Virus record (IMG/VR): IMGVR_UViG_3300027793_000064 | From: an uncultured virus (IMG/VR IMGVR_UViG_3300027793_000064) | Taxonomy: Duplodnaviria; Heunggongvirae; Uroviricota; Caudoviricetes | Length of the DNA stretch: 64,000 nt | Strand: one strand, 5' to 3' | Part shown: in pieces, positions 1 through 64,000 of the stretch | How positions within the stretch are numbered: position 1 is the first letter of the stretch | Layout of the letters: every line of letters starts with the position of its first letter | The notes under the pieces: model-generated | Databases searched by the model: none | The model's input: the letters and a program-made list of their open reading frames with translations, nothing else | What the model was told of the DNA's origin: nothing | Program-made: the position numbers and the translations under genes

Positions 1-1265
1 TCCAACCAGTTTAAAACTGCAAGTGCTGCCTTGTTAGCATTGGGTGAAGCACATACAAGAGTATAAATGTCACTAATTGTTCCAATACCACTTCTACCAA
101 TTTGTAGTTGTGCTTTATCATCAATAATTACTGATTGTCCTCCACCACCAACAACAAATCCACTCAAAAGAACCTTACCACCAGTAAAAGAAGTTGCAGT
201 GGTATCATATTGAGTAATTGCATCTGAGTTTGCATGGTTAGTAAATACTGCACCAGTTAAGGTTGGGTTCTCAATCAACCTCCAAAAAATGTTAGTGTTA
301 TCATTCGTGGATACTTGAAGTGATCTTGGAATAACCACTCCAGATAATGAATTTGATTTGAGACGAAGACTTAGAATTGGATAATAAGTATTTGCAGATG
401 CCATCGTGGTTCCAGTGATAGCATTACCTTGACTGACGAGAGTTCCAAGTTTCTCTGGTTCACCTTCTTGAATAAGAGAATTCGAACCCTGATACATGTA
501 ATGAGTTCCTGCAACACCCGTTACATTTTCTATCTCAAGTCTAATTGGTAAGAATGGAGTAGAACACCAAACATATGGATTAGTATTTGAGTTATCAAAA
601 GTGTGACTATGAATTGTTTCATTCTTCATCAACCAATTGAACTGGACGATACCTGCACCATACCATTCATAATTGATAGAAATCATTTGTTGTTTGGTTG
701 CATCTGCAGTTACTCCAGTCCAACCATTCCCATCAAACTTCTCACCATTCCAATTTTCTCTGGTTACTCTAGTTTCTGTAACAATTCCTGATGTGCTACT
801 ACGGATTACATACGAATAAACACCACCATTATCTTCAAAATAAGCACCATTATTATCATCAAACAATCCAAATCTTCTGCGAATACCTACCTGCGGTATA
901 TCAAGACGAATTGCAAATGCAAGAGTTGCACCCCTACCAGGGATGTATCTCATTACCGCTCTAGTTTGACGAGTGACTTTACTTCCCGCAGTAGAACCAA
1001 CTTGCATCACAACATTACTGGATGATGCATTAAATGTTGCAGTTCCAACTCCAACTACTCTTTCGTCCCATACATCAGTTTCCTTTCCATACTGGAAAGT
1101 ATTAAAGAAAACTGTTTGGTAAGGAGAAACCTTAAATCTGTTGTTGTTAGTGAATTGAGGTCTCCAGTCCGTCTGGTTTCCCCAATGATCTGCAATATTA
1201 TAAACCTCAAAGAGACTTCTCTCTTGATTGAGATAATCTTGTCTATTTTTATTCCACTGAGCCAT
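1..1265 (-). CDS. Virion structural protein, partial (runs off the window start)
   Basis: Missing from the ORF track. ATG at 1263-1265 reads MAQWNKNRQDYLNQERSLFEVY...MRYIPGRG...RRFGLFDDNNGAYFE; the frame stays open toward position 1; lies downstream of gp20. Confidence 0.7.
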   Translation of the reverse strand, partial: MAQWNKNRQDYLNQERSLFEVYNIADHWGNQTDWRPQFTNNNRFKVSPYQTVFFNTFQYGKETDVWDERVVGVGTATFNASSSNVVMQVGSTAGSKVTRQTRAVMRYIPGRGATLAFAIRLDIPQVGIRRRFGLFDDNNGAYFEDNGGVYSYVIRSSTSGIVTETRVTRENWNGEKFDGNGWTGVTADATKQQMISINYEWYGAGIVQFNWLMKNETIHSHTFDNSNTNPYVWCSTPFLPIRLEIENVTGVAGTHYMYQGSNSLIQEGEPEKLGTLVSQGNAITGTTMASANTYYPILSLRLKSNSLSGVVIPRSLQVSTNDNTNIFWRLIENPTLTGAVFTNHANSDAITQYDTTATSFTGGKVLLSGFVVGGGGQSVIIDDKAQLQIGRSGIGTISDIYTLVCASPNANKAALAVLNWL

Positions 1266-1268
1266 AAA

Positions 1269-1589
1269 TTAATCAATCCACTCTAACTTTGATGGGTGAT
1301 ATCTTTGTATATTTTTAATATTAAAATTATTTTCCTGTGCTGGATATATGTTATGGACTATTGCTCCAGGATATTTGTCCTGGAGTTGTTCGCCAAGATC
1401 TTGCCTAGATGGGACTCCAGTTTTGGTTACCAATTCCAACCTATAAATATTACCTTGCCACATTACATCAGCAACATAACTTTCACCAACCTGTTGTTGT
1501 GATTCTGGTTGAGAATTTATATAAAGATTTCCAGTAAAATCACCAGCAATATTAACTGATTCAGATATAAATTGCCTGAATGATTTCAT
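1269..1589 (-). CDS. Hypothetical head-associated protein with MKSFRQFISE N-terminus
   Basis: Track ORF 1269..1628; start moved to 1589 because the upstream small ORF ends at 1594. The N-terminus resembles the T4 capsid-targeting sequence. Confidence 0.7.
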   Translation of the reverse strand: MKSFRQFISESVNIAGDFTGNLYINSQPESQQQVGESYVADVMWQGNIYRLELVTKTGVPSRQDLGEQLQDKYPGAIVHNIYPAQENNFNIKNIQRYHPSKLEWID

Positions 1590-1593
1590 TTGT

Positions 1594-1746
1594 TCATTCC
1601 TCTTCGCTACCAAATAATGAAGCAGCAACTGCGGGTCTAAATTCGTTTATTTTATCTGATGATTTTTGATAAAGAACATCTTTGATTTTATCGCTGATCT
1701 GAGAAGGAGATTCGTCCGAAGCGATCATATCCATTAAGTCTTCCAT
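1594..1746 (-). CDS. Small acidic protein after the portal (prohead-core-like position)
   Basis: Read by hand: MEDLMDMIASDESPSQISDKIKDVLYQKSSDKINEFRPAVAASLFGSEEE; late-promoter-like CTAAATA just upstream (about 1770). Confidence 0.7.
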   Translation of the reverse strand: MEDLMDMIASDESPSQISDKIKDVLYQKSSDKINEFRPAVAASLFGSEEE

Positions 1747-1779
1747 AAAATTAAAATTGTGTATTTGTATTATTTAGAT

Positions 1780-3471
1780 TTATATTTCTCCACCTTTAGG
1801 TAGTTTTGGTGGTTCTACTATTTTTTCATTTGCTTGTGGTTCTATGGGAATTTTTCCCATTTCTCCTTGTATATTATTACCAATTTCTAATGGCATTCCA
1901 GTATTTGGGTCTATTGGAATACTGGGATCTGGTATTATTCCTTCTTCTATTTCTTTTTTGATTAATTCATCTTGCTCTACTATTTCTTGGTCGGTTTGTC
2001 TCAATATATTTCTTCTTACATAGTCCTGAGAGTAATATTTTCCAATATATGGTTCGGCCATAGAAAGCATATTTAGCCTATCAGTCATAAGTTCGGAATT
2101 TTTTAATTCTGCAAAATGATTATCATAAAGAAAATCATATTGTATGTGCTCATTCATTTGATTCCAATCTTCTGGAGTAATGATATTTTTTAATATCAAT
2201 TGAGTTTTGAGCATATCACTAAACATATTAGAAAATCTTTTTCTAAGTCTTCCCACAAATTTGCTGAATTTCAATTCATCACGAAGAATCTCAGAAGATC
2301 TACCTAGATTGAACCCACCTTCTCCATCAATTCTAGAAGATGGTACATTTAAAGATTTGTATAATTTGCTCTGGAAGTAATTGATATCAGTTATTTCTCC
2401 TAGATTTTGTCCACCAGGTAAAGTATCAATTTCTGTTCCTCTACCGCCTTCACGGCGAGGGAGCCAAAAATCTTCTAACATGCTCATAAATTTTTTGTCG
2501 TCACGAATTTCTCCAGTGGATGCATCATAAACTAATTTGTTACGATATCGCATCATGACATCACGAAGATATTGTTCTGCCTTTACTTTTGGTAAGTTGC
2601 CAACATCAATGTAAAAAATTCTACGCTCTGGAGCACGAGACAAACGATAAATCACCAAAGAATCTTCAATCATTCTTAGTTGATTGAGAGCTTTGATTGC
2701 TTTATTTAAATAAGATAATGTAGTTCCTTTATTTCTATCTACCAATCCAGAAGTACAATAAGTAATTGCGTCTTTTGCTATTTTAACTCCCCTGTCTGGA
2801 GATGCAGTCCCCATGTTTGCAACACCGCCACCAACGGGATAAGAACTTTTTGGATCATATATGAAATATTCTTCAATTTCTGGGAATTTGAAATTCATTG
2901 GATTTTGATCACCAACCAATGGATTAGTCATTCTTGGTGAATTTTCTTCCTTTTTATTTTTTTTCTCTTGTCTCACATAACGCATTTTCATGGAATCGAT
3001 ATATCTCAATTCTTGAATTCCATCATGTGGCCTTTTTAGATCTATTACTTTATGATAATATAATCTTCCATCAATGTACCAGTTTCTGTATATTTCGTGA
3101 GCTTTTTTGTCAAAATCCAATAGTTCTAGTATGTACTTAAACTCTTCTCTTATTTTCTGCTTTAGTCCATCACTTGCATTTAAGTTTGATAATTCAATTT
3201 GGATAGGAGAGTCATTAGTATCCGATACTATTGCCTCATTTACTATATCTTCAATAGCACTATCAACTTCTGGGTGAAGTGCCATTTCTCTATATCTTTT
3301 GATTAAATCAAATTCGGTTCTATATACTCCTTCAATATCTACATAAGATCCAAAAAAACCGCTGGTCAAATAGTGATCAACCCCATCCTCGTCATTGCGA
3401 GGAATGGGGGACAATGCAGATGGGGATATTTTTTCAGAGTCTTCAATCGAAAAACCAAACAATCTAGCCAT
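1780..3471 (-). CDS. gp20: Portal vertex protein
   Basis: Motifs LRMIEDSLVIYRLSRAPERRIFYIDVGNLPK and EDFWLPRREGGRGTEI of T4-like portals. Confidence 0.98.
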   Translation of the reverse strand: MARLFGFSIEDSEKISPSALSPIPRNDEDGVDHYLTSGFFGSYVDIEGVYRTEFDLIKRYREMALHPEVDSAIEDIVNEAIVSDTNDSPIQIELSNLNASDGLKQKIREEFKYILELLDFDKKAHEIYRNWYIDGRLYYHKVIDLKRPHDGIQELRYIDSMKMRYVRQEKKNKKEENSPRMTNPLVGDQNPMNFKFPEIEEYFIYDPKSSYPVGGGVANMGTASPDRGVKIAKDAITYCTSGLVDRNKGTTLSYLNKAIKALNQLRMIEDSLVIYRLSRAPERRIFYIDVGNLPKVKAEQYLRDVMMRYRNKLVYDASTGEIRDDKKFMSMLEDFWLPRREGGRGTEIDTLPGGQNLGEITDINYFQSKLYKSLNVPSSRIDGEGGFNLGRSSEILRDELKFSKFVGRLRKRFSNMFSDMLKTQLILKNIITPEDWNQMNEHIQYDFLYDNHFAELKNSELMTDRLNMLSMAEPYIGKYYSQDYVRRNILRQTDQEIVEQDELIKKEIEEGIIPDPSIPIDPNTGMPLEIGNNIQGEMGKIPIEPQANEKIVEPPKLPKGGEI

Positions 3472-3501
3472 AATTTATTTTCGTATATTATCTTATATTT
3501 A

Positions 3502-4140
3502 TTACTTGATAATATTGGTAGATCCAGCCTGATCTGCTGTTGTTTCTCCAGCAGTCCAGTAAAGAATTTGGAATTCTACGGTATAAGTTTCAATATCATC
3601 TGCGGTATCATATGAAAGATCGATCTGACTCACATTAGTTGGGAAAATCTGATAAAATTTATATGTTCTGAGTGGTGTTAATGGCCCACCATTTGCATCA
3701 CTGAAGTTAGATGTAGATTCCTTAGAAGAACCTCTTCCAAGTTGGTAGACATATGCATCGACCATATATGAATTTGGGTCTGTAGCACCAGTTGCATTTT
3801 CCAACTTATTAATGTGATTCATCCACTTCTCAAATGCAGTTCTTAGTCTGAAGTTTTCATCATTTATGATAGTAACAGTCCATGGATCAAAGGTTCTATC
3901 ACCAGCTACTTTTAATGTACGGCCTCTGAATGGAACATCAATTGGATTTACATTAGAAGCAGGTAGTGCAGCTGTCTTACACAAAAAACTGAATAATTCA
4001 GATTCTTGTCCAGCTCCAGTTCCCCAATTAGAAGAAATTGCTGAAGGAAATGCAGGAATACTAACTTCGAATAGATTAGGACGAGCACCACCACCAACTA
4101 ATTTGGATTTAAATTGAGAGATTGTTCTTAATTGTGACAT
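3502..4140 (-). CDS. gp19: Tail tube protein
   Basis: GGARPNLFEV and FRGRTLKVAGDRTFDPWTVT motifs; lies between gp18 and gp20. Confidence 0.96.
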   Translation of the reverse strand: MSQLRTISQFKSKLVGGGARPNLFEVSIPAFPSAISSNWGTGAGQESELFSFLCKTAALPASNVNPIDVPFRGRTLKVAGDRTFDPWTVTIINDENFRLRTAFEKWMNHINKLENATGATDPNSYMVDAYVYQLGRGSSKESTSNFSDANGGPLTPLRTYKFYQIFPTNVSQIDLSYDTADDIETYTVEFQILYWTAGETTADQAGSTNIIK

Positions 4141-4173
4141 TGTTAAATTCTCCTTTTGTAGTCGATTTTAAAT

Positions 4174-6354
4174 TTAAACTCTTCCTGTCACTTCTTCGAA
4201 GCTAACTCCAGTTCGAGTAGCAACGAAAGTTAGAGTTACATAATTAATTGATTTAGTTGGCTTCAAGAATATGTCAGCCCTAAATTCATTGTTATCAATG
4301 ACATCGGGTGTATTATTTGTTTCGTCGCAAATGACTCTAAAATCATACACACCTCGCTTGGCCTGAATATCACGGAGATATGGCTCAACAATGTTTACAA
4401 AGTTTGCGCGAGTTAGTGGATCATTTAATTCAAATAATTGAGCCTGTGCTGTTCTTTCCAACGCTTGTTCTACAGTCAAGAATAATCTACGAACATTAAT
4501 TCTATCAAATGCGGAAGCATATCCAAGAGCTGTTTTATCCCCAAAAAGAATTATACCAACACCAGGTTGATTTACTATTGAGTTTATTCTTATTGGATAC
4601 AAGCGATCTCTTTGTGCTTTTGTTGGATTGTATGCAAGTTTAATCGCATTATTTAAAACTCCTCTCTGTTGGCCAGCAGGGGAATACCAAGGATATGAGT
4701 TTATACTAGTCCTGACCATTAAACCAGCAATGTCTGGATTGCATGGAATGTAGCGGAATCTATTGTTAAAACGATCATAAGTGTACTTATATCCACTGTC
4801 AAATACAGCATATGAAGAAGAAGACAAAGGACTGAAAAATTGTACAATTTGATTGGTTTGATCTTCTGTATTTGTTCTATTTACTACATCCGTTCTATGG
4901 GTAGAGATTACTGCCATGCAATCTTTTCTAGAATTAGCAATAGAAATCAATTCTTGCGCTTTTGCCTGTGATTGCGTTTTTTCTGTTAGTCCAGGACCCA
5001 TAATGAGATAATCTACTGAAACCTCATCTTTATTCGAAAACAGTCTATATGATGTGACCAAATCACCTAATTGCGCTTCCATTCCATTATTATTGCCATA
5101 ATCTTTTCCTCCGGAAAGGGCATATGTCACATTTCCAATCGCACTAAACACTTTATTTTGTGCATCGGTATTCCACAATCCAGCAGCAGTAGTCAATCCA
5201 ACATAACCGGAAGAGAACCCAGTTTGGTATATAGATTCGTTATTTTGTCCGTCTGATGGATTGTCTCCAGCATAAACATAATTTGATAATTGTGCTAGAT
5301 AATCTTTCCACCAAATTTTTTGTGGAGAATTTACTGCAGAAATAGAATCAGTTGCTTTTGATAAGAATAAATGCTTCTCTATGAGATTGCCTTGAATTCC
5401 AGTTACATTGCCAGTGTCATCAATAATTGCAATGTGCAATGCATCATTTTTTCCGTTTCTTTCCGCTACATATTGATTTGTAGTTGGCTTTGGTGCCAGG
5501 GACTTCCAATATACTGTGCTGTTAACGAGCCCAAGAGTTTGTTGGTCATACCAATCTAAAACTGAATTTGTCCCAGAAAGAGTAGTTGACCCAATTCCAC
5601 TTTGAGATTGGCTACTAATTGTTACGGAATTGCCAACAAAAAACGATTTTAGTTGATTTCTTTCTGCATAAGAGATGCTCTCCTCTACTCCATCAGTTGT
5701 TACCGTGGAAATAATTTTTACATCTATAGTTTGACTAGTTGTATTGATGCCAGTAATTATTGATTTTAAGTGGCCATTAAATAATTGGGTTTCCCCATTT
5801 GCAATTATTGTTTGGTCCACCAAATTGGTTGTTACCGCATATCCAACTTGAGCAAATGTGATTGCGGAACCTACTGTAAGAGTTTGATCCGCTTTATCGT
5901 CAATGACGCAAACCTTCAAATCATTGGACCATGACCCTGGAGTTTTTGCGGCAAATACATAATTTGCAGTATCTTCGGAATAAGTTGATTCATATTGATC
6001 AAAATTTTTAATCAATAGGGTAGTATTCCCAACAGTAGAAACACCAGATACATTTCTGGCAGCATTTGCATTCACTAAATTTGGTCCAGAAGTTCTTACT
6101 ACTTTAAGAACTCCACCATAAGTTAAAAATGAAGACGCGCTCATCCAATACTCATATTGAGCATCGTTTGACATTGGTTTCCCAAAAACATTTACTAGTT
6201 GCTGTTCTGTGACAATATCTACTGGTTCATCTACAGGTCCGATTGCAAATGGTCCTGCAATTGCCCCAATATTATCCAGTACATTGTCAGCTCTTCCTAC
6301 AGTTAAATCAACCTCTCTGACAAGTACGCCTGGAGATAATTGAGGAGTAGCCAT
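4174..6354 (-). CDS. gp18: Tail sheath protein
   Basis: SPGVLVREVDLT N-terminus; SAFDRINVRRLF and CDETNNTPDVID C-terminal motifs. Confidence 0.98.
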   Translation of the reverse strand: MATPQLSPGVLVREVDLTVGRADNVLDNIGAIAGPFAIGPVDEPVDIVTEQQLVNVFGKPMSNDAQYEYWMSASSFLTYGGVLKVVRTSGPNLVNANAARNVSGVSTVGNTTLLIKNFDQYESTYSEDTANYVFAAKTPGSWSNDLKVCVIDDKADQTLTVGSAITFAQVGYAVTTNLVDQTIIANGETQLFNGHLKSIITGINTTSQTIDVKIISTVTTDGVEESISYAERNQLKSFFVGNSVTISSQSQSGIGSTTLSGTNSVLDWYDQQTLGLVNSTVYWKSLAPKPTTNQYVAERNGKNDALHIAIIDDTGNVTGIQGNLIEKHLFLSKATDSISAVNSPQKIWWKDYLAQLSNYVYAGDNPSDGQNNESIYQTGFSSGYVGLTTAAGLWNTDAQNKVFSAIGNVTYALSGGKDYGNNNGMEAQLGDLVTSYRLFSNKDEVSVDYLIMGPGLTEKTQSQAKAQELISIANSRKDCMAVISTHRTDVVNRTNTEDQTNQIVQFFSPLSSSSYAVFDSGYKYTYDRFNNRFRYIPCNPDIAGLMVRTSINSYPWYSPAGQQRGVLNNAIKLAYNPTKAQRDRLYPIRINSIVNQPGVGIILFGDKTALGYASAFDRINVRRLFLTVEQALERTAQAQLFELNDPLTRANFVNIVEPYLRDIQAKRGVYDFRVICDETNNTPDVIDNNEFRADIFLKPTKSINYVTLTFVATRTGVSFEEVTGRV

Positions 6355-6421
6355 GTTTTTCTCCCTAAAATACTCAGTTTCTCTAAAAAATATTTATGTA
6401 AAACTTTATTTTCAGAGTAAT

Positions 6422-8071
6422 TTAAAAATTATATTGCCAAAGAGATGCCATGTCGCCATACTCGTCCACATACCACCTGTCACCTTCCGCATCAACAAAA
6501 TTGTCAGATTCTCTTCCATCAACTATAAAGCCAAATGGTGCCATATCTTGTTCTAATTGATTCTGTTGTTCTTCGTATAATCTTTTTCTGACATCATTAT
6601 CAGTCATTTCTTTGAAGTAATCTTGAACAATCAGCCAAGCAAATATTACTAAGCACATTGTCAAGTCATCGTTACATCCTTCTTCTGCTTCGAACGAATT
6701 GTATTTCTGAACAAATGTAGTTAATTCTGATATAAGATCATAATCTCTAAACACCAATTTTTCTTCTTCAATGATGGCCTTTAAATTTATACATCCTACT
6801 TTCTTTACATTTTTGGACATCTTTACTCCCATTTGGGTCTTCTTTCCAGAAAATCCTTGTCCAACTATCTGGCCAGCCCTCCCTCGCATTGAGCACATCA
6901 ATACATTAGGATACTCTAAATCATAGTGTAATGCTGCAGCAACTTGATCTCCAACATCATTTACTTCGCACAATAAATATGCATCATTATATGCTTTTCC
7001 TGCATCTTTTATGATGTATGGGAACATCATTGGCTTTATTTCGTTATTCCTATACTTTGCAACTACTCTATATGGAAATGTCGTAATATCAAATATCACA
7101 AAAGCAGAATAGTCTATTTCTACTCCTCTTGCCACATCAATTGTAATTACATATTGGTGGTCTTCTTCTGGCTCTTCGTATACATCAAGTCCAGCACTAG
7201 ATTTAATTGGTCTATCTTGTGTTAATGTAGCCAATTTTGCGCCAGAAATTAAAGTATCTACCGATCCTAAGAATTCACATTCGAATTCTTGTCTCCATTG
7301 AGACTCACTTGTATTGGCAATTGTGGTCTTTTTGAACTCTTCGTCTCTACCTGGAACATCAGTCCAAAAGACCTCAATAGGAACATATTCATTTTTACTT
7401 TTTTTCGCATCATCCCATAACTTGTAGAAATGATTTAAGCCTTTAGGAGTAGATACAACAATAACTTTTGATGACTTACCAGAAGTAATTGTAGGGTATA
7501 CGGAACTAAAAAATGAATCTGCAACTTGATTTGGAACGAATGCAAATTCGTCCAAAAAGATGATGTTGTAGGTACTACCACGAACAGAAGACGCTGAAGT
7601 AGACGCAGCAAAAATCTTAGATCCATTTTCCAATTCTAAAGATCCCTTGTTCCATGAGCAAATGCCTTGCTGTAACCATTTTGGTAAGTTCTCATATCCT
7701 GTTTGTAAACGACCAAGAAGATCTCTTGCTGTTTGTGCTTTGTTAGCTAGAATAGCAATATTTACATTATCATTAAAAATTGCATAATGTAAAAGATATG
7801 ATACTACAGTGGTACTCTTTCCGCTTTGTCTAGGAAGCTTACAAATATTAAATCTATTCTCATGAAAAGACTGTAACATCTTTTCTTGAAATGGATACAT
7901 CTCAAATGGTTGTAAACCATGATCCAAAGTCACGATTTGTATATAATTGTTTGCAAAATATACTGGATCATTGGCACATTTTGCAAACTCTATGATTTGT
8001 TCTTGTGTAAATTCAATTTGGGTATTCGCTTTCTTTAAGAGAGGATTACCAAGATAATGTTCTTCAGCCAT
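6422..8071 (-). CDS. gp17: Terminase large subunit
   Basis: Walker A PRQSGKST, Walker B IIFLDEFAF, STPKG coupling motif, nuclease motifs IDVARG and NDDLTM. Confidence 0.98.
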   Translation of the reverse strand: MAEEHYLGNPLLKKANTQIEFTQEQIIEFAKCANDPVYFANNYIQIVTLDHGLQPFEMYPFQEKMLQSFHENRFNICKLPRQSGKSTTVVSYLLHYAIFNDNVNIAILANKAQTARDLLGRLQTGYENLPKWLQQGICSWNKGSLELENGSKIFAASTSASSVRGSTYNIIFLDEFAFVPNQVADSFFSSVYPTITSGKSSKVIVVSTPKGLNHFYKLWDDAKKSKNEYVPIEVFWTDVPGRDEEFKKTTIANTSESQWRQEFECEFLGSVDTLISGAKLATLTQDRPIKSSAGLDVYEEPEEDHQYVITIDVARGVEIDYSAFVIFDITTFPYRVVAKYRNNEIKPMMFPYIIKDAGKAYNDAYLLCEVNDVGDQVAAALHYDLEYPNVLMCSMRGRAGQIVGQGFSGKKTQMGVKMSKNVKKVGCINLKAIIEEEKLVFRDYDLISELTTFVQKYNSFEAEEGCNDDLTMCLVIFAWLIVQDYFKEMTDNDVRKRLYEEQQNQLEQDMAPFGFIVDGRESDNFVDAEGDRWYVDEYGDMASLWQYNF

Positions 8072-8088
8072 AAAAAATTAATACAAAT

Positions 8089-9699
8089 TTACCATTTAAC
8101 TTTGTTGGCCCAGAAGGCAGCACTCATTTTTCCTTTTTTAATATTTTTTTTGTGTCTTTTTTTGAATCTGTTTCTGCGATCTGCATATTCTTCTGATTCT
8201 CCTTCTTTTTTGGGGGAACCCTTCACTCCAAGTTGACCAAAACGAATAAGCTTTTCTTTTCCACCTTCACATGCTTTTACTACATGTGATTTGCCAGTTT
8301 CGCCTGAACCATGAGGCTCAGACTTTGGCTTATTGCAAGGCATTTCAGACTTTTTTGCCTCTGATATTTCAACCTCTTCTCCGATATTGCCATTGTTCAA
8401 GAGATAATTTTTTGATTTTGGTAATTGTACAATTGGCAAACCAGGCTGTGCATTACTAACACCATATGTAATTACTTTAGATTCTGGATAAATTTTATTT
8501 ACTGCATCAGTAACTTCTCTTCTGTTTGGTAACTTTACTTGTGGGAAAAATAACTGAGTTCCATAGTACTTTCCACGCCACATGACAGTTACTGCCATGA
8601 TATGACCATTTTGTGCTGGTAAAGTGGCTTCTGTTACTGTTTCTGGATCTGCTCCTTGTTTAGATAAAGTTCCGATTGTTCTTGCGTATTCTTGTTCAGC
8701 TTTGGCCTTTTTTAATTTTGCCGCAACTAATTTTTGTTGTAGCCCAGACTGTTCCTCTACAGGTTCACAAGAACCTTTTTCATATTTTTTTGTTCCTTTT
8801 TTTCTTTTAAATCCACCCCAACATGGACTATTCTTTCTTCCTTCTTTTATTAGGGGATCTGCCACAATCAGATCGACAAATTCATATGATGCATTACCAA
8901 ACATATCTCTGACAATTTTACTTTCATTTTGAGCCTCTACTTTTTTCAATTTTGAATAATAATCTGGGACTTCATCTAAATGTTGTAAGGCAGTAATTCT
9001 TGCCGCAGTTGGATCGGAAGTATGTTCTTTTTCTACTTTAAGTCCCATCTTGAGTTGTTTTTTAATCGACTCAAGTGAGACTTTATGCTTTTTTGCTATT
9101 TCTTCCGGTGATTTGTAGGACTGTACTGGACCTTTTGGGTCTTTTTCTTCGTGCATAGACGAACAATCTTTATATCCGTGCTCAGGACACTTTTTTCCTT
9201 TTTTTGTTTTATTGCATCCACATCCCATTTCCGAAAGAATTTGATCTACTAAAGATTTTTCTTCTTTTTGTGTTGGTCTTTTGTATGGAGGCAAATGCTC
9301 ATATTTTTTGGGAAGTGCCGCTCCGGTCCCTCCCAATTTTTGTGCAATATTCCTCGCTGCTTGTTGTTCGCCTTCTGGTGTTTCTCCCGTTAATTTCTTT
9401 GAAACTAAATTTCCTCTTCTTATTCTTGTATCTGTTGCGACATCAAAACTAATATCTTTATTTTCATCTAACTCTTGATCTCCCTGAAGATATTCAGTAG
9501 CAGAATCGATGTAATCAGCAGCTCTTGTAATTTTTGATTGTACCCATGCAGGAAGTTGAGTATCACTACTTTTAATTACTTTCCTTAGATTCTTTATTGC
9601 TCTTTCGATGGAATCCAATTCAAGTCTTGCCATGTAGCCTTCGTCATCTTTCTTTTTTCCACTGGCAATTTCCTTGTGGTCTTCTTGAATTTTTTTCAT
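8089..9699 (-). CDS. Multi-domain head-associated hypothetical protein
   Basis: 536-aa ORF between gp16 and gp17 with short modules (LPAWVQSKIT, EHT...HLDEVPDYYSKL, AAFWANKVKW) joined by E-rich linkers. Confidence 0.7.
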   Translation of the reverse strand: MKKIQEDHKEIASGKKKDDEGYMARLELDSIERAIKNLRKVIKSSDTQLPAWVQSKITRAADYIDSATEYLQGDQELDENKDISFDVATDTRIRRGNLVSKKLTGETPEGEQQAARNIAQKLGGTGAALPKKYEHLPPYKRPTQKEEKSLVDQILSEMGCGCNKTKKGKKCPEHGYKDCSSMHEEKDPKGPVQSYKSPEEIAKKHKVSLESIKKQLKMGLKVEKEHTSDPTAARITALQHLDEVPDYYSKLKKVEAQNESKIVRDMFGNASYEFVDLIVADPLIKEGRKNSPCWGGFKRKKGTKKYEKGSCEPVEEQSGLQQKLVAAKLKKAKAEQEYARTIGTLSKQGADPETVTEATLPAQNGHIMAVTVMWRGKYYGTQLFFPQVKLPNRREVTDAVNKIYPESKVITYGVSNAQPGLPIVQLPKSKNYLLNNGNIGEEVEISEAKKSEMPCNKPKSEPHGSGETGKSHVVKACEGGKEKLIRFGQLGVKGSPKKEGESEEYADRRNRFKKRHKKNIKKGKMSAAFWANKVKW

Positions 9700-9728
9700 T
9701 TTTACGGTACAATAAAACCTACTTATTT

Positions 9729-10181
9729 TTATTTATCTTCAGTGATATCTTTTAATTGATTTTTTAACATTTTTGATAGTTCTGCTGTGGATCCAACAAA
9801 TAAAGCATTTGTTACATTTGTTGGTCCTTTTTGTACTTTTACATCTTCCAAATCTTTTATTTTCTTTTGTAAATCTATCAACTTATCCGTAGCATCAGAA
9901 ACATTTTTTATTAGTTGCCCAACTACTTCATATGCTCTAGGAGTGTCAGTTTCTTGAGCTAACTCAAGAACATTGTTTATTGCTTCTTGGCCCTTTTCTA
10001 TGATAGAATATAAATTTCCACGAGTGTATTCGTAGTCTTTTTTAATGTCATCAATTACAGATCTTTTTTCTTTCTGTATTACTTCTGTAGTGGTCTCTTC
10101 CACTTCTGGATGGATAACTTGTTCCGAATCATCAATATTAAATGTCTCATTTAACTTTTTGTATTTTTTAGTCATTTTCAT
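9729..10181 (-). CDS. gp16: Terminase small subunit
   Basis: DYEYTRGNL, PRAYEV and NALFVGSTAEL motifs; synteny. Confidence 0.92.
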   Translation of the reverse strand: MKMTKKYKKLNETFNIDDSEQVIHPEVEETTTEVIQKEKRSVIDDIKKDYEYTRGNLYSIIEKGQEAINNVLELAQETDTPRAYEVVGQLIKNVSDATDKLIDLQKKIKDLEDVKVQKGPTNVTNALFVGSTAELSKMLKNQLKDITEDK

Positions 10182-10193
10182 GGTTTCCTTCCA

Positions 10194-11198
10194 TTAATCT
10201 AGTGAGCCAGAAAACCCAAAATCGTCCCCAGGCTCTATTAATAAATCGTCAGATAGAGTAATTAATTTGACCTCAGATCCAGAAACATGATCTAATATTA
10301 CTGTAGAATCCTGACCTCTTCTAACAGATAAAATATTACCGGAAATTGACTCAACATATAATTCTTCTTTGTTGATATCAAGATATGATCCAACAGTAAT
10401 TCCAACTGAACTCACGACCTCAATAATATTATCTGTTTTTTCTGCATCTTTTGATAGTGTTGTGGTTACAGTTCCAGTATAATTTTGTATTGCACGAGGT
10501 TCTACACTGTATGTAACTTCTCTTCTTGCTGACCCTGACGCATCACCAGAAACAAGACCAATAGAAACTTTTTTGATGATTTCGGAAGAAACGGAATCGG
10601 AAGATACTGGACCAAACAGATATGTCTTTGCAGTAAATTTTAAGGTATAAATTAATGCTCTTCTTTCTGTATAATCACCTTCATAATTATCTGTCATTGA
10701 TATATTATCAAGTACTATGGGTATATCTCTTTTTTCTCCTATTTCCTTTACTAAATCAACTGTCAAATTGTAATTTGGTTGGAAATATGGTAATATTTGC
10801 TCAACTATCTGAAGCATATCATCGTTAAGTTTTGTCATTATACTCAATTCAAAATTTAAATTATAAGGAACAGGTAGGTATGCCTTTCTTATTTGATTAT
10901 TATTTACATCTTTAGTCAAAAATGTTTGAGTAGTTGTCAGTTTTCTAGTAGTGTCATATGACATTCCTATCACTTCAAACGACATTCTAGGCAAATTTAC
11001 CTGAACTGGTTTATTGAGATTTGGAATTTGTTCCAATCTAGCAAGAAACTTCTGAGTTGGCCCATAAGCCAATGGAACTCTAACGGAAGAAACAACATTC
11101 CCAGAGTCATCTTTGTGCTTAATAGTTATTCCATTAAACAGTGTTCCAAATGCAACTACTGTCTTTCTTGTTATTTCGTGATAAAAATATTCAAACAT
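10194..11198 (-). CDS. gp15: Tail sheath stabilizer / tail terminator
   Basis: VPLAYGPTQKFLARL, LPRMSFE and QIVEQILPYFQP motifs. Confidence 0.95.
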   Translation of the reverse strand: MFEYFYHEITRKTVVAFGTLFNGITIKHKDDSGNVVSSVRVPLAYGPTQKFLARLEQIPNLNKPVQVNLPRMSFEVIGMSYDTTRKLTTTQTFLTKDVNNNQIRKAYLPVPYNLNFELSIMTKLNDDMLQIVEQILPYFQPNYNLTVDLVKEIGEKRDIPIVLDNISMTDNYEGDYTERRALIYTLKFTAKTYLFGPVSSDSVSSEIIKKVSIGLVSGDASGSARREVTYSVEPRAIQNYTGTVTTTLSKDAEKTDNIIEVVSSVGITVGSYLDINKEELYVESISGNILSVRRGQDSTVILDHVSGSEVKLITLSDDLLIEPGDDFGFSGSLD

Positions 11199-11241
11199 GT
11201 TAGGAAATCCTTATAATGTTATTTAACCATTTACATATTTA

Positions 11242-12615
11242 TCAAGGAGTTCCAAATGGATTTTTTTCACTAAAGTCAACTATTACATTTGCTTCTTCTT
11301 GTATTTCTTTATTTTGAGCGAACGGATCGATTAGATTATCGGCTGTAACAATTTTTATTTCATAAGTTGCACTAGATGCTGATCCTACTAATGTTTCTCC
11401 TGGGATAAAATCACCTGTTATATTAGACAATTCTAATTTGTTTGTTGTAGAATTCCAAGCTTTAACTCTTGCAGTGTAACCAGATTGGGAGCCGATGACA
11501 GTCTCATTATATCTATATGTACCATATCCAACTACATAAGGACTTTGTATTTGGATAATTGGATTTTCCGTATATCCAATTCCAGTAGTTATAATTCCAA
11601 TTCTTGTAACAACTCCATTTTCTATTATTGCTCTCGCTTGTGCAGATATTGAAGAAATTCCAATAAATTGTACTGTTGGCTCAATTGTGTATCCGGATCC
11701 ACCATTTGTTACTGAAATGTTACCCACTATCCCATCTCCAATGGAAGCCACTGCCGTTGCTCCCTTTCCCCCACCACCATAAAAAGCAATAGTTGGGGGG
11801 GAAGTGTACCCATAACCAGCATTTGTAATTTCTACTCCCTGAACTCTAAACAAACTAGAATCAGGTTCGCACAAATCAACTATTCCTCCAATCATTGTTG
11901 CTATTCCAGTTGCTGTCTGCCCAGAAATTGGAATTCCAAACTTTACTTGTGGTGCAGACTTATATCCTTCTCCTCTATTTGTAATTTTTACGAATGTCAC
12001 GCCACCATTTACTATAGTGGCAGTTGCTGTCGCGGACACTCCAGCACCAATCATATCAAAAGTCTGGATATAGCCTTGCTTCTCTACATTATCATCTATG
12101 AATTCTATTCCAGTATCAACTAGTTCGTCTTGGTATCTGAATAGTTCGCATCTCAATGTATAAACATAAGTTTGTTGAAGTTGATAAAATGGTACTTCAT
12201 GCTCAACAAATTTAATTTCAAATAACCTATCACCCAAAGGAAAATATATCAAATCTCCTTCTTTTGGTCTTGTCGCTAATTCGACATTAGATTGATTTTT
12301 TATTAGTGGTGAAATATAATTTTCAAATCTTTCTTTTGAGATAATAAGATTCAAATCAGTGTAAGGTTGAACTCCAAATTTTGTAAGTAAAGTTCCAGCA
12401 CCTTCATATCCATCGTATGTATCAACATACGCCTCAATGGGATATGCATTATCGAATTCAGATTCTATTACCTCTTTTATAATTGTTTTTTTGGTTAGAT
12501 ACTTTCTGGGAATGTAATATACATCTATTCCATATATTTTTAATTGTTCATTTATGAGATCTTGAATTAGACCTTGTTCGGTTTTTGATCCTTGAAGAAA
12601 AAATGGATTTAACAT
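11242..12615 (-). CDS. gp14: Neck protein with inserted Gly-rich beta repeats
   Basis: RPKEGDLIYFPL, LFEIKFVEHE and FSEKNPFG motifs. Confidence 0.93.
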   Translation of the reverse strand: MLNPFFLQGSKTEQGLIQDLINEQLKIYGIDVYYIPRKYLTKKTIIKEVIESEFDNAYPIEAYVDTYDGYEGAGTLLTKFGVQPYTDLNLIISKERFENYISPLIKNQSNVELATRPKEGDLIYFPLGDRLFEIKFVEHEVPFYQLQQTYVYTLRCELFRYQDELVDTGIEFIDDNVEKQGYIQTFDMIGAGVSATATATIVNGGVTFVKITNRGEGYKSAPQVKFGIPISGQTATGIATMIGGIVDLCEPDSSLFRVQGVEITNAGYGYTSPPTIAFYGGGGKGATAVASIGDGIVGNISVTNGGSGYTIEPTVQFIGISSISAQARAIIENGVVTRIGIITTGIGYTENPIIQIQSPYVVGYGTYRYNETVIGSQSGYTARVKAWNSTTNKLELSNITGDFIPGETLVGSASSATYEIKIVTADNLIDPFAQNKEIQEEANVIVDFSEKNPFGTP

Positions 12616-12618
12616 ATA

Positions 12619-13434
12619 TTATCCAATGAGATCTAGTGGAGGAAGCTCATAAGTACTAGACATTCTTTCCATAATAATATCTAATTCTCTTTGGGCATCA
12701 TCATATATTGGTCTACCATCTAATTCAATTCCTCCAGGAAGTTTTACTCCTCTAAATTTAATTAAATTTTGTCCCCATTGTCTTTTTATGAGTGCAGTCA
12801 AGTATTGCTTTAAAAATGAATCATTCCAAACTTTTGTTGATTCGGCTGGGTTTAGTGCCCTATAACAATCAATTATAAGAGTTTGTCCTACAGTCACACT
12901 AGACCAATCTATATCCAAATACAATCTATCTTCTCTTTTATTGAATCTGACCTGTTTCTGTGTTGTTAGCAACCAATTAAGGTCTTCCAAGTAAGTTTTC
13001 ACCATTGAATAAGACAATAATTCAGTCGATCCCCAATAATAAACATCATTCAAGAACAATTGATATTTAATACTGAACATTCCACTGGAAATACTATTTG
13101 AACCCTCAAATTGAAATATCTTGTTTATTCCAATTACATATGAAGGTATTTGCAAATAATTTGCTGTCTCTTTATATTCATAAGTTTTATTTCCAGCAAC
13201 TGTGGTTATCCCTACTCCTTCTTTTCCTCTTGCTCTGTCTAAATCTTGTTGTGTGATTTCATATCTTAGTAGAGTTGGAGATACTCCATCAAAATGTCTT
13301 TCTTGAAAAAATTGTATTGCATCATCCACCAAATCTTCTATTTGTTCTTGTGCAACATTAATTTCTAAAACTGGAGCACCCAATTTTCTTAAGCAATAAT
13401 CAATTAGTTCTTGTCTTGTGGAAGGTTGTGCCAT
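12619..13434 (-). CDS. gp13: Neck protein
   Basis: LRKLGAPVLEINV and KRQWGQNLIKF..VKLPGG motifs. Confidence 0.95.
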   Translation of the reverse strand: MAQPSTRQELIDYCLRKLGAPVLEINVAQEQIEDLVDDAIQFFQERHFDGVSPTLLRYEITQQDLDRARGKEGVGITTVAGNKTYEYKETANYLQIPSYVIGINKIFQFEGSNSISSGMFSIKYQLFLNDVYYWGSTELLSYSMVKTYLEDLNWLLTTQKQVRFNKREDRLYLDIDWSSVTVGQTLIIDCYRALNPAESTKVWNDSFLKQYLTALIKRQWGQNLIKFRGVKLPGGIELDGRPIYDDAQRELDIIMERMSSTYELPPLDLIG

Positions 13435-13435
13435 G

Positions 13436-13600
13436 TTACAATTTAGATACTACTTCTTGTTGCTTTAAGTATAACTTAATATAAGACTTTGCAAAATTTT
13501 TAACAATTTCTATATCATCTATACTATCTATATCTCTAGATAATTTTTCGTATTCAAACATTTTATTAAAATCTTCTAGAATTATTTTATCTGGATTCAT
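13436..13600 (-). CDS. Small helical protein, weakly NblA-like
   Basis: Read by hand: MNPDKIILEDFNKMFEYEKLSRDIDSIDDIEIVKNFAKSYIKLYLKQQEVVSKL; fills the gap before gp13 exactly. Confidence 0.6.
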   Translation of the reverse strand: MNPDKIILEDFNKMFEYEKLSRDIDSIDDIEIVKNFAKSYIKLYLKQQEVVSKL

Positions 13601-13811
13601 TTTTTATTTCTAGTAGTAATGTTTTTATTAAATTCAAATCATCTTTCATTGTTGAAATTTCACACTCAATTTGCCTCATCTTAAAATTTTCTTTTTCTTT
13701 GGTATCAGTTGCTTTTATGTGGTTTTCATACTCAATTGAATTTATGTTCAATATTGCATTTGTGTTTTTATCTCTAACTAAGTTTGGGTTTCCTTTTACT
13801 TTATAATACAT
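13587..13811 (-). CDS. Hypothetical protein
   Basis: Tightly packed ORF; LVRD..TNAILN motif followed by a coiled-coil tail. Confidence 0.75.
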   Translation of the reverse strand: MYYKVKGNPNLVRDKNTNAILNINSIEYENHIKATDTKEKENFKMRQIECEISTMKDDLNLIKTLLLEIKNESR

Positions 13812-13812
13812 A

Positions 13813-16278
13813 TTAGACTACTGAAATTACACGAAGATCTTTAATTCTTGGTGGATATGTCTGATTTACTGATGTTCCTATGATTTTTATGCTAAATGAT
13901 TTGAATGGCCCTATAGATTCTGCTGTGAACTCATAATCGACAAATGGAGTATTAGTAGAACCGTCTGATATTAATACATCAGTTTTAATTAATTTCGTAT
14001 CTGGGGAGCCATCATTATTTGATGGATCGATAGTAATGCCATTATTCAGATTCAAATATCCAGGAAATGGGAAGTAATTGAGTTTTAAATTATTATCATT
14101 TGATACTGAATATAACAATTTAATATCATTGTATATATTTACATAGGCAGATAAAATTACCTTTAGACTTTGTGCTGGATTTTCTAGATATATTGGTTTT
14201 GTTGCATATACAAATGAAGATGGATCCCCCTCCAGAGTAGATACCCTATCATCAGTTGAATAATTTTCTATTTTTTTATCAACTCTATTTGAAGTGAGAA
14301 CTATAGATGTTCTATCGAGAGCAGAAATCACTGGAGACAATTTTTCATCAATAGATCCCAGAATCATATTCAAATTAAAAGACTTATTTCCAGGCAAAAA
14401 TGATAATTTTTGACTTTCGTTCAAAGTGGAGCATATAACTCTCTGTGAACTCAAATAATTTGTTGCATTTAAATTTATTGACTCAAATCCCTGATCAACA
14501 AATGGAGTTTCTATTCCATCCACACTTTTTCCACTTACTGTTCTTATTGCGGAAGAAATTTCTGTTCTCGGTGGAGAAAAAGTTTGTATATTTGGAATTA
14601 TTATACCATATTGTATATTTTTTGTTGCTGTTACTCTCATTCCACCAGAAGATTTTGTTTCTTTTATATAAAGTGGACTAACTACGGTCCTATCTTTTCC
14701 ATTTGATGGCCCAACTGAAAGCTTTATATTATAGTAATCCAATCCTATTGGGTCAGATGTCGTTACATCAGATAAATTGTGCGTAGTATTGATTCTTCTT
14801 AAGGAAATTCCATTCGATTCATATTTGTATATAGAAATTCCCAACTCATAAGTTCCTCTTTTTGTTGAATCGACTCCTCTTGTAATTCCTTTCAAGGTAT
14901 TTCCAGAAACTTCATTATAAGATAAAATTTCACTTCCAATTAGAATATAACCAAGATTGTTTGAATTTACTGATAGTCCCTCAAATGAAGAAAAATTGGA
15001 AGAGTTTTCTACTACAATGTCATTAGTTGAAGATTCCGTATAAGAATTTAATAATAGAGTTGTTGGAGACAAATCGGAAATTACATTTGAAATTTTTACC
15101 ACATCACTACTAGAATGCATACCATGATTATAATGGTTTACTTTTATGTGTTTGCCATCATGTATTTCTATTGGAGCAGATGATAGCAATATGTTTGATC
15201 CATTCCCATTTAAATCCGTTGTGATCCCCAAATTATTAGTATATCGTATTGTTTTTCCAATACCAGTTTCAAAATTTCCCTGTACTTGGTCTAATATTAA
15301 TTCATTGTATGCTGAAATATTAGCAACAGACAGCTTCATATTTCTTCCTAATTTATTAGTTCCTGGTGCATTTATAGTGAGTAAATCGCCTATTTTATAT
15401 CCAACTCCACCAGAAGAAATAGTTGCACCAGAAGAAACTACAACTCCATTAGCTATAGTTAAATTTGCAGTTGCATTTTGTCCAGTCCCAGTCAAACTTA
15501 TCAATGGGACACTAGAATAGTATCCATTTTCATATGCCTCTCCATCATCAATTATTGTCAAACCACCGAAAGCTGATCCACCATACCCCACAAAATTTCC
15601 AGTTGCGTTAGTGATCGATTGTATTACAGTGTTCCCAAAAGATAAATTTGGGTCCGATACAGTCTTTGATAGCCCAACTCTGATTTTTTTCGCATTAAAT
15701 TCTAATGGGTTTTTTAATAGTTTTGATATATTTTCTTGTTGGTCCAAATCAGAATTATAAAAATTTACAACTCCCCCATCAACAATGTTAAAACTTGCTC
15801 TGCGCAGGGTATATTTCAGATCATCATATTGGTTTGCTGTCCATGTTGATCCACTTTGCGATAAAAAGAGAGAGCCAGAATCCGGCTGTTTATTGACAAA
15901 AATTTGCCTAGAATTTATGGCATTATAACTTGCTGCATCCAATTCTCCCAATCTGGAAATCCAAACTTTATAATCCGAAGAATTCGAAATTACTACCAAT
16001 GAATGAAATGTTTCTCCAGATAAGTATACTGGAGAAGGAAATGTAAAAGTAGTTGGCACAGAAGAATTCGAGGAAATATTGACTTCATTTGAATATAATG
16101 TTACTTCACTTTCAGGATATACAATAGTATCCGGCGTTCCCAGCTTCATTGGCCTCAGTTGTACCGTTACTGGTTGTGATGGATCTTTAGAATAAAAATA
16201 CAAATCAACAGAAGTTACAAATATTCCCGTTTCGGGAGCAACATAGAATGATTGAGCTAACGGACTTCTAATTTCCAT
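13813..16278 (-). CDS. Virion structural protein (C-terminal-half homologue of the large cyanophage tail/baseplate protein)
   Basis: Starts with the PLAQSF motif, ends PPRIKDLRVI; own late-promoter-like AATAAATA near 16296. Confidence 0.8.
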   Translation of the reverse strand: MEIRSPLAQSFYVAPETGIFVTSVDLYFYSKDPSQPVTVQLRPMKLGTPDTIVYPESEVTLYSNEVNISSNSSVPTTFTFPSPVYLSGETFHSLVVISNSSDYKVWISRLGELDAASYNAINSRQIFVNKQPDSGSLFLSQSGSTWTANQYDDLKYTLRRASFNIVDGGVVNFYNSDLDQQENISKLLKNPLEFNAKKIRVGLSKTVSDPNLSFGNTVIQSITNATGNFVGYGGSAFGGLTIIDDGEAYENGYYSSVPLISLTGTGQNATANLTIANGVVVSSGATISSGGVGYKIGDLLTINAPGTNKLGRNMKLSVANISAYNELILDQVQGNFETGIGKTIRYTNNLGITTDLNGNGSNILLSSAPIEIHDGKHIKVNHYNHGMHSSSDVVKISNVISDLSPTTLLLNSYTESSTNDIVVENSSNFSSFEGLSVNSNNLGYILIGSEILSYNEVSGNTLKGITRGVDSTKRGTYELGISIYKYESNGISLRRINTTHNLSDVTTSDPIGLDYYNIKLSVGPSNGKDRTVVSPLYIKETKSSGGMRVTATKNIQYGIIIPNIQTFSPPRTEISSAIRTVSGKSVDGIETPFVDQGFESINLNATNYLSSQRVICSTLNESQKLSFLPGNKSFNLNMILGSIDEKLSPVISALDRTSIVLTSNRVDKKIENYSTDDRVSTLEGDPSSFVYATKPIYLENPAQSLKVILSAYVNIYNDIKLLYSVSNDNNLKLNYFPFPGYLNLNNGITIDPSNNDGSPDTKLIKTDVLISDGSTNTPFVDYEFTAESIGPFKSFSIKIIGTSVNQTYPPRIKDLRVISVV

Positions 16279-16310
16279 TTATATTACCTTTTTTGTATTT
16301 ATTCTTATGA

Positions 16311-19300
16311 TCATCTTCTTCTGTTACTATTATCAGATCTAGAGGAAGAAGGTGGAGGATTTTGTCTTGGTGGATCTTGTCTTGGTGGATTTTGTCTTGG
16401 GGGATCTTGCCTTGGAGGATTTTGTCTTGGTGGATCTTGCCTTGGTGGATCTCGTCTTGGTGGATTTTGTCTTGGGGGATCTTGCCTTGGAGAATTTTGT
16501 CTTGGTGAATCTTGCCTTGGAGAATTTTGTCTTGGTGGATCTTGTCTTGGTGCAGATCCCGGTCCTTTCACTACATTTGCTCCAGCTTGCTGTAGAGCTT
16601 TTACTATTTGGTTGCCATCATTTTTTGGTATTGTTCCACTTGGATTTGTGTCTATTTTTATATCCAATCTTCTTGCTACTTGTTGGGCAGTGGTTACATT
16701 TGAATTTGGATGTAATTCCTTATATGCATTAACTATTTTTTGTTGTGCCGCATTAGCATACACTGGACCACCTTTATTGACTTCTACTACTTTTGGTGGT
16801 AATGCAACCTGAATAGGCGTCACAGTAGGAGGAATTGGCGCAGGAGGCTTCGTTTCGCTCTTTGGAGTTGGTTCGGGCTGACTATAATAAGATGGAGATG
16901 CAGAAGGTGATGGTGATGGTGGTGGGGGTAATATTTCTGGAGCATAACTAGGAGGACTGACAGAGAGAATTATTTCTTCTATATTATTGAGAGTTCCTTG
17001 CGAATAGAATTTCTCATATGCATAAGTAAATACAATTCCTGGAATTAGAGAATTGGTTGTGCTGTTAGTCAATCTAAATACCTTTTCTCCTGATGTAAAT
17101 CTATCACCAATTTGGTTAATATTATCTGTATTTGGAATTCTAAATGATCCAATTACAGTCCCAGAATCATCAGTAATTAATCGTATATCCTTTATTATTG
17201 CAGTAGCATTACTAGTTTGTCCAGTCAATTTCATTCCAATCTTTAAATTTCCATAAAAATTCGATTGACCTCGATATGAAAGACTAAATGTATCAATATT
17301 TAAAATATTCGATGTACTGGAATATAAAGAAGGTATAATTTGACTTCTATCATATGGATTTGTATTATATTTTTTGGTTGGGTTATTATATGGGCCAATC
17401 TTATGATCTGGAGTACAAAGTCTAAAACTACCCCCATCTTCCAATTCGTAGTTTGAGGATCTAAAATAATCTAAAATAATATTTGTTGCTGGATTATTTC
17501 GAGAATCTGTGGTTGAAGTTAGGTTTCTTAAATCAGAAATGGTTTCTATACTAATTCCGATCTTATTTAATTTTTGTTTTAATAGATCTGGTACAGTACC
17601 TATACTAGAAAGCCAAGAACCAAATGAATCTTCTATTTTTGCAGTGATAGTCTCCCCAACTTGGAAAACACCACTTGTCATTTGAACTTCTATTAATTTT
17701 GGAATTATATGCTTGTTTACATCTACATTATCAAAAAATGCATAGAGTCTAGTGTATGGTTTCATTCTTTCGGCTCTAAACTCTATATTCCTTTTTCTCA
17801 TGTATGGAATTTGTTCAGTTGATATTAGGTCTTTTGTCCATAGACTTCCGCCATTCCATACAGGAGCGGAAAATCCAGTTTCTTCGGTATCTTCTGTTAA
17901 TGTAATTTGTTTGCTAGTTTCTGTTATATCTCCATCTAAATCAGTTAAAGTCGTTAGTGTCTTCCTCTGACTTATCCAAGTATCGGATGATGGGCTTAAT
18001 GTTATTCCACCAACATATTCAGATGTAGAATATGAAGTAACTTCGGTCACCCTAGTAGAAAAGGGCTGATTATTTTCTACTACTTCCACATAATCTAATG
18101 TTATTATATTTCCTGTCTTTTTTATATTACTAGAAATAAAATCATTGGAATAATTTATATCCACACTAAAATCTTTATTTAATATTATAGAAGATTCTCC
18201 TAATATTAAATCACAATTTGTTGTGTAGTGGGTTGGTCTCAACTCATTATTAGATGGATCTATACTATTTTTCACTATTGTGTCTTTTTGTTGATACAAA
18301 GTAGTGGTAAAATTATCCACAAAAAATCCAGATTTAAATCTTGGATTTCCGTTACTATCAAATATAGCTAAATTTGCTGTTTCCTTTTCTAATAAAGACA
18401 AAGTGGAGTAATATTCTAAATTTTCTATTCTAGTTTCTAATTTTCCAATATCCGACATTGTGTAGCGTTTGTAGTCTTTTTTGGTTATAGAAACATCACT
18501 GGCATTAAAAGTATAAGCTGGGACATAGATTGTAGCTACTTCAATAGAATCATCTATCGAATATGGGAATTGATTGGTTTCTGCTGGCTCCCCAGATTTT
18601 AATTGGAATAATGCATCTTTAGAAAGAAATATTTTGTCTACTCTTGGTAGATAGAAAGAATAAGACAAATTAATATTTTCATCTGATGCTAGGACATATT
18701 TTGATGCATTATTATATGTCTCAGAAAAAATTCTTGACATAAATTCAAATGGAGATCTAGCGCCTTCAGATACTTGATAATTTATTACTCTTGGCCTAAC
18801 ATCAATGATGTCACTGTTTCTTACCTGATTTATGTTTGATATTTCGGAATAATCGAAATTTTGATATGAATTTATTGTGGTTATATCACCAATATCGGAA
18901 GGAGAATATGATGCGGATTCGAAATAAACCTTTATTTTTCTTATTGGTTCTTTATATGTTTGTTTTCTTATAATTCTGGAATAATCATATATTGTATTTC
19001 TTTGTCCATTATCTAAAATATAACTCGATGTTATGTCTTTATCACCAACTATAGTAGAATTTACGGTAGCAGTTGTCAGAGATGATTCGAAAGTTATGGT
19101 TTCCCCTCTAATGAATGAATTTGAATTTAGATATATAAAACCTATTGTTCCTAAATCTACTTTTTCTGCATAAATTGCTACAGCATTACTGACTTCTCCG
19201 ATAAAAATCTCACCCAGTTGAATATCATCTATAGTTCCAGATATTCCATTAATTCTACTTAGAGTCATTCTTGGTGTAGTTGGATCCGAATTTAAATTAG

Positions 19301-21857
19301 AGCTATCGGATTTTTCAAATATTCCATAAATTTTAGTAATATCAGATTGTAATAGACATACTTCGTCATCTTCTACTCTTGTTCCATATGGATAATTACC
19401 ATAAATTAAGCCATTATTGAGTGTAGTTTCTCCAATACCGGAGCCAACTAGTCTAGATTTATCAATTACAACGGATTTAATTTTAGATCTATTTTTTAGT
19501 TTTGTTTTTACTTTAGTTTTATTGAGTGTAGCAATCAATTTGGCAGCACTATTTGTGACCGACAGCCCATTAAATTTTATTGTGAGACCACCAGAACTAG
19601 TATAAGTATTTAAATCAAATTTATCGCTAGTTAAAGATTCTGTTATCCCATTTTCTGTAATTAATACATATCTTTCTTCATCAAAGGGTAAAAAAGTTTC
19701 ATCTTCGTTAGCAGAAATATTTCCTGTAGAATTTGATGTTATAGTTACTTCAAATTGTCTTTTTACTGTTAAATTGGAATTGGTTAAATCGACATCACTG
19801 ATGATATCTTTTGGGAGTTTTGTATATAAACTTTCATTTTCCGATGCTACACGCTTTGTTCCTAATAACTTGAAGTCGGTTATTAATGCATTCGTTTGCG
19901 GCAATTCGCCATCACAAACTCCGATTACGGTGGTAACTCCACTTAGAGTTAATGTAGTCGCAGTAACATTATTTACCTTCGCATAACTTGGATATGTTTT
20001 TCCTTGAATGGTATATGATACCAAATCACCTTTGTTTACAACACCAGAAAAAATTGGGATATTTGATTTTGCAGTAGAAATGCCTAAAATACTATCTATT
20101 TGAGAAATCTCTACATTTGTAAATTGTTTTTTTGTGGTTTGTACAGTATCTGCAGAAAAAGTATAAGATGTGCCAACTAAACCGTATAGCGATTTTACAT
20201 TGTCTATTGTATAAGATGTAATGGAAGTTGAAACTCTAGTGTTTTCGTTTTCTACATCATTAAAAATTAATTTTTCACCTGAAATAAAATTGCCAGATAT
20301 ATTGTATGCGGTCAGTATCCCAGAATTTGAAACGGTAAATCGTAAAAATCCACTCGCCCCACTAGATTTTCCTTTTATGTATGATGGGGCATTCAGACTT
20401 ATTACTTCATTTATTCCTATTTCTGTATAAGTTTGTACATCATATAAAGATATGTCCCATTGATTTGTATTCGGTATCAAAGAATCATATGATCCAGATT
20501 CCAGTGAAAAATCATAAACTCTTGCTATTCCAATTTCTTTCCCCGATGGGGAAGAAGAGTTTATCCCTACTCTTTCATTTCTTAAACTTAAAGTATAAGT
20601 AGAAAATCCTACTGTTGGGGATCCATATACTCTATTGAGAGTTAATGTTGAACCTGTATTATATACTACACTTTGATTTTCAAGTGTCTTGACTGTTCTT
20701 GCTTTTTGGAAATCTAAAAATACCGGAGAAATGACATTTACTTCATATCCTTTAATATAAGCTTTTAGAGGAGAAATTTGATATGTCCCTAGGCTTTCAT
20801 CTGGAACATTTTCATTAAAAGTTACTTGATTTTTATTATAAATTCCACCATTTCCTAATAAATTGTTTAATGTCTCTTTTGCTGATATAGTTGGAGACTT
20901 AACATAATAATCGCCCGATTCATCATAAGTTCTTCTTGCTAGTTCTTTTCCTAATTCATTTAAACGAGGATCAGTCTGAGTATTTTTGATTACTCCTTCA
21001 TTTACTTCAAGTAATTTTATAAAATTATCTGGAAATTCCTCTCCAGTCCCCACTTTAGTGAGAACTAACGATATTCCTAATCTATCAGCACCTGGAGCCG
21101 CATAGTTTGAAAATCCTTTGGCATTGTCATTTAAAAATTGATCTTCTTCTGATGTGATTATATCTTCTACTACTTCAAACCCAACGGAATAACTTGGAAA
21201 ATTGCTATATTGATCTAATATTATAAATTGGGAATCACTTTTTACGAAGTATCCTCTTACAAAATATATTCCGGGTGCAACTGATAATTGAGAACCAACA
21301 GAATTACAATTTCCATCTATAGTGGAAGCAAAAGCTTCTCCCCTTCTTATGGTTAAAAATGAATCTGGGTTGACATTTATAGTAAATATGGTATCTTCTT
21401 CTAAAAGTAAATTCTCACCATCCGAAAATCCAACATACTCCGAATTTTCGTAATCGGAATCTATATAATTTACATAAATTGTTGTGTTATTTCTTTCAGA
21501 TTGCTGCGAATTTATGCAACTTATTATTTTTGCTCTTACTCCACTTGATTGTCCAAATATAGTTTTTCCAGTAATTGAATCAAGATAATTAAATATTTCA
21601 ATTCCGTTAAAATTGTTTTTTAATTCTACCGCATAATATCTGTCATTATATGTAATGCTACCAGGTACGACTGGACTTCCCTCTTGAAATGCCCAATTAC
21701 CAAATTGTTCAATTTGATTTTGAAGTATAGATTGTAGCGTAGTTAATTCTCTAGCTTGTATCGGATAACCGGGTTTAAATAATATCTTATGATAAATGTT
21801 ATCTGGATTGAAATCATCAAAATATGGATAAGTATTTAAATTAGTTTTTTGTGGCAT
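16311..21857 (-). CDS. Large virion structural protein (DUF4815/VrlC-like) with Pro-rich tail
   Basis: PYFDDF, QARELTTLQSILQNQ, APGADRL, ARRTYDESGDY and RFKSGFFVDNF motifs; follows gp8. Confidence 0.85.
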   Translation of the reverse strand: MPQKTNLNTYPYFDDFNPDNIYHKILFKPGYPIQARELTTLQSILQNQIEQFGNWAFQEGSPVVPGSITYNDRYYAVELKNNFNGIEIFNYLDSITGKTIFGQSSGVRAKIISCINSQQSERNNTTIYVNYIDSDYENSEYVGFSDGENLLLEEDTIFTINVNPDSFLTIRRGEAFASTIDGNCNSVGSQLSVAPGIYFVRGYFVKSDSQFIILDQYSNFPSYSVGFEVVEDIITSEEDQFLNDNAKGFSNYAAPGADRLGISLVLTKVGTGEEFPDNFIKLLEVNEGVIKNTQTDPRLNELGKELARRTYDESGDYYVKSPTISAKETLNNLLGNGGIYNKNQVTFNENVPDESLGTYQISPLKAYIKGYEVNVISPVFLDFQKARTVKTLENQSVVYNTGSTLTLNRVYGSPTVGFSTYTLSLRNERVGINSSSPSGKEIGIARVYDFSLESGSYDSLIPNTNQWDISLYDVQTYTEIGINEVISLNAPSYIKGKSSGASGFLRFTVSNSGILTAYNISGNFISGEKLIFNDVENENTRVSTSITSYTIDNVKSLYGLVGTSYTFSADTVQTTKKQFTNVEISQIDSILGISTAKSNIPIFSGVVNKGDLVSYTIQGKTYPSYAKVNNVTATTLTLSGVTTVIGVCDGELPQTNALITDFKLLGTKRVASENESLYTKLPKDIISDVDLTNSNLTVKRQFEVTITSNSTGNISANEDETFLPFDEERYVLITENGITESLTSDKFDLNTYTSSGGLTIKFNGLSVTNSAAKLIATLNKTKVKTKLKNRSKIKSVVIDKSRLVGSGIGETTLNNGLIYGNYPYGTRVEDDEVCLLQSDITKIYGIFEKSDSSNLNSDPTTPRMTLSRINGISGTIDDIQLGEIFIGEVSNAVAIYAEKVDLGTIGFIYLNSNSFIRGETITFESSLTTATVNSTIVGDKDITSSYILDNGQRNTIYDYSRIIRKQTYKEPIRKIKVYFESASYSPSDIGDITTINSYQNFDYSEISNINQVRNSDIIDVRPRVINYQVSEGARSPFEFMSRIFSETYNNASKYVLASDENINLSYSFYLPRVDKIFLSKDALFQLKSGEPAETNQFPYSIDDSIEVATIYVPAYTFNASDVSITKKDYKRYTMSDIGKLETRIENLEYYSTLSLLEKETANLAIFDSNGNPRFKSGFFVDNFTTTLYQQKDTIVKNSIDPSNNELRPTHYTTNCDLILGESSIILNKDFSVDINYSNDFISSNIKKTGNIITLDYVEVVENNQPFSTRVTEVTSYSTSEYVGGITLSPSSDTWISQRKTLTTLTDLDGDITETSKQITLTEDTEETGFSAPVWNGGSLWTKDLISTEQIPYMRKRNIEFRAERMKPYTRLYAFFDNVDVNKHIIPKLIEVQMTSGVFQVGETITAKIEDSFGSWLSSIGTVPDLLKQKLNKIGISIETISDLRNLTSTTDSRNNPATNIILDYFRSSNYELEDGGSFRLCTPDHKIGPYNNPTKKYNTNPYDRSQIIPSLYSSTSNILNIDTFSLSYRGQSNFYGNLKIGMKLTGQTSNATAIIKDIRLITDDSGTVIGSFRIPNTDNINQIGDRFTSGEKVFRLTNSTTNSLIPGIVFTYAYEKFYSQGTLNNIEEIILSVSPPSYAPEILPPPPSPSPSASPSYYSQPEPTPKSETKPPAPIPPTVTPIQVALPPKVVEVNKGGPVYANAAQQKIVNAYKELHPNSNVTTAQQVARRLDIKIDTNPSGTIPKNDGNQIVKALQQAGANVVKGPGSAPRQDPPRQNSPRQDSPRQNSPRQDPPRQNPPRRDPPRQDPPRQNPPRQDPPRQNPPRQDPPRQNPPPSSSRSDNSNRRR
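16357..16551 (-). repeat. Coding tandem repeat, 13 x 15 bp
   Basis: Encodes PRQD/PRQN-P/S pentapeptides at the C-terminus of the 1848-aa protein. Confidence 0.95.
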
Positions 21858-21872
21858 GATTATCCTAATATA

Positions 21873-23456
21873 TTAAAACTGTAAGATTACTTTTACATCT
21901 TCTTTTTGGTTAGAAGATCTTGTTATTCCTGGTCTGTGGTCCACATAGATAATGTCACCAGAGTTTGGCTTTACTTCTGGAAAAGATACTCCAGAAGTAA
22001 ATCTTTGTCCAAGGTTATAATTAACATTATTTATTACTGTTGTTATTCCAGTATATCCATTATCTATTTTTAATGTTAGGGGGAATCCAGTAATATCCAA
22101 TGAACCGCCAGCCAAAATACTACTAGTAAACTGTATTTTTTCATTTCCGTATGTGGAAATATTTTCTGGTTTCCTGTTTCCATTACTATCGTATTCTCCA
22201 CCCAAGTTAAATCCATATGATGATCTATCTTGCCAATATTTCAATACTCCAGTTTTATTATCATAAGATATAACTTTCCCGACAGCTGTGATTCCAGTTC
22301 CAACTGTTTGTGTTATGATAGAATCCGGCTCTATCACTAGTCCTTTGTAATCATTAATTGCATTTTTTCCAATTAGCTTTAGTGCATAAGTTGCACTTGC
22401 TCTATCTTTGTCTAAAACTATATTAGAATTATAATCTAATGGATTATTTACTATTCCAATCCTAGATATTTGATTTCCAGTGATAAAATCTGGATTTGTT
22501 TGATCATTTTCGAATCTGGAATATATTAACAAATTATATGCGCCCAATTCCCTATAAATGTCATACCCATGACCATTTTTTGGTGGAATAATTACATCAA
22601 ATTTTGGCAATGACGCTCCAGTTGGGAAGGCAACATCACTTACATCTACTGTTCCATATGTGTAATTACTTCCGCCATTTGTTACGACTACCGAAGACAC
22701 TCTTTCATCGTTGCCGACAACAATACTTACTCTTCCACCAGAGCCATCACCCAAAATGGGAATATTAGTGTAAATATTTGGCCCCCCTAAAGTTTGCCCA
22801 AAATTTCTAATTACTACTACTTTTATCTGACCACTTTCTATAGCATTGTTTCTTATCAATTGGTATTTTGTGGATGTTTCCCAATCGGAAGGGACAGGAA
22901 TATAATTAAGTGAATCAAATTTTATTACATCATCTATATTTAATGTGTAAAGATATTTCCAAATGTATCCATCTTCGGTCACTTTTGGCTCAAGGTCGGT
23001 AAAATTTGGCTCAATCAATGATGGGACACCTTCAAAATTATTATCAGATGATGCTCCATTAAACAGACAAATGTATACTTTGTAATCAGTATTTAATATA
23101 TAAAAATTTGATTGGTATAAATTTGGCTTCTCTGATGGATTTGATAAATTGTTTCTGCTTATATCATGCCTATACATGTCATAAGTTGATCCAGAAGACC
23201 AAACATTTTTTTTGATGACATGCCTTACATCAGAATCTGGATTTATCCTTTTTAAGGATATCATATTTTCCCAGCAATCATTCTCATCGTCAAATGAGTC
23301 TTTTGGTGGTAATGGACTAGAATCCCAATTTACATCATATTCTGTTTGATTTGGCAACCCAACAAAAGTATATAAGTTATTTTCACCGGATTTTAGTGAA
23401 TTTACAAAACTTTTTGCGTTTAGTATTCTAATTTGATCAGTTATGATTGCTGACAT
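21873..23456 (-). CDS. gp8: Baseplate wedge subunit
   Basis: YDMYRHD, VYICL.NG, DGYIWKYLYT and SGDIIYVDHR motifs. Confidence 0.92.
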   Translation of the reverse strand: MSAIITDQIRILNAKSFVNSLKSGENNLYTFVGLPNQTEYDVNWDSSPLPPKDSFDDENDCWENMISLKRINPDSDVRHVIKKNVWSSGSTYDMYRHDISRNNLSNPSEKPNLYQSNFYILNTDYKVYICLFNGASSDNNFEGVPSLIEPNFTDLEPKVTEDGYIWKYLYTLNIDDVIKFDSLNYIPVPSDWETSTKYQLIRNNAIESGQIKVVVIRNFGQTLGGPNIYTNIPILGDGSGGRVSIVVGNDERVSSVVVTNGGSNYTYGTVDVSDVAFPTGASLPKFDVIIPPKNGHGYDIYRELGAYNLLIYSRFENDQTNPDFITGNQISRIGIVNNPLDYNSNIVLDKDRASATYALKLIGKNAINDYKGLVIEPDSIITQTVGTGITAVGKVISYDNKTGVLKYWQDRSSYGFNLGGEYDSNGNRKPENISTYGNEKIQFTSSILAGGSLDITGFPLTLKIDNGYTGITTVINNVNYNLGQRFTSGVSFPEVKPNSGDIIYVDHRPGITRSSNQKEDVKVILQF

Positions 23457-23477
23457 TTATCTTGTTTTTGATACTAT

Positions 23478-26400
23478 TTATGTTAGATAATTGAAATACC
23501 TTAATGGAGATTTTCTCCTTATAATTGGGGTGTCATTTAGCCCAACTACGCCATAATTTTGAGTTACCGCAAATTCTTTTGGTGATTTTCTAGAATTTGA
23601 CTGGAATTCTATCAATCCCCAGCTATAATTTCCATAAAAATTACTAAATCCAAATCCAGTAAGTCCATTATAATCTTGAACACTAACTACAACTTTAGCT
23701 ACATCAGTGAGACCAATTCCATATGCGTGTGTTTGTCCTATGGATACTGATAGTACTTCATATACATTATCTATAGATATAGTTCCAATTCCAATTACTA
23801 TATTATCACTACCTATTGAATTTAATCCATTTCCTATATTACTATTATATACTTCAAAAAAGTAATTTGTTTTTATGTTGCTAGTATCTATCATTTCATC
23901 TACATATTCCAAATCTCTCAAATAAGAATCAGACTCTATTAGTAGATCAAAGATTAGCCCGGTTTGAGCAACACCAGGAATAGATGTAGCTGCTATTCCT
24001 GTAATTATTCCAAAATCGCCACTATAATTTACATTAGATATGGCCTCTCTTTTTATTTCCAATGGGCCATTTGCTGATATTATTTCTATAGAATTTCTAT
24101 CCTCTGTAACATTATTTTCTTTTTTATTATCGAAAATAGTTTTTACATTACTTACATATATTTGAGTTGTCCCAATTCCGACACTTTTTATTATATTTGT
24201 AGTTGGGTAAATTAATGGCTCATATATTGGCCTATCTTTTGTTATTTGTTTTCCTTGGATCACCAAATCTTGCCTTTGTTTGGTCCAATTTATTGGTCTC
24301 AAAATATCAACATCATCTAATATTCCATTTTTATTATATAAATTTGTTTTTGCTATATCTACAGATGTTATATCTTCTACTAGTCTAAATTCTTGCCTAT
24401 AATTATAGTCATCACTTTCTAACTTAATATAATCCCCTTGTTTTACTGTTTCTAAAATATCAACATCTTTGACATCTATCCCGTTTGTTCCCCTGTAGAA
24501 AATTATTTTACATTTATCTTTATCTCCATTTGGGTATGATTTTAGTGGTTCAGTAAAAGTGATAGTGCTGCCACCATTGAAAAAATATCCAACTCCAGGC
24601 TCTTGTAAAACATCATTTACGAATATCAATAATGTTGCTTCTATGTCGATATTAGATCCCGGCTGTGATACAATAGAGAACCTATTCCCTTGGTATGATA
24701 ATGGAAAAATTCTTTTTTTGCCATCAATTAGATCTGAAATGTCATCTAATAATATGATATTTCCTATTGACCACCCAAAAAATGTATCTGAATATGTTTC
24801 TACTATAGTCAATTGAAATTCTTTGAATTGTCCTAGTGTAGGTATTCCAACCACACCATCTATTGGTATAGTTAATATGTCACCAACAGAATATGAATAT
24901 CCATAATTCTTTACAGTAAAATCTATTACACTAGATCCTTGTCCAACTACGACATCAATGGTTGCTTCAGTTCCAACTCCCGCATTGCCACTATATTTTA
25001 GTGGAATGTCACTATAAGATAATGGGAAATCAAATACAATTTTTGGGGGATTGTATTTTTTGAATTTTACTGATGAATATATTGGTATTGAAGATACTGG
25101 TGCATCTGAACTCGATATGAATACGCTGGATGCTCCTATCCCAACAATATGAGCATTTTTTATGCTGGGTTCAATTGATATAATAGGATATTTTTCTGGA
25201 ATAATCGATACATCTTCTACAAATATTTCAGTGGAAGCAGCTGATACTATTTTTGTGGTTTTTGTTTGGCCTACTAACGGATATGAGGTATATCCAAATC
25301 CAGGATTAGTAATTGCTACTCCAATTATATTTCCATTTGAAACAGTAGCAGTTCCTATAAATTCAATATTTACTGTACTTTCATCTGATGTTTGTACCCC
25401 AACTCTAACTGTTTGTAAATGCCTTCTATATCCAGAACCACTGTTTCCTATGGAAACTCCCTGAATTGTTCCAGATATCGAAACTATTGCTGTACCTCCA
25501 GCGGATACTAGAGGCTGATATCCAAATCCAGCAGTTGAACCAACTGAAACAATAATTCCTCCTCTTGGTATGCTAGCATTATTTGGATCGTATGAAATTG
25601 ATGTTGCGGATCCGGTGAAATTTATTTTTGTACTTGGTCCGACTTCGCTTAAATTGAAATCTTCTGTCGGAATTTGTAATACATTATTAATTAATATTAT
25701 TGACTCATCTTGATAAAAATCCACCAATTGGGTAGATTGCTCTGTTAATTCGAATGTTTTCTGTGATGAATTGAAATCCTCCGATATATCATCAAAAAGA
25801 TAATTTTTTTCGTATGATTCTTCGGATAAAGTTGGATCGCCAGACCGCACAAAAACTCTACCCTGAAAAGTTGATTGTGTAGTGGATTCTATTGGAATTG
25901 ATTCTGATGTATTATATTCTTCTTCTGGTTCAGTTGGCCCATATGGGGCAGAATCAAAATAAATTGTATTCCCAACTATATTATAATTTCCTTTTAATTT
26001 TTGTACTAAATCTCCTGAGCTGTGTGATGATATTCCAGATCCAAGCCAAGGTCTTTTTACAGCGACATAATTGGTACTTCCTATTCCAACTACTTCTATT
26101 TTCATTATTTCTTGATTGATTTTTATCAAATCTCCAGAAAAAAATGAAGATATACCAGAGAAAACTAGAACATCACTTACAAAAGGTAAATTTTGTGTTA
26201 GTGATGTTGTAATTGATGTGCCAACAATTGGGGATTGTATCAAATTATCAATACAAATCAGAGATTTTACATTTTGCTTTGTGGATGTTACATAATGATT
26301 TGCGTCCACTCCCAAAGAGGTAAAGTCAAAAAGTATTGGTGGGTCAAAGAATGCATACTCTGGACTAGAACACAATCCAATCCTGGCATTATCAAATTTA

Positions 26401-27737
26401 TATACATAACAATTTTGTGGCAATTTATTGGTATTTCCGATTCCTGATACATATGCAGTCGTAATTCCTATGGAATTATTTGTCAGGTCTTCATTGAATT
26501 CGTCGGATCTATATAATACCTTTTCTCCAGTAACAAAAAAATGATTTGGCAAATAAATTGAATTCTTATTTAAGTTGACAATTGATGAATTACTTCCATC
26601 AAATGCTCTTTCGAATATTGGAATACCTTTATGAGTTAAATTAAAATTTAATTTATTATTATCATTTCCATATCCAAGTTTAATGGCTGATGTTACAATG
26701 CTAGAATTTTTTAAATCTATTTTTGATGGCGATTTTGGGAGCTGGACAAATCCCAAAGTCTGTTGAAATACTTTTATTTCGACATCTATATTTGGATTGG
26801 GAGTAAAGGCCAACTCAAATATTCCTGAAATATTTGTATCAAAAGTTCCAATGCTGTCATTGGAACTTATTTTACCGTACTCAACAAAAACCGATTCTGT
26901 CAAATTATTTGAAGTCAATAATTCAGAAAATTGTATTTTATTATTTGTAATGTCATTTATTTGTATTATATAATAAGCCGACAAATATTGTATTGGATAT
27001 GTTGATATTACATGTTGTGTTGGACTAGTTGATGCTGCAATCGAAACAGAATTCGAAGAAAAATTAGAATAAGTTAATTGTCTTTCTCCAGACTCTGTAT
27101 ACTCGGTTTTTGCTAAAGAAACTGCAACAACATTAGAAGTATAATTTTCAGATATATCCAAAGGTGAAAAATCTATATTAATGTTGTTCGATCCATCTCT
27201 ATAAAAATTAAATGTTCCTATTCCAGATAAGGACTGAGTTCCTAAGTTTAATCTTCCATATTCTACATTAAAAATGTCAGTATCTGTACTAGTTAAATTT
27301 AATTCTAGGAACTCATATTTTTTTTTATTTCCTGTTAATTCGACAATCAACTTTGATGAACTAAATTTTTCAGGAATTTTGAAAATAGTTTTAGTAATGC
27401 CAGAAGATATCGAAGTATTGGAAGATGCGACGCTTACTACATTTCCCAAATCAAAAAAAGAAGACTCTGTAATAAATTGCTTGGTGTCATAATAAACAAA
27501 CCCATAACTGTAATCATTTATCCTGTCATCTAGAGGAAAAAAATCTAAAACTGCTTGATTTGATGATACAGATAATGAATAACTTCCAATATCTTCTTTT
27601 GTGTGTATCTTTCCATAACTATTTGAAACTACATTATCCCCATCATTTAAAAATGTTAGTATTGATGATTGTACTTTACTGTCATTTATTTCATTCTTTG
27701 TTAATAAAAAGAATTTTGCAGCTCTAGTTTTTGACAT
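23478..27737 (-). CDS. Baseplate wedge / virion structural protein (distal part of the gp7-like locus)
   Basis: 1419-aa ORF with VSVGST.GFGYQPL and GxGY repeats; starts 6 nt after the previous ORF. Confidence 0.75.
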   Translation of the reverse strand: MSKTRAAKFFLLTKNEINDSKVQSSILTFLNDGDNVVSNSYGKIHTKEDIGSYSLSVSSNQAVLDFFPLDDRINDYSYGFVYYDTKQFITESSFFDLGNVVSVASSNTSISSGITKTIFKIPEKFSSSKLIVELTGNKKKYEFLELNLTSTDTDIFNVEYGRLNLGTQSLSGIGTFNFYRDGSNNINIDFSPLDISENYTSNVVAVSLAKTEYTESGERQLTYSNFSSNSVSIAASTSPTQHVISTYPIQYLSAYYIIQINDITNNKIQFSELLTSNNLTESVFVEYGKISSNDSIGTFDTNISGIFELAFTPNPNIDVEIKVFQQTLGFVQLPKSPSKIDLKNSSIVTSAIKLGYGNDNNKLNFNLTHKGIPIFERAFDGSNSSIVNLNKNSIYLPNHFFVTGEKVLYRSDEFNEDLTNNSIGITTAYVSGIGNTNKLPQNCYVYKFDNARIGLCSSPEYAFFDPPILFDFTSLGVDANHYVTSTKQNVKSLICIDNLIQSPIVGTSITTSLTQNLPFVSDVLVFSGISSFFSGDLIKINQEIMKIEVVGIGSTNYVAVKRPWLGSGISSHSSGDLVQKLKGNYNIVGNTIYFDSAPYGPTEPEEEYNTSESIPIESTTQSTFQGRVFVRSGDPTLSEESYEKNYLFDDISEDFNSSQKTFELTEQSTQLVDFYQDESIILINNVLQIPTEDFNLSEVGPSTKINFTGSATSISYDPNNASIPRGGIIVSVGSTAGFGYQPLVSAGGTAIVSISGTIQGVSIGNSGSGYRRHLQTVRVGVQTSDESTVNIEFIGTATVSNGNIIGVAITNPGFGYTSYPLVGQTKTTKIVSAASTEIFVEDVSIIPEKYPIISIEPSIKNAHIVGIGASSVFISSSDAPVSSIPIYSSVKFKKYNPPKIVFDFPLSYSDIPLKYSGNAGVGTEATIDVVVGQGSSVIDFTVKNYGYSYSVGDILTIPIDGVVGIPTLGQFKEFQLTIVETYSDTFFGWSIGNIILLDDISDLIDGKKRIFPLSYQGNRFSIVSQPGSNIDIEATLLIFVNDVLQEPGVGYFFNGGSTITFTEPLKSYPNGDKDKCKIIFYRGTNGIDVKDVDILETVKQGDYIKLESDDYNYRQEFRLVEDITSVDIAKTNLYNKNGILDDVDILRPINWTKQRQDLVIQGKQITKDRPIYEPLIYPTTNIIKSVGIGTTQIYVSNVKTIFDNKKENNVTEDRNSIEIISANGPLEIKREAISNVNYSGDFGIITGIAATSIPGVAQTGLIFDLLIESDSYLRDLEYVDEMIDTSNIKTNYFFEVYNSNIGNGLNSIGSDNIVIGIGTISIDNVYEVLSVSIGQTHAYGIGLTDVAKVVVSVQDYNGLTGFGFSNFYGNYSWGLIEFQSNSRKSPKEFAVTQNYGVVGLNDTPIIRRKSPLRYFNYLT

Positions 27738-27743
27738 TGTAAT

Positions 27744-30700
27744 TTAAATATTGATGGCAGTTACAAGGGTTGATCTTTGAGTCGTATTAAATTGGCTACT
27801 AATATCATCTATTGTTAGCACTCTATTACCAATAGATTGAGAGTGATCTTGTAATTTAGTAGAATTAAATGCAATTTCGTCGGATGAAAGTTGACCATTC
27901 AAATTAAATACATTTGACTCAATTCCAAGATCAAAATCATATTTACACTCTAAGTCTATAACGGTATTTAGATCAGATATTGCATTATAAGATCCTTGGT
28001 CTTGAGTTGTCGAAATTCCACTGATTCCTATTGCATCGGATTCTACTGATAGGTCTCCAAATTTCTTAAAGCCCACTGTATGGGTAGTAGAATCTACTAT
28101 TTCACTCCATTTTTCGAGTGGTATTCTAGATTTGACAGAATATGAAAAATATTGATAGTAATCGTTATCTGGTATACGCTGATTATTTTGATTTAGGAAT
28201 CCAGTTGTAGTTTGCCAACCTTTATTTCTAATAGAATAATAATCAATGTTATAAGATGATTCCGACTGTATCACTTCTGTTATTTTTCCTATGGCCCCAG
28301 ATGTTTTTCCTATCAATAATGAATTGACATTAAAATTACTTATTGTTTGTATTTTTGCGTAACCAGTTTTGTCGCTCCAATTATTAACTACTCCATATGA
28401 ACTATTTGATTCTACTGTTTCTCCGGCCAAATATGAATTCAGTTTAATTGTAGTCTTAAATTTTGGTATATTCTTTTCTGGAATGATAGATCCTTTGGAG
28501 TTTATAGTATTATATGTTCCTAGTTGTTTCGCGTCAGATAAAAAGTCAGTCATATCATAATATACATAAGCTTTATTGTCACCAATTGATGTGGTTATTC
28601 CAGTTATGGTGAAATAATTATATTCATATTCACTTGAATTGTAGCCAATATAATTAGATTCCGTTTCTATTATGGATGTATTTTCTACTAATACTTTATC
28701 ATTTATAGAAATAGGAAGTGAATTTGTGTCTGTATATTCTTTTTCTAGATATGCGGTAACTCTTTTTAGAAGGGGATCATAGGATAAAGAATTTATTCCA
28801 ACTCCATTTGAGTTATTAATGGGTATAATTTTTGGCTCAGTATTACTAAAACCATTTGAATTTTTGATTATTAAGACTGAGCCACTAATATAATCAAATT
28901 GTAAAATTATGTCATTTACGACTTCATTAGTTATTTGATCTACAACCAATAAGTCCGGAGAATAATTGTAATCTTTTCCAATGTAAGTGCATACTATAGA
29001 ATCTATGGTAGAAAATGGGTCTATTTTCACAACAGTAGGGAAATTTACTGTTGGTCTTATTGTTGGATCAATCGAATAATCATATCCAATATCATTTATT
29101 TCTGTAGATTTAATTTTTCCAATAGATGAGCTAATGGGAAAAATTATAGCATTTTTTCCATAATTGCTTGTTATTGTGGTTATTCCAGGTAATTTTTTAT
29201 ATTTGCTGCCACCAGATATTACTTTTATGTCGTATATTCCACCAAACGCTGTCTTTGAATTAGTGGAATATCTCATAAAAGAATTATTTACATCATATTT
29301 TTCTATTTCTGGTAAATATTGTAATTGATAATTAAATGCTGTGGAGCCAATTCCAGTAATAATGTGAACCCCAGAATATTCACTACTAAAAATATTTACG
29401 CTGTTATTTTTTATTATTGTATCATCAATATAGATTTCATTCTTTATTTCTGGTAGGCTATTATCAATTACTGGAGTTAATCGATAATATAATTTTATAG
29501 GAGTCAATTCTGTAGTGTTTAATTCCAATCTAGCTCCACTATCAATACCAACATTTCCCGTTTTAATTACTTCCAAGATTCCATTTTCATTATAATAATA
29601 TTTTTCATTATAATTTGGATCTTTATACAAATCAAAACTAAATGCCGACTTATTTTGTAGTCCGTCATTGAAAGATAAACTAAAATCAGATAAATCAAAA
29701 ATTATTTTTTGGCCTACTATGATATCTAAACTTGAATTTATTTCTTTCAAGTTCCCAAAAGAAGATTCAGTTATATTGATGGGTTTATCAGAAATGAAAG
29801 CATCGTGATAACTCTTCGATAGCTTTAATCTATCTCCATCTACTATACTTACATAATAAATTGAATCATCATCAAGTTCTGGGGATGGCAAATTTGAATT
29901 GTAAATTAACGATTGTCCTGTATAATAACCATGATTTGGTATAGTAAATATACTATTTGATGTATCAATTCCTGAAAATTGCTTTTCTCTCGAAATCAAT
30001 CTTCTATTTCTATCGTTATATTTAATTTTTATTGTGGTCGAAATTCCAGAAATTACATTCAAATTAACTCGATCGCCCAAATTCAATCCATGAGTTGACG
30101 CAGTAGAAACTGTGGAAATATTTTTTTGTATTTTTGCCCTTACTGTATTATTATTTACTCTAAAACTATGATTTTCGCTTGTTCCATAACCAACAAAATA
30201 TAAAAATGGATACTTATTTGTTACCGTACTTACATAATTTAATTCAGTTCCTATTGCCACTCTAGTACTAGATACTCCTATGAAATCGTCCGAGACCTTA
30301 ATTGCGTATAATGATGTGATTTGGTCGAGTTCAAATGTTGTGGACCCATTTGAAACTTGGATTGAATTTCCACCGTTAGTGTAGTAATTTAAATTTGTGT
30401 TATCTGATAAGTTATGGTTTTTTAAATATAAATTGCCAGGGGAAATTGATATCGATGTCGTCCCTATCCCAGAATAATACACTTCTACCAAAGAACTGGC
30501 AGTTGTGCCAAATCCAACTACTTTTTTTGGATCGAAGTATATTTCTCTATTTCTATTTTCTGAAGCATATCCATCTACACTATTAAAATAAAATTTTCTT
30601 GTCAATTCTGTTAATTTTGTAGTTGCAGTGTGCGCAGCACCAATCGGATCTCTCAAAACAGTAATTTTTAAATCATTTGGATGTATTCTGAGTATCTTTA

Positions 30701-33700
30701 CTGTTTCGTCCTCTATTTTATAGTAATCATTTTCAATAATATATGACTCATCTAGAATTCCAATAACTGAAAAGTCTGTAATAATTCCAGTCTGAGACGC
30801 ATCTCCTATTCCAGAAGATAGAAGTAAAGAATTGGAGCTAACGCCTATTTGAGAATACTGATTTATTTTATTTGATATGGAAAGATCGTTATTTCCAACT
30901 ATTGATACGAAATCAAAATCTTCCAAAAGATGTGGAGCAGTAGACAAACCAAGAACAAAAGGAGAATTTTTTATTCTAACTAATTCTACATCAGAAATTG
31001 AATAATTGTCATTTTTTATTTCTAATATTTTTTTCCCCTCTACTGATCCGACTATTGCACTAGCATCAGTTCCTTCTGTTCCCAAGTTATCAAAATTTAT
31101 GGAATCCCCTACGGAATAATTTTCCCCCGAAGTCAAAATACCAATAGAATCTAGTGATGAGTATTGGACCGAAACAATTTTTGAATTTTGACTTATTTCT
31201 TTATTGGGATTAGATAGAAAATCGTAACTAGAATTTTCGGAGTCAACAAAATAAAAATAAGTATTTCTTAATAATCTAGTCGAAAAATAATCAAAAGTGT
31301 TTTGTGAAATATTTGGTTGGAAGTTGTGATCTATTTTTTTTGATTTGTAGTAATTTCCTATGAAATATGGGAACTCCGGAACAAAATCATCATCTGCAGA
31401 TAGAGTCGAAAAGTAAGCATAAGTTCCATTTGGGTATTCTGGTGTAATGCAATACCTTCCATTAAATTCATCCAAATCACCATTTCCAATATATTCATAA
31501 TCCTCAATAAAAAATCCATTGGGAAAAATAAATTTATCATTTATTTTTTCTGGTGGTCTAGTATCAAGATCTAATGTCGGATTTAACTTATATCCAGATT
31601 TCATTTTTCTCACTTTTCCAACGATATTTGGATCATCGTAACCATATGGACCATATATTGGATTCCCATCATATGCCCATCCAATAATGGGAGAATGGTA
31701 TTTTATAGTAGAAATAGAATTTTCGTAGTCTGGTCTTACGATTGTGTTTCCTCTTTCGTCTAAGAATTTTGAATATATTTTCTGACGCAACTTATTTGGA
31801 CAATAAACATGACAATATTTTATGGCATCATACTCATTAAAGTATAAAACACCATCGTCCGGTGAATTTAAATTATTTGAATTTAATATTCTAGAAGCAT
31901 AATTTATTTGCCACGATTTTATCTTTGCTTCAAAGGTAGCATTTTTTCCGTATGTTACTATTTCTATGCTAGTATTTTTTTGTTCATATCCATATCCACC
32001 ACTTACAACTATCACTCCTTTTATTTTCCCATCTTCTAGTACTGGACTCAATATGCATCCTGTACCAGTTCCAGATACAAATAAATCCGGAATTGAGTAA
32101 TAATCCGATCCTTCATTGAGCACATAAACTTCTTTTACTACCCCATTTAAAATATTTGCTTGTAATTGGGCATTTTTTCCAATTTTTATATTGAAATTTG
32201 GTTGCTTTTTATAATTTATTATGTCGGAAGAACCATAGCCAATTCCACCATTCTCAACATAAACATTTGTAATATTTCCCCTAAAAACAGGAATAATTTT
32301 TGCTTGATGTAATTCTTTAGAATAAGACGATATGCCAGTTAACCCATCTATTTCAACTGAGATTGGCTCATGTCTAAAAATGTGAGTTCCTATTCCGGAA
32401 TCTATAAGATTTAAAAATTGATTTGTTTTGAAGTATGCATCTTTTGCTGTCGATCCGACACCAACTGGATATATTTGAAATTCATTTTCATCTACTCTAT
32501 TCACATAATATGTCGAAGAGCTAAATCCTATTGGATTTATTCCAGTACAGACATAACTCACAACATCGCCAGTCAAATATCCATGATTATTTGCTACGAT
32601 GGCATTTCTATATGTGTTTATTCCAGACGAAGGGACTGAAACATAGTTATTTCTGTAATTTTTTCCTTGGTTAATGATAGAAATTGAACCAATTTTTGAT
32701 TTTTTCTGTTTTGCTACTATTTTTTGGGTTCCTGTTCCATATGAAGTAAGATTTATTTCGAGCCCAGACAAGGCATTTATTTTGGTTTCGTATAACTTTA
32801 TTGTATAATCGTCTTCTACTGTTGCAAAATATGTGGAAGATGTAACTAGTCCTACAATAGCAGAATTTCCATTTGTTTCATATATTACTTCCTCATAGTC
32901 TCTAAATTTGTGATAAGTAGAAAATGATATAGTATTAGTACTTAAGTTGACAAAATTAATAGAAGGGATAAATTCTACTTCATGAGTAAATGTAATTAGA
33001 TTTGCTTTAGCTTGAGCCCCCGACCCATTTCCACCTAATACTTTTATTTTTGGCTCTTCAATATAGTCAAAACCACCATCTAACAAATCAATTTTTTCCA
33101 ATATGCCATTGACTTCTGGATATACTTTTGCAACATTTGCTGTTGATAATCCAGGAGAAACTTCTATTGTAGGTAAATTTATTATGTCATAATCTTCACC
33201 ATTGGAAACTATATCAACTTTTTCTATGTTTCCATAATATAGAAAATTATTTGTTTTATAATTTAATATTTCTACTCCATTCATCAAAATACCAGTTGTT
33301 CCTGGAGTCGTCTCTTCTAGTACATCGACTTGTTCTGGTAATGATATTTTTTTTATCAAATCAATATTTTTTATTTCCTTTAATTCCTTTGATTCTGTTA
33401 AGTAAGTTTTTGGATATAATCCCCCAGAAATTTGAGAGTCGATTTTTTCCCATGCATTTTCTTTGTAAATATAATACCAAACTTCTATATTTTTCGTGTC
33501 GTCGAATATTATAACAAATTCATTTTTTTGGAAAAAATAATTACTGGCTAATAACTCTATTTTATCCAAATCAGAATATAATATTTCTTTTAAATTTCTA
33601 GAAGAATATATTCTATTAAATGTAATGGGACTATATCTTGAAAAATATATGTCTGATCTATTTTTAAATAGTCTTAATTCGTCATCATCTACATTTTCTG

Positions 33701-35618
33701 TATAATATACCTCGTTTTGATTTAACCCAGAAAAAATATTCAAATTAATTGTATCGCCATTTTGTAGCTCATAAGTATCTGGATTTTGTACATAGACAAC
33801 AGAATCTCCATTCTTAAAATCGTGATTTTGTTCTAATTTTATTGGTAAATTGGAATTATTCAATATTGTAGAGATTCCAACTTTAGAGTTCTCTATTGGC
33901 TGTAATGTACCAAAAATATCAATAGAAAAATTTCTTTTTTCTATATTTGGATCAATATAATCTGGTATTCCTTGTGCAGTAATATAAACATTATCTTGTA
34001 CATCACCATAGACATTTTGTACATTATTAATAATTTCATTATATAATCTTAGTGCTTTTCTTACATAATATATTTTTGTAATACTATATTGATTTGAAAC
34101 ATAAAATGATTTTTTATCCTGTGATATTTGAATTACGGAAAATATATCTTCTTTTATTTTTTGGTCATTTCCGTCAAAAAATTGAATGTATACCTCATCT
34201 AATGGATTTATGAAAGTGACATCATAAGTAAAAATTAGAAGTTGGTCTAATCCAAATTTTTCGAATTTACTCACCAAATGCTTATTTGGAATGTCTAATA
34301 TCCAATCATTATATCTAAAATTATCATATGCTTTACCTAAAGTTTTGTAATTTATTATTTCTCCCTTTTCGTGGTATTTACTCCCAGAAAAACTTTCTAA
34401 GTCTCTGATTACACCGAGAATTCTAACTCTCACTTCTTGGTCATTTATGAGAGAGTAAGCATAAACATTTAGATTCACATCTTCTGAGATATCGATGTCC
34501 TCTTCGATATTACAATCAAGAAATTGATTGTTGTTTTTGGAATTATATGAGATGATTAAGTCATTTCCTTGTGAACTTCTTACTACAAGCTCTCCACTAT
34601 GGGGAAATCCTATAGTGGAATCTACTGTTAATGTATTGGATTGAATTTTTGTATGATTTAATGTTTTTGTTTTTGCATATATAGCAAAATCACCAAAGAT
34701 ACTGCCCCTAACGCTCACATCTTTATCATAATCATAATCTAGACTCAAAATATAATACTTTTTTTGGTCTCTTATGATCTCTTCTACATTTGTAATTGTA
34801 GCAAAAGCTTCAGCCAATCCCTGAGATTGTTTTTGGAATAATGTGCGATTATATAATTCTATAGGATTACCTACTATTGACTCTACAACTATGTCTTTTG
34901 TTATCTTATAGTTGGCATCTGATGGTCTAATAAGAAAATCTCTGGGTTTTATTACTTTAGCTAAATCTCCATATATTGCATTAAACAGGATCTCAAAAGA
35001 ACTATCAGTTCCTTTTGTGGAATAAAAATCCTTTGAATGTACAATAAAATTCTTTTCGTTTACTTTTTTATTTTCGTCTTTATATAACTCTCTATTCTCA
35101 AATCCTGGTATAAATTGTTTTTTTAATTTTGCAAAAAATTCTTTTAGAAATAATACACTTAGATTTTCTACTGTAGTATCTTTTTGGTGCTCACTGCTAG
35201 ATGATTCGGAAAAGACCAACTCTTCTGGATTGTTGGAATTTTTATATGAAGTTACCCCACTGAATCCTCTAATGCACTCAAGAAATGTAGTTGGATTTTT
35301 TGATTTATAATAGATGATCTCTTCGTTTATTTTTATAATTCCATTATTTTCTGGAAATCCCTCTGTCGAAGATACTAGTATTTCATTTGATATTATATCT
35401 AAATTCGAAGTAAGAGTAGTTGATTCAATTAAATTTGTTATATGATCCAATTTTATATATTGGTCTATATTCTGTAAAATATCGTATGTCGATCCACTAT
35501 TATCCAGTGATTTATAATATTCGGATATAAATTCGGATATTAAAGGATACTCTTCTCTAACATATAGAGGAAATTGAGTATCTACGATTGATGATATTTT
35601 GACTCTTTTAATTGACAT
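27744..35618 (-). CDS. gp7: Baseplate wedge initiator (gp7-like) with YHYH-type insert
   Basis: KDFYSTKGT, HSPIIGWAYDGNPIYGPYGY, DLDEFNGRYCITPEYPNGTYAYF and DNDYYQYFSYSVKS motifs; follows gp6. Confidence 0.8.
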   Translation of the reverse strand: MSIKRVKISSIVDTQFPLYVREEYPLISEFISEYYKSLDNSGSTYDILQNIDQYIKLDHITNLIESTTLTSNLDIISNEILVSSTEGFPENNGIIKINEEIIYYKSKNPTTFLECIRGFSGVTSYKNSNNPEELVFSESSSSEHQKDTTVENLSVLFLKEFFAKLKKQFIPGFENRELYKDENKKVNEKNFIVHSKDFYSTKGTDSSFEILFNAIYGDLAKVIKPRDFLIRPSDANYKITKDIVVESIVGNPIELYNRTLFQKQSQGLAEAFATITNVEEIIRDQKKYYILSLDYDYDKDVSVRGSIFGDFAIYAKTKTLNHTKIQSNTLTVDSTIGFPHSGELVVRSSQGNDLIISYNSKNNNQFLDCNIEEDIDISEDVNLNVYAYSLINDQEVRVRILGVIRDLESFSGSKYHEKGEIINYKTLGKAYDNFRYNDWILDIPNKHLVSKFEKFGLDQLLIFTYDVTFINPLDEVYIQFFDGNDQKIKEDIFSVIQISQDKKSFYVSNQYSITKIYYVRKALRLYNEIINNVQNVYGDVQDNVYITAQGIPDYIDPNIEKRNFSIDIFGTLQPIENSKVGISTILNNSNLPIKLEQNHDFKNGDSVVYVQNPDTYELQNGDTINLNIFSGLNQNEVYYTENVDDDELRLFKNRSDIYFSRYSPITFNRIYSSRNLKEILYSDLDKIELLASNYFFQKNEFVIIFDDTKNIEVWYYIYKENAWEKIDSQISGGLYPKTYLTESKELKEIKNIDLIKKISLPEQVDVLEETTPGTTGILMNGVEILNYKTNNFLYYGNIEKVDIVSNGEDYDIINLPTIEVSPGLSTANVAKVYPEVNGILEKIDLLDGGFDYIEEPKIKVLGGNGSGAQAKANLITFTHEVEFIPSINFVNLSTNTISFSTYHKFRDYEEVIYETNGNSAIVGLVTSSTYFATVEDDYTIKLYETKINALSGLEINLTSYGTGTQKIVAKQKKSKIGSISIINQGKNYRNNYVSVPSSGINTYRNAIVANNHGYLTGDVVSYVCTGINPIGFSSSTYYVNRVDENEFQIYPVGVGSTAKDAYFKTNQFLNLIDSGIGTHIFRHEPISVEIDGLTGISSYSKELHQAKIIPVFRGNITNVYVENGGIGYGSSDIINYKKQPNFNIKIGKNAQLQANILNGVVKEVYVLNEGSDYYSIPDLFVSGTGTGCILSPVLEDGKIKGVIVVSGGYGYEQKNTSIEIVTYGKNATFEAKIKSWQINYASRILNSNNLNSPDDGVLYFNEYDAIKYCHVYCPNKLRQKIYSKFLDERGNTIVRPDYENSISTIKYHSPIIGWAYDGNPIYGPYGYDDPNIVGKVRKMKSGYKLNPTLDLDTRPPEKINDKFIFPNGFFIEDYEYIGNGDLDEFNGRYCITPEYPNGTYAYFSTLSADDDFVPEFPYFIGNYYKSKKIDHNFQPNISQNTFDYFSTRLLRNTYFYFVDSENSSYDFLSNPNKEISQNSKIVSVQYSSLDSIGILTSGENYSVGDSINFDNLGTEGTDASAIVGSVEGKKILEIKNDNYSISDVELVRIKNSPFVLGLSTAPHLLEDFDFVSIVGNNDLSISNKINQYSQIGVSSNSLLLSSGIGDASQTGIITDFSVIGILDESYIIENDYYKIEDETVKILRIHPNDLKITVLRDPIGAAHTATTKLTELTRKFYFNSVDGYASENRNREIYFDPKKVVGFGTTASSLVEVYYSGIGTTSISISPGNLYLKNHNLSDNTNLNYYTNGGNSIQVSNGSTTFELDQITSLYAIKVSDDFIGVSSTRVAIGTELNYVSTVTNKYPFLYFVGYGTSENHSFRVNNNTVRAKIQKNISTVSTASTHGLNLGDRVNLNVISGISTTIKIKYNDRNRRLISREKQFSGIDTSNSIFTIPNHGYYTGQSLIYNSNLPSPELDDDSIYYVSIVDGDRLKLSKSYHDAFISDKPINITESSFGNLKEINSSLDIIVGQKIIFDLSDFSLSFNDGLQNKSAFSFDLYKDPNYNEKYYYNENGILEVIKTGNVGIDSGARLELNTTELTPIKLYYRLTPVIDNSLPEIKNEIYIDDTIIKNNSVNIFSSEYSGVHIITGIGSTAFNYQLQYLPEIEKYDVNNSFMRYSTNSKTAFGGIYDIKVISGGSKYKKLPGITTITSNYGKNAIIFPISSSIGKIKSTEINDIGYDYSIDPTIRPTVNFPTVVKIDPFSTIDSIVCTYIGKDYNYSPDLLVVDQITNEVVNDIILQFDYISGSVLIIKNSNGFSNTEPKIIPINNSNGVGINSLSYDPLLKRVTAYLEKEYTDTNSLPISINDKVLVENTSIIETESNYIGYNSSEYEYNYFTITGITTSIGDNKAYVYYDMTDFLSDAKQLGTYNTINSKGSIIPEKNIPKFKTTIKLNSYLAGETVESNSSYGVVNNWSDKTGYAKIQTISNFNVNSLLIGKTSGAIGKITEVIQSESSYNIDYYSIRNKGWQTTTGFLNQNNQRIPDNDYYQYFSYSVKSRIPLEKWSEIVDSTTHTVGFKKFGDLSVESDAIGISGISTTQDQGSYNAISDLNTVIDLECKYDFDLGIESNVFNLNGQLSSDEIAFNSTKLQDHSQSIGNRVLTIDDISSQFNTTQRSTLVTAINI

Positions 35619-37534
35619 TACTTTCTTACTAGATTATTTTCAGTGTAACTTAAGGATGAAATGTAGCGAGACCCAGATATGTCTTCGCCAGATGTAATCT
35701 GATCTGCAACCATGTTTATGGTTGTATTATTAATATCTAGTTGCAAATATAAATCCTGTAATCCAATTACATCATTTGATCTTGGGATTGCAGAAAGTTC
35801 TATAATTGGATTCCCACCAAAATTTTTACTAGTGGATATTACCTCTAAGGGAGATGTAATTATTTCTCCTTTAATGTAATCTATTGTTCCAATATTTCGC
35901 CTTAATATTTGTGGTTCTTGCGATCCAATCAATTTAAATAAGACCAACTCTCCAAAGTCTTTATTTGTTTGGCCTGGAATATCAGAAATATATACGGTAT
36001 CCGAAAAATCTCTAATTCTAAATCCAGATGTTTGGATATTATATCCATCGCAATTTCTCACGAAGAAAGAATTACCAAAACATATCTCATATAATGTTGG
36101 TTGATATAATAATACAGAGAGGTCTCTCCTGATCCTGATTCTTGTGATATTTGATGTTATTGCTAAATTACTCTCGTCAATTAGCTTTTGGTACTTACTA
36201 TACTTAAATCTAGATCCATACTGATTGAGATCATTTGATTTGGAATATAATGTGATATTTTCCGTAATCTGTGTTAATATGTCATTCACATTTGAAGTCA
36301 GATTTTTATTATAATATACATCAGAATCGGTTTCTATGTACAAATACTTCAAATCTATGATTTCTGGTAATATTCCGGCAACACTGTATTTCTTTAATTC
36401 ATTTTTTATATTATCTTTTATCGTATTTGACAGAAAAGTTCCATTAAATTTTGGTTTTATTGCGATAAATACTTTTCCATATTGTGGAGGATCCAATTCT
36501 TCTCCGCCATATGCACATACTGATTCTGCTTCTGGATATATTTTACCTATAATAGATTCATAGTCAGATGAAGTGACGGCTCTATTGTATGCGGAATACA
36601 GTCTTGGAGCATATTTTTTTATTGAGCTGATAGACTCCTTTTCTAAACCTCCATCAGAAATAGCATTCGTTGTCACCAATGAAACTTCTCCATTTAGAAC
36701 AGAATTCGTATCATCTGTAATTTTTCCTATAAAATTAAATGAAGAGATTCTATTCGCTGCTTCGCCGCTTGAAATTAGATAGGATGCTTCTATTAAATTT
36801 CCAGATTCTAATTTCTGTCCAAATATGCCATCACCAAAAATTAATTCGTATCTTTCATCTTCTACTTCTTGGAGGAAATATATTTTAGAATTTTGATTTA
36901 TTCCAATAATATTTTCAGACAATACGAATGGTCTTCTTACCGAACTTTGTTGGGAATCTTTTACTGTTATACTAATCGTTGATGCATCAATATTTGCATT
37001 ATTTAAAATGAATTTTTGATTTGTATTCAACGAATCGACCAAAAAATTAGAAACCATATAGGTTCCTTCATAAATGGTGACATTTTCGAAAAGTGCAACA
37101 TTATCTGTTACAGGAACAGTTATATCATCTAATATACAAAAAGTATAACTCTCCGAATATATGTTTACTGGGGATGTACAAACTACGCCCTTTTTTAAAG
37201 TTAAGTATCTTGGGATTTTTGTACTAGTGGACAGATCCACAAAAAAGCTTACATTCGCCTTTGATGAAGTTCTCGATTTTGGTAAGTATCCTATATTTTT
37301 TGCTAAAGATACTACATTCTCTCTGAGTGTTGCCGAATCAATGAAAACTTCATTACTAACCATATTGGCATTATAGGAAGCAATATAGGTGTTATACGCA
37401 AGAACATCTATAATGGTAGAAAGGTTAGAGCCTTCAAAATCATAGTCAGTAAAATTAGAGTTTGCCCTTAGGTGATCTCTAATTGAGACTTTAATCTGAT
37501 CAAAATCTAAATTTGTGAAATTTACTAAAGACAT
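35618..37534 (-). CDS. gp6: Baseplate wedge subunit
   Basis: LDFDQIK, FTDYDFEGSNLS, RAVTSSDYE and PPQYGKVFIAIKP motifs. Confidence 0.96.
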   Translation of the reverse strand: MSLVNFTNLDFDQIKVSIRDHLRANSNFTDYDFEGSNLSTIIDVLAYNTYIASYNANMVSNEVFIDSATLRENVVSLAKNIGYLPKSRTSSKANVSFFVDLSTSTKIPRYLTLKKGVVCTSPVNIYSESYTFCILDDITVPVTDNVALFENVTIYEGTYMVSNFLVDSLNTNQKFILNNANIDASTISITVKDSQQSSVRRPFVLSENIIGINQNSKIYFLQEVEDERYELIFGDGIFGQKLESGNLIEASYLISSGEAANRISSFNFIGKITDDTNSVLNGEVSLVTTNAISDGGLEKESISSIKKYAPRLYSAYNRAVTSSDYESIIGKIYPEAESVCAYGGEELDPPQYGKVFIAIKPKFNGTFLSNTIKDNIKNELKKYSVAGILPEIIDLKYLYIETDSDVYYNKNLTSNVNDILTQITENITLYSKSNDLNQYGSRFKYSKYQKLIDESNLAITSNITRIRIRRDLSVLLYQPTLYEICFGNSFFVRNCDGYNIQTSGFRIRDFSDTVYISDIPGQTNKDFGELVLFKLIGSQEPQILRRNIGTIDYIKGEIITSPLEVISTSKNFGGNPIIELSAIPRSNDVIGLQDLYLQLDINNTTINMVADQITSGEDISGSRYISSLSYTENNLVRK

Positions 37535-37936
37535 TTATCTTGTTGGTAATAGTGCGAATGATAACTGTTGTGGTAAGGCATCAATACCTATGATGTCATA
37601 TGTAATAGTAACATCAAATTGATTCTGATCGTAGTCTGGATTGACCTCTACGGACCTCAAATTCACTCTGGGCTCATAATTATTGATTGTAGTTCTTATT
37701 TCATCTTGAATACTTGCTGCAGTTAGATCATCCATATTTTCAAAGAGTAACTTATTCACATTAGAGCCAAGATTTTGGTCAAAAAACCTTTCGCCTCGGA
37801 TAGTCAGTACTAAATTTCTAACTGATCTTGCTATTGCAGTTTCATTTTTAATGCCAATGAGGTCATAAGTAAGAGGATTTACTTGGAAAGACATGCTAAT
37901 GTCTTTAAATTCTTTACTTATTCGTTCTATTGGCAT
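37535..37936 (-). CDS. gp25: Baseplate wedge subunit
   Basis: AIARSVRNLVLTIRGERFF and INNYEPRV motifs. Confidence 0.95.
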   Translation of the reverse strand: MPIERISKEFKDISMSFQVNPLTYDLIGIKNETAIARSVRNLVLTIRGERFFDQNLGSNVNKLLFENMDDLTAASIQDEIRTTINNYEPRVNLRSVEVNPDYDQNQFDVTITYDIIGIDALPQQLSFALLPTR

Positions 37937-37960
37937 TTATTTTATGTTTTTCTATCTTAT

Positions 37961-38218
37961 TTATTCATATTTTTTGAATTCATATAGTGGTTCTGTTCCA
38001 TATTCCCAATCATCGTAGTCGTCATCATTACGAATATTAGAATGCAATTCATTTTGTGAGATAAAATCGTGTTTTTTGGGAGTCAGCTCGTCATTTGAGA
38101 TCTCACGGAGCATTTTTTGTCTTTCGAGTTTGCTTTCCCACCCATAATCACTTGATAAGTATTCAGTTCCCCACATATTCATCATGTATTCTCGGTCTTT
38201 GTCTACTTTTTTGGTCAT
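37961..38218 (-). CDS. Hypothetical protein
   Basis: ORF track; consistent strand and packing. Confidence 0.65.
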   Translation of the reverse strand: MTKKVDKDREYMMNMWGTEYLSSDYGWESKLERQKMLREISNDELTPKKHDFISQNELHSNIRNDDDYDDWEYGTEPLYEFKKYE

Positions 38219-38261
38219 TTTTGCTCTTGATTAGTGAAAATCAGAACTTTTTATGGGGTTA

Positions 38262-38723
38262 CTATCCCATGTCAATCAAATCGTAGTCATCTTCCAATAT
38301 TTCTTTTAAATATTCGGCATCCCAAAGAGAATAGTACTCTGTTTTTGCTAATTTTTCTCTAAATTTTCTTAATTTCTCATTGGGTTGAGCTAAAATTAAG
38401 TTATATCTACCATTATTTGTTTTGATTCCGTTAATATAAGTGTCATATGTTGCACAGTCCTCAAAAAATTTCCAAGATTCATACTTTTTATTGTAAAATT
38501 CTACCCAATTCTGAATTTGTTCTAAATTTAGATCGTCTTCAACAATAAAAATAATTACATCGTACCCTTCAACGGGTGCTATATTCTTTACATCAGTATC
38601 TATAGTATCTATAATCTCATAAAGGGCCGATCGGGCATAAGGGCACACAGCAAATCCACTCAATTCCAGACGAATCTTAGATATTTCTTTAATCCAGTTT
38701 AAAATGTAATCCTTTTTAGACAT
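38262..38723 (-). CDS. Hypothetical protein (CPYA motif)
   Basis: ORF track; L.GFAVCPYAR motif. Confidence 0.7.
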   Translation of the reverse strand: MSKKDYILNWIKEISKIRLELSGFAVCPYARSALYEIIDTIDTDVKNIAPVEGYDVIIFIVEDDLNLEQIQNWVEFYNKKYESWKFFEDCATYDTYINGIKTNNGRYNLILAQPNEKLRKFREKLAKTEYYSLWDAEYLKEILEDDYDLIDMG

Positions 38724-38762
38724 AAAAAAGGAGCCATAAGACTCCTAATAACTTTATTCTAT

Positions 38763-38906
38763 TTAAGTTCCTTGACCTCGGCTAGGCTTTCGAGCATTGT
38801 TCCTGCTCGTTGCAGCATACTTTGTATGCTTCCCATCACCCTGTCGAGATTTTTTGGGTTTGGGTTCAATATGTGCTGATCCACTCAGACTCTTAACTTT
38901 TGCCAT
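38763..38906 (-). CDS. Small basic protein
   Basis: Read by hand: MAKVKSLSGSAHIEPKPKKSRQGDGKHTKYAATSRNNARKPSRGQGT; start overlaps the upstream stop. Confidence 0.7.
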   Translation of the reverse strand: MAKVKSLSGSAHIEPKPKKSRQGDGKHTKYAATSRNNARKPSRGQGT

Positions 38907-39046
38907 TAGACTTCCTCCAATTCAATTTCATTTGCATCAATTTCGCCATTATAAGACTTTTCGGCGAGTTCGAAAAGAATTTCTGTAGATTCTTCTTCTG
39001 TGAGATTCGTATAAATTTTTCTTCCTTTATAAAGAATGTTGATCAT
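38906..39046 (-). CDS. Small acidic protein
   Basis: Read by hand: MINILYKGRKIYTNLTEEESTEILFELAEKSYNGEIDANEIELEEV; translationally coupled on both sides. Confidence 0.7.
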   Translation of the reverse strand: MINILYKGRKIYTNLTEEESTEILFELAEKSYNGEIDANEIELEEV

Positions 39047-39813
39047 ATCACACGAATTTTTTCATGTCCTACACGAATACGAGGATCACACCAAATTTCA
39101 AATCCAGCTTCTTTTGCATCGAGACAGAATGAAACATCTTCTCCACACATATCCTGAACTGCACCAGATTCGAACACTTGCATCTTTGGTGCAAACCAAG
39201 GATATTCAAGATTTTCAAATACACCTTTCTTGATCAGAACCCAACCAAAGCCAGTGTAATCAACTGTGAATGGCTTACGACGCTTGCTGATGCTTTCTAC
39301 TGTCTCATGATTCATAACTCCACCATTTTGGCGGAATTCTTCTTCTTCGAGCCAATGAGCAACTGATGTAGTACGACCATCTTCTGTTGCATACCAACCG
39401 GCAACAACTTCTTTCTCTTCTCCTTCTTCTTCTAGAGCAAGATCGCAGAGCTGCCAAAATTTTTCACTATTGAAAACGATATCACTATCAATCCATAATT
39501 GATAATCATATTCTAGTTTTCCGTCCCAGGGCTCTTGCTTTGGTCCACGGAGGACATTTGCTCCTAGACATTTACAACGAGCAAAGTTTACCATGGATGA
39601 GTAATCTTGTGAGATTTGAATACTCATTCCATTTTGTACAATATCAAAGCATAATTGTACAAATGACTTTAAGAAAGTAAATGAGCACCCTCTTCCTGGT
39701 AAACAAAATACGATGCTTTTACCTCGCATCCGTTCTTTAATTTTTTCATAATCCCATTCTTCTGTTCTTTCTTTAATGGGAGAATTTGCCTTTACTGTAA
39801 AACCTTTTGCCAT
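39043..39813 (-). CDS. Glycosyltransferase-like protein (GT-A fold)
   Basis: WIDSDIVF (DxD), TGFGWVLIKKGVFE, GEDVSFC and VGHEK motifs. Confidence 0.85.
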   Translation of the reverse strand: MAKGFTVKANSPIKERTEEWDYEKIKERMRGKSIVFCLPGRGCSFTFLKSFVQLCFDIVQNGMSIQISQDYSSMVNFARCKCLGANVLRGPKQEPWDGKLEYDYQLWIDSDIVFNSEKFWQLCDLALEEEGEEKEVVAGWYATEDGRTTSVAHWLEEEEFRQNGGVMNHETVESISKRRKPFTVDYTGFGWVLIKKGVFENLEYPWFAPKMQVFESGAVQDMCGEDVSFCLDAKEAGFEIWCDPRIRVGHEKIRVI

Positions 39814-39861
39814 GGATTAAAATAAACTCCAACTCAATTGTAGCGTCCTATTTAGCTTTTG

Positions 39862-40047
39862 TCAATACGAGGAATTCAGGACCAATTCCTTGTTTGTGGT
39901 CACTTCTTCATATTGTATGTCGTTCTCTTCGATCTCAGTAAGCCAAGTCAGCTTTTGCACGAAATCCCATAATTTGTCAAAGTCTTCCTCAGGTATCGAA
40001 TGATATAAACATATATTCTTTACATATATGTGATAAATTTTGTTCAT
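39862..40047 (-). CDS. Hypothetical protein
   Basis: ORF track. Confidence 0.6.
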   Translation of the reverse strand: MNKIYHIYVKNICLYHSIPEEDFDKLWDFVQKLTWLTEIEENDIQYEEVTTNKELVLNSSY

Positions 40048-40055
40048 TAGGTATT

Positions 40056-40256
40056 TTATCTTGTCGCATTATATATCATTACTAAAAGAAATCCGATTGG
40101 CAGACCAATTAATTTCATGTAAGTTTTCGGATAACGAATTAACCAGCCAGCAAACACAACCTTCCAAAAATTCCAATATGGCGTGGGGGGTTTTGGGCGA
40201 TTTTTTTGGTGGCGGATTTTTTTGAGGGTGATTGTTTTTGTGTTTGTTTTTAGCAT
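40056..40256 (-). CDS. Small membrane protein
   Basis: TPYWNFWKVVFAGWLIRYP followed by a hydrophobic C-terminus; start uncertain. Confidence 0.6.
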   Translation of the reverse strand: MLKTNTKTITLKKIRHQKNRPKPPTPYWNFWKVVFAGWLIRYPKTYMKLIGLPIGFLLVMIYNATR

Positions 40257-40519
40257 GAGGTCTGGGGGGATTTTTATGGTGGGGGGGATTTTTTTTGGTT
40301 TTTTTATGCGTTTGATACTTATGAGGCGAGTGGATAGCTTTATAGCTTATGGGGACCCATCTTTTTTTAACGCATGGCCCAACCCTACCACGGCATGGGC
40401 GATCAATCAACTGTCCCTGTGACACTTTCTAGACTGTCACTTTATACCTTTATACGCTCTCAATACTGTAAAGAATACAGGTGCACGGTTAGTTATACTG
40501 TGCACCTGTGAAACACCTG

Positions 40520-40855
40520 TTACCAGCTCACCTTTACCCAACCGGATTGGCGGCACCAGTATACGCTAAACCCCTCACCATTGACATCCCAAGTATACCA
40601 AACCACCTCTAGATCGTCCCAGTCTTGCTGTAGATCAAAGCCCAACTCTATGGGTCCGAACCTAGTCATAAAGCGCCAAGTCGGCCATGCTTCGATGTAA
40701 TTAACTGCGCGAACAGTTAGAGTAAACAATTCTTTTACGATTGCCACTGTGAAACATATGATAACCTCGAACAGTTCGAGATAGATTCTCACAAGATCTT
40801 GTGCGTTCGGAGTGTAAACAATGGTGCCACGAGTTGCGATCGACATGATAAACAA
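40520..40855 (-). CDS. Hypothetical protein
   Basis: ORF track; likely start MSIATR. Confidence 0.55.
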   Translation of the reverse strand: MFIMSIATRGTIVYTPNAQDLVRIYLELFEVIICFTVAIVKELFTLTVRAVNYIEAWPTWRFMTRFGPIELGFDLQQDWDDLEVVWYTWDVNGEGFSVYWCRQSGWVKVSW

Positions 40856-40909
40856 AGCGATGGGATTGTGGGGTAGTTTTATGTCATACCCCAGGACAGT
40901 TAGCTATAC

Positions 40910-41599
40910 TTAGAGGCCGAACTTCTCGCGGCAGATAGGACCGATTCCTAGGCGAATCGACTCTTTGTTTGTCAGTTCCTTGCCGCAGCAGCTGCAGCTA
41001 CCAGTCTCACGCCCATAGCGAACTGCGGCGCTGAGAGGATCAGCGGCTGCTGCGATTAGAGTCTCTTTAACGCTATCCGGAATCCGCGAATCCAGACGGT
41101 TAGGTGTAATCTTGCCGAGATATTTCGGCTGCAGACCATAATCTCCCTCTACCTTTTCAGTGGAGGAAAGAACCCAAATAGCGTCGCCTGTTTTGTTTAG
41201 TTTCAGGATTGCGTCACTGAAACGCATTGTGAGTCTCTTCGCACCTTTAGCGCGTGCAGCCATGAAAGGCTCAAATAGGCCGGAGAATTGCGGCTCCTCG
41301 CTATCATCCTGCTGCTGCGATTCCTGCTGCAGGAGATCAGTGGCAAGCTTGTGAGCCCAAGCTAGCTGGCGCTCTGACAGGCCACGATCGTGAGACTGCT
41401 GCCACAGCGACCGCGCAAACGATCCCTGGCAGTACTGCAGGAGATCCTGCGCGGCATCATCGCTCAGGCGGCTGCTAAAGGTCAGCAGCTCACCGCGAGC
41501 GGTCACAGCCATCTCCTGCGGATCGCGCAGGGAAGCGTGCGCAGCGGCGCGAGCGATGGCAGCGGCGCGATCGGTGGCGGTGGCGGAGAGGGTAGGCAT
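40910..41599 (-). CDS. DUF6011-like zinc-ribbon protein
   Basis: C-terminal YGRETGSCSCCGKELTNKESIRLGIGPIC; start set at MPTLS, downstream of a TACACT -10 box. Confidence 0.75.
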   Translation of the reverse strand: MPTLSATATDRAAAIARAAAHASLRDPQEMAVTARGELLTFSSRLSDDAAQDLLQYCQGSFARSLWQQSHDRGLSERQLAWAHKLATDLLQQESQQQDDSEEPQFSGLFEPFMAARAKGAKRLTMRFSDAILKLNKTGDAIWVLSSTEKVEGDYGLQPKYLGKITPNRLDSRIPDSVKETLIAAAADPLSAAVRYGRETGSCSCCGKELTNKESIRLGIGPICREKFGL

Positions 41600-41696
41600 G
41601 GCCGGATTGCGTTGGCTCCTAAAGTGTAGGCGATGGCCAGCCGCACCGCGAGCCAGCGGCGGCATCCTGTTACATTCATTCACAAATATATTTCAT

Positions 41697-41743
41697 GGCA
41701 GGGTAAGCGTGGCTCACTTATCGTCACTGGGCTTCGGACCCTC
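41697..41743 (-). ncRNA. 47-nt structured repeat, copy 1 (inverted); putative sRNA core
   Basis: Minus strand GAGGGTCCGAAGCCCAGTGACGATAAGTGAGCCACGCTTACCCTGCC; -10-like TAGGAT at 41758-41763. Confidence 0.6.
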
Positions 41744-41809
41744 TGCCGGTTTCACCAATCCTACCATGCCAAGGGCGGCAGCTGTGGCCGCCCTGACATA
41801 AAACTTTAA

Positions 41810-41971
41810 CTATTCTTTCTCTGCGAATGTTTCGATCTTAGGGTCATAATATCCCAGAGAATCGTAGAAGTCGATCATGTTTTTAGCCTCTGCAATTGTG
41901 GCAAAATCTTGATGCTTTCTCTCGCCATTGTAGCGAGGGTAAGGTGCAAGAAAGGAGATGCGGATTGTCAT
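41810..41971 (-). CDS. Small hypothetical protein
   Basis: Read by hand: MTIRISFLAPYPRYNGERKHQDFATIAEAKNMIDFYDSLGYYDPKIETFAEKE. Confidence 0.65.
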   Translation of the reverse strand: MTIRISFLAPYPRYNGERKHQDFATIAEAKNMIDFYDSLGYYDPKIETFAEKE

Positions 41972-42032
41972 AACATTGTGGCGATTGTGTGAGTGGGGAC
42001 TTTATACTCTGCCCCCTGAGAGTTGTTATAAC

Positions 42033-42380
42033 TTAAGAGAAGATAAATCCTTCTTCAAACTCGTGCTCGTTATAGACAGGAGAAGTGCCAGCCTGCCCAA
42101 TATATTTGTGAATGTACCACTTAAAGTTGCGCTGAATGACACACTCTCCGGCGATTGCGTGTTCGGAGAGTATAGCGTTCAACCTCGATTTGGTCGTTGC
42201 TGTTTTATAGCCACAGCTGTAGATCTCCACAAAAGTCTCACCAACCGTGGCGATATGATGCCCATAAAGGTGCACATAGGACGCCTTTCTCTCAGGCGAA
42301 TAGATCACCTTTGTATTGTCTTTTTCCCAATCCTGACACTTCAGGATCGCGTCATTCATCTGGGCTTCGATCTTACGCAT
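42033..42380 (-). CDS. Conserved phage early protein (TTKSRLNA motif)
   Basis: ORF track; palindrome plus -10 promoter upstream. Confidence 0.8.
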   Translation of the reverse strand: MRKIEAQMNDAILKCQDWEKDNTKVIYSPERKASYVHLYGHHIATVGETFVEIYSCGYKTATTKSRLNAILSEHAIAGECVIQRNFKWYIHKYIGQAGTSPVYNEHEFEEGFIFS

Positions 42381-42525
42381 TGGATGGATTGCGTTTGCTC
42401 AGCTAACCTACAGCCGCTGCAGCAGCCGGAACCGCCGCCTTGTGCCAGTGGCCAAACTGACCCAATTTGGCCAGAATCTGCTCCAATGGGCAGCCGATGC
42501 AGTAGACTAAGATCACAAACGAGGC

Positions 42526-42572
42526 GAGGCTCCGAAGGCCGTTGACGAACAGTGAGCCACGCTAACCCTGCC
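42526..42572 (+). ncRNA. 47-nt structured repeat, copy 2
   Basis: GAGGCTCCGAAGGCCGTTGACGAACAGTGAGCCACGCTAACCCTGCC; TAGACT at 42503; terminator-like hairpin at about 42601-42620. Confidence 0.6.
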
Positions 42573-42626
42573 ATAAAATATCAAAGTATAAAGAATAAAA
42601 AAAGGATCTTTCGATCCTTTATAATT

Positions 42627-42845
42627 TTATGCCCAAACTTTTGTAACAATCTTAAAATCTTTCTTGTACTGTTCATAAATGTAAACAACTCGGCCACCGA
42701 GTTCTACACTCCAATCGAACGCTTCTTGGTATGCTAGTTCTAAATCAGTGAAGAATGTTGCATCTTCACGAACAAACTCATCACCAACAGGAAGAACAGC
42801 GAACATCGGATCAGTTCCGAACGACATAGGTACAGTAACAGCCAC
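42627..42845 (-). CDS. Hypothetical protein
   Basis: ORF track; true start probably MFAVLP because the promoter overlaps the annotated start. Confidence 0.65.
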   Translation of the reverse strand: MAVTVPMSFGTDPMFAVLPVGDEFVREDATFFTDLELAYQEAFDWSVELGGRVVYIYEQYKKDFKIVTKVWA

Positions 42846-42954
42846 CAGTGGCTTCTGTCTATGGGGTCTTGTGCCAGTGGTCGAACTGGTTTTCTTTGGC
42901 TGGAATCGGCTCCAATGGTCGGCTGGTGTGGTAGACTAAGAGCAACAAACAGGA

Positions 42955-43001
42955 GAGGCCACGAAGGCTGTTGACGAGAAGTAAGCCACGCTAACCCTGC
43001 C
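42955..43001 (+). ncRNA. 47-nt structured repeat, copy 3
   Basis: GAGGCCACGAAGGCTGTTGACGAGAAGTAAGCCACGCTAACCCTGCC; TAGACT at 42932. Confidence 0.6.
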
Positions 43002-43103
43002 TTGAAATAATACGAAATACGAAATTAAAAAAACGAATTTTTATAATTTTATGAAAAATGTAGGGGGGCTGGTGATACCTTTGCACCAGCCCATAAGACT
43101 ACA

Positions 43104-43322
43104 TTAGTAGCCGAACATCTCCAGGAAGAGATCACCTAGCGGTTTCTCTTCACGCTTGGGTAGTGGGGAAGCGTAGCAGACGCCAACAGCGCGAGCGTAG
43201 TCCCAGATCTCAATGGTGCCGACACCGATCACGGTGCCATCCTTTGACACTTCATTGCACACGGTACGATATGGGGTGCCTTTGACCCACTTGCGGTAGG
43301 GATCGGGAATCATGGCGGCCAT
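43104..43322 (-). CDS. Hypothetical protein
   Basis: ORF track; TACAAT -10 box upstream. Confidence 0.65.
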   Translation of the reverse strand: MAAMIPDPYRKWVKGTPYRTVCNEVSKDGTVIGVGTIEIWDYARAVGVCYASPLPKREEKPLGDLFLEMFGY

Positions 43323-43505
43323 GGGGCTTCTCCGGTTGACTCTGTAATTGTAGCAGCTTGCTGGGGCTTCTAGAGGCTTCTGGCGAGGTTTTGATCCGGT
43401 CCTGGGATTGGCACAAGATCTTGAGAGAATACGAAAAAACGAAAAAAGATCCAGGAAATTATAAAAAATTCCTGGATCTTATGGGAGCCTGTGATACTGT
43501 GAAAC

Positions 43506-43628
43506 CTAGTCTTTATCCTCCTCGATGATAATAATCTCCTTGTCTTCGTTGATGTATTCGGTCCTGATAATGTTGGGTGCGATCTGTACCTGACCGATAA
43601 TGTAGGCAGCAGCGAGTAGTTCAATCAT
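43506..43628 (-). CDS. Small hypothetical protein
   Basis: Read by hand: MIELLAAAYIIGQVQIAPNIIRTEYINEDKEIIIIEEDKD; ATGA overlap with the upstream ORF. Confidence 0.6.
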   Translation of the reverse strand: MIELLAAAYIIGQVQIAPNIIRTEYINEDKEIIIIEEDKD

Positions 43629-43762
43629 CGGAGAATCCTGTGGCGAACATCAACGAACTGTTGTACTTCATGAGACTTGAAATACCAAATGTGTCCATTG
43701 GTATCTTGAAATGCCCAGAGCAATTCTTTAGTCTCAATGTCATAAGTTTGCATAATTTCCAT
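43625..43762 (-). CDS. Small hypothetical protein
   Basis: 3' part of track ORF 43625..43855, read from MEIMQTYD. Confidence 0.5.
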   Translation of the reverse strand: MEIMQTYDIETKELLWAFQDTNGHIWYFKSHEVQQFVDVRHRILR

Positions 43763-43808
43763 TAGCTTATGTGATGAAAATGGAAGCGAACAACAATCGA
43801 GAGAAAGA

Positions 43809-43937
43809 TCAGCATCGTTCGGTAACTTGACAAGTGAGATCTGCAACCTTAGCATCTAAGGTTTTGGCTGCCTTGAAAGATGCAACCAGTGTGTTGCTGA
43901 AGGTAACAGCAACCAGTGCAAAGATAAAGATCTTCAT
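43809..43937 (-). CDS. Small membrane/secreted peptide
   Basis: Read by hand: MKIFIFALVAVTFSNTLVASFKAAKTLDAKVADLTCQVTERC; TGATG overlap with the upstream gene. Confidence 0.55.
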   Translation of the reverse strand: MKIFIFALVAVTFSNTLVASFKAAKTLDAKVADLTCQVTERC

Positions 43938-44419
43938 CAGAACAGACCTTCAGCAACAAGACGATCATAAAGAACAGCAGCCAATGCACCACAATGGGAG
44001 CAAGCCTTTGCGTATTTGATCTCAGATTTGAGACTGTATTGTTGGGGAGTATTATGATGCTTGCTGTAGATGAATTTGTAACGATGAACAGCAGAAACAA
44101 GCTTAAGCAGTTGGCGCTTGTCGAGATCTTCTCCAGCCATCTTATAGATGGGGATGAAGAATCGGTAGTCTTTAATTAAATTGCAGCGATTCAGACGATC
44201 GACAATAGCCTTGGCACCAGCACCACCGAAGTAGGGAGTCAGCTCCACCATCAGGAAAGCCGAGAACGGTGCCAGAGCAGCCTTGCCGGTAGTGCTAGGC
44301 TGTACGGTCACAGATGCAGTCTGAAGCTGCTGCAGAGCTTCCTGTAGAGTGCTGAGGCTATCTGCCATCGTGGCCAGCTGGCTGGTGATGGACTGAAGCT
44401 CGGTCTGGAAAGGTTGCAT
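43937..44419 (-). CDS. Coiled-coil plus CxxC protein (paralogue of 56988..57569)
   Basis: LNRC..I.D and KYAKACSHCG motifs shared with the 57-kb ORF. Confidence 0.8.
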   Translation of the reverse strand: MQPFQTELQSITSQLATMADSLSTLQEALQQLQTASVTVQPSTTGKAALAPFSAFLMVELTPYFGGAGAKAIVDRLNRCNLIKDYRFFIPIYKMAGEDLDKRQLLKLVSAVHRYKFIYSKHHNTPQQYSLKSEIKYAKACSHCGALAAVLYDRLVAEGLF

Positions 44420-44555
44420 GGGGTTGAATCCCTCGACTCCTTAAAGATACCAGCCACGAAAGCCAGCGGTCTATGGGTCTTGTGCCAGTGGTCGAACTGG
44501 CTGGCAGGTGGTCGGATCGGCTCATGAGGCTGTAGAATTAACTCACAAGCGAACC

Positions 44556-44602
44556 GAGGCTAAGAAGGCCGATGACGATAAGTAAGCCACGCTAACCCTG
44601 CC
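44556..44602 (+). ncRNA. 47-nt structured repeat, copy 4
   Basis: GAGGCTAAGAAGGCCGATGACGATAAGTAAGCCACGCTAACCCTGCC; TAGAAT at 44533; hairpin AGAGGGA-TTGC-TCCCTCT at about 44632-44649. Confidence 0.6.
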
Positions 44603-44656
44603 ATGAAATAATAATAAGAAATAATAAAAAAAGAGGGATTGCTCCCTCTAAATGTA

Positions 44657-45133
44657 TCAAATGTTTTGGAAGAAGTAGTTATCTTCTTCCCAGTAATCAA
44701 AGCGCAACATGCTATCCCATGTTGCCTGATAATCGATCACAATGTAGGATGGGATGTTCTCTCCCATGCTGGCGATTGTCTCCTCAGTAAAGTGTGCCTC
44801 AGAGTCGAATTCTCCCTGATAAGCTTCCTCGAAGTCATCGAAGTTGCCGATGTTTTCATAATAGATCTCCACAGCTTTCTGCGGATAATTGACGCACAAT
44901 TCTTCGAACTTCTCTTCCTGTTCTACATCATCGAACTCTAGTTCGGTTTCTGTGATGTTAGCACTAGGCAATCCGTTAGGATACTTGGCTGCCAGCAGTG
45001 CTTCATAGAAAGCAACATAGCTAGCGTTACCATCGGCTTTAATGTAACCGCAGCCGATCACAATATCGGTACGGCTTGCAGGAGTGGCCTGCAGCTCGGT
45101 GACCTTGGCCAGCAGTTCGGTTCCGGTGAGCAT
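44657..45133 (-). CDS. cyAbrB-like N-terminal domain fused to an ArdA-like antirestriction domain
   Basis: N-terminus LTGTELLAKVTEL...CGY...FYEALLAAK; acidic C-terminus FEEAYQGEFDSE.HF.EE...IP.Y..IDY...DY....YFF. Confidence 0.65.
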   Translation of the reverse strand: MLTGTELLAKVTELQATPASRTDIVIGCGYIKADGNASYVAFYEALLAAKYPNGLPSANITETELEFDDVEQEEKFEELCVNYPQKAVEIYYENIGNFDDFEEAYQGEFDSEAHFTEETIASMGENIPSYIVIDYQATWDSMLRFDYWEEDNYFFQNI

Positions 45134-45280
45134 CGATCGATCCGTTTGGGACTCACCTAGTATGGGTCCAGCGACCGCACTAGAACAGCCGCCTTGTGCC
45201 AGTGGTCGAACTGGTTTTTTCTGGTCAGAATCGGTTGAAATGGCCCCATAACCTGCTAGACTATGGGAACAAGAGAAGAA

Positions 45281-45327
45281 GAGAGCAAGAAGCTCGATGA
45301 CGAGAAGTAAGCCACAGCCACCCTGCC
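45281..45327 (+). ncRNA. 47-nt structured repeat, copy 5
   Basis: GAGAGCAAGAAGCTCGATGACGAGAAGTAAGCCACAGCCACCCTGCC; TAGACT at 45257. Confidence 0.6.
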
Positions 45328-45396
45328 ATGAAATAGTTAAGTATAAAGAATAAGAAAAAGAGTTAGAATAACTAACTCTTCTGAAGTTTGTGTTAC

Positions 45397-45558
45397 TTAG
45401 TAACGATCCATCAGCACCTTAAGGTCGCGCAGCGCAGTAACCTTTCTAGAGTCGGGATCGCTTAGCCTTTGCTGGGACCACAGATGGTGAGCGATGGCAT
45501 CCTGCAGCGCCAGCAGTTGCGAGTTGGTGAGGTTCAAGACGACAGGAGTGATCTGCAT
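45397..45558 (-). CDS. Small hypothetical protein
   Basis: ORF track trimmed to MQITPV, downstream of the promoter. Confidence 0.6.
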   Translation of the reverse strand: MQITPVVLNLTNSQLLALQDAIAHHLWSQQRLSDPDSRKVTALRDLKVLMDRY

Positions 45559-45699
45559 GGGGTGGAATCCCTTTCGACTCCCATAGTCTCTCATGCCTTA
45601 TGGGGAAGATCAAGTGGGTCTTGTGCCAGAAAATAAGTGGCACACTCCACCCCCATGAGGCGGTAGTGGATGCAGTAGACTATGGGAACAAGAGAAGAG

Positions 45700-45746
45700 G
45701 AGGCTAAGAAGGCCAGTGACGACAAGTAAGCCACAGCCACCCTGCC
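45700..45746 (+). ncRNA. 47-nt structured repeat, copy 6
   Basis: GAGGCTAAGAAGGCCAGTGACGACAAGTAAGCCACAGCCACCCTGCC; TAGACT at 45676. Confidence 0.6.
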
Positions 45747-45850
45747 ACAAAATAATACGAAATACGAAATTAAAAAAACGAATTTTTATAATTTTTGTAA
45801 AAATCTACAGGAGCCAGTGATACCTTCTCACCAGCTCCTGATACTGTATC

Positions 45851-46180
45851 TTATGGACGCCAAGTATCAGGGAACACATCTTTAATATAATTCTTCACAA
45901 CATCTTGTTCTTCTTTTGTATCCAGATCTTCATATTGTGTCCACCATGATTCACCAATGAACCACATCTCATTAGGATCAAAGCTACCAACACCATGCTG
46001 ATAGTCACCATCACGCTCAATGTGCCATTCTCGCTCAAAGATAGAATCTTCTATCTCATTGGCTGCACTAATGTATGATTTTGTGTCATAAGAGTTATGA
46101 TAAACAAACTTCATACACTCATCAACAAAAACCTGACCAAGTTCTTCGAGATAAGATTTGCTGGTGGTGACGGTAGGCAT
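45851..46180 (-). CDS. Acidic hypothetical protein
   Basis: ORF track trimmed to MPTVTT. Confidence 0.65.
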   Translation of the reverse strand: MPTVTTSKSYLEELGQVFVDECMKFVYHNSYDTKSYISAANEIEDSIFEREWHIERDGDYQHGVGSFDPNEMWFIGESWWTQYEDLDTKEEQDVVKNYIKDVFPDTWRP

Positions 46181-46331
46181 GATGAAAAAAAAACGAAAAA
46201 CGAAATCGAAAAAACGAAAATTAACAAAAATTGTTAATTTCTGTGGGAGCCAGTGAAACCGGCTCACCAGCCCATCATACCACAGACTCAGCCTCAGCTG
46301 TGATCACGATCTCAAGCCAGGTGTGGCAGTT

Positions 46332-46607
46332 CTAGAACTGTGTGGTTTTCATGGTCTCTTCTGCAAGATCATTACCTACAACACCGGCAATGAACTCTTG
46401 TGTAGAATCCTCATCCTCACCTTCTGCGACCCAGATGTCTTCAATTAGCATTGCAATATCAGTATCACTCTGACCAGGATTTTGGTCAAAGGATTGTATC
46501 ATCATTTGCATTGCATAAGAGAACAGATCATCACTGCTCATGTTATCAATGACACGATAGCAATGTGCAGTCAGCAGTTCGGAAACTTGTTCAGTGGTGA
46601 GAGCCAT
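46332..46607 (-). CDS. Acidic hypothetical protein
   Basis: ORF track trimmed to MALTTE; IDNMSSDDL resembles LDDMDLKTM of 47763..47948. Confidence 0.7.
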   Translation of the reverse strand: MALTTEQVSELLTAHCYRVIDNMSSDDLFSYAMQMMIQSFDQNPGQSDTDIAMLIEDIWVAEGEDEDSTQEFIAGVVGNDLAEETMKTTQF

Positions 46608-46746
46608 GAGAAGAAATGTCCTCGACTCCCATAAGGTACTGCCACCACCAGCACCAGAGCAACCGCCTTGTGCCAGTGGTTCTTCTGTCCCATCAGTGCC
46701 CCACCAGCTGGTTCTCATGCCTTATAGTTGTATCAACAACAAGGGG

Positions 46747-46793
46747 AGAGCACGAAGCTCGATGACGAACAGTAAGCCACGCTAACCCTGCCT
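46747..46793 (+). ncRNA. 47-nt structured repeat, copy 7
   Basis: GAGAGCACGAAGCTCGATGACGAACAGTAAGCCACGCTAACCCTGCC; TATAGT at 46723; hairpin AAAGGGA-TTGC-TCCCTTT at about 46820-46837. Confidence 0.6.
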
Positions 46794-46842
46794 TGAAATA
46801 ATAAGATATAAAGAATAAAAAAGGGATTGCTCCCTTTATGTT

Positions 46843-47052
46843 TTAGATAGCAATCTCTACCCAATAACAATCAGGAGACTCCTCATCTTGATAACTTGTA
46901 ACAAGACCTTTTGTGATAAGTTGTCCTAAGACTCCTGCTGTAATGTGACTGTTATCGAATGGAGAAACCTCATGGAGCCAACCACAACCAGGCTGATCCA
47001 TACCCTCTTTGATAGAATCAAGAAGCATTTGCTCTTTATCAGTCAGAGTCAT
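46843..47052 (-). CDS. Small protein, possible winged helix
   Basis: MTLTDKEQMLL...AGVLGQLITKGLV pattern. Confidence 0.65.
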   Translation of the reverse strand: MTLTDKEQMLLDSIKEGMDQPGCGWLHEVSPFDNSHITAGVLGQLITKGLVTSYQDEESPDCYWVEIAI

Positions 47053-47188
47053 GAGAAGAATTGATCTCAACTCCCATAAGATACAGCCGATTCCAGGTCA
47101 GTGGTGTGGTTCTTGTGCCAGTGATCTTAGTGGCACAGTAGTGGGGTTCTTATGGGGTTCTGGGTCTTATGATAGTATCAAATCAAAC

Positions 47189-47235
47189 GAGGCTAAGAAG
47201 GCCGATGACGATCAGTGAGCCACGCTCACCCTGCG
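47189..47235 (+). ncRNA. 47-nt structured repeat, copy 8
   Basis: GAGGCTAAGAAGGCCGATGACGATCAGTGAGCCACGCTCACCCTGCG; TATGAT at 47168. Confidence 0.6.
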
Positions 47236-47329
47236 AAAAAATACGAAATACGAAATTAAATTATTAAGAAATCATAAAAATATAAAAATCTCATGGGAGC
47301 CTGTGATACTGTCAGGCTCCCACTATACT

Positions 47330-47692
47330 TCAACCTAGGTAAAAATCATCACGATTCCCATACATGAGATGATACCATTGCTCCTCTGTATCTACCTCTA
47401 CCTCACGATGTTGTTCATCTAGTTCTACATCATATCTTCCACCACCTTCACCAGCATCCACTGCCTCATGATATGGTGCATTAAGCTCACGATATACATG
47501 ATCCACTGCAATCTTGTAAGCTTTATCTACTGCATCAGCCCAGACATAAAACCTATCAGTTTCGATAGTATTCTCCTGGATGTTGTATGCTTTCCAGGTT
47601 TGGAAACAATAGCGAAATGCTGTTTGATCCTTATACTTAAAAGTATCAGTGCCGATCAGCTCGATACCACCAAGACCCAGATACTTTTCCAT
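47330..47692 (-). CDS. Hypothetical protein
   Basis: ORF track trimmed to MEKYLG; shares the TTTCTTCTCATG leader with neighbouring genes. Confidence 0.65.
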   Translation of the reverse strand: MEKYLGLGGIELIGTDTFKYKDQTAFRYCFQTWKAYNIQENTIETDRFYVWADAVDKAYKIAVDHVYRELNAPYHEAVDAGEGGGRYDVELDEQHREVEVDTEEQWYHLMYGNRDDFYLG

Positions 47693-47762
47693 GAGAAGAA
47701 AACGGTTTTTGAACAATTCAAATCTACAGGAGATTCCGCGAGAAATCCCCTGCAGTAGCCAG

Positions 47763-47948
47763 TTAAACGATTGGCACATCCTCCACCAGTTCGGGATAGT
47801 ATTCTTGACATTCAGTGATCAATTCTTCGTCCGAATACTTATCATAACCCTCGTCCAGGTAATCATAACAGAGTTGGGTCATTGTCTTAAGGTCCATGTC
47901 ATCCAACATCTGCTGAATGAGTTGGTCTTGAAGTTCAGTGCGGTTCAT
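47763..47948 (-). CDS. Small acidic phage protein
   Basis: ORF track; LDDMD...YSDEELITE..EYYPEL pattern. Confidence 0.75.
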   Translation of the reverse strand: MNRTELQDQLIQQMLDDMDLKTMTQLCYDYLDEGYDKYSDEELITECQEYYPELVEDVPIV

Positions 47949-48097
47949 AATCAGAGGAGTTGAGTGAAGTTGTCATCGACTCCCAAACAATACGATGCCC
48001 ACCACTACCTGTCAATCCCTCCACCGATCAGTGATCCTTATGAGTCAAACCCCCCCACAGCCCCCATCACATGCTAGAATTAACTCAACAACCAAAC

Positions 48098-48144
48098 GAG
48101 AGCAAGAAGCTCGATGACGATAAGTGAGCCACGCTTACCCTGCC
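48098..48144 (+). ncRNA. 47-nt structured repeat, copy 9
   Basis: GAGAGCAAGAAGCTCGATGACGATAAGTGAGCCACGCTTACCCTGCC; TAGAAT at 48075. Confidence 0.6.
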
Positions 48145-48348
48145 ATAAAATAATCGCCTCATAAGAATCTGATATATTTGATATTCTTATGAGCTAGTGT
48201 GATTCTCATAAGTATCTGATATATTTGAATGTTTTATGGATGGGGGTGGGGGCGATGAGTATTTGTGATATTTGTGATTCTTATGGGTCGGTGTGGGTCT
48301 TATGAGTCTTATGGGGGGTGTACCAGAAAAAAATCTGGTCGCGCCCCT

Positions 48349-48377
48349 TTGACAAAATCGAGCGAGCGTGTTATAAT
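48349..48377 (+). promoter_or_regulatory. Consensus sigma70 promoter with no downstream ORF
   Basis: TTGACA-N17-TATAAT, also with an extended -10 TG. Confidence 0.85.
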
Positions 48378-48448
48378 GGGACGGCCTAAACGGCAAGGTC
48401 TCATAAGGATTAAATGGTATTAAATGACATAAAAAACAAAAAAATATC

Positions 48449-48609
48449 ACAAGAACTCATAAGAACACAAGAACTCATAAGAACACAAGAACTCATAAGA
48501 ACATCAAATATAAGAAGAAATCATAAGAACACAAGAACTCATAAGAACATCAAATATAAGAAGAAATCATAAGAACACAAGAACTCATAAGAACATCAAA
48601 TATAAGAAC
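48449..48609 (+). repeat. Non-coding iteron-like tandem repeats
   Basis: ACAAGAACTCATAAGAAC x5, interleaved with ATCAAATATAAGAAGAAATCATAAGAAC x2 (46-bp higher-order period). Confidence 0.95.
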
Positions 48610-48792
48610 AAAATAACACAATAAGATACGAATTCATATCATAAGAAGAACTAATATAAACAAGTATCAACAGTAACAAAACAATAAAAAACAATTAAAA
48701 AAAGCTTTTTAATTGAAATTTAAACAAAAATACGATATTTTAAACAAAAATCATAAGATTTTAACCATTTTCTAGGAGAGCCTGTGATACTG

Positions 48793-49146
48793 TTATCCTG
48801 GGTGTTTGATCATCGTATCAGAGATGGATTGATCTTTATTCTTACTGAACCCATGCTTCTTATAGAAACGATCTAATGCCTGTTTCTTTCCTTTATCTGG
48901 TTCTGGTGTTAATGTGACTGATGTATTATTTCTCTTTGCAACATTGGATATTCCTTTCATAACTCTTGATCCTATACCTTGTCCTTGTTGTTCATCAGGA
49001 ACACGGATATTGTTTACTCTTATTGTATTAGATCTTGGAGAATGAGAAAACGATAATTTCATACCTGGATATCTTCTTTGGTAATTCTTCTCAATCGTTG
49101 AGAGAGCCTGTGATACATCTTCTAGAAATTGTGAATAAGATTTCAT
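48793..49146 (-). CDS. GNAT-family acetyltransferase-like protein with MKSYSQFLE N-terminus
   Basis: Acetyl-CoA motif A VPDEQQGQGIGSRVM and LDRFYKKHGF. Confidence 0.8.
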   Translation of the reverse strand: MKSYSQFLEDVSQALSTIEKNYQRRYPGMKLSFSHSPRSNTIRVNNIRVPDEQQGQGIGSRVMKGISNVAKRNNTSVTLTPEPDKGKKQALDRFYKKHGFSKNKDQSISDTMIKHPG

Positions 49147-49667
49147 GAGGAGTATTTCTTTATAAGATACTGTATGTATTCTTCTGGTGCATCACCTAGA
49201 TCTGTTTCTGGGACTTCTGTATAGTGACCGAATTTTGCTAGTTTTCTTCCTGGTGGGTCATTATCACAAACGGTAATGATTGGGCGGTTTAAGAGGAGGA
49301 GAAAGTTGATGTAGTCTTTTGGTGGATCATTGGTTAGAGTGGCCAGTGCAGAAAAGTTTAGGGATGTCATTCTTGCTGCATCGAAAATACCTTCTGTAAG
49401 GAATACTGGTTGGTGTGGTGAATTAAGACTTTCAATGCCCCATAAGGTTACAGTGGGATAATGCTTGTTTCGATATGTGTAATACTTGGAATGGAGTTTG
49501 TCCTGGAAAATCTTTTTGGAACCTTGAGGATTGTAGAACTGATAACCTGTTAATTGACCTGATAGATTGTATAAGAGAAAAGTGGCAGTGTTTGTGTTTG
49601 AATCAATAATTGTTGGGTGGAGGTTGATGTTTAAGTGCCTTTGTTTCAGATGGGTTTTTATGTTCAT
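49143..49667 (-). CDS. Small Toprim-domain primase-like protein
   Basis: VFLTEGIFDA, VCDNDPPG and DLGD motifs; start trimmed to MNIKTH. Confidence 0.8.
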   Translation of the reverse strand: MNIKTHLKQRHLNINLHPTIIDSNTNTATFLLYNLSGQLTGYQFYNPQGSKKIFQDKLHSKYYTYRNKHYPTVTLWGIESLNSPHQPVFLTEGIFDAARMTSLNFSALATLTNDPPKDYINFLLLLNRPIITVCDNDPPGRKLAKFGHYTEVPETDLGDAPEEYIQYLIKKYSS

Positions 49668-49699
49668 AAAAAAAGTCCACTGAGAAGTGGACACATGGT

Positions 49700-51172
49700 T
49701 TAATCGTTGACCGATACCATCGTAAGATGGTTCATTGCACGAGTGACCTGAACATACAATAGATTATTTTCTTGTTCAAGTTCCCATTCTTTTCTTGCCC
49801 ACTTAGATGGAGAATACTTATCCATTCCCAGTGCAAATACTCTGGGGAACTCACGACCTTTTGATTTGTGAATAGTGGAAAGAACAAGAATTTGTTTATT
49901 CTCTGTATCATCAAAGATTTCTTTGATTTTATTTGTCAGAGTAGTGATGGTATCAGTTGGTCTACACTGATCAACAAAAACGAAAAGAGTTTCAACCTGA
50001 TCCTCAATTACCTGACACAATGCCTCATTGCCTTTCTCCTTATTCTTTTTGATCTCATCTTCTTTATAACCTTCTAACTTTGAAATAAGATCAGAAACAT
50101 TCTTACTCTTCCATTTCGTTGCAAGTTTAATGAGTCCTTCACCAATTTTTCTTCCTTCGATCTTACAAGGGATTTTCTTGCGAATCAGATCATAAGCAAC
50201 TTCAACTAATGGTTTCGTATTTCTACAAATGATGGCATCATTCTGTGTTACAAGATTTGGAAGTTCTTTGATAGTACATGCATCGACAATTCCTTCTGGT
50301 GAATTTTCATGAGATTGAATATGTGACACATAATTCTGTGCAACTTTGACTACATTTTTGGGACAACGAAATGTCACGGAAAGTGGCATTTCTTTTGCAT
50401 TAAATTCTTCTTTGATCAGACCCAGTGCATTATAATCTGCACCAGTGAAACCATAGATTGCCTGATGATTATCACCAACCGCAACGAGTTGTCCATTTGT
50501 TTTGAGCATCATTTTCACAAGTTGACGCCTTGTGGCATTGGTGTCTTGTGCCTCATCAAGAAAGATATGATCATATTGCCAGAGCTTCAGTCCACAATGA
50601 ATAGGAAGATAGATCATATCAGAAAAATCAACCACATTCTTAATCTTATTCGATTCATTTAACAAATACTGAGAAGCCTCAACTGCATTCTCATCAGAAA
50701 CATCTTTGGGTAAAATATCCCACAGATTATAATGATCGAACATATCAATCCAATGATTATACTCATCATCTACTACTGCTCCGATACCAACTTCTTTTGC
50801 CATTGCAACAGAACTGATCACGAACTGCCTGAGATGTGCAGACTTTCCATTGAAATGATCATCCGCAATTGTCCTTAGTTTGTTTCCATCAACTTTCACA
50901 TTAGAAAATGCTCTCCTTACGGCACCAAAACCAAAGGAATGGACAGTTCCGACATTTACATCTTTTTTAATCTTACTCTTTTGGATTTTAACTTCAATCT
51001 CCTTTGCAATTGCCTTATTGAATGCACAAAATGCAACAGAACCTTTTGTTGCAGAAAGCATTTCAATCAGTGTACTGGTCTTTCCTGCACCAGCAACAGC
51101 AGAAAGAATGATCGAATGATTGCTGTTTTTGACTGCATTGATAGCAGCAGCTTGTTGTGATGAGAGTTTCAT
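49700..51172 (-). CDS. UvrD/Rep-like SF1 helicase
   Basis: AVAGAGKT, FLDEAQD, VGDNHQAIYGF, TFRCP, STIHKSKGREF and YVQVTRA motifs. Confidence 0.93.
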   Translation of the reverse strand: MKLSSQQAAAINAVKNSNHSIILSAVAGAGKTSTLIEMLSATKGSVAFCAFNKAIAKEIEVKIQKSKIKKDVNVGTVHSFGFGAVRRAFSNVKVDGNKLRTIADDHFNGKSAHLRQFVISSVAMAKEVGIGAVVDDEYNHWIDMFDHYNLWDILPKDVSDENAVEASQYLLNESNKIKNVVDFSDMIYLPIHCGLKLWQYDHIFLDEAQDTNATRRQLVKMMLKTNGQLVAVGDNHQAIYGFTGADYNALGLIKEEFNAKEMPLSVTFRCPKNVVKVAQNYVSHIQSHENSPEGIVDACTIKELPNLVTQNDAIICRNTKPLVEVAYDLIRKKIPCKIEGRKIGEGLIKLATKWKSKNVSDLISKLEGYKEDEIKKNKEKGNEALCQVIEDQVETLFVFVDQCRPTDTITTLTNKIKEIFDDTENKQILVLSTIHKSKGREFPRVFALGMDKYSPSKWARKEWELEQENNLLYVQVTRAMNHLTMVSVND

Positions 51173-51308
51173 AGGGGTTTCCCTGAACTGAGATTATTGT
51201 AGCTCATACTATGAGGTGATGGAGATGGTCAGTGGACAATGCTGGGACTGTCCATCAGTCTCCCCAGTATTCATACATAAAACCCTGTGGCGTGGAATAC
51301 AGATGTTC

Positions 51309-52055
51309 CTACTTTCTGCCCGATCTCCAACCTTCGCCTGGACATTCTATAGAACGAGTGGTATTTCCGCAACCATCATTCCACCATTTCATACTACTCA
51401 TTAGTCTTTCAATTTCTTGGCCACGACCAAGAACCCAACCTTCACCTGGGCACTCTACAGAAAGAATGCAATTTCCACATCCATCATTCCAAAATTTTTT
51501 CCCATAATTATGATTATCTTCTCCCACATATTTACCTTTTTTTAGTTCGCTCAACATTCTCTTAGTTTCTTCAGAATGTTTTTTGCCTTTTCTTTTTTTA
51601 CTCCAATTTTGTTTAGTTTCTTCAGAATGTTTTTTGCCGTAGAAAGGATTATTTTTGCCACTCAAAATTTCACTTCGTTTCCCTCTGGTTTCATCTGAAA
51701 ATGATTTACCATACCTATGATTGTTTTCTCCTTTCATTGCTTCACTTCTTTCTCTTTTCCATTCTTCACTTCTTATAAGACCAGAAAACCCTTCACCTCC
51801 ATTAGTCCTATTCCTTAATATCCCAGTTCCCAAATCTTTTCTGCCAAAGACCGCAATCATATATTCCTCGTGCTTAAATGCGTCTTCTTCCAGGAGATTT
51901 TGTTTGAGAAATATTATTCTGGATTTGTCTTTTGGGAGTTGTATTTCATTTTTGCGTTTATAATATGCTCTATTTCCTTCTCCTTTTCCAATGTAATAAG
52001 GACTTCCATCTTCACGCAAATATGCGTAAGTATAAAACCTTTTTGGGTCTTTCAT
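51309..52055 (-). CDS. Free-standing GIY-YIG homing endonuclease with NUMOD3-like repeats
   Basis: FYTYAYLREDGSPYYIGKG, GILRN.TNGGEG, KKHSEETK repeats and duplicated WNDG...ECPGEGW..GR. Confidence 0.88.
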   Translation of the reverse strand: MKDPKRFYTYAYLREDGSPYYIGKGEGNRAYYKRKNEIQLPKDKSRIIFLKQNLLEEDAFKHEEYMIAVFGRKDLGTGILRNRTNGGEGFSGLIRSEEWKRERSEAMKGENNHRYGKSFSDETRGKRSEILSGKNNPFYGKKHSEETKQNWSKKRKGKKHSEETKRMLSELKKGKYVGEDNHNYGKKFWNDGCGNCILSVECPGEGWVLGRGQEIERLMSSMKWWNDGCGNTTRSIECPGEGWRSGRK

Positions 52056-52097
52056 GCTGCTCTTAAGTTGGGTGCATTATTATTTATAAAAATTCAC

Positions 52098-52163
52098 AAT
52101 AGAAAAGGTGCCCCAAAGAGCACCTAATCTATTGCCTGCGAAGATTGCACCCAACTCAGGCAG
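52098..52163 (-). ncRNA. Putative small structured antisense RNA upstream of the endonuclease
   Basis: Late promoter at 52167-52173, stem TGCCTG/CAGGCA, terminator AGGTGC/GCACCT-TTTT; loop complementary to the endonuclease 5' UTR. Confidence 0.55.
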
Positions 52164-52169
52164 TTTTAT

Positions 52170-52610
52170 TTATTGAATCTTCGTATAGACAAATTCCTGA
52201 TCATTAGTGCTCCAATGAATTTCCTTGATTGTTGGACAGTTCCTTATGATATAATTGTAACAAATTACACAAGGTCTGCTTTCTCGTAATTCTTTCCCAC
52301 CATGACCGCCAATTCTACAGATCACGATCTTATGTCCAGGTTTCCTTGCCTTCAAAAGACAATTTATTTCACAATGAAGATATTGCTTCTGCATAAGACT
52401 AGGTTCGTTATACTTATTCGCTGCCATAACAGCAGCATAAAACTGTTGAGTATGCGTGATCACATAAGAATTAACTCCAGTTGCAATCACACGATTCCTC
52501 TTATCAAGTAAAATAGCTCCCATTTTCTTGGGAGCATCAGATGCCAGAGCAACGGCAATTGCCTGTTGTAAGATGTGTTTTTTCAGTGGCGATCGAGTTG
52601 GCATTGTCAA
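52170..52610 (-). CDS. Cytidine/dCMP deaminase-family protein
   Basis: HCE and SRPCVIC zinc motifs. Confidence 0.85.
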   Translation of the reverse strand: MTMPTRSPLKKHILQQAIAVALASDAPKKMGAILLDKRNRVIATGVNSYVITHTQQFYAAVMAANKYNEPSLMQKQYLHCEINCLLKARKPGHKIVICRIGGHGGKELRESRPCVICYNYIIRNCPTIKEIHWSTNDQEFVYTKIQ

Positions 52611-52927
52611 ACTTTAAGTTGATAAAAATCATCCCATTCACGATCTGTCCATGCGATCATGTCATCTGTACATTGTTGTACATCACCAGAGAATGCAATC
52701 CACATTTCTTCATCATCACCAAAATCTTTCATTACTTCATCGGTTTCCATTTGCTCTAGCAATTCATCATACTGAGTAAGATCATCATCATTGTAGGCAC
52801 TTTGAATTTCTTTGAACTTATCCTTTGAAATTACAATTTCACTATAAACAATTTGCCTACGAACTAGAGTGACATTATCACTATCTGAGTCCTCCATTAG
52901 ATTTGCAATTTGACTTAGAGTTTTCAT
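52607..52927 (-). CDS. Acidic hypothetical protein
   Basis: ORF track trimmed to MKTLSQ. Confidence 0.65.
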   Translation of the reverse strand: MKTLSQIANLMEDSDSDNVTLVRRQIVYSEIVISKDKFKEIQSAYNDDDLTQYDELLEQMETDEVMKDFGDDEEMWIAFSGDVQQCTDDMIAWTDREWDDFYQLKV

Positions 52928-52928
52928 T

Positions 52929-53153
52929 TCAATAAACTCCAAATAATTCATCTTTAACCCATTCCTCGGCATAAGATCGTCCCTTTACAATCAAATACGA
53001 AATACCCATAAAGGCAATATATGCACACATGCAAGTAATATATGCAGCACCAAATAGGACTGCAACCAACATGAAAGGAATTGCAAATAGATTCTTTAGT
53101 ATGACATACCATGGCAACAGATTGTTGGACCAGTTCCGGTTGATTTTTTTCAT
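52929..53153 (-). CDS. Small membrane protein
   Basis: Long hydrophobic stretch. Confidence 0.65.
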   Translation of the reverse strand: MKKINRNWSNNLLPWYVILKNLFAIPFMLVAVLFGAAYITCMCAYIAFMGISYLIVKGRSYAEEWVKDELFGVY

Positions 53154-53180
53154 TGTGTTTATAGTATTAGTATTACTTAA

Positions 53181-53480
53181 TCAACGACGAATGAGAAGAT
53201 AACGATTACCGATCTTTTCTTGTGCTCGGCCAGTACGAATACCACGCTCATGCAAAAGTTTAATTTCGGCCTTTAGGGCAGGATCGGTCACAGAGACGGT
53301 TCTACGGCCATTGCAGACGGTCACAGAGCCTTCTGGGACGCTGATCTTGGTCTTTTCGGCAGCATCCATGATACTCATCAGTTCCTGCTCGGCAGCAACA
53401 AGCTCTGCAAGAATGGAATCACGCTGCTTTTTGATTGCAGCGATCTTCAGAATTGCAACGGAAATGTTGGTGGTGTTCAT
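53181..53480 (-). CDS. Hypothetical coiled-coil protein
   Basis: ORF track; TAGACT plus palindrome promoter upstream. Confidence 0.7.
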   Translation of the reverse strand: MNTTNISVAILKIAAIKKQRDSILAELVAAEQELMSIMDAAEKTKISVPEGSVTVCNGRRTVSVTDPALKAEIKLLHERGIRTGRAQEKIGNRYLLIRR

Positions 53481-53549
53481 GGTGTTGTTTGAACTGAGAT
53501 CAGTCTAGTGGATGGTGCTGGTTCTGATGGCTGGGCTTGTGCCGGTTGT

Positions 53550-53702
53550 TCAGGTGTCCATCAGTTGATCAATCTGGTTCTGATAATAGCGAATATCATC
53601 AGTGATCGAATTTTGAATGTTTTGATGTGGAGTTGATTCTCGTTCCTTTTTGAACTTTTGAATCTGTTGCTCCAGTAATCGAATCGTTTCCTCTTTATTC
53701 AT
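53550..53702 (-). CDS. Small hypothetical protein
   Basis: Read by hand: MNKEETIRLLEQQIQKFKKERES... Confidence 0.55.
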   Translation of the reverse strand: MNKEETIRLLEQQIQKFKKERESTPHQNIQNSITDDIRYYQNQIDQLMDT

Positions 53703-53853
53703 CACCAAAATGATTTACGACAAAATCTTCGAGTTCTGCATACTTTTCTGCACTCATATTCAGAACATATTCCTCAATGATTGTTTGGAGAAGAAAAGGC
53801 TCGGTTCTGACCTTTTCTTCCAGAAGATCAATCATTTCGACTCGTGAATTCAT
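53695..53853 (-). CDS. Small hypothetical protein
   Basis: Read by hand: MNSRVEMIDLLEEKVRTEPFLLQTIIEEYVLNM... Confidence 0.6.
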   Translation of the reverse strand: MNSRVEMIDLLEEKVRTEPFLLQTIIEEYVLNMSAEKYAELEDFVVNHFGDE

Positions 53854-53936
53854 GAGAATGATTTGTTTGGGCATTCCTACTATAAAGCCCCCAGTGGAGT
53901 GCTGGGGGCATGAGTGGACAGTTTTTAAATTGTCTA

Positions 53937-54965
53937 TTATCCTTTTGCTCTGCGTCTGAGAGCACGATAGTCTGTGGGCAATTCATCTCTTTCGTCTGCT
54001 CTGAGAGCACTACCTGGAGTAAAATCAGTGCGATCACTTCTATTTGTTGCTCTCTCAATTCCTCTTCTATTGGCAGCATCTAATCTTGCAGCATTTTGTG
54101 CCTCTTTTTTACTCTTTTCCCTTGCTTCTCTTCCTTGTCTTTCACGAGCAGCAGCATTTTGTGCTTTTAATACATTAGGATTGATCATATGTCTTAATCC
54201 ACCTGGACCAGAAACAGACATAATTTGTGCCTCATCAAGAATTCCATCAATCCATGCCTCTGACATATTTGCCATAATGGTGATGGCATTCTCTTCGGTA
54301 TCGGCATAACCTTCATCGAGAAGATGTTCGAGAACTACATCATAAAGATCTACGGTTTCATTTACCTTTTTGGTCATGTGATCAAATACTTTTTGTGCTC
54401 TTGGATCTTTGAGTTTTTGGCCTTTGTTCCATTTTGCACCTTTTTCTTGTTTTTTGTCGTTCTCTTCAAAAATACTATCAATCCATTCTTCACTCATGTT
54501 TGCCATAATGGCCAGAGCATCTTCTTCGGTATTGGCATAACCTTCATCGAGAAGATGATCGAGAACTACATCATAAAGATCAAATTCTTCTTCCATTCCA
54601 TATGATGTAGTCTTAGTTGGCTTGGTTGCTGTTGCTTTAGTTGGTTTCGTTGGTTTAGTTGCAGAAGTTGAAGATGTGGGTGTAATTATTCTAGATCCGC
54701 CATTTGGCTTTGAATCCCTGATATATCTACCCTCACTATCAATTCTTTCATTGAGTTCATCATAAGATTCAGGAAGACTTGGAGTTACTTTTGGTCCTTT
54801 TCTACCTGGATACCTAGTTGCCTTCTTTACTGCCTTGGTGGCTTTTTGGAGTGCATCAGCATCACCATAATCGCCATGTCTTTGATGATCAACTGCTGCC
54901 TTTGCTATTGATTTGATGTCACTATCTTCATAAACAGATAGATAAGCTTCGATTAAATCTTCCAT
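53937..54965 (-). CDS. Late, probably virion-internal protein with a duplicated LLDEGYA domain
   Basis: ATAAATA upstream; two copies of DLYDVVL.HLLDEGYA.TEE.A..IMANMSE.WID.I. Confidence 0.8.
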   Translation of the reverse strand: MEDLIEAYLSVYEDSDIKSIAKAAVDHQRHGDYGDADALQKATKAVKKATRYPGRKGPKVTPSLPESYDELNERIDSEGRYIRDSKPNGGSRIITPTSSTSATKPTKPTKATATKPTKTTSYGMEEEFDLYDVVLDHLLDEGYANTEEDALAIMANMSEEWIDSIFEENDKKQEKGAKWNKGQKLKDPRAQKVFDHMTKKVNETVDLYDVVLEHLLDEGYADTEENAITIMANMSEAWIDGILDEAQIMSVSGPGGLRHMINPNVLKAQNAAARERQGREAREKSKKEAQNAARLDAANRRGIERATNRSDRTDFTPGSALRADERDELPTDYRALRRRAKG

Positions 54966-54989
54966 AAGAATTGGTATATTTTTGATTAT

Positions 54990-55262
54990 TTATTTCTTGA
55001 ATTGTTTTGCACCGTGGCGTTCAATTTCTTTTGTTTGAATTCTTCTTTCTGGTGAGCCTGGTTTAGTAGGAACTGGTCTTGGACTATTACTCAAATTGTA
55101 AGTTTTTGTTCCATCTGGATCTATCTGCAAATCTTTTGGTTCTTTAACGACAATTCCTTTTGTGAGTTCTTTTTGTTGTTTTTTGCTGAATTTGGGTTCT
55201 TTGTCTTTTTTGTCTTTTTTCTTTTCTGAAAGAATTTGTAGAAACTGTTTGAATGTTTTCAT
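54990..55262 (-). CDS. Basic protein with MKTFKQFL N-terminus
   Basis: ORF track; ATGA overlaps with neighbours. Confidence 0.75.
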   Translation of the reverse strand: MKTFKQFLQILSEKKKDKKDKEPKFSKKQQKELTKGIVVKEPKDLQIDPDGTKTYNLSNSPRPVPTKPGSPERRIQTKEIERHGAKQFKK

Positions 55263-55672
55263 TTTGCTTTTGGTTGTGTTTTTGTTCTTCTTTTAAATGG
55301 AGAAAACTCCTGATATTTCTTTGGAACTTTTGGTGCAGGAATTGTTGGGGATTTTGTGATATGCTTGGATGCATATTCTGGACTCATCACAACAGAATGG
55401 TGTTTTCTTCCCCAGGCATCAATACCTTGTTGTCCCTGAGTTCTTTCTACATTCTTTGATTTGGAAGGAACACGAATTGAAATGGTTCTCGTGTCTTTTC
55501 CATATCTTTTGCCAAATGCATCTGCAGTTCGAGCAGATGTGGAGGCATGAACCTCAGATCCTTTGAAACCTGATTTATGAATTTCATCAGCAGAAGATTC
55601 TGGTGTTCCATGATAATATCTTTTCATTCGAATTATTTTTGTTTCTTCAAGAAATTGTGAGAATGTTTTCAT
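55259..55672 (-). CDS. ADP-ribosyltransferase-like protein with MKTFSQFLEE N-terminus
   Basis: YYHGT...IHKSGFK...HASTS..TA.AFG resembles the HGT strand of ART folds; function tentative. Confidence 0.55.
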   Translation of the reverse strand: MKTFSQFLEETKIIRMKRYYHGTPESSADEIHKSGFKGSEVHASTSARTADAFGKRYGKDTRTISIRVPSKSKNVERTQGQQGIDAWGRKHHSVVMSPEYASKHITKSPTIPAPKVPKKYQEFSPFKRRTKTQPKAK

Positions 55673-55866
55673 GATCTACGATCCTCGATATCCTTAATAT
55701 CATGCTGTTGTTCTTTATCATAAGCACTTGCACCTTTGATTGTACTCTTTACAATATTCGAATGTCTTGTTCTTTTGGAACGATCTAACTGTCTTGCAAC
55801 AACTTGTTGATTTGGTGTTTGATGTGTGTGCCCAACTTGTTCTAGAAACTGTGAGAATGTTTTCAT
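55669..55866 (-). CDS. Small protein with MKTFSQFLE N-terminus
   Basis: ORF track; ATGA overlaps with neighbours. Confidence 0.75.
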   Translation of the reverse strand: MKTFSQFLEQVGHTHQTPNQQVVARQLDRSKRTRHSNIVKSTIKGASAYDKEQQHDIKDIEDRRS

Positions 55867-56141
55867 TGTGCTTCCCCATTCATAACTTCTAAAATTTCTT
55901 CGATGGGAACGCGAGCCATGATGGCTAGGACATCCTGCTCATCCAAATTCTCGGAAATAAAGAAATCATAAACAAGATCAAAAAGATTGTCCTCTGTCTG
56001 AGATTGTTTAAGTGCCTTTGCGGTTGGAGCACCTTCCGAACCTGGCTCTCGCATTCTTTCTCCTGAACCGGCTTTTATTCTTTTTCTTTTAGCATGAATG
56101 TTATCCCACAATCCTCTCTTTTCGTTAATTGGAAATGTCAT
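55863..56141 (-). CDS. Late hypothetical protein (GLWDNIHAKRKRIKAGSGE motif)
   Basis: ORF track; AATAAATA at about 56160. Confidence 0.75.
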   Translation of the reverse strand: MTFPINEKRGLWDNIHAKRKRIKAGSGERMREPGSEGAPTAKALKQSQTEDNLFDLVYDFFISENLDEQDVLAIMARVPIEEILEVMNGEAQ

Positions 56142-56201
56142 GGTTTTATCTGTTTTAGGTATTTATTTTCTAAATACTTCTATTGTAAAAACAAAACTTT
56201 T

Positions 56202-56918
56202 ATGGAAGATCTAACAGAAGCTTATTTGTCAATTTATGATAATATCAATGAAGTCAAAGGATTTGGTGGTAGAGTTGATCCTAATACTGGGAAATTCACT
56301 GGTGAAGTATCGAGCCCAAGCCAAAAGGTCTTCCAGCAATATACCAAAGATGGCCAACATCTTGCAAGATCTAGATCCATTACACATGGTGAACCAAGCG
56401 AATCTGGCGTAGTAAGATCACAAGCAAGAGGCGTAGATGTCACCAAGAAAGATCCTGGTCTTGCCATGACTCCAGCAAAAAGAATGGAAACTAGAGCAAC
56501 TGCATTGAGAGCAAGAGGCCAAGGAAGGAGAGCAAATAAAATTGATGCAATTAGAACTCGTCCACCTATGGAAGAAGCTTACATGAATGAGAAGCGTCTA
56601 TATCCTGGTGCACCTGATCTTACACACTCATTTCCTCTTTCCGACGAAGAAAAGCAATCAGTGGAAAATATCAGAAATGCTGCAGAGAAAAAAGCAAAAA
56701 AACAGGCAGCTGAATCTCCAACCAGGTCTGCGGCAAGAATAAAAAGAACAACAGATATGAGTAAAGTTAGAGTTGGCGAAACATTTGATGCTTATGATCT
56801 CGTTCTCACTCATCTTCTTGATGAAGGATATTGCGATTCACAAGACTCTGCAGTTAAAATGATGGCTGCAATGTCACAAGATTGGATTGATTCAATCATT
56901 GAACAATCTGAACAGTAA
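56202..56918 (+). CDS. Late protein with LLDEGY domain; the only confident plus-strand gene
   Basis: MEDLTEAYLSIY parallels MEDLIEAYLSVY of 53937..54965; CTAAATA at 56170. Confidence 0.8.
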   Translation: MEDLTEAYLSIYDNINEVKGFGGRVDPNTGKFTGEVSSPSQKVFQQYTKDGQHLARSRSITHGEPSESGVVRSQARGVDVTKKDPGLAMTPAKRMETRATALRARGQGRRANKIDAIRTRPPMEEAYMNEKRLYPGAPDLTHSFPLSDEEKQSVENIRNAAEKKAKKQAAESPTRSAARIKRTTDMSKVRVGETFDAYDLVLTHLLDEGYCDSQDSAVKMMAAMSQDWIDSIIEQSEQ

Positions 56919-56943
56919 ACTTCTAAATAAAACTAAAACAAAA

Positions 56944-56968
56944 AAAGGAGCCGCAAGGCTCCTTTCTT
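56944..56968. terminator. Bidirectional intrinsic terminator
   Basis: AAAGGAGCC-GCAA-GGCTCCTTT between convergent genes. Confidence 0.85.
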
Positions 56969-56987
56969 ATTATGTGATTAAATTAAA

Positions 56988-57569
56988 TCACTTTTTGAGA
57001 CCAACTGACAGTAGATCATCAACCAGAGAGCTAGCAACTTCACCACAATCAGGGCAGGCAGTCGCATACTTTACAATCGAGCGATCTTTGCTGCGTGCAG
57101 CTTCAGTTGAATCCTCAACATAATTCTTGACATTCAGACGATACATGGCACAGATTGCCTTCATCAGTTCACGATTAGAAGGAGAATCGCTGTACAGATC
57201 ATAAATGGAACGCATGTAGTTGAAGTCGTTGATACGACGACAGAAGTTCAGTTTCTCCATAATCATGTCAACTTCTTGGTTGTGGAAGTAATCTGCCAGA
57301 ACAAGCTCAAAAGATACATTGATCTTTTCGATTGATTGGATACGCTGACGATACTCATCAGACATACGATCAATTCGTGCCTGAGTTACTTCACCAATCA
57401 GAGAAGTTAGTTCAGGATTGATTTGAACCGTTGCTTGGATTTCTTCTTGTTCCTGTGGGGCAGCATCTGCAATAGTGGTGCCAATTTGAATTAGCATGTT
57501 CTGTGCCTGATCTACACCAGCCTGAAGCTCGGTGATGGTCTGTTGCAGCTGTTGGATTTGGTTGGTCAC
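56988..57569 (-). CDS. Coiled-coil plus CxxC protein (paralogue of 43937..44419)
   Basis: LNFC..I.D and KYATACPDCG motifs; GTG start inferred. Confidence 0.75.
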   Translation of the reverse strand: MTNQIQQLQQTITELQAGVDQAQNMLIQIGTTIADAAPQEQEEIQATVQINPELTSLIGEVTQARIDRMSDEYRQRIQSIEKINVSFELVLADYFHNQEVDMIMEKLNFCRRINDFNYMRSIYDLYSDSPSNRELMKAICAMYRLNVKNYVEDSTEAARSKDRSIVKYATACPDCGEVASSLVDDLLSVGLKK

Positions 57570-57633
57570 GATCTGTGAGAAAAAAGAAAAGGAACAGTGT
57601 GTAACTTTTAGGGCAAACACATTCCCATAAGAA

Positions 57634-57822
57634 TCAGATAGAAATGATCCAGTTTGGATCATTATTCAAGTCTACCCAGAAAAAGTATTTTCTGTTAGTA
57701 GAGGCAAGAAAGACCTTTTGGTCCTTCTGTTGTTCGACAATACAGGTTGCATTCCCACCCATAGTATTGACAAGCCGGTTCTTGGCTTTGCTGGATTTGG
57801 GAGTGACGATGGCGGTTTGCAT
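57634..57822 (-). CDS. Small conserved phage protein (paralogue of 61993..62193)
   Basis: V.P.SS.AK.R...M...C...L.S.N..Y.F.V..NNDPNW shared between the two. Confidence 0.8.
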   Translation of the reverse strand: MQTAIVTPKSSKAKNRLVNTMGGNATCIVEQQKDQKVFLASTNRKYFFWVDLNNDPNWIISI

Positions 57823-57888
57823 TGCCTTGTTGTCGATGAACTTAGTATAAGGCTTGAGGTTGGGCGGTGGAGTGGTGCTTGTGCCAGT

Positions 57889-58074
57889 TTAGAGATCGAA
57901 CACCTTGTACTCTCGGTCCTCTTCTTTGTCCATGATCAGCCAAGTGCTGTCAGGATACCAGCGTTCATCAAATGACATTGATTTTGCAAGAAGTTGTCGA
58001 ATTGACAAGCTGATCTCAATTAGTGCATCAGAACAATTTGCACCACGGTAGACCTTGAATGCGTCGAGAATCAT
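57889..58074 (-). CDS. Hypothetical protein
   Basis: ORF track. Confidence 0.6.
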   Translation of the reverse strand: MILDAFKVYRGANCSDALIEISLSIRQLLAKSMSFDERWYPDSTWLIMDKEEDREYKVFDL

Positions 58075-58077
58075 GAT

Positions 58078-58356
58078 TCAAACCTTACGAACTTTGTTTT
58101 GGTAGGAATAGGTGTTTGTCTTTAAGTAATACTGGCGGCTGACTTCTTTATTGCCGCCAATTTGAAAGTCAGGATCTTCTGGATTATAAGAATCCACATA
58201 ATTGAAGCCAGCATACTGATCTGTATCGTGAAGAATGCGATCGAGAACAATGTACATTCCTTTCTTTTCATCGGCACTCCAATGATCGCAACGAAGTTGT
58301 GTATTCACAAAGTTAAGAACTTGCTCAACTTGGATGGTTTTGCGTGGAGTTGCCAT
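58078..58356 (-). CDS. Hypothetical protein
   Basis: ORF track; ILH.T..Y.GFNY motif; early promoter upstream. Confidence 0.7.
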   Translation of the reverse strand: MATPRKTIQVEQVLNFVNTQLRCDHWSADEKKGMYIVLDRILHDTDQYAGFNYVDSYNPEDPDFQIGGNKEVSRQYYLKTNTYSYQNKVRKV

Positions 58357-58424
58357 TGGAGCTGTCCGATCAACAAAGTCATTATTGCAGGGATTGGGGG
58401 ATGGCGCAATCCCCCTTGTGCCAC

Positions 58425-58610
58425 TTAGTTGGGTGTCACAGCAAATTTGCTGTTCGGTCCATACTCTTCCACATAATCAGGAAATGCTCCAATGATTCGT
58501 TGTTTGTTATAAGAATCCGCACAACGAATTGCTTTAGATAGAGCAACCACGAATGAACCACCAAACTGTTCCATTCGTTCGGTCATTTCAAAAATTTCAG
58601 TTTGATTCAT
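58425..58610 (-). CDS. Small conserved phage protein
   Basis: ME.FGGSFV.AL..A...AD..N...I..AFP pattern; start MNQTE. Confidence 0.7.
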   Translation of the reverse strand: MNQTEIFEMTERMEQFGGSFVVALSKAIRCADSYNKQRIIGAFPDYVEEYGPNSKFAVTPN

Positions 58611-58615
58611 GATGT

Positions 58616-59086
58616 TCACCAAGATGCCTGATAGTAGAGTTCCCATTCTTTCTTATAATTCTTGATTATTTTTTCAAGAATGGGAATTGTGTACTCAATG
58701 TCTTCGTAATACCAATGATCATAATCTGTTGCCCCAAAAAAGAATCCAGATTGAGTTGGCAGCAATTCTCTTGCGACACTACGATCTTTTAGTACAGACT
58801 CACAAAGATCTTTGAGTTTTTTAATATCATCCAACTCAACATAGATTCTTTGGCATTCATCTTTGCCACCACCACATTTGTCCACAAAGAATTTGTGAAT
58901 GTGATTAGACTTACGCCAGTAACCAATTTGTAATTGCATTTCACCAAACTGTAGATCATCTTCATCCACAAATTTGGTTGCCTTGAGCATCCTTGCAATT
59001 GACTTTACTTTTTTGCGTTCATCTTCTTTGCCCCAAGATGCAGAAGTAAAAGTCTGCTTGGCATAAAGATAAGAATCGAGTCCCAT
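58616..59086 (-). CDS. Conserved phage protein
   Basis: MGLD.Y, YWRK.N.IH.FF, LLPT.SGFFFG and YQASW motifs. Confidence 0.8.
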   Translation of the reverse strand: MGLDSYLYAKQTFTSASWGKEDERKKVKSIARMLKATKFVDEDDLQFGEMQLQIGYWRKSNHIHKFFVDKCGGGKDECQRIYVELDDIKKLKDLCESVLKDRSVARELLPTQSGFFFGATDYDHWYYEDIEYTIPILEKIIKNYKKEWELYYQASW

Positions 59087-59401
59087 GATTGTGATTTGGA
59101 CTTACTTGAGTAGTTTAGGTGAAATTGGTTCTTGTGGAGTGAATTGTGTGTCAGTTTGGGAATTGGTCAATCCTTGTAACACTCGCCAGGAAATGCAGAG
59201 GCATAAGATGCACTGAAACAAGAATCTCTTAGTGTAGTGAACACAAAAATTCCAGTGATCAAAGAGCAAACTGATGCAATCAAAATCACTGATCCAAGAG
59301 AAAAGTGTTTCATTTGGATTGGATGAACTGTAGATACAATAGGGCAGTCTGGTGCTCGTGGAGAAAATGGTGGACGGAAATCGAACCGTCCACCACCAAA
59401 T

Positions 59402-60139
59402 TCATGCTGCTACCTTTTGTTTGGCAGAATAGCCACTGAATTGACCATTGATTCTACGATTACGAATAGCCTTGCCCCATTTAGACCCTTTTGGTTGAGT
59501 ATTATGAACCAACAGCGCAAATGGCTTGTCACCAAGGCAATGCGAATCATCATGATCTACTTCAAGACCAAGTGCCTGTGCATCCTCCTCGTACATCACA
59601 ACTTTAGCATAACGAGGGAAATATCCTTCATCAATCAGATAATCCCACTTACCACCATAAGATGCAGTCATATAGAAATTCTCTGGCAACTTGAAGTTAA
59701 GAAACAACTGCAGACTCTTAGAGTAGCAATAGAAGATCAGATCAGGATTGCGGATTGCGACTTCAATCCAGGCATCCAGATAAACACCAGAGAAAAAATC
59801 TCCAGATTCGTGAATGCGAACCTTCTTTGTATTGCGAGTGCGATGATGCTGAATGGAATCGTGAATCAAATCAGCTGTAGAACCATCACGAATAGCATCA
59901 ACGACCATCTGAAAGTTGTTGGCACGATTATAAAATGCAGAATCGTACTGAACTTCACCAGAAGCGGCAAAGCAACGAAATTCAGTATGTTCTCCATCTT
60001 GAATGTGTCGCTTGCCATTCTCTCCGACTACGGCAAAGGATTTACACAGAAGTGCTCCGGGACAAGTCTTCCCGGCAGGAAGATTAAAAATAAGAGTGTT
60101 CTTAGAGAGCTTGCCGTTGCCTTTGGTGAAGTTGAGCAT
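59402..60139 (-). CDS. Gp88-like protein (Cys-containing, radical-SAM-like)
   Basis: FNLPAGKTCPGALLC, CFA, RIHESGDFFS and YCYSKS motifs; start MLNFTKGN. Confidence 0.7.
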   Translation of the reverse strand: MLNFTKGNGKLSKNTLIFNLPAGKTCPGALLCKSFAVVGENGKRHIQDGEHTEFRCFAASGEVQYDSAFYNRANNFQMVVDAIRDGSTADLIHDSIQHHRTRNTKKVRIHESGDFFSGVYLDAWIEVAIRNPDLIFYCYSKSLQLFLNFKLPENFYMTASYGGKWDYLIDEGYFPRYAKVVMYEEDAQALGLEVDHDDSHCLGDKPFALLVHNTQPKGSKWGKAIRNRRINGQFSGYSAKQKVAA

Positions 60140-60219
60140 TGGACTGCCTGTGTTCGACAAGCTCACTATAAGCCCACCAGATGCCCCAGGAAGCGGCTTC
60201 TAGGACAGTTTCCGTGGTG

Positions 60220-60441
60220 TCACACCAGATTGTTAATTATTTCCAAAAATTCCTTAAATGTTCTTTCTCTTGGATTGTAATTTGGATTTACATCAGAAGA
60301 ATATGTTTGACCACCAACATTTCTTCCTAGATTTTGTCTTCTCTTTTTTTCAAACTCATATCTATTTCCAGGAGACAATCTTCTTCTTGGAATTGGTTTT
60401 CCAGTAATTCCAATTTCAGTTTCGTCCTTTTTTCTTGCCAT
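60220..60441 (-). CDS. Small basic late protein
   Basis: CTAAATA upstream; C-terminal RTFKEFLE. Confidence 0.7.
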   Translation of the reverse strand: MARKKDETEIGITGKPIPRRRLSPGNRYEFEKKRRQNLGRNVGGQTYSSDVNPNYNPRERTFKEFLEIINNLV

Positions 60442-60469
60442 TTCTAATATCTTTTTAGATATTTAGAAA

Positions 60470-60497
60470 AAAGCGCCTCTTTGATTGAGGCGCTTCT
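60470..60497 (-). terminator. Intrinsic terminator
   Basis: AAGCGCCTC/GAGGCGCTT stem with a U-tract on the minus strand. Confidence 0.75.
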
Positions 60498-60522
60498 TAT
60501 GACTTCCAATTTTTAACTCAAT

Positions 60523-60669
60523 TTAGTATTGCTCAATCACATCATTAGTACGATTATCGACGATATATGCAGAACCAAACTCTTCTGCCATGGAGTAGGC
60601 TACATCTCGTGCTTCATCAAGATCTTCGAAATCTTCATGTTCAGTGTCAGAATGGACGGAATAAGTCAT
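60523..60669 (-). CDS. Small acidic protein
   Basis: Read by hand: MTYSVHSDTEHEDFEDLDEARDVAYSMAEEFGSAYIVD... Confidence 0.65.
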   Translation of the reverse strand: MTYSVHSDTEHEDFEDLDEARDVAYSMAEEFGSAYIVDNRTNDVIEQY

Positions 60670-60671
60670 AA

Positions 60672-60818
60672 TCAAATGAATTCGTAGATGTAATAATCAA
60701 CGGTAATTTCAAGCTCAGCAGCTTTCTTTTCGAGATCAGCTTCAAAAGGATCGAAATCTTCCAGAAGTTCACTAAATGTCATTTTTTCCATGAGATGAAA
60801 TACGGTTTCTTCTTTCAT
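60672..60818 (-). CDS. Small acidic protein
   Basis: Read by hand; ends KAAELEITVDYYIYEFI. Confidence 0.65.
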   Translation of the reverse strand: MKEETVFHLMEKMTFSELLEDFDPFEADLEKKAAELEITVDYYIYEFI

Positions 60819-60970
60819 GATTCGGTTTCAGTGTTGTTTTTTACGGAAATATTGTAAGGACTATTGAAAAAACGGCGGAAAGCAGTAATAATGATAATAG
60901 CCGTGGAAACCACGCCAATAAGACCAAGGAAGGTGGTAACATCTCCCGCAAAATTCAGTTGTTCAGGCAT
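60815..60970 (-). CDS. Small membrane protein
   Basis: Read by hand: MPEQLNFAGDVTTFLGLIGVVSTAIIIITAFRRFFNSPYN... Confidence 0.65.
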   Translation of the reverse strand: MPEQLNFAGDVTTFLGLIGVVSTAIIIITAFRRFFNSPYNISVKNNTETES

Positions 60971-61054
60971 TTGTTTTTTATAAATTAACCACGAGTCAAA
61001 TATACATGGTATACTGACTCGTGGGACAAAGAGTGGACAGTTTTTAAACCGAAC

Positions 61055-61192
61055 TCAAAATTTGATTTCTTCTAGAGTTGGTTCGTTTTCTGTCGGATCA
61101 CAGAGCTGAGAGGCAACTTTATCGAGCATGTTCAGAAGATTGTCACCACTGCCAGAATCACGCAGTAGTTTGATTGCTTCTTGTGTTGTCAT
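61055..61192 (-). CDS. Small hypothetical protein
   Basis: Read by hand: MTTQEAIKLLRDSGSGDNLLNMLDKVASQL... Confidence 0.55.
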   Translation of the reverse strand: MTTQEAIKLLRDSGSGDNLLNMLDKVASQLCDPTENEPTLEEIKF

Positions 61193-61193
61193 T

Positions 61194-61541
61194 TCAGTTT
61201 ACCAGAACGAGTTGATTGGACTTTAGCAGTTGATTGTACACACTACCAACAGATGCAGTGGCAGTAGCATCACCAACTACATTTGCTGCACCAGATAGAA
61301 CTACACGAACAGTTTCCAGTAGTTCATTGACTGCGATGGATTTTGCAGTATAAGCATATGGATCACTGCTATTAGATCCACGACGGAAGGTAACTTCTAG
61401 ATATTCACCATTCCAATCAATTGCAGAAATGGCGTCAGAACCTTCTTTTGTAAGTGTGGCACTCCAAACATTGTCGGAGACAAATAGCTCACCTAGTTGG
61501 TTAGAAATGGTGGGTTGTGTTGAAGTAGCGGTCATGATCAA
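61194..61541 (-). CDS. KTSC-like domain protein
   Basis: SDAISAIDW....LEVTF..G....Y.Y...SVGSVYNQ pattern. Confidence 0.6.
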   Translation of the reverse strand: MIMTATSTQPTISNQLGELFVSDNVWSATLTKEGSDAISAIDWNGEYLEVTFRRGSNSSDPYAYTAKSIAVNELLETVRVVLSGAANVVGDATATASVGSVYNQLLKSNQLVLVN

Positions 61542-61651
61542 AAATCCTCCAGTAGTTTCATTGTTTCGGGATCAAGTTCCTCTCGAATAGAGGAACCAAA
61601 GATTCCATCGTCAAGCAAATCGTCGATGAAATCAAGATCGTTGTCTTCCAT
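61538..61651 (-). CDS. Very small acidic protein
   Basis: Read by hand: MEDNDLDFIDDLLDDGIFGSSIREELDPETMKLLEDF. Confidence 0.55.
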   Translation of the reverse strand: MEDNDLDFIDDLLDDGIFGSSIREELDPETMKLLEDF

Positions 61652-61729
61652 AAGGAAGGTGTTCTTTTGTGTGAACTCGTTCATCATAGCATGAGAAGTG
61701 TGTGGTGTGTCAAGAGAATGGACAGTTTT

Positions 61730-62011
61730 TCAATCGTCACAGTCCGAGTTGTCTACTTGTTTCCAAATGAGATCCAAGTCCTCAAAAAACATTTCAAGTT
61801 CGGTCTCATCTTCTGGGATTTCCTCGTCGTCTCCCAGAGTAAAGTTTGCTTCGCCTAATCCAGGACCATATTCCTCTGGAAATTCATAAGTTGCAGGATA
61901 ACGAATGAGAAAATCATCGAGCATTGCAACAACAATACCTGACTTAGTTTCTGGATCGTAACTGTAATTTACGATCTCCATCACAAACTGGCTCATTTCA
62001 GAATTTTCCAA
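61730..62011 (-). CDS. Acidic hypothetical protein
   Basis: ORF track; PEEYGPGL motif. Confidence 0.7.
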   Translation of the reverse strand: MENSEMSQFVMEIVNYSYDPETKSGIVVAMLDDFLIRYPATYEFPEEYGPGLGEANFTLGDDEEIPEDETELEMFFEDLDLIWKQVDNSDCDD

Positions 62012-62193
62012 TTAGGATCATTGTTTTTTTGAACTACAAAATAGTAGTTCTCATTTGCAGATTGTAAATAGAATTCACAATCAGACTCAAAATCAATTTT
62101 ACAAGTGTGAATGTTGTTCATGAGCTCATCAAAACGATCTTTTGCATGAGATGAAATTGGCTCAACAAGAACTCTGGTTTTCTGTTTGGACAT
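61993..62193 (-). CDS. Small conserved phage protein (paralogue of 57634..57822)
   Basis: Shared NNDPNW and other motifs. Confidence 0.75.
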   Translation of the reverse strand: MSKQKTRVLVEPISSHAKDRFDELMNNIHTCKIDFESDCEFYLQSANENYYFVVQKNNDPNWKILK

Positions 62194-62407
62194 TTGTCAG
62201 ACTAATATTATTTTGAATTGCGCATGAAATTTCAACCGCAAGATCAGAATCAATTTGATTTCCTAGTTTTTTATAAACATAGGAAAGAGAAGACTTTGCC
62301 AGAAACTCAAAGAATTTATAATTAAATTCTTCATCATCCATGACAAATTCGGGAAAAGATTCTGCCAGAAGTTGACCTAATTTTTCAATAGCATCTTGTG
62401 ATAACAT
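62162..62407 (-). CDS. Hypothetical protein
   Basis: ORF track. Confidence 0.65.
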   Translation of the reverse strand: MLSQDAIEKLGQLLAESFPEFVMDDEEFNYKFFEFLAKSSLSYVYKKLGNQIDSDLAVEISCAIQNNISLTNVQTENQSSC

Positions 62408-62887
62408 GGTAATTCAGCGAGAGTAATCATCAAAATCTACAGATTGTTCTTCCTCTTCATCTCGAAGTTGCTCAGCAAAGACACTGAGCAACTCATCTTC
62501 TTTGTCTGCGGCAAAATCTACTAGATCTGCAATGAAACTCTGTGGCATGATGGAAACTCCTTTGAACAGTCCTATGGTAGCAACTGAATGTACTGTTGTG
62601 AGTGTCAATGGACGGATTTTAAACCGTCCACTGGCAAAAAAACTTTACATTTCAAGTGCTTCCTGTCTTGTCGAATATGGCCCAAAGGTATCGTATGATC
62701 CATCATTGTACTCTAGATCTACATAAAAGCCAACTTCATCATGAAAGTCCGAAACATCATTCTTTGAGATAAAATAGATCCTTTTTTCGGTAATCTGTAC
62801 TTGACTCTGTGGATTTGCTAGTGAAATCATGGTACGAAAGCTCCGTTGTGCTATTTAGTGGTTTTTTGTTTAAAAATCGGTTAAAAG

Positions 62888-63034
62888 TCAGCAAACGACA
62901 ATTTTAACATCAGTCGCTCCTTGTTTTAATACATGCTCCTCCCACATGCTCGCATCTTCTACCTTAAAAAATGTTGCTTGTTGTTGGGAATACCCTTTTT
63001 TCTTGGGTTGTTGGTAGGTCACTGTAAACCTCAT
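62888..63034 (-). CDS. Small hypothetical protein
   Basis: Read by hand: MRFTVTYQQPKKKGYSQQQATFFKVEDASMWEEHV... Confidence 0.6.
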   Translation of the reverse strand: MRFTVTYQQPKKKGYSQQQATFFKVEDASMWEEHVLKQGATDVKIVVC

Positions 63035-63213
63035 TTGTCGGACTCCTTTAAAAGACGAAGATGTTTGAAATTGTCACAATGAATCACAATGCAGACATCT
63101 CTGTTTCTTTCTTTAAATTGACTGATACAGAGTGTTGCATACTGCTCATCAACAAATCGAATGGTGCCGATGTGATCTTTGTAGATGACTTCGAGACCAA
63201 CTGTGGGAATCAT
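63031..63213 (-). CDS. Small SH3-like hypothetical protein
   Basis: ORF track; ATGA overlaps with neighbours. Confidence 0.65.
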   Translation of the reverse strand: MIPTVGLEVIYKDHIGTIRFVDEQYATLCISQFKERNRDVCIVIHCDNFKHLRLLKESDK

Positions 63214-63362
63214 AGATTTTCTTGATGTTCTTTCATTTTTTCAATCAAATCCTGCATTTTTTCGGCAGCAACATTCTCATATCCAAAATCAAATTGAATG
63301 TCATCTAGAATTACCTCAAGATCGTTGATCAGATCGAAAATAAATTGTTCTTGGTCGCTCAT
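63210..63362 (-). CDS. Small acidic protein
   Basis: Read by hand: MSDQEQFIFDLINDLEVILDDIQFDFGYE... Confidence 0.55.
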   Translation of the reverse strand: MSDQEQFIFDLINDLEVILDDIQFDFGYENVAAEKMQDLIEKMKEHQENL

Positions 63363-63409
63363 TAGTCCTCAATAGGTGGTCTGAATTTTACTGCAGAAGC
63401 TGAGAATTG

Positions 63410-64000
63410 TCAAGTGACCTCAGCTTCCTCTGATTCTTGTGTTTCTAAATCTACTTCTCCAGCATCCAGTTGTTTCGTTTCCCATTCAAAGAATCGGAAG
63501 CTCTTGTGTTTGTATACATCAATGTCAAAAACTTCCCGACGAATACAAATACCTTCAGCAGGAACTTGACTGACGCACATATCACAATCAAGTTCTAGAT
63601 AATGTTCTGAAAGTTTTTGGACAAAATTAGATGTCCAATCATCATCAACAATAATATCAAAGAGATCTTTTGCTCTACCATAGTAAATTTCTGGGACACA
63701 TTTCATTCCAAATTTATAGCAATATTCTTTGACTTGTTGTGTAGAAAACTCAAACACCTTACCATCCGCATTAGTGAAAGTAATACGATAAATGTAAGTA
63801 TCAAATTTTCCAGGTTCACACCCATAATCATATCCATTCTGGATATATGCACCTGTTTTAAGATAGCCTACAGCTTCACCATAAAGAGTAATACCAGCTG
63901 TTAGATTTTCTTCAAGTGATTTTGCAATATCACCCCAAACATCATAAGAGTAAAAATGATTTTGAGTTTTTTCGAGATCACTATTCTTAATAACCTTACG
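63410..64000 (-). CDS. RNA ligase (Rnl2-like), C-terminal part
   Basis: Frame open from the window end; nucleotidyltransferase motifs TLYGEAVG (III), AEGICIR (IV) and YKHKS (V). Confidence 0.75.
   Translation of the reverse strand, partial: RKVIKNSDLEKTQNHFYSYDVWGDIAKSLEENLTAGITLYGEAVGYLKTGAYIQNGYDYGCEPGKFDTYIYRITFTNADGKVFEFSTQQVKEYCYKFGMKCVPEIYYGRAKDLFDIIVDDDWTSNFVQKLSEHYLELDCDMCVSQVPAEGICIRREVFDIDVYKHKSFRFFEWETKQLDAGEVDLETQESEEAEVT

Follow-up and report, generated by a model that had tools for sequence, protein, structure and literature searches.

Nine promoter and folded-leader units between the early genes of a T4-like cyanophage, most of them pointing against the genes

What function could be served by a 47-nt element which recurs between the small early genes of a phage and mostly faces them on the other strand? 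The question was raised by a 64,000-nt stretch of DNA (the window) belonging to a freshwater T4-like cyanomyovirus. Its array consists of nine small promoter and folded-leader units located between early genes and mostly pointing against them, and the element represents an undescribed RNA family, for which we infer a role below.

Copies in the window and spread of the family

Searching the window with the core pattern TGACGANNAGTRAGCCACNNNNACCCTGC gave nine matches with no mismatches, against 0.00 expected from 100 dinucleotide-preserving shuffles. A covariance model derived from 56 distinct element copies recovered exactly nine copies in the 64 kb with E values of at most 1.8e-19, the next match having E = 0.32. 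All nine copies listed in an earlier reading of the letters alone (the sequence-only reading) were thereby confirmed; eight of its positions stood as given, while copy 7 is in register at 46746 and not at 46747 (Table 1).

Table 1. Elements, predicted promoters, terminators and conserved boxes of the array, in window coordinates
Feature	Position	Strand	Remarks
Element copy 1	41697..41743	-	pattern and covariance model, 77.2 bits; inverted, left edge of array
Element copy 2	42526..42572	+	pattern and covariance model, 80.9 bits
Element copy 3	42955..43001	+	pattern and covariance model, 83.8 bits
Element copy 4	44556..44602	+	pattern and covariance model, 85.5 bits
Element copy 5	45281..45327	+	pattern and covariance model, 84.3 bits
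Element copy 6	45700..45746	+	pattern and covariance model, 80.5 bits
Element copy 7	46746..46792	+	pattern and covariance model, 90.5 bits
Element copy 8	47189..47235	+	pattern and covariance model, 77.4 bits
Element copy 9	48098..48144	+	pattern and covariance model, 87.8 bits
-10 hexamer TAGGAT, copy 1	41758..41763	-	TGG before hexamer = extended -10; 14 nt upstream of element
-10 hexamer TAGACT, copy 2	42503..42508	+	
Extended -10 TGGTAGACT, copy 3	42929..42937	+	
-10 hexamer TAGAAT, copy 4	44533..44538	+	
Extended -10 TGCTAGACT, copy 5	45254..45262	+	consensus scan also gives TTGAAA-16-TAGACT
-10 hexamer TAGACT, copy 6	45676..45681	+	
-10 hexamer TATAGT, copy 7	46723..46728	+	
-10 hexamer TATGAT, copy 8	47168..47173	+	
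Extended -10 TGCTAGAAT, copy 9	48072..48080	+	
Intrinsic terminator of gene 42627-42845	42601..42620	-	28 nt beyond copy 2; among the few T-rich on both strands
Intrinsic terminator of gene 44657-45133	44632..44649	-	hairpin and T7 on minus strand; no T-run on +
Intrinsic terminator of gene 45397-45558	45356..45382	-	
Intrinsic terminator of gene 45851-46180	45808..45840	-	
Intrinsic terminator of gene 46843-47052	46820..46837	-	
Conserved box CTTGTGCCAGTGG... between divergent promoters	44474..44501	.	repeat family D9
Gene-proximal box, TAnnnT -10 then RGGAGTCG	44431..44450	-	repeat family D15; just upstream of early gene's start
Sigma-70-type promoter TTGACA-17-TATTGT of rightmost early gene (47763-47948)	47987..48015	-	10/12 matches

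Fourteen IMG/VR contigs contain the family, as do 111 stretches of metagenome contigs from freshwater and other sources. A diverged form occurs in six copies in the cultured Synechococcus phage B3, and the element was not found in other cultured cyanophages (four genomes searched whole and parts of two more). No Rfam family matched it, in agreement with the sequence-only reading, which had recognised no described family. The array region was also found in two metatranscriptome runs, as contigs that carry no strand information and possibly contain DNA.

Predicted promoter and RNA fold

A TAnnnT hexamer is situated upstream of the element in 145 of 145 distinct copies, the variants including TAGACT (72), TAGAAT (28) and TAGGAT (18). 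The bases of an extended -10 are frequent as well, with T at -15 in 109 and G at -14 in 106 of these upstream regions, and both in 99. The seventh nucleotide past the hexamer is A in 136/145, directly preceded by C in 91/145, and no -35 consensus was seen in the 145 regions. Based on these sequences, every copy is predicted to follow a conserved promoter that lacks a -35, has a conserved C-A start and in many cases belongs to the extended -10 type. This bears out the -10-like hexamer that had been noted in front of each window copy, and supports the claim that each copy has a promoter of its own on the strand given.

All four positions of the first stem are paired in each of the 56 distinct copies. 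Two positions covary between Watson-Crick pairs (AU 31 / GC 25 and GC 36 / CG 20) and 22 cells are G.U. Such covariation was seen only at positions 4-14 and 5-13 (MI 1.00 and 0.94); with the six diverged B3 copies, which add the stems GCGG/CCGC, GCGC/GCGU and AGCC/GGCU, all four stem pairs covary across the family. In a set of 154 distinct copies, at least one G.U pair was found in 68 and any other mismatch in none. The stem had thus rightly been described as changing its sequence while keeping its pairing, and since the non-Watson-Crick pairs are only G.U on the strand that was read, there is good support for an RNA of that polarity. The second hairpin proposed for most copies was not confirmed: it has no covariation support, its middle pair is unpaired in 51/56 copies, AGCC/AGTC variants break 8-9 further cells with no compensation, and RNAalifold does not predict it. 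The conserved tract of about 30 nt after the first stem is instead predicted to be unpaired. Spacers of variable sequence, one of them also differing in length by 1 nt, separate its conserved blocks.

These data bear on the possibility that the element acts as DNA, either as a patch of homology for the shuffling of cassettes by recombination or as a double-stranded binding site or roadblock, with transcription being incidental. The array region is indeed plastic, its small ORFs each having their own promoter and terminator, and across contigs the same element is common to cassettes with different genes. Promoter-early stem-loop (PeSL) cassettes have moreover been reported to mediate the shuffling of modules in T4-like phages (PMC4122927). 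We consider this possibility improbable, as it explains neither the compensatory variation of the stem nor the fact that the 68 imperfect stems all show G.U on one strand, where the other strand would have C.A. The predicted promoter, start nucleotide and spacing are furthermore conserved jointly with the element in the 145 upstream regions, and PeSLs as described in PMC4122927 consist of a terminator stem-loop and a gene-direction promoter without an extra block.

A translated mini-ORF, encoding a leader peptide or representing a minigene, could in principle start right after the hairpin and continue for seven codons. Among 156 distinct copies retrieved by the pattern, positions 17-19 read ATG, GTG or TTG in 148, a stop follows seven codons on in 101, and 115 have an SD-like 4-mer immediately upstream; in B3, ATG or GTG directly follows the hairpin in 5/6 copies. 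However, 4 of 14 copies retrieved by the covariance model carry a 1-nt deletion inside this 'ORF', and in five of the 14 the start is replaced by ACG, GAG or GCG. In the remaining 55 of the 156 the frame stays open for 11 to over 40 codons of unrelated sequence, conservation extends beyond the stop, and the B3 'ORFs' vary in both length and sequence. The frame-breaking indels largely refute translation, to which we give hardly any credence.

Cassette layout and fate of the transcripts

Eight window copies are located on the plus strand and all neighbouring ORFs on the minus strand, as the sequence-only reading had stated. The small genes and their terminators share the minus strand, and in gene direction the order is: gene, intrinsic terminator, T-rich tract, element (as its complement), the backward-facing element promoter, palindromic box, the sigma-70 promoter belonging to the next gene, 5' UTR and gene. 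The element promoter is consequently divergent from the promoter of the next gene and convergent with the previous gene. Copies occur one per gene cassette and are always divergent from the promoter of their own gene. This orientation rule is kept in three lineages: all copies but one edge copy lie on one strand in contigs G002-G005, 12/12 copies do so in G006, and in B3 6/6 copies are opposite to gp243-gp253.

Two boxes recur on the far side of the element, where the genes' own -10 and 5' UTR box lies at a median distance of 107 nt. The box CTTGTGCCAGTGG... has six copies in the window (42434, 42863, 44474, 45188, 46662 and 47107), was found in 87 of 152 distinct gene-side regions versus 7.2 in shuffles, and is palindromic in some cassettes (TGTGCCA-N9-10-TGGCACA); placed between divergent promoters, it is a candidate operator. 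The gene-proximal box, with four window copies (44431, 46620, 47065 and 47974) and present in 60/152 gene-side regions versus 8.2 in shuffles, is the early gene's own promoter and 5' UTR.

On the element's strand an A-run precedes the downstream hairpin, which corresponds to a T-run after the hairpin on the gene's strand. The hairpins are intrinsic terminators of the convergent minus-strand early genes. The hairpin reported downstream of the copies therefore exists, but it belongs to the gene and not to the element, and the proposed RNAs of roughly 60-150 nt had rested on these other-strand terminators. A T-rich tail on the element's own strand (at least five T among the 10 nt that follow the hairpin) was found in only 13/55 distinct copies, leaving 42 without a terminator of their own. 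The sequence thus sets no fixed RNA length, and most transcripts would be expected to continue into the adjoining gene in antisense; the 13 copies with a tail could yield short RNAs as first proposed.

From seven window copies, transcription would enter an ORF in antisense. That from copy 9 would lead into an iteron region free of ORFs, and copy 1 is a sense leader about 95 nt upstream of gene 40910-41599 (Pfam DUF6011). The special leader type of copy 1 recurs in L021, L022 and L032, which indicates that the predicted unit works as a promoter plus leader.

The explanation we put first, with slightly less than even confidence, is that the copies are portable promoter-leader modules by which the early cassettes are transcribed convergently in antisense. 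Each copy would form a small transcription unit, in which a -35-less host RNA polymerase promoter (consensus TGnTAGAMT) starts the RNA at the conserved A, 7 nt past the hexamer. The first ~60 nt would be the conserved leader, beginning with about 11 unpaired, purine-rich nucleotides and the 4-bp hairpin with its GAA-containing loop, and ending with some 30 conserved, apparently single-stranded nucleotides (GAYGA, AGU, AG(C/A)CAC and CCUGC, with variable spacers between). In seven of nine copies the RNA would then pass the other-strand terminator, become antisense to an early ORF, and act by interfering with transcription and/or by pairing with early mRNA. For the leader itself, a role as a cis-acting handle is suggested, to be recognised by RNA polymerase or a protein of the phage or the host and setting the fate or timing of the transcript. 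Antisense transcription alone would not need a conserved 47-nt leader, which counts against this explanation, as does a complementarity of the leader to the early 5' UTRs no higher than in shuffled controls, and copies 1 and 9 indicate that antisense action is not the whole function.

The same promoter and RNA-polarity evidence applies to the model of the sequence-only reading, in which multicopy short RNAs end at the nearby hairpin and act in trans, as a decoy or sponge for an RNA-binding or defence protein of the host or the phage, or by base-pairing via the conserved single-stranded tract, copy number serving dosage. A tract predicted unpaired suits a binding surface, invariant blocks with spacers of variable sequence (one also differing by 1 nt in length) resemble a protein-binding site, and the 13 T-rich tails and copy 9, antisense to nothing, fit as well. 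We regard this model as credible but rather unlikely. It lacks an own-strand terminator in most copies, and it needs neither one copy per cassette nor the orientation rule. Complementarity between the leader and the early genes' 5' UTRs was not above shuffled controls, no complementary target or extra target-like site was found in the window, and the exact pattern, which would miss diverged relatives, gave no related sequence in 185,579 species genomes. Amplification for dosage is one reading of the copy number; the placement of the copies and the sense copy would be accounted for no less well by a promoter-leader unit acting in cis than by a decoy acting in trans.

In phage T4, origins consist of a promoter plus an unwinding element. 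By analogy, element transcripts might form RNA-DNA hybrids in the downstream A+T-rich tract and prime or activate replication. Promoter and element are followed by 25-55 nt of strongly A-rich sequence, the eight co-oriented copies point toward the adjacent iteron region (copy 9 straight into it), and the B3 array likewise has A+T-rich tandem repeats upstream. Nine origins within 6.5 kb would be odd, though, the A-rich tract is the T-tail and flank of opposite-strand terminators, and the conserved leader is given no role, which makes an origin function very improbable.

Likeness to known systems

HK022 put RNA, lambda nut and JUMPstart/ops are leader signals close to the promoter, through which the transcribing polymerase is modified. 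The promoter-leader unit resembles them in having, a short and constant way downstream of a promoter, a conserved stretch some tens of nucleotides long that joins a hairpin to a linear conserved part and is repeated at each transcription unit requiring it. However, there is no sequence or structural match and none of them was among the Rfam search matches, the loop of the element does not begin with G as boxB loops do, and most window units face an other-strand terminator, leaving little to antiterminate. The stoperators of mycobacteriophage L5 are dispersed intergenic repeats carrying promoters or operator sites. Both they and, as described, the intergenic repeats of halovirus HF2 (PMC8707807) are many oriented copies of a short sequence in intergenic gaps, tied to transcription, but they are double-stranded DNA sites or gene-direction promoters. 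The strand-specific G.U pattern of the window element instead suggests folding of an RNA, or of a single strand, whose sense is opposite to that of the genes.

Cis-encoded antisense RNAs are known from further phages, such as lambda OOP and P22 sar. For PAK_P3 and PAK_P4, both virulent myoviruses, they were proposed to serve temporal control (PMC5563952), and in cyanomyovirus S-PM2 one antisense RNA, CfrI, is known (PMC2984593). As in the window, phage promoters are directed against protein genes and convergent with the target, and tuning of gene-class timing was proposed. By these accounts each is a separate locus, unrelated to the others and with no leader in common, whereas the window units, with their predicted transcription, place a common structured module first, outside the mRNA overlap.

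PeSL cassettes of T4-like phages (PMC4122927, PMC2839356), reported at low density in S-PM2 (PMC4503421), are described as repeated composite regulatory motifs of plastic regions, recurring between unrelated ORFs (PMC4122927). Their small ORFs are flanked by an own sigma-70-type early promoter and a terminator stem-loop, and the window has the same skeleton. To the terminator and gene-direction promoter that make up the PeSLs described in PMC4122927, the window cassettes add a divergent promoter, an opposite-strand 47-nt RNA-structured leader, and a palindromic box between the promoters.

The repeated element and its fold

All nine copies of the 47-nt element reported between 41697 and 48144 by the sequence-only reading were present at the places named there, the only correction concerning copy 7, which exists but begins in register at 46746, one base off from the proposed 46747. 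A 29-nt core pattern matched the window nine times with zero mismatch, compared with no match in 100 dinucleotide-preserving shuffles. A covariance model, the kind of check which that reading had proposed, was built from 56 distinct copies; run on the 64 kb, it recovered exactly the same nine (E <= 1.8e-19), the next match having E = 0.32. The window copies are dispersed at spacings of 419-1601 nt, without tandem arrangement. For the promoter counts below, copies were pooled from the window, 14 IMG/VR contigs and a metagenome scan (111 stretches). Positions A2, G3, A10, A11, G12 and A40 are invariant, none of them having been imposed by the search pattern. In copies retrieved by the model rather than by the pattern, constraint was found in the hairpin, GAYGA, AGU, AG(C/A)CAC and CCUGC, while the spacers between these blocks vary in sequence, and the GACGA-to-AGU spacer is 1 nt shorter in 4 of the 14 copies.

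Stem 1, the 4-bp hairpin near the 5' end, pairs completely in each of 56 distinct copies; at the inner pairs, AU alternates with GC (31/25) and GC with CG (36/20), and G.U occupies 22 cells. The larger set of 154 distinct copies has 86 stems with Watson-Crick pairs throughout and 68 with at least one G.U, and none of them contains any other mismatch. The covariation and strand-specific wobble claimed for the stem were thus both recovered, with G.U on the strand first read only. As the 68 imperfect stems would be C.A on the opposite strand, the polarity of the RNA is fixed. The same pattern makes a purely DNA-level role of the element improbable.

As a structured non-coding RNA, the element qualifies for this single 4-bp helix only. 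RNAalifold predicted stem 1 alone with no further helix, and when mutual information was computed for every column pair in 152 copies, only the two stem pairs and leader haplotype effects emerged. Single-sequence folds, with z-scores from -2.8 to +0.5, showed only stem 1 and the terminator of the neighbouring gene. The second hairpin suggested earlier (GTRAGC-CAC-GCTHAC) did not hold up: its central pair is unpaired in 51/56 copies, and the AGCC/AGTC variants break the pairing without compensation.

Two other functions of the element sequence were considered and rejected. A minus-strand promoter could be read from the terminal TATTTY, yet the last base of this hexamer is C in 62/150 copies, and the C.A mismatches speak against that polarity. 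Translation of a leader peptide or minigene was considered because element positions 17-19, directly after the hairpin (e.g. 44572-44574), read ATG, GTG or TTG in 148/156 copies, with C at the first position only once, and a stop lies seven codons beyond this triplet in 101/156. The frame is not conserved, however; among the 14 model-retrieved copies, a 1-nt deletion falls within it in four, and ACG, GAG or GCG replaces the start in five. Such frame-breaking indels nearly exclude a mini-ORF.

The earlier statement that no described family could be recognised was upheld, as no Rfam 15 model reached or approached its gathering score. In a scan of 40000-50000 at E <= 1, only a sub-threshold mir-190 match was returned, at 48161-48236 outside the elements. 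For 131 nt around copy 4, scanned at E <= 10, the best match was the archaeal C/D sRNA sR34 at 44568-44642, which scored 17.2 bits where the gathering score is 40 (E = 0.28); it derives from the words GCCGAUGA and AGCCACGCU and is most likely due to chance. No description of the element was found in the literature searched. The element represents an RNA family outside every Rfam model, for which more than 150 distinct natural copies can be used for modelling.

Promoters and cassette organisation

The window phage is a T4-like cyanomyovirus, encoding a portal, sheath, large terminase and baseplate wedge proteins. Its structural genes show about 70% DNA identity to Kyanoviridae, and near-identical DNA comes mostly from freshwater and lake metagenomes. 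The array lies within a G+C island (40000-48000) of 43-55%, compared with 27-38% elsewhere in the genome. With its small ORFs, which without exception lie on the minus strand, the island has the character of a typical plastic region. Four of the ORFs match families known from phage genomes: Kyano_Gp96, DUF7326 (two ORFs) and DUF6011. The DUF6011 gene (40910-41599) is the most G+C-rich part of the island; an Atlas search with its protein returned only DUF6011 clusters, none with a function.

Each island ORF is followed by a minus-strand intrinsic terminator. In gene direction, this terminator hairpin and its T-run are followed by a T-rich tract, then by the element and its -10 as their complements, by the conserved box CTTGTGCCAGTGG, and finally by the promoter and start codon of the next gene. 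From this order it follows that the element promoter diverges from the gene promoter and that the element RNA converges with the previous gene. In some cassettes the box takes the form of a palindrome, TGTGCCA-N9-10-TGGCACA (e.g. 45625-45650, 47110-47135), and it looks like an operator common to both divergent promoters. A TGGCAC/GTGCCA box was found in 87 of 152 distinct gene-side regions versus 7.2 in shuffles. Two box copies are followed by a T-run on the plus strand and were scored as plus-strand terminators (42873, 45198).

The gene's own promoter is of the type TAnnnT, with a full TTGACA 17 nt upstream in a few cases; the complete sigma-70 form (TTGACR-N16-18-TAnnnT) occurs in 6/152 gene-side regions versus 0.75 in shuffles. 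Downstream of this promoter comes RGGAGTCG, with a small hairpin after it in many cassettes. The combined motif of gene -10 and 5' UTR box was present in 60/152 regions versus 8.2 in shuffles. The 5' UTRs of the early genes have a common design of RGGAGTCG, a small G/C hairpin of the GGGAttccTCCC type and a start codon within a few nt. The Shine-Dalgarno-like GGAG and the ATG are about 18-22 nt apart, a distance which the hairpin would shorten. Some cassettes use another terminator module, formed by a second repeat family in which an A-rich ACGAAATACGAAAT tract precedes a GGGAGCCTGTGATACTGT-type hairpin; this family is also present at places without the element.

Repeated features of the array and of the region to its right (window coordinates)
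Feature	Coordinates	Remark
Box CTTGTGCCAGTGG	42434-42461, 42863-42890, 44474-44501, 45188-45215, 46662-46689, 47107-47134	Midway between divergent promoters
Common 5' UTR design	44420-44450, 45559-45590, 46608-46640	Also in other loci: L004, L005, L026, L028, L049
ACGAAATACGAAAT/GGGAGCCTGTGATACTGT repeats	43004-43099, 45749-45844, 46185-46280, 47237-47322, 43422-43500, 48726-48793	
47-nt repeats	48161-48307	Iteron stretch
18/46-nt unit based on TCATAAGAAC / ACACAAGAAC, 13 overlapping copies	48429-48648	Inverted copies 48173-48201

On the element side, the -10-like hexamer noted before every copy proved general: TAnnnT is present in all 145 distinct upstream regions, as TAGACT in 72, TAGAAT in 28 and TAGGAT in 18. 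A T at -15 was found in 109 of these regions and a G at -14 in 106, the two occurring together in 99. An A occupies the seventh position after the hexamer in 136 regions, with C before it in 91, and no -35 consensus was seen in this set. On sequence grounds, this signature is that of a predicted extended -10 promoter with a defined start. It was also considered as the general promoter type of this phage and rejected, as TGNTAGAMT has 10 sites in the window versus 6.6 expected, only four of them at elements. Since the motif is not enriched elsewhere in the window, it is specific to the elements.

The hairpin that had been noted downstream of the elements is present, 28-60 nt past the element, and serves as a terminator for the opposite strand. 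An A-run (at least 6 A) precedes it in 30/55 distinct copies, and on the element strand a T-rich tail (at least 5 T) follows in only 13/55, which identifies it as the other strand's terminator. Measured as an independent sRNA, with its own promoter and its own terminator, the element has the former conserved and the T-rich tail of the latter in only 13/55. With the hairpin built for the other strand, seven window copies should read on antisense into an early ORF, and this cis-antisense geometry fits 7/9 copies. Copy 9 would read into the ORF-free iteron region. Copy 1, inverted at the left edge, forms the leader of the DUF6011 gene in sense orientation, with a special leader type that recurs at three other loci (L021, L022, L032). 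In the freshwater metatranscriptome runs X17 and X18, contigs lay over 26 and 9 of 30 bins of the region, some bridging the divergent-promoter spacer (e.g. 45339-45779); these contigs are unstranded, carry no starts or ends, break at repeats and may include DNA carry-over.

Distribution and comparison with known systems

On each of five related IMG/VR contigs, 6-12 copies are clustered within 4.4-10.3 kb, and four of the five have one inverted copy at the edge. No copy was present outside the cluster on contigs of 100 and 133 kb. Phage B3, a freshwater Synechococcus phage available in culture (PMC7171214), has six diverged copies with the same promoter type (TGCTAGACT-type hexamer), the leader, GAU.A(C/U) and CCUGC; its genome announcement (PMC7171214) does not mention the element. 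All four stem 1 pairs covary across the B3 copies (GCGG/CCGC, GCGC/GCGU, GAGC/GCUC, AGCC/GGCU), and all six, located between genes of the plus strand, run opposite to gp243-gp253. The element has a fixed place in the cassette, and its orientation rule is kept in three lineages. A combined model of window and B3 copies was discarded, because MAFFT moved the hairpin by one column and the model-based alignment took false matches and missed two copies. The covariance model had no match in S-CRM01, S-SCSM1 or P-TIM68 and only E = 0.44 in DSL-LC02, and none in the plastic regions of S-M1, SynMITS9220M01 and DSL-LC02. When one copy was compared by blastn with 50,697 phage records, nothing matched at E <= 1.

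The cassette resembles the promoter-early stem-loops (PeSLs) of T4-like phages in that a terminator stem-loop is followed by a sigma-70-type early promoter directed toward a small ORF, repeated in the plastic region. It differs in adding the 47-nt element with its own promoter, on the opposite strand, between terminator and gene promoter; PeSLs as described (PMC4122927) include neither an extra divergent promoter nor a structured antisense leader. This extends the PeSL idea, in that an antisense RNA unit can form part of the shuffled regulatory cassettes. Cis-antisense RNAs tuning timing have been reported for PAK_P3/PAK_P4 (PMC5563952), and one antisense RNA is known in a cyanomyovirus (PMC2984593); as described, these RNAs have no common leader, unlike the window units.

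The earlier proposal of an antitoxin mimic (type III, ToxI-like) was not sustained. Such a mimic would be expected as tandem head-to-tail repeats of a short unit, with a related array next to a toxin gene in host genomes, but the copies are dispersed, and a scan with the exact pattern was negative in 185,579 species, each represented by one genome. In the nut sites of lambda, the linear boxA motif lies upstream of the boxB hairpin, which has a GNRA-like pentaloop, on the sense strand before terminators that are read through. In the element the hairpin precedes the conserved linear part, the loop is NNGAA (A/C, C/A, G, A, A) and not G-initial, and the units point against the genes.

Proposed role and the adjoining iteron region

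The features computed for the unit are a conserved promoter, a start nucleotide, a strand-specific RNA hairpin and a conserved unpaired tract. We tentatively regard these units as promoter-leader modules from which the early cassettes would be transcribed convergently and in antisense, a reading that falls a little short of an even chance. The element promoter would drive a convergent antisense RNA into the early cassette, and either the polymerase or a protein would recognise the leader in cis as a handle. The trans-acting multicopy sRNA or decoy of the sequence-only reading would account for copy 9 and for the unpaired tract; it leaves the one-per-cassette placement, the orientation rule and the missing terminators unexplained, and we consider it rather unlikely. 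Duplex energies of the leader with the 5' UTRs of early genes were within the shuffled range for 15/15 genes, and no extra target-like sites above chance were found in the window. A bolder variant would have the common leader act as a decoy titrating a host RNA-binding defence factor or a ribosome-maturation factor. The combination of hairpin and GAUNAC may resemble the 3' end of 16S rRNA. For a CRISPR-repeat mimic of the RNA anti-CRISPR kind, which would be similar in sequence to a host CRISPR repeat, the exact-pattern scan of species genomes was likewise negative.

An extension of the convergent-antisense reading, which we regard as unlikely, would have T4-like cyanophages carry an inbuilt antisense switch that acts on their early genes. 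Early on, host polymerase would use the early promoters, some of which have a -35 box. Later, through loss of -35 recognition or binding of a phage factor to the common leader, the -35-less, often extended -10 promoters of the elements would dominate, and their convergent transcripts would silence each early cassette. According to PMC2984593, cyanomyoviruses are without MotA and AsiA and their early-to-middle control is open. Their exit from the early phase is an acknowledged gap, which such a switch, if true, would fill. An oriented, conserved promoter-leader unit behind almost every early cassette is a concrete and testable candidate for early-exit control, and the diverged version in cultured B3 makes it testable at the bench; the interest of the element lies in this combination.

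Directly to the right of the array, an ORF-free, iteron-rich stretch (48161-48760) may be a replication origin or a regulator-binding field; its CATAAG/CTTATG word also recurs in the cassettes. R-loop priming toward this region by the elements would be a further explanation, but a very improbable one. The ORF-free region contains a perfect sigma-70 promoter, TTGACA-17-TATAAT with TG (12/12), at 48349-48377 on the plus strand, which points right to the tandem repeats with no ORF behind it. In B3, A+T-rich tandem repeats with units of 32-43 nt (7573-7754 of the extracted locus L217, about 111573-111754 of the record) lie about 4 kb upstream of the array in gene direction, the same relative position as the iteron region of the window. 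Further right in the window, a primase-like ORF of 183 aa (49143-49694), a helicase gene (49700-51172) and a NUMOD3 homing-endonuclease gene (51309-52055) lie in a row. The short primase-like ORF matches only the middle of the primase profile, and the primase may have been split or truncated by the mobile endonuclease.

Follow-up and report, generated by a model that had tools for sequence, protein, structure and literature searches.

The region directly 5' of a free-standing homing endonuclease gene (52056-52174, minus strand) was found to carry a module that probably serves free-standing homing-endonuclease genes of T4-like cyanophages, mostly freshwater ones, as a portable 5' control cassette. 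The window in which it lies is the whole 64,000-nt stretch of an uncultured Caudoviricetes virus that was analysed. In its relatives the module keeps one order, namely an upstream late-promoter-like box (P1), an anti-leader hairpin, a terminator-like hairpin, a late promoter (P2) and the leader of the endonuclease mRNA. Its best reading, in which we place high confidence, is a portable form of the translational lock of T4 I-TevI and Aeh1 mobE. The decisive support for the element is strong and comes from covariation among its relatives at the sequence level.

Architecture of the module and its genomic setting

The features on which the argument rests are listed in the order of transcription, including the flanking genes.

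52170..52610, minus strand: dCMP/cytidine-deaminase-like host gene, the 5' neighbour, outside the cassette (Pfam PF00383, E 3e-6; PHROG dCMP deaminase)
52167..52174, minus strand: P1, late-promoter-like box AATAAATA, overlapping the TAA stop (52172-52170) of the deaminase-like ORF
52146..52163, minus strand: 5' arm of the long-range helix, CUGCCUGAGUUGGGUGCA, in the MFE and centroid structures of the 141-nt read-through RNA
52098..52161, minus strand: hypothetical P1-to-terminator RNA of ~64 nt, its predicted start set by the T4 box rule and its end by the U tract
52134..52161, minus strand: hairpin 1, stem GCCUG (52161-52157)/CAGGC (52138-52134), in the MFE fold of the predicted P1 RNA
52156-52146, minus strand: anti-leader AGUUGGGUGCA, in the loop of hairpin 1
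52098..52133, minus strand: terminator-like hairpin, including the flanking AAUAGA/UCUAUU extension and a U-rich tail
52125-52106, minus strand: terminator-like core AGGUGCUC-UUUG-GGGCACCU, then UUUUCUAUU (consensus scan: 8 pairs, 5 G-C, loop of 4)
52081..52088, minus strand: P2, perfect late promoter TATAAATA predicted from sequence, 26 nt 5' of the ATG
52056..52076, minus strand: leader of the endonuclease mRNA and 3' arm of the long-range helix, with predicted +1 at G 52075 and an AAGAG Shine-Dalgarno-like stretch
52076-52066, minus strand: leader 11-mer UGCACCCAACU, exact complement of the anti-leader
51309..52055, minus strand: free-standing homing endonuclease gene, 248 aa, with a Seg-like GIY-YIG N-terminus and three NUMOD3 motifs (ATG at 52055)
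49700..51172, minus strand: UvrD-like helicase, the downstream host gene, given as context (Pfam UvrD-helicase, E 8e-27)

Every element listed by the first-pass annotation was recovered on the minus strand where that annotation had placed it, including the exact complementarity of the loop 11-mer (52156-52146) to the leader (52076-52066), which an inverted-repeat search lengthened to 16 nt at 88%. Its identification of the downstream gene as a homing endonuclease was likewise borne out by three Pfam NUMOD3 matches (E 7e-21), by assignment to PHROG homing-endonuclease families and by a tblastn search that retrieved annotated Seg-like GIY-YIG endonucleases; the Pfam GIY-YIG model gave no match to the protein at E 0.01 or better. 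T4-like structural genes are also encoded in the window. No Rfam family reached its gathering score over the module, where three sub-threshold matches stood at chance level. Assembled contigs from two freshwater metatranscriptomes, in small shares, fell at 49700-50060, 51278-51711 and 52577-52931, thus overlying part of the endonuclease ORF and neighbouring genes only, all outside 52056-52174; RNA ends are invisible in such contigs, whose placement weighs neither in favour of a small RNA nor against it.

The analysis of box distribution revealed 15 copies of NATAAATA in the window against 33 expected. Twelve of them were on the coding (minus) strand, with 10 of the 12 located 18-38 nt 5' of an ORF start, and by this placement the NATAAATA boxes of the window behave like late promoters. 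The P1 sequence AATAAATA is the commonest form among the minus-strand boxes (7/12). CTAAATA was also considered as a promoter class in the window, where it was depleted (9 copies against 17 expected) and rarely near ORF starts (at most 2 of 6 minus-strand copies), so that its activity is neither supported nor excluded.

Folding of the 141-nt read-through RNA gave -50 kcal/mol, compared with -27.7 +/- 3.6 for shuffled sequences (z -6.1; 0/200 as low). The long-range helix and hairpin 1 are mutually alternative, because the 5' arm of the former shares bases with both the 5' arm and the loop of the latter. In the predicted folds, the initiation region (-14 to +3) had a mean unpaired probability of 0.79 on RNA started at P2 and of 0.42 on read-through RNA. 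The edge of the helix coincided with the T before the predicted +1, which was 99% paired, against 18% one base upstream. The T4 rule by which the ~64-nt RNA was delimited, taken from the available text of PMC1524935, is that the late-promoter box covers -13 to -6. This predicted RNA folded into two hairpins at -30.2 kcal/mol, and its cofolding in trans with the P2 leader gained a ddG of -14.0 kcal/mol once hairpin 1 opens; by this model, trans pairing is thermodynamically feasible. Among the predicted P1 RNAs of 105 modules, the anti-leader core lay within the first hairpin in 105/105, with 6-8 of its 10 nt unpaired in 92/105.

Covariation, recurrence and mobility

The loop-leader covariation that the first-pass annotation had proposed to look for in homologues was present. 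In an anchor-based, gapless count over 105 non-redundant modules, 11.28 of 12 anti-leader/leader positions paired, against 7.71 after permutation (sd 0.15, max 8.15). Positions 4-10 were paired in 94-100% of these modules with 4-7 pair types each, and cognate duplexes reached a median of -23.0 kcal/mol against -11.5 kcal/mol for 1,125 non-cognate pairs. The pairing core was highly diverse, with 57 distinct leader 12-mers, and the surrounding scaffold was conserved. Among the 30 modules of equal length, double-sided changes occurred at 9/12 pairs of the long-range helix and 8/12 pairs of the terminator stem; the covariation score was 0.480 versus 0.196 when shuffled (0/500 reached the observed value) and at most 0.155 when the partners were slid. 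Wobbles of G in the anti-leader with U in the leader were common and the opposite orientation was rare, an asymmetry indicating that the pairing takes place on the sense-strand RNA. RNAalifold predicted 0 pairs on a MAFFT alignment of 106 sequences, which is attributed to indels that shift the arms out of register. The comparison of relatives demonstrates covariation of both helices at the level of the sense-strand RNA.

The module was found 5' of homing-endonuclease genes at more than 200 loci on viral contigs, the individual pattern scans yielding at least 122, at least 123 and 58 such loci. It preceded unrelated nucleases of the GIY-YIG, HNH and endonuclease VII-like types as well as one TnpB, and an identical anti-leader word stood ahead of different nuclease families. 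A nuclease-specific guide or cofactor RNA, the less favoured suggestion of the first-pass annotation, is therefore unlikely. Among cultured phages, blastn with a typical module retrieved S-SRM01 alone, in two records of one phage, a Synechococcus phage whose cassettes lie near 51.3 kb and 62.4 kb of the record. Fifteen starts of endonuclease homologues comprised nine with the module, two with a variant and four with none; these 4/15 homologous nuclease genes, which do without any module, were counted against the lock.

The boundaries of the cassette were compared at the gp3-like/uvsY-like junction of L003, because L009 and phage B3, the helicase relatives of the window, carry different genes upstream; no endonuclease-free allele of the window's own junction was found among these helicase relatives. 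Four relatives lack the endonuclease gene; their flanking genes lie directly or almost directly against each other, and P1 is absent together with the rest of the module. By sequence comparison, the cassette was thus shown to travel with the nuclease gene.

The H-type pseudoknot of the first-pass annotation was rejected. Its two halves, AAUCU (52146-52142) and AGAUU (52130-52126), are present in the window, but their pairing is not conserved, since the mean longest loop/spacer pairing over 105 modules was 3.10 compared with 2.98 for a shuffled spacer.

These comparative data also bear on two explanations without a regulatory RNA. The window contains 13 exact inverted repeats of at least 11 nt (loop 3-100 nt), whereas 40 first-order Markov simulations gave 3.38 on average (sd 1.67, max 8). 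Long inverted repeats are thus frequent in the window, and the 11-nt repeat alone proves little. A chance repeat beside an ordinary terminator and promoter would nevertheless not recur with compensatory changes at more than 200 loci, and this explanation, refuted by the comparative data, retains a negligible probability. A DNA-level element is very improbable, whether it is pictured as a cruciform, as a recombination site for cassette movement or as a palindrome to which a protein, for instance the nuclease, binds. It would find a precedent in I-TevI, which represses its own late promoter via an overlapping operator according to the available text of PMC2988022, and P1 and P2, together with the downstream bases common to both, form direct repeats that could recombine. 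However, the G.T combinations are frequent and strand-asymmetric, being mismatched in DNA and paired in sense-strand RNA, and the arms vary freely, as the 57 leader 12-mers indicate, while remaining complementary. Furthermore, the same arm words occur with unrelated nuclease families, and the arms therefore cannot be a nuclease-specific operator.

A proposed lock and the possible role of the upstream box

In the proposed lock, RNAs begun 5' of P2, either by read-through from the deaminase gene or at P1, would carry the anti-leader, and most of them would stop at the terminator-like hairpin. In RNAs that pass the terminator, the anti-leader and the leader would form a bulged helix of 18-20 bp in which the Shine-Dalgarno-like stretch is buried, and such folded read-through RNAs would carry the endonuclease ORF untranslated. 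RNAs started at P2 would lack the anti-leader and keep the initiation region open. Because P2 lies between the arms and only P2 RNAs would be open, the nuclease would be made late and at a low dose. Transcripts from P1 would begin at the base of the anti-leader hairpin and, ending at the terminator, would yield the two-hairpin RNA of ~64 nt with the anti-leader in its loop; such an RNA might additionally bind P2 mRNAs in trans. A switch between hairpin 1 and the competing long-range helix is assumed. As judged by the fold models and by covariation, the helix over the initiation region would form only on transcripts begun upstream, and the late promoter predicted between the arms would leave late transcripts without the 5' arm. 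Promoter activity, termination, translational repression and any trans action are what we infer from these patterns.

The two boxes differ in their constraint. Among 38 modules chosen by hairpin 1 alone, P2 was TATAAATA in 38/38, whereas P1 was NATAAATA in 24, NCTAAATA in 13 and absent in one. In two sets chosen regardless of P1, N[A/C]TAAATA stood at the P1 position in 87/88 and 37/38 modules with fixed spacing; its first base is free and its second is A or C, a looser constraint than that on P2. The TAAATA hexamer and its distance to the hairpin foot are nearly invariant over many insertion contexts. NCTAAATA is the late-promoter consensus reported for Aeh1 in the available text of PMC1524935. 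In 66 modules not chosen on this feature, a T run of at least 3 followed the GC stem in 63/66 and one of at least 4 in 44/66, and the small-RNA unit appears to have a terminator of its own. Given the conserved P1, the terminator-like hairpin and the absence of the whole unit where the endonuclease is missing, a separately promoted RNA of ~64 nt is plausible. The interpretation in the first-pass annotation, an antitoxin-like small RNA limiting a toxic nuclease, thus gained from the covariation, from the setting of P1 and terminator and from its absence without the endonuclease, and lost its pseudoknot and guide-RNA components.

A lock acting purely in cis does not explain the conservation of P1, and the two remaining explanations divide on this box. 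The main function may be that of a trans-acting small RNA, which we consider possible but on balance doubtful. An abundant ~64-nt RNA running from P1 to the terminator would kiss the 5' end of the P2 mRNA with its loop, and the pairing would spread over the Shine-Dalgarno-like stretch and cap late nuclease synthesis, in the manner of a type I antitoxin or plasmid copy-control RNA. The fixed spacing of P1 in both sets, its loss together with the rest of the module from the four endonuclease-free alleles, its identity here with the commonest late-box form of the phage and the agreement of the NCTAAATA variant with the Aeh1 consensus all speak for such an RNA. So do the T run after the GC stem, the display of the anti-leader core in the loop in all 105 predicted P1 RNAs, the cofolding gain, the exact coincidence of the helix start with the 5' end predicted for the P2 mRNA, and a diverse pairing core on an otherwise conserved scaffold. 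However, all of these features except P1 are equally expected of a cis lock, for which the same pairing would serve on any read-through transcript, P1 is clearly looser than P2, and CTAAATA is not promoter-like in the window. An RNA with the same promoter class and timing as its target would moreover have to be tuned in amount for any nuclease to be expressed, the sharp helix boundary is also explicable by promoter constraints on the adjoining bases, and the RNA contigs of the two freshwater metatranscriptomes all lie outside the module.

That the lock acts in cis only, with P1 not serving a regulatory RNA, is a realistic possibility somewhat short of probable. P1 could then supply endonuclease-silent late transcripts to the downstream host gene, which the cassette terminator would otherwise separate from upstream transcription; alternatively, the AU-rich box could be an RNase E-type processing site, a stop codon or cassette junction, or a means of promoter interference with P2. 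Experiments in T4 and Aeh1 have established the cis design, and Aeh1 mobE RNA is reported to contain an RNase E-like site, both according to the available text of PMC2988022. Here and in L003, the upstream gene uses the TAA of P1 as its stop codon, and in one insertion context the A/C dimorphism of P1 matches a GAA/GAC last codon of the upstream gene. Nevertheless, neither a stop codon nor a junction alone explains the near-invariant TAAATA and its distance to the hairpin foot, and P2 could already supply the downstream gene.

Relation to known systems and implications

The lock design of T4 and Aeh1 is described in the available text of PMC2988022 and PMC3014915. In T4 I-TevI, I-TevII, I-TevIII and segB and in Aeh1 mobE, as proposed here, the initiation region is buried on transcripts started upstream, and a TATAAATA late promoter between the arms lets late transcripts escape. 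Several traits set the present module apart from these locks. About 70 nt separate its two arms, with a terminator-like hairpin in between; the 5' arm has its own conserved hairpin, and an additional late-promoter box lies directly 5' of this arm. The unit as a whole is a shuffled cassette common to unrelated nuclease families. Among metagenomic free-standing endonuclease genes, 15 of 16 5' UTRs were reported to have hairpins containing an internal TATAAATA and two complementary motifs (PMC2677866), and Dassa et al. 2009 read the hairpins of these 'fractured gene' loci as mobE-like translational control. Those hairpins are probably the same or a sister module. The available text of that paper mentions neither a second upstream promoter nor an inter-arm terminator, a discrete RNA or large-scale covariation; P1 may be drawn there.

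The antisense RNA CfrI of cyanophage S-PM2 (~225 nt), which spans a homing-endonuclease gene and psbA, is likewise encoded by a cyanophage and complementary to the mRNA of an endonuclease, with which it is co-expressed, as given in the available text of PMC2984593. In contrast to CfrI, which comes from the opposite strand across the gene, the present element lies upstream on the same strand and pairs with a leader stretch of only ~20 nt. PeSL cassettes of T4-type phages (Arbiol et al. 2010; Comeau et al. 2014) are likewise short, genome-repeated promoter/stem-loop motifs and are linked to modular gene shuffling (PMC4122927). They are described as carrying early promoters, whereas both boxes here are late-type, and in the source available they have no leader-complementary arm, the words 'late promoter', 'cyanophage' and 'antisense' being absent from the available text of PMC4122927. 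Identity with PeSL was rejected, as an early sigma-70-type promoter with a stem-loop was lacking; a consensus scan found no sigma-70-like site on the minus strand between 50500 and 53500.

Type I toxin-antitoxin and plasmid copy-control RNAs combine a loop-displayed antisense sequence with a terminator hairpin and target the initiation region in the mRNA of a potentially harmful protein. Their trans action is established, and they are usually transcribed from the opposite strand or by a different class of promoter, whereas trans action is a hypothesis for the module. In the literature, as far as its text was available, no report was found of twin-promoter or trans-sRNA control of phage homing endonucleases, and the available text of a 2010 review (PMC3014915) states that functional small RNAs with a trans-acting regulatory role had yet to be characterised in T4.

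Relative to the T4 lock, the candidate novelty in the sequence is the second upstream late-promoter box together with a terminator between the arms. It is conceivable, though we would not count on it, that this P1-to-terminator unit gives a discrete ~64-nt RNA that targets the late endonuclease mRNA in trans at its 5' end, each cassette having its own pairing 'address'. If true, selfish nuclease genes would be accompanied in their movement by a family of orthogonal sRNA-mRNA pairs, which would constitute the first functional class of trans-acting regulatory small RNAs in T4-like phages. The presence of the module in the cultured phage S-SRM01 makes the small-RNA reading directly testable. The many natural variants, with naturally different pairing sequences on one scaffold, are a ready covariation record of an RNA-RNA interaction. 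Homing endonucleases need expression sufficient for their spread and too low to harm the genome that carries them, and in T4-like cyanophages this control would itself be mobile and interchangeable, common to unrelated nucleases including a TnpB gene.

Module anatomy and predicted folding

The window forms part of a T4-like myovirus genome (G+C 35.5%), related most closely, among named phages, to the freshwater Synechococcus phages S-SRM01 and B3/B23 (Kyanoviridae). Nearly all of its genes lie on the minus strand, and its structural genes include those for portal, tail tube, sheath, large and small terminase, and baseplate wedge. The first-pass annotation had proposed a separately promoted, pseudoknot-capable RNA antisense to an endonuclease leader, and all the elements that it listed were recovered in place:

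52610-52170, minus strand: dCMP-deaminase-like gene, upstream of the module
119 nt between the deaminase-like and endonuclease genes, minus strand: module region
52174-52167, minus strand: P1, upstream late-promoter-like box AATAAATA, overlapping the upstream gene's stop codon
52161-52134, minus strand: hairpin 1, GCCUG...CAGGC, loop containing AGUUGGGUGCA
52125-52106, minus strand: terminator-like hairpin with U-rich tail
52088-52081, minus strand: P2, late promoter TATAAATA
52076-52066, minus strand: leader UGCACCCAACU
52055, minus strand: endonuclease ATG
52055-51309, minus strand: endonuclease gene, 248 aa, three NUMOD3 motifs, Seg-like GIY-YIG N-terminus
51172-49700, minus strand: UvrD-like helicase gene, downstream of the endonuclease gene

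In public records, the homologous endonuclease genes of S-SRM01 (62515-63273, locus L011) and B3 (41545-41913) bear the name "translation initiation factor 2", a label that is apparently wrong. The RNA data consisted of metatranscriptome contigs, all outside the module; freshwater contigs at least 99% alike matched the 3' half of the endonuclease ORF (window 51278-51711), possibly through DNA carry-over.

The leader is exactly complementary to an 11-mer in the loop of hairpin 1 (the anti-leader). By itself this inverted repeat is weak evidence, since the window contains 13 exact inverted repeats of at least 11 nt (loops of 3-100 nt), where Markov simulations give 3.4 ± 1.7. Further repeats of this kind cluster in the gene-poor 43-48 kb region (43446-43658, 43892-43958, 45579-45687 and 48158-48193). 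The predicted fold of the 141-nt read-through RNA is more telling: its energy was -50 kcal/mol versus -27.7 ± 3.6 in shuffles, and a bulged helix of 18-20 bp was predicted to pair CUGCCUGAGUUGGGUGCA with UGCACCCAACUUAAGAGCAG, enclosing the terminator hairpin and P2.

Distribution and covariation

Fifteen homologous endonuclease gene starts from viral contigs, S-SRM01, B3 and the window were compared. The module was present at nine (window, L001, L002:2224, L003, L005, L011, L012, L013 and L027) and absent at four (L004, L016, L018 and L019), and the remaining two (L002:3502 and L017) carried a variant whose anti-leader forms part of the loop of a large terminator hairpin. In the variant copies (L002:3369-3510 and L017:1365-1506), which differ by two compensatory changes, the anti-leader pairs with the 12 nt immediately before the ATG, and the two upstream boxes differ (ATTAAATA and TGTAAATA). 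Arm sequences varied between loci with complementarity kept. Three partly overlapping pattern scans of viral contigs yielded at least 122 loci for the twin-box pattern (match lengths clustering at 79-98 nt), at least 123 for the terminator tail plus P2, and 58 for a pattern from one hairpin-1 family. Locus L062 carries the module in tandem duplicate; at L135 and L132, TATAAATA and a few further bases form a promoter-like unit that recurs four to five times, with hairpins absent.

The loop-leader covariation in homologues to which the first-pass annotation had looked was borne out. Among 105 modules non-redundant on arm sequences (L093, a repeat artefact, and the atypical L005:4366 were removed), counted without gaps from the leader TGC, 11.28 of 12 positions were paired, compared with a mean of 7.71 in 500 partner permutations (sd 0.15, maximum 8.15). 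At positions 4-10 the paired fraction was 94-100%, and each of these positions showed four to seven pair types. Wobbles with G on the anti-leader side and U on the leader side were frequent and the opposite orientation rare, an asymmetry that fits sense-strand RNA pairing and not a DNA palindrome. Cognate duplexes had a median energy of -23.0 kcal/mol versus -11.5 for 1,125 non-cognate pairs across 95 unique twin-box modules (including about seven false positives), which held 57 distinct leader 12-mers. In a 30-row equal-length alignment, both sides had changed in 9 of 12 long-range and 8 of 12 terminator pairs, paired cells reached 88.9% versus 73.2% in shuffles, and the covariation score was 0.480 versus 0.196 shuffled (0 of 500 shuffles as high; at most 0.155 with slid partners). 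RNAalifold predicted no pairs on a larger MAFFT alignment, which we attribute to indels out of register.

Two hairpins were predicted between P1 and P2 in 86 of the 95 modules, and the anti-leader core lay within hairpin 1 in 105/105, with 6-8 of its 10 nt unpaired in 92. Among 66 modules not selected on the T run, the GC stem was followed by at least three Ts in 63 and at least four in 44. The H-type pseudoknot proposed earlier was not conserved (3.10 versus 2.98 contiguous pairs).

Promoter boxes and cassette mobility

The window holds fewer ATAAATA copies than expected (15 versus 33). Twelve copies lie on the coding (minus) strand, ten of them 18-38 nt before an ORF start, including those of portal, sheath and baseplate genes; the other two are P1 and a copy at a distance of 171 nt from the next start. 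The copies appear to give a clean late-promoter map of the structural genes. The late-promoter motif of cyanomyoviruses is given as NATAAATA (PMC2984593). As the T4 late box occupies -13 to -6 (PMC1524935), transcription from P1 would begin at G 52161, the foot of hairpin 1, and from P2 at G 52075, the second paired base of the leader. The helix has a sharp edge: pairing falls from 99% at the T preceding the predicted P2 +1 to 18% at the adjacent upstream base.

The P1 form AATAAATA is the most frequent among the phage's own late boxes (7/12). Constraint on P1 was assessed on module sets picked without reference to it. In 88 unique modules from the terminator-tail-plus-P2 set, P1 was NATAAATA in 50, NCTAAATA in 37 and neither in one, at 63-74 nt from P2; the corresponding counts in 38 unique hairpin-1-family modules were 24, 13 and one, with P2 being TATAAATA in all 38. 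Thus, both the TAAATA hexamer and its spacing hardly vary. The base at -13 is unconstrained, and at -12 only A or C occurs (50/37 and 24/13; modules in L157-L337); in one insertion context, this A/C change goes together with GAA/GAC as the final codon of the upstream gene. CTAAATA is reported as the late consensus of phage Aeh1 (PMC1524935); its behaviour in the window is not promoter-like. Overall, P1 looks functional, yet weaker or more variable than P2.

At L003, the module and endonuclease gene are inserted between gp3-like and uvsY-like genes. In L033 (gp3-like protein 84% identical), L031 and L034, these two genes overlap, the second gene's ATG sharing bases with the stop codon of the first, and B3 (L032) has a short spacer between them. 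Neither P1 nor any other module part was present in these four relatives, and L003 diverges from its endonuclease-free relatives within the first bases of the P1 box, so P1 moves with the cassette. A second, unrelated GIY-YIG-like ORF (L003:980-1465) is flanked by the major capsid gene and a small ORF (1422-1856), so several endonuclease genes cluster around late structural genes.

Genes behind the module encode several GIY-YIG families (Pfam: L038, L043, L075), an endonuclease VII-like protein (L037), HNH proteins (L144, weak Pfam; L058, L050 and others, motif only) and NUMOD3-only fragments (L060); several N-termini (L044, L051, L061, L086) had no Pfam match. A full-length TnpB of 398 aa (L338:629-1822; module L076:400-514), with HTH_OrfB_IS605, OrfB_IS605 and Cas12f1-like TNB domains, is encoded in a 243-kb complete cyanophage genome (G002), and its cassette keeps the order P1, anti-leader, terminator, P2, leader seen for homing endonucleases. 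Identical anti-leader words precede differing nuclease families (the window's word recurs in L043, L064, L082, L096, L101, L140 and L149), so the module is a shuffled regulatory cassette not tied to one enzyme.

Probable cis lock and possible trans-acting RNA

For T4 I-TevI, I-TevII, I-TevIII and segB and for Aeh1 mobE, upstream RNA is described as burying the initiation region, with translatable RNA coming from a late promoter located between the arms (PMC2988022, PMC3014915). A cis lock of the I-TevI/mobE type is the best-supported reading of the cassette and very probably correct: RNA arriving from upstream would hide the endonuclease initiation region, and P2 between the arms would supply translatable RNA. 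The P2 mRNA leader was predicted to be open (mean unpaired probability 0.79 over -14..+3), and the value for the initiation region falls to 0.42 in read-through RNA. Somewhat doubtful, though conceivable, is that the cassette in addition yields a discrete, functional antisense RNA acting in trans. The second box, the terminator and the separate hairpin are what such an RNA would require, and a purely cis lock has no need of P1. The predicted 64-nt P1 RNA folds at -30.2 kcal/mol, and its pairing with P2 mRNA would gain -14.0 kcal/mol. In the same comparison, read-through RNA folded at -61.0 kcal/mol, versus -45.3 for the state keeping hairpin 1 with the leader free (-30.7 for hairpin 1 plus terminator, -14.6 for P2 mRNA). 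Both pairing modes are energetically feasible. A passage of a 2010 review (PMC3014915) states that no trans-acting small RNA of T4 had been functionally characterised; our literature searches turned up no account of phage homing endonucleases controlled by twin promoters or a small RNA, and Rfam had no match for the module.

In metagenomic data, Dassa et al. (2009) reported that 15 of 16 5' UTRs of free-standing endonuclease genes carry hairpins in which TATAAATA lies internally, along with two motifs complementary to each other; they interpreted these hairpins as a mobE-like lock (PMC2677866). Beyond what the cited portions of that paper describe, the present module adds a conserved second promoter box at the foot of the 5' arm, a terminator-like hairpin between the arms, a separate hairpin displaying the anti-leader, the scale of covariation, and one cassette common to unrelated nucleases and TnpB. 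The module is strongly supported as a real RNA element, and it extends the known type of endonuclease lock as a new variant.
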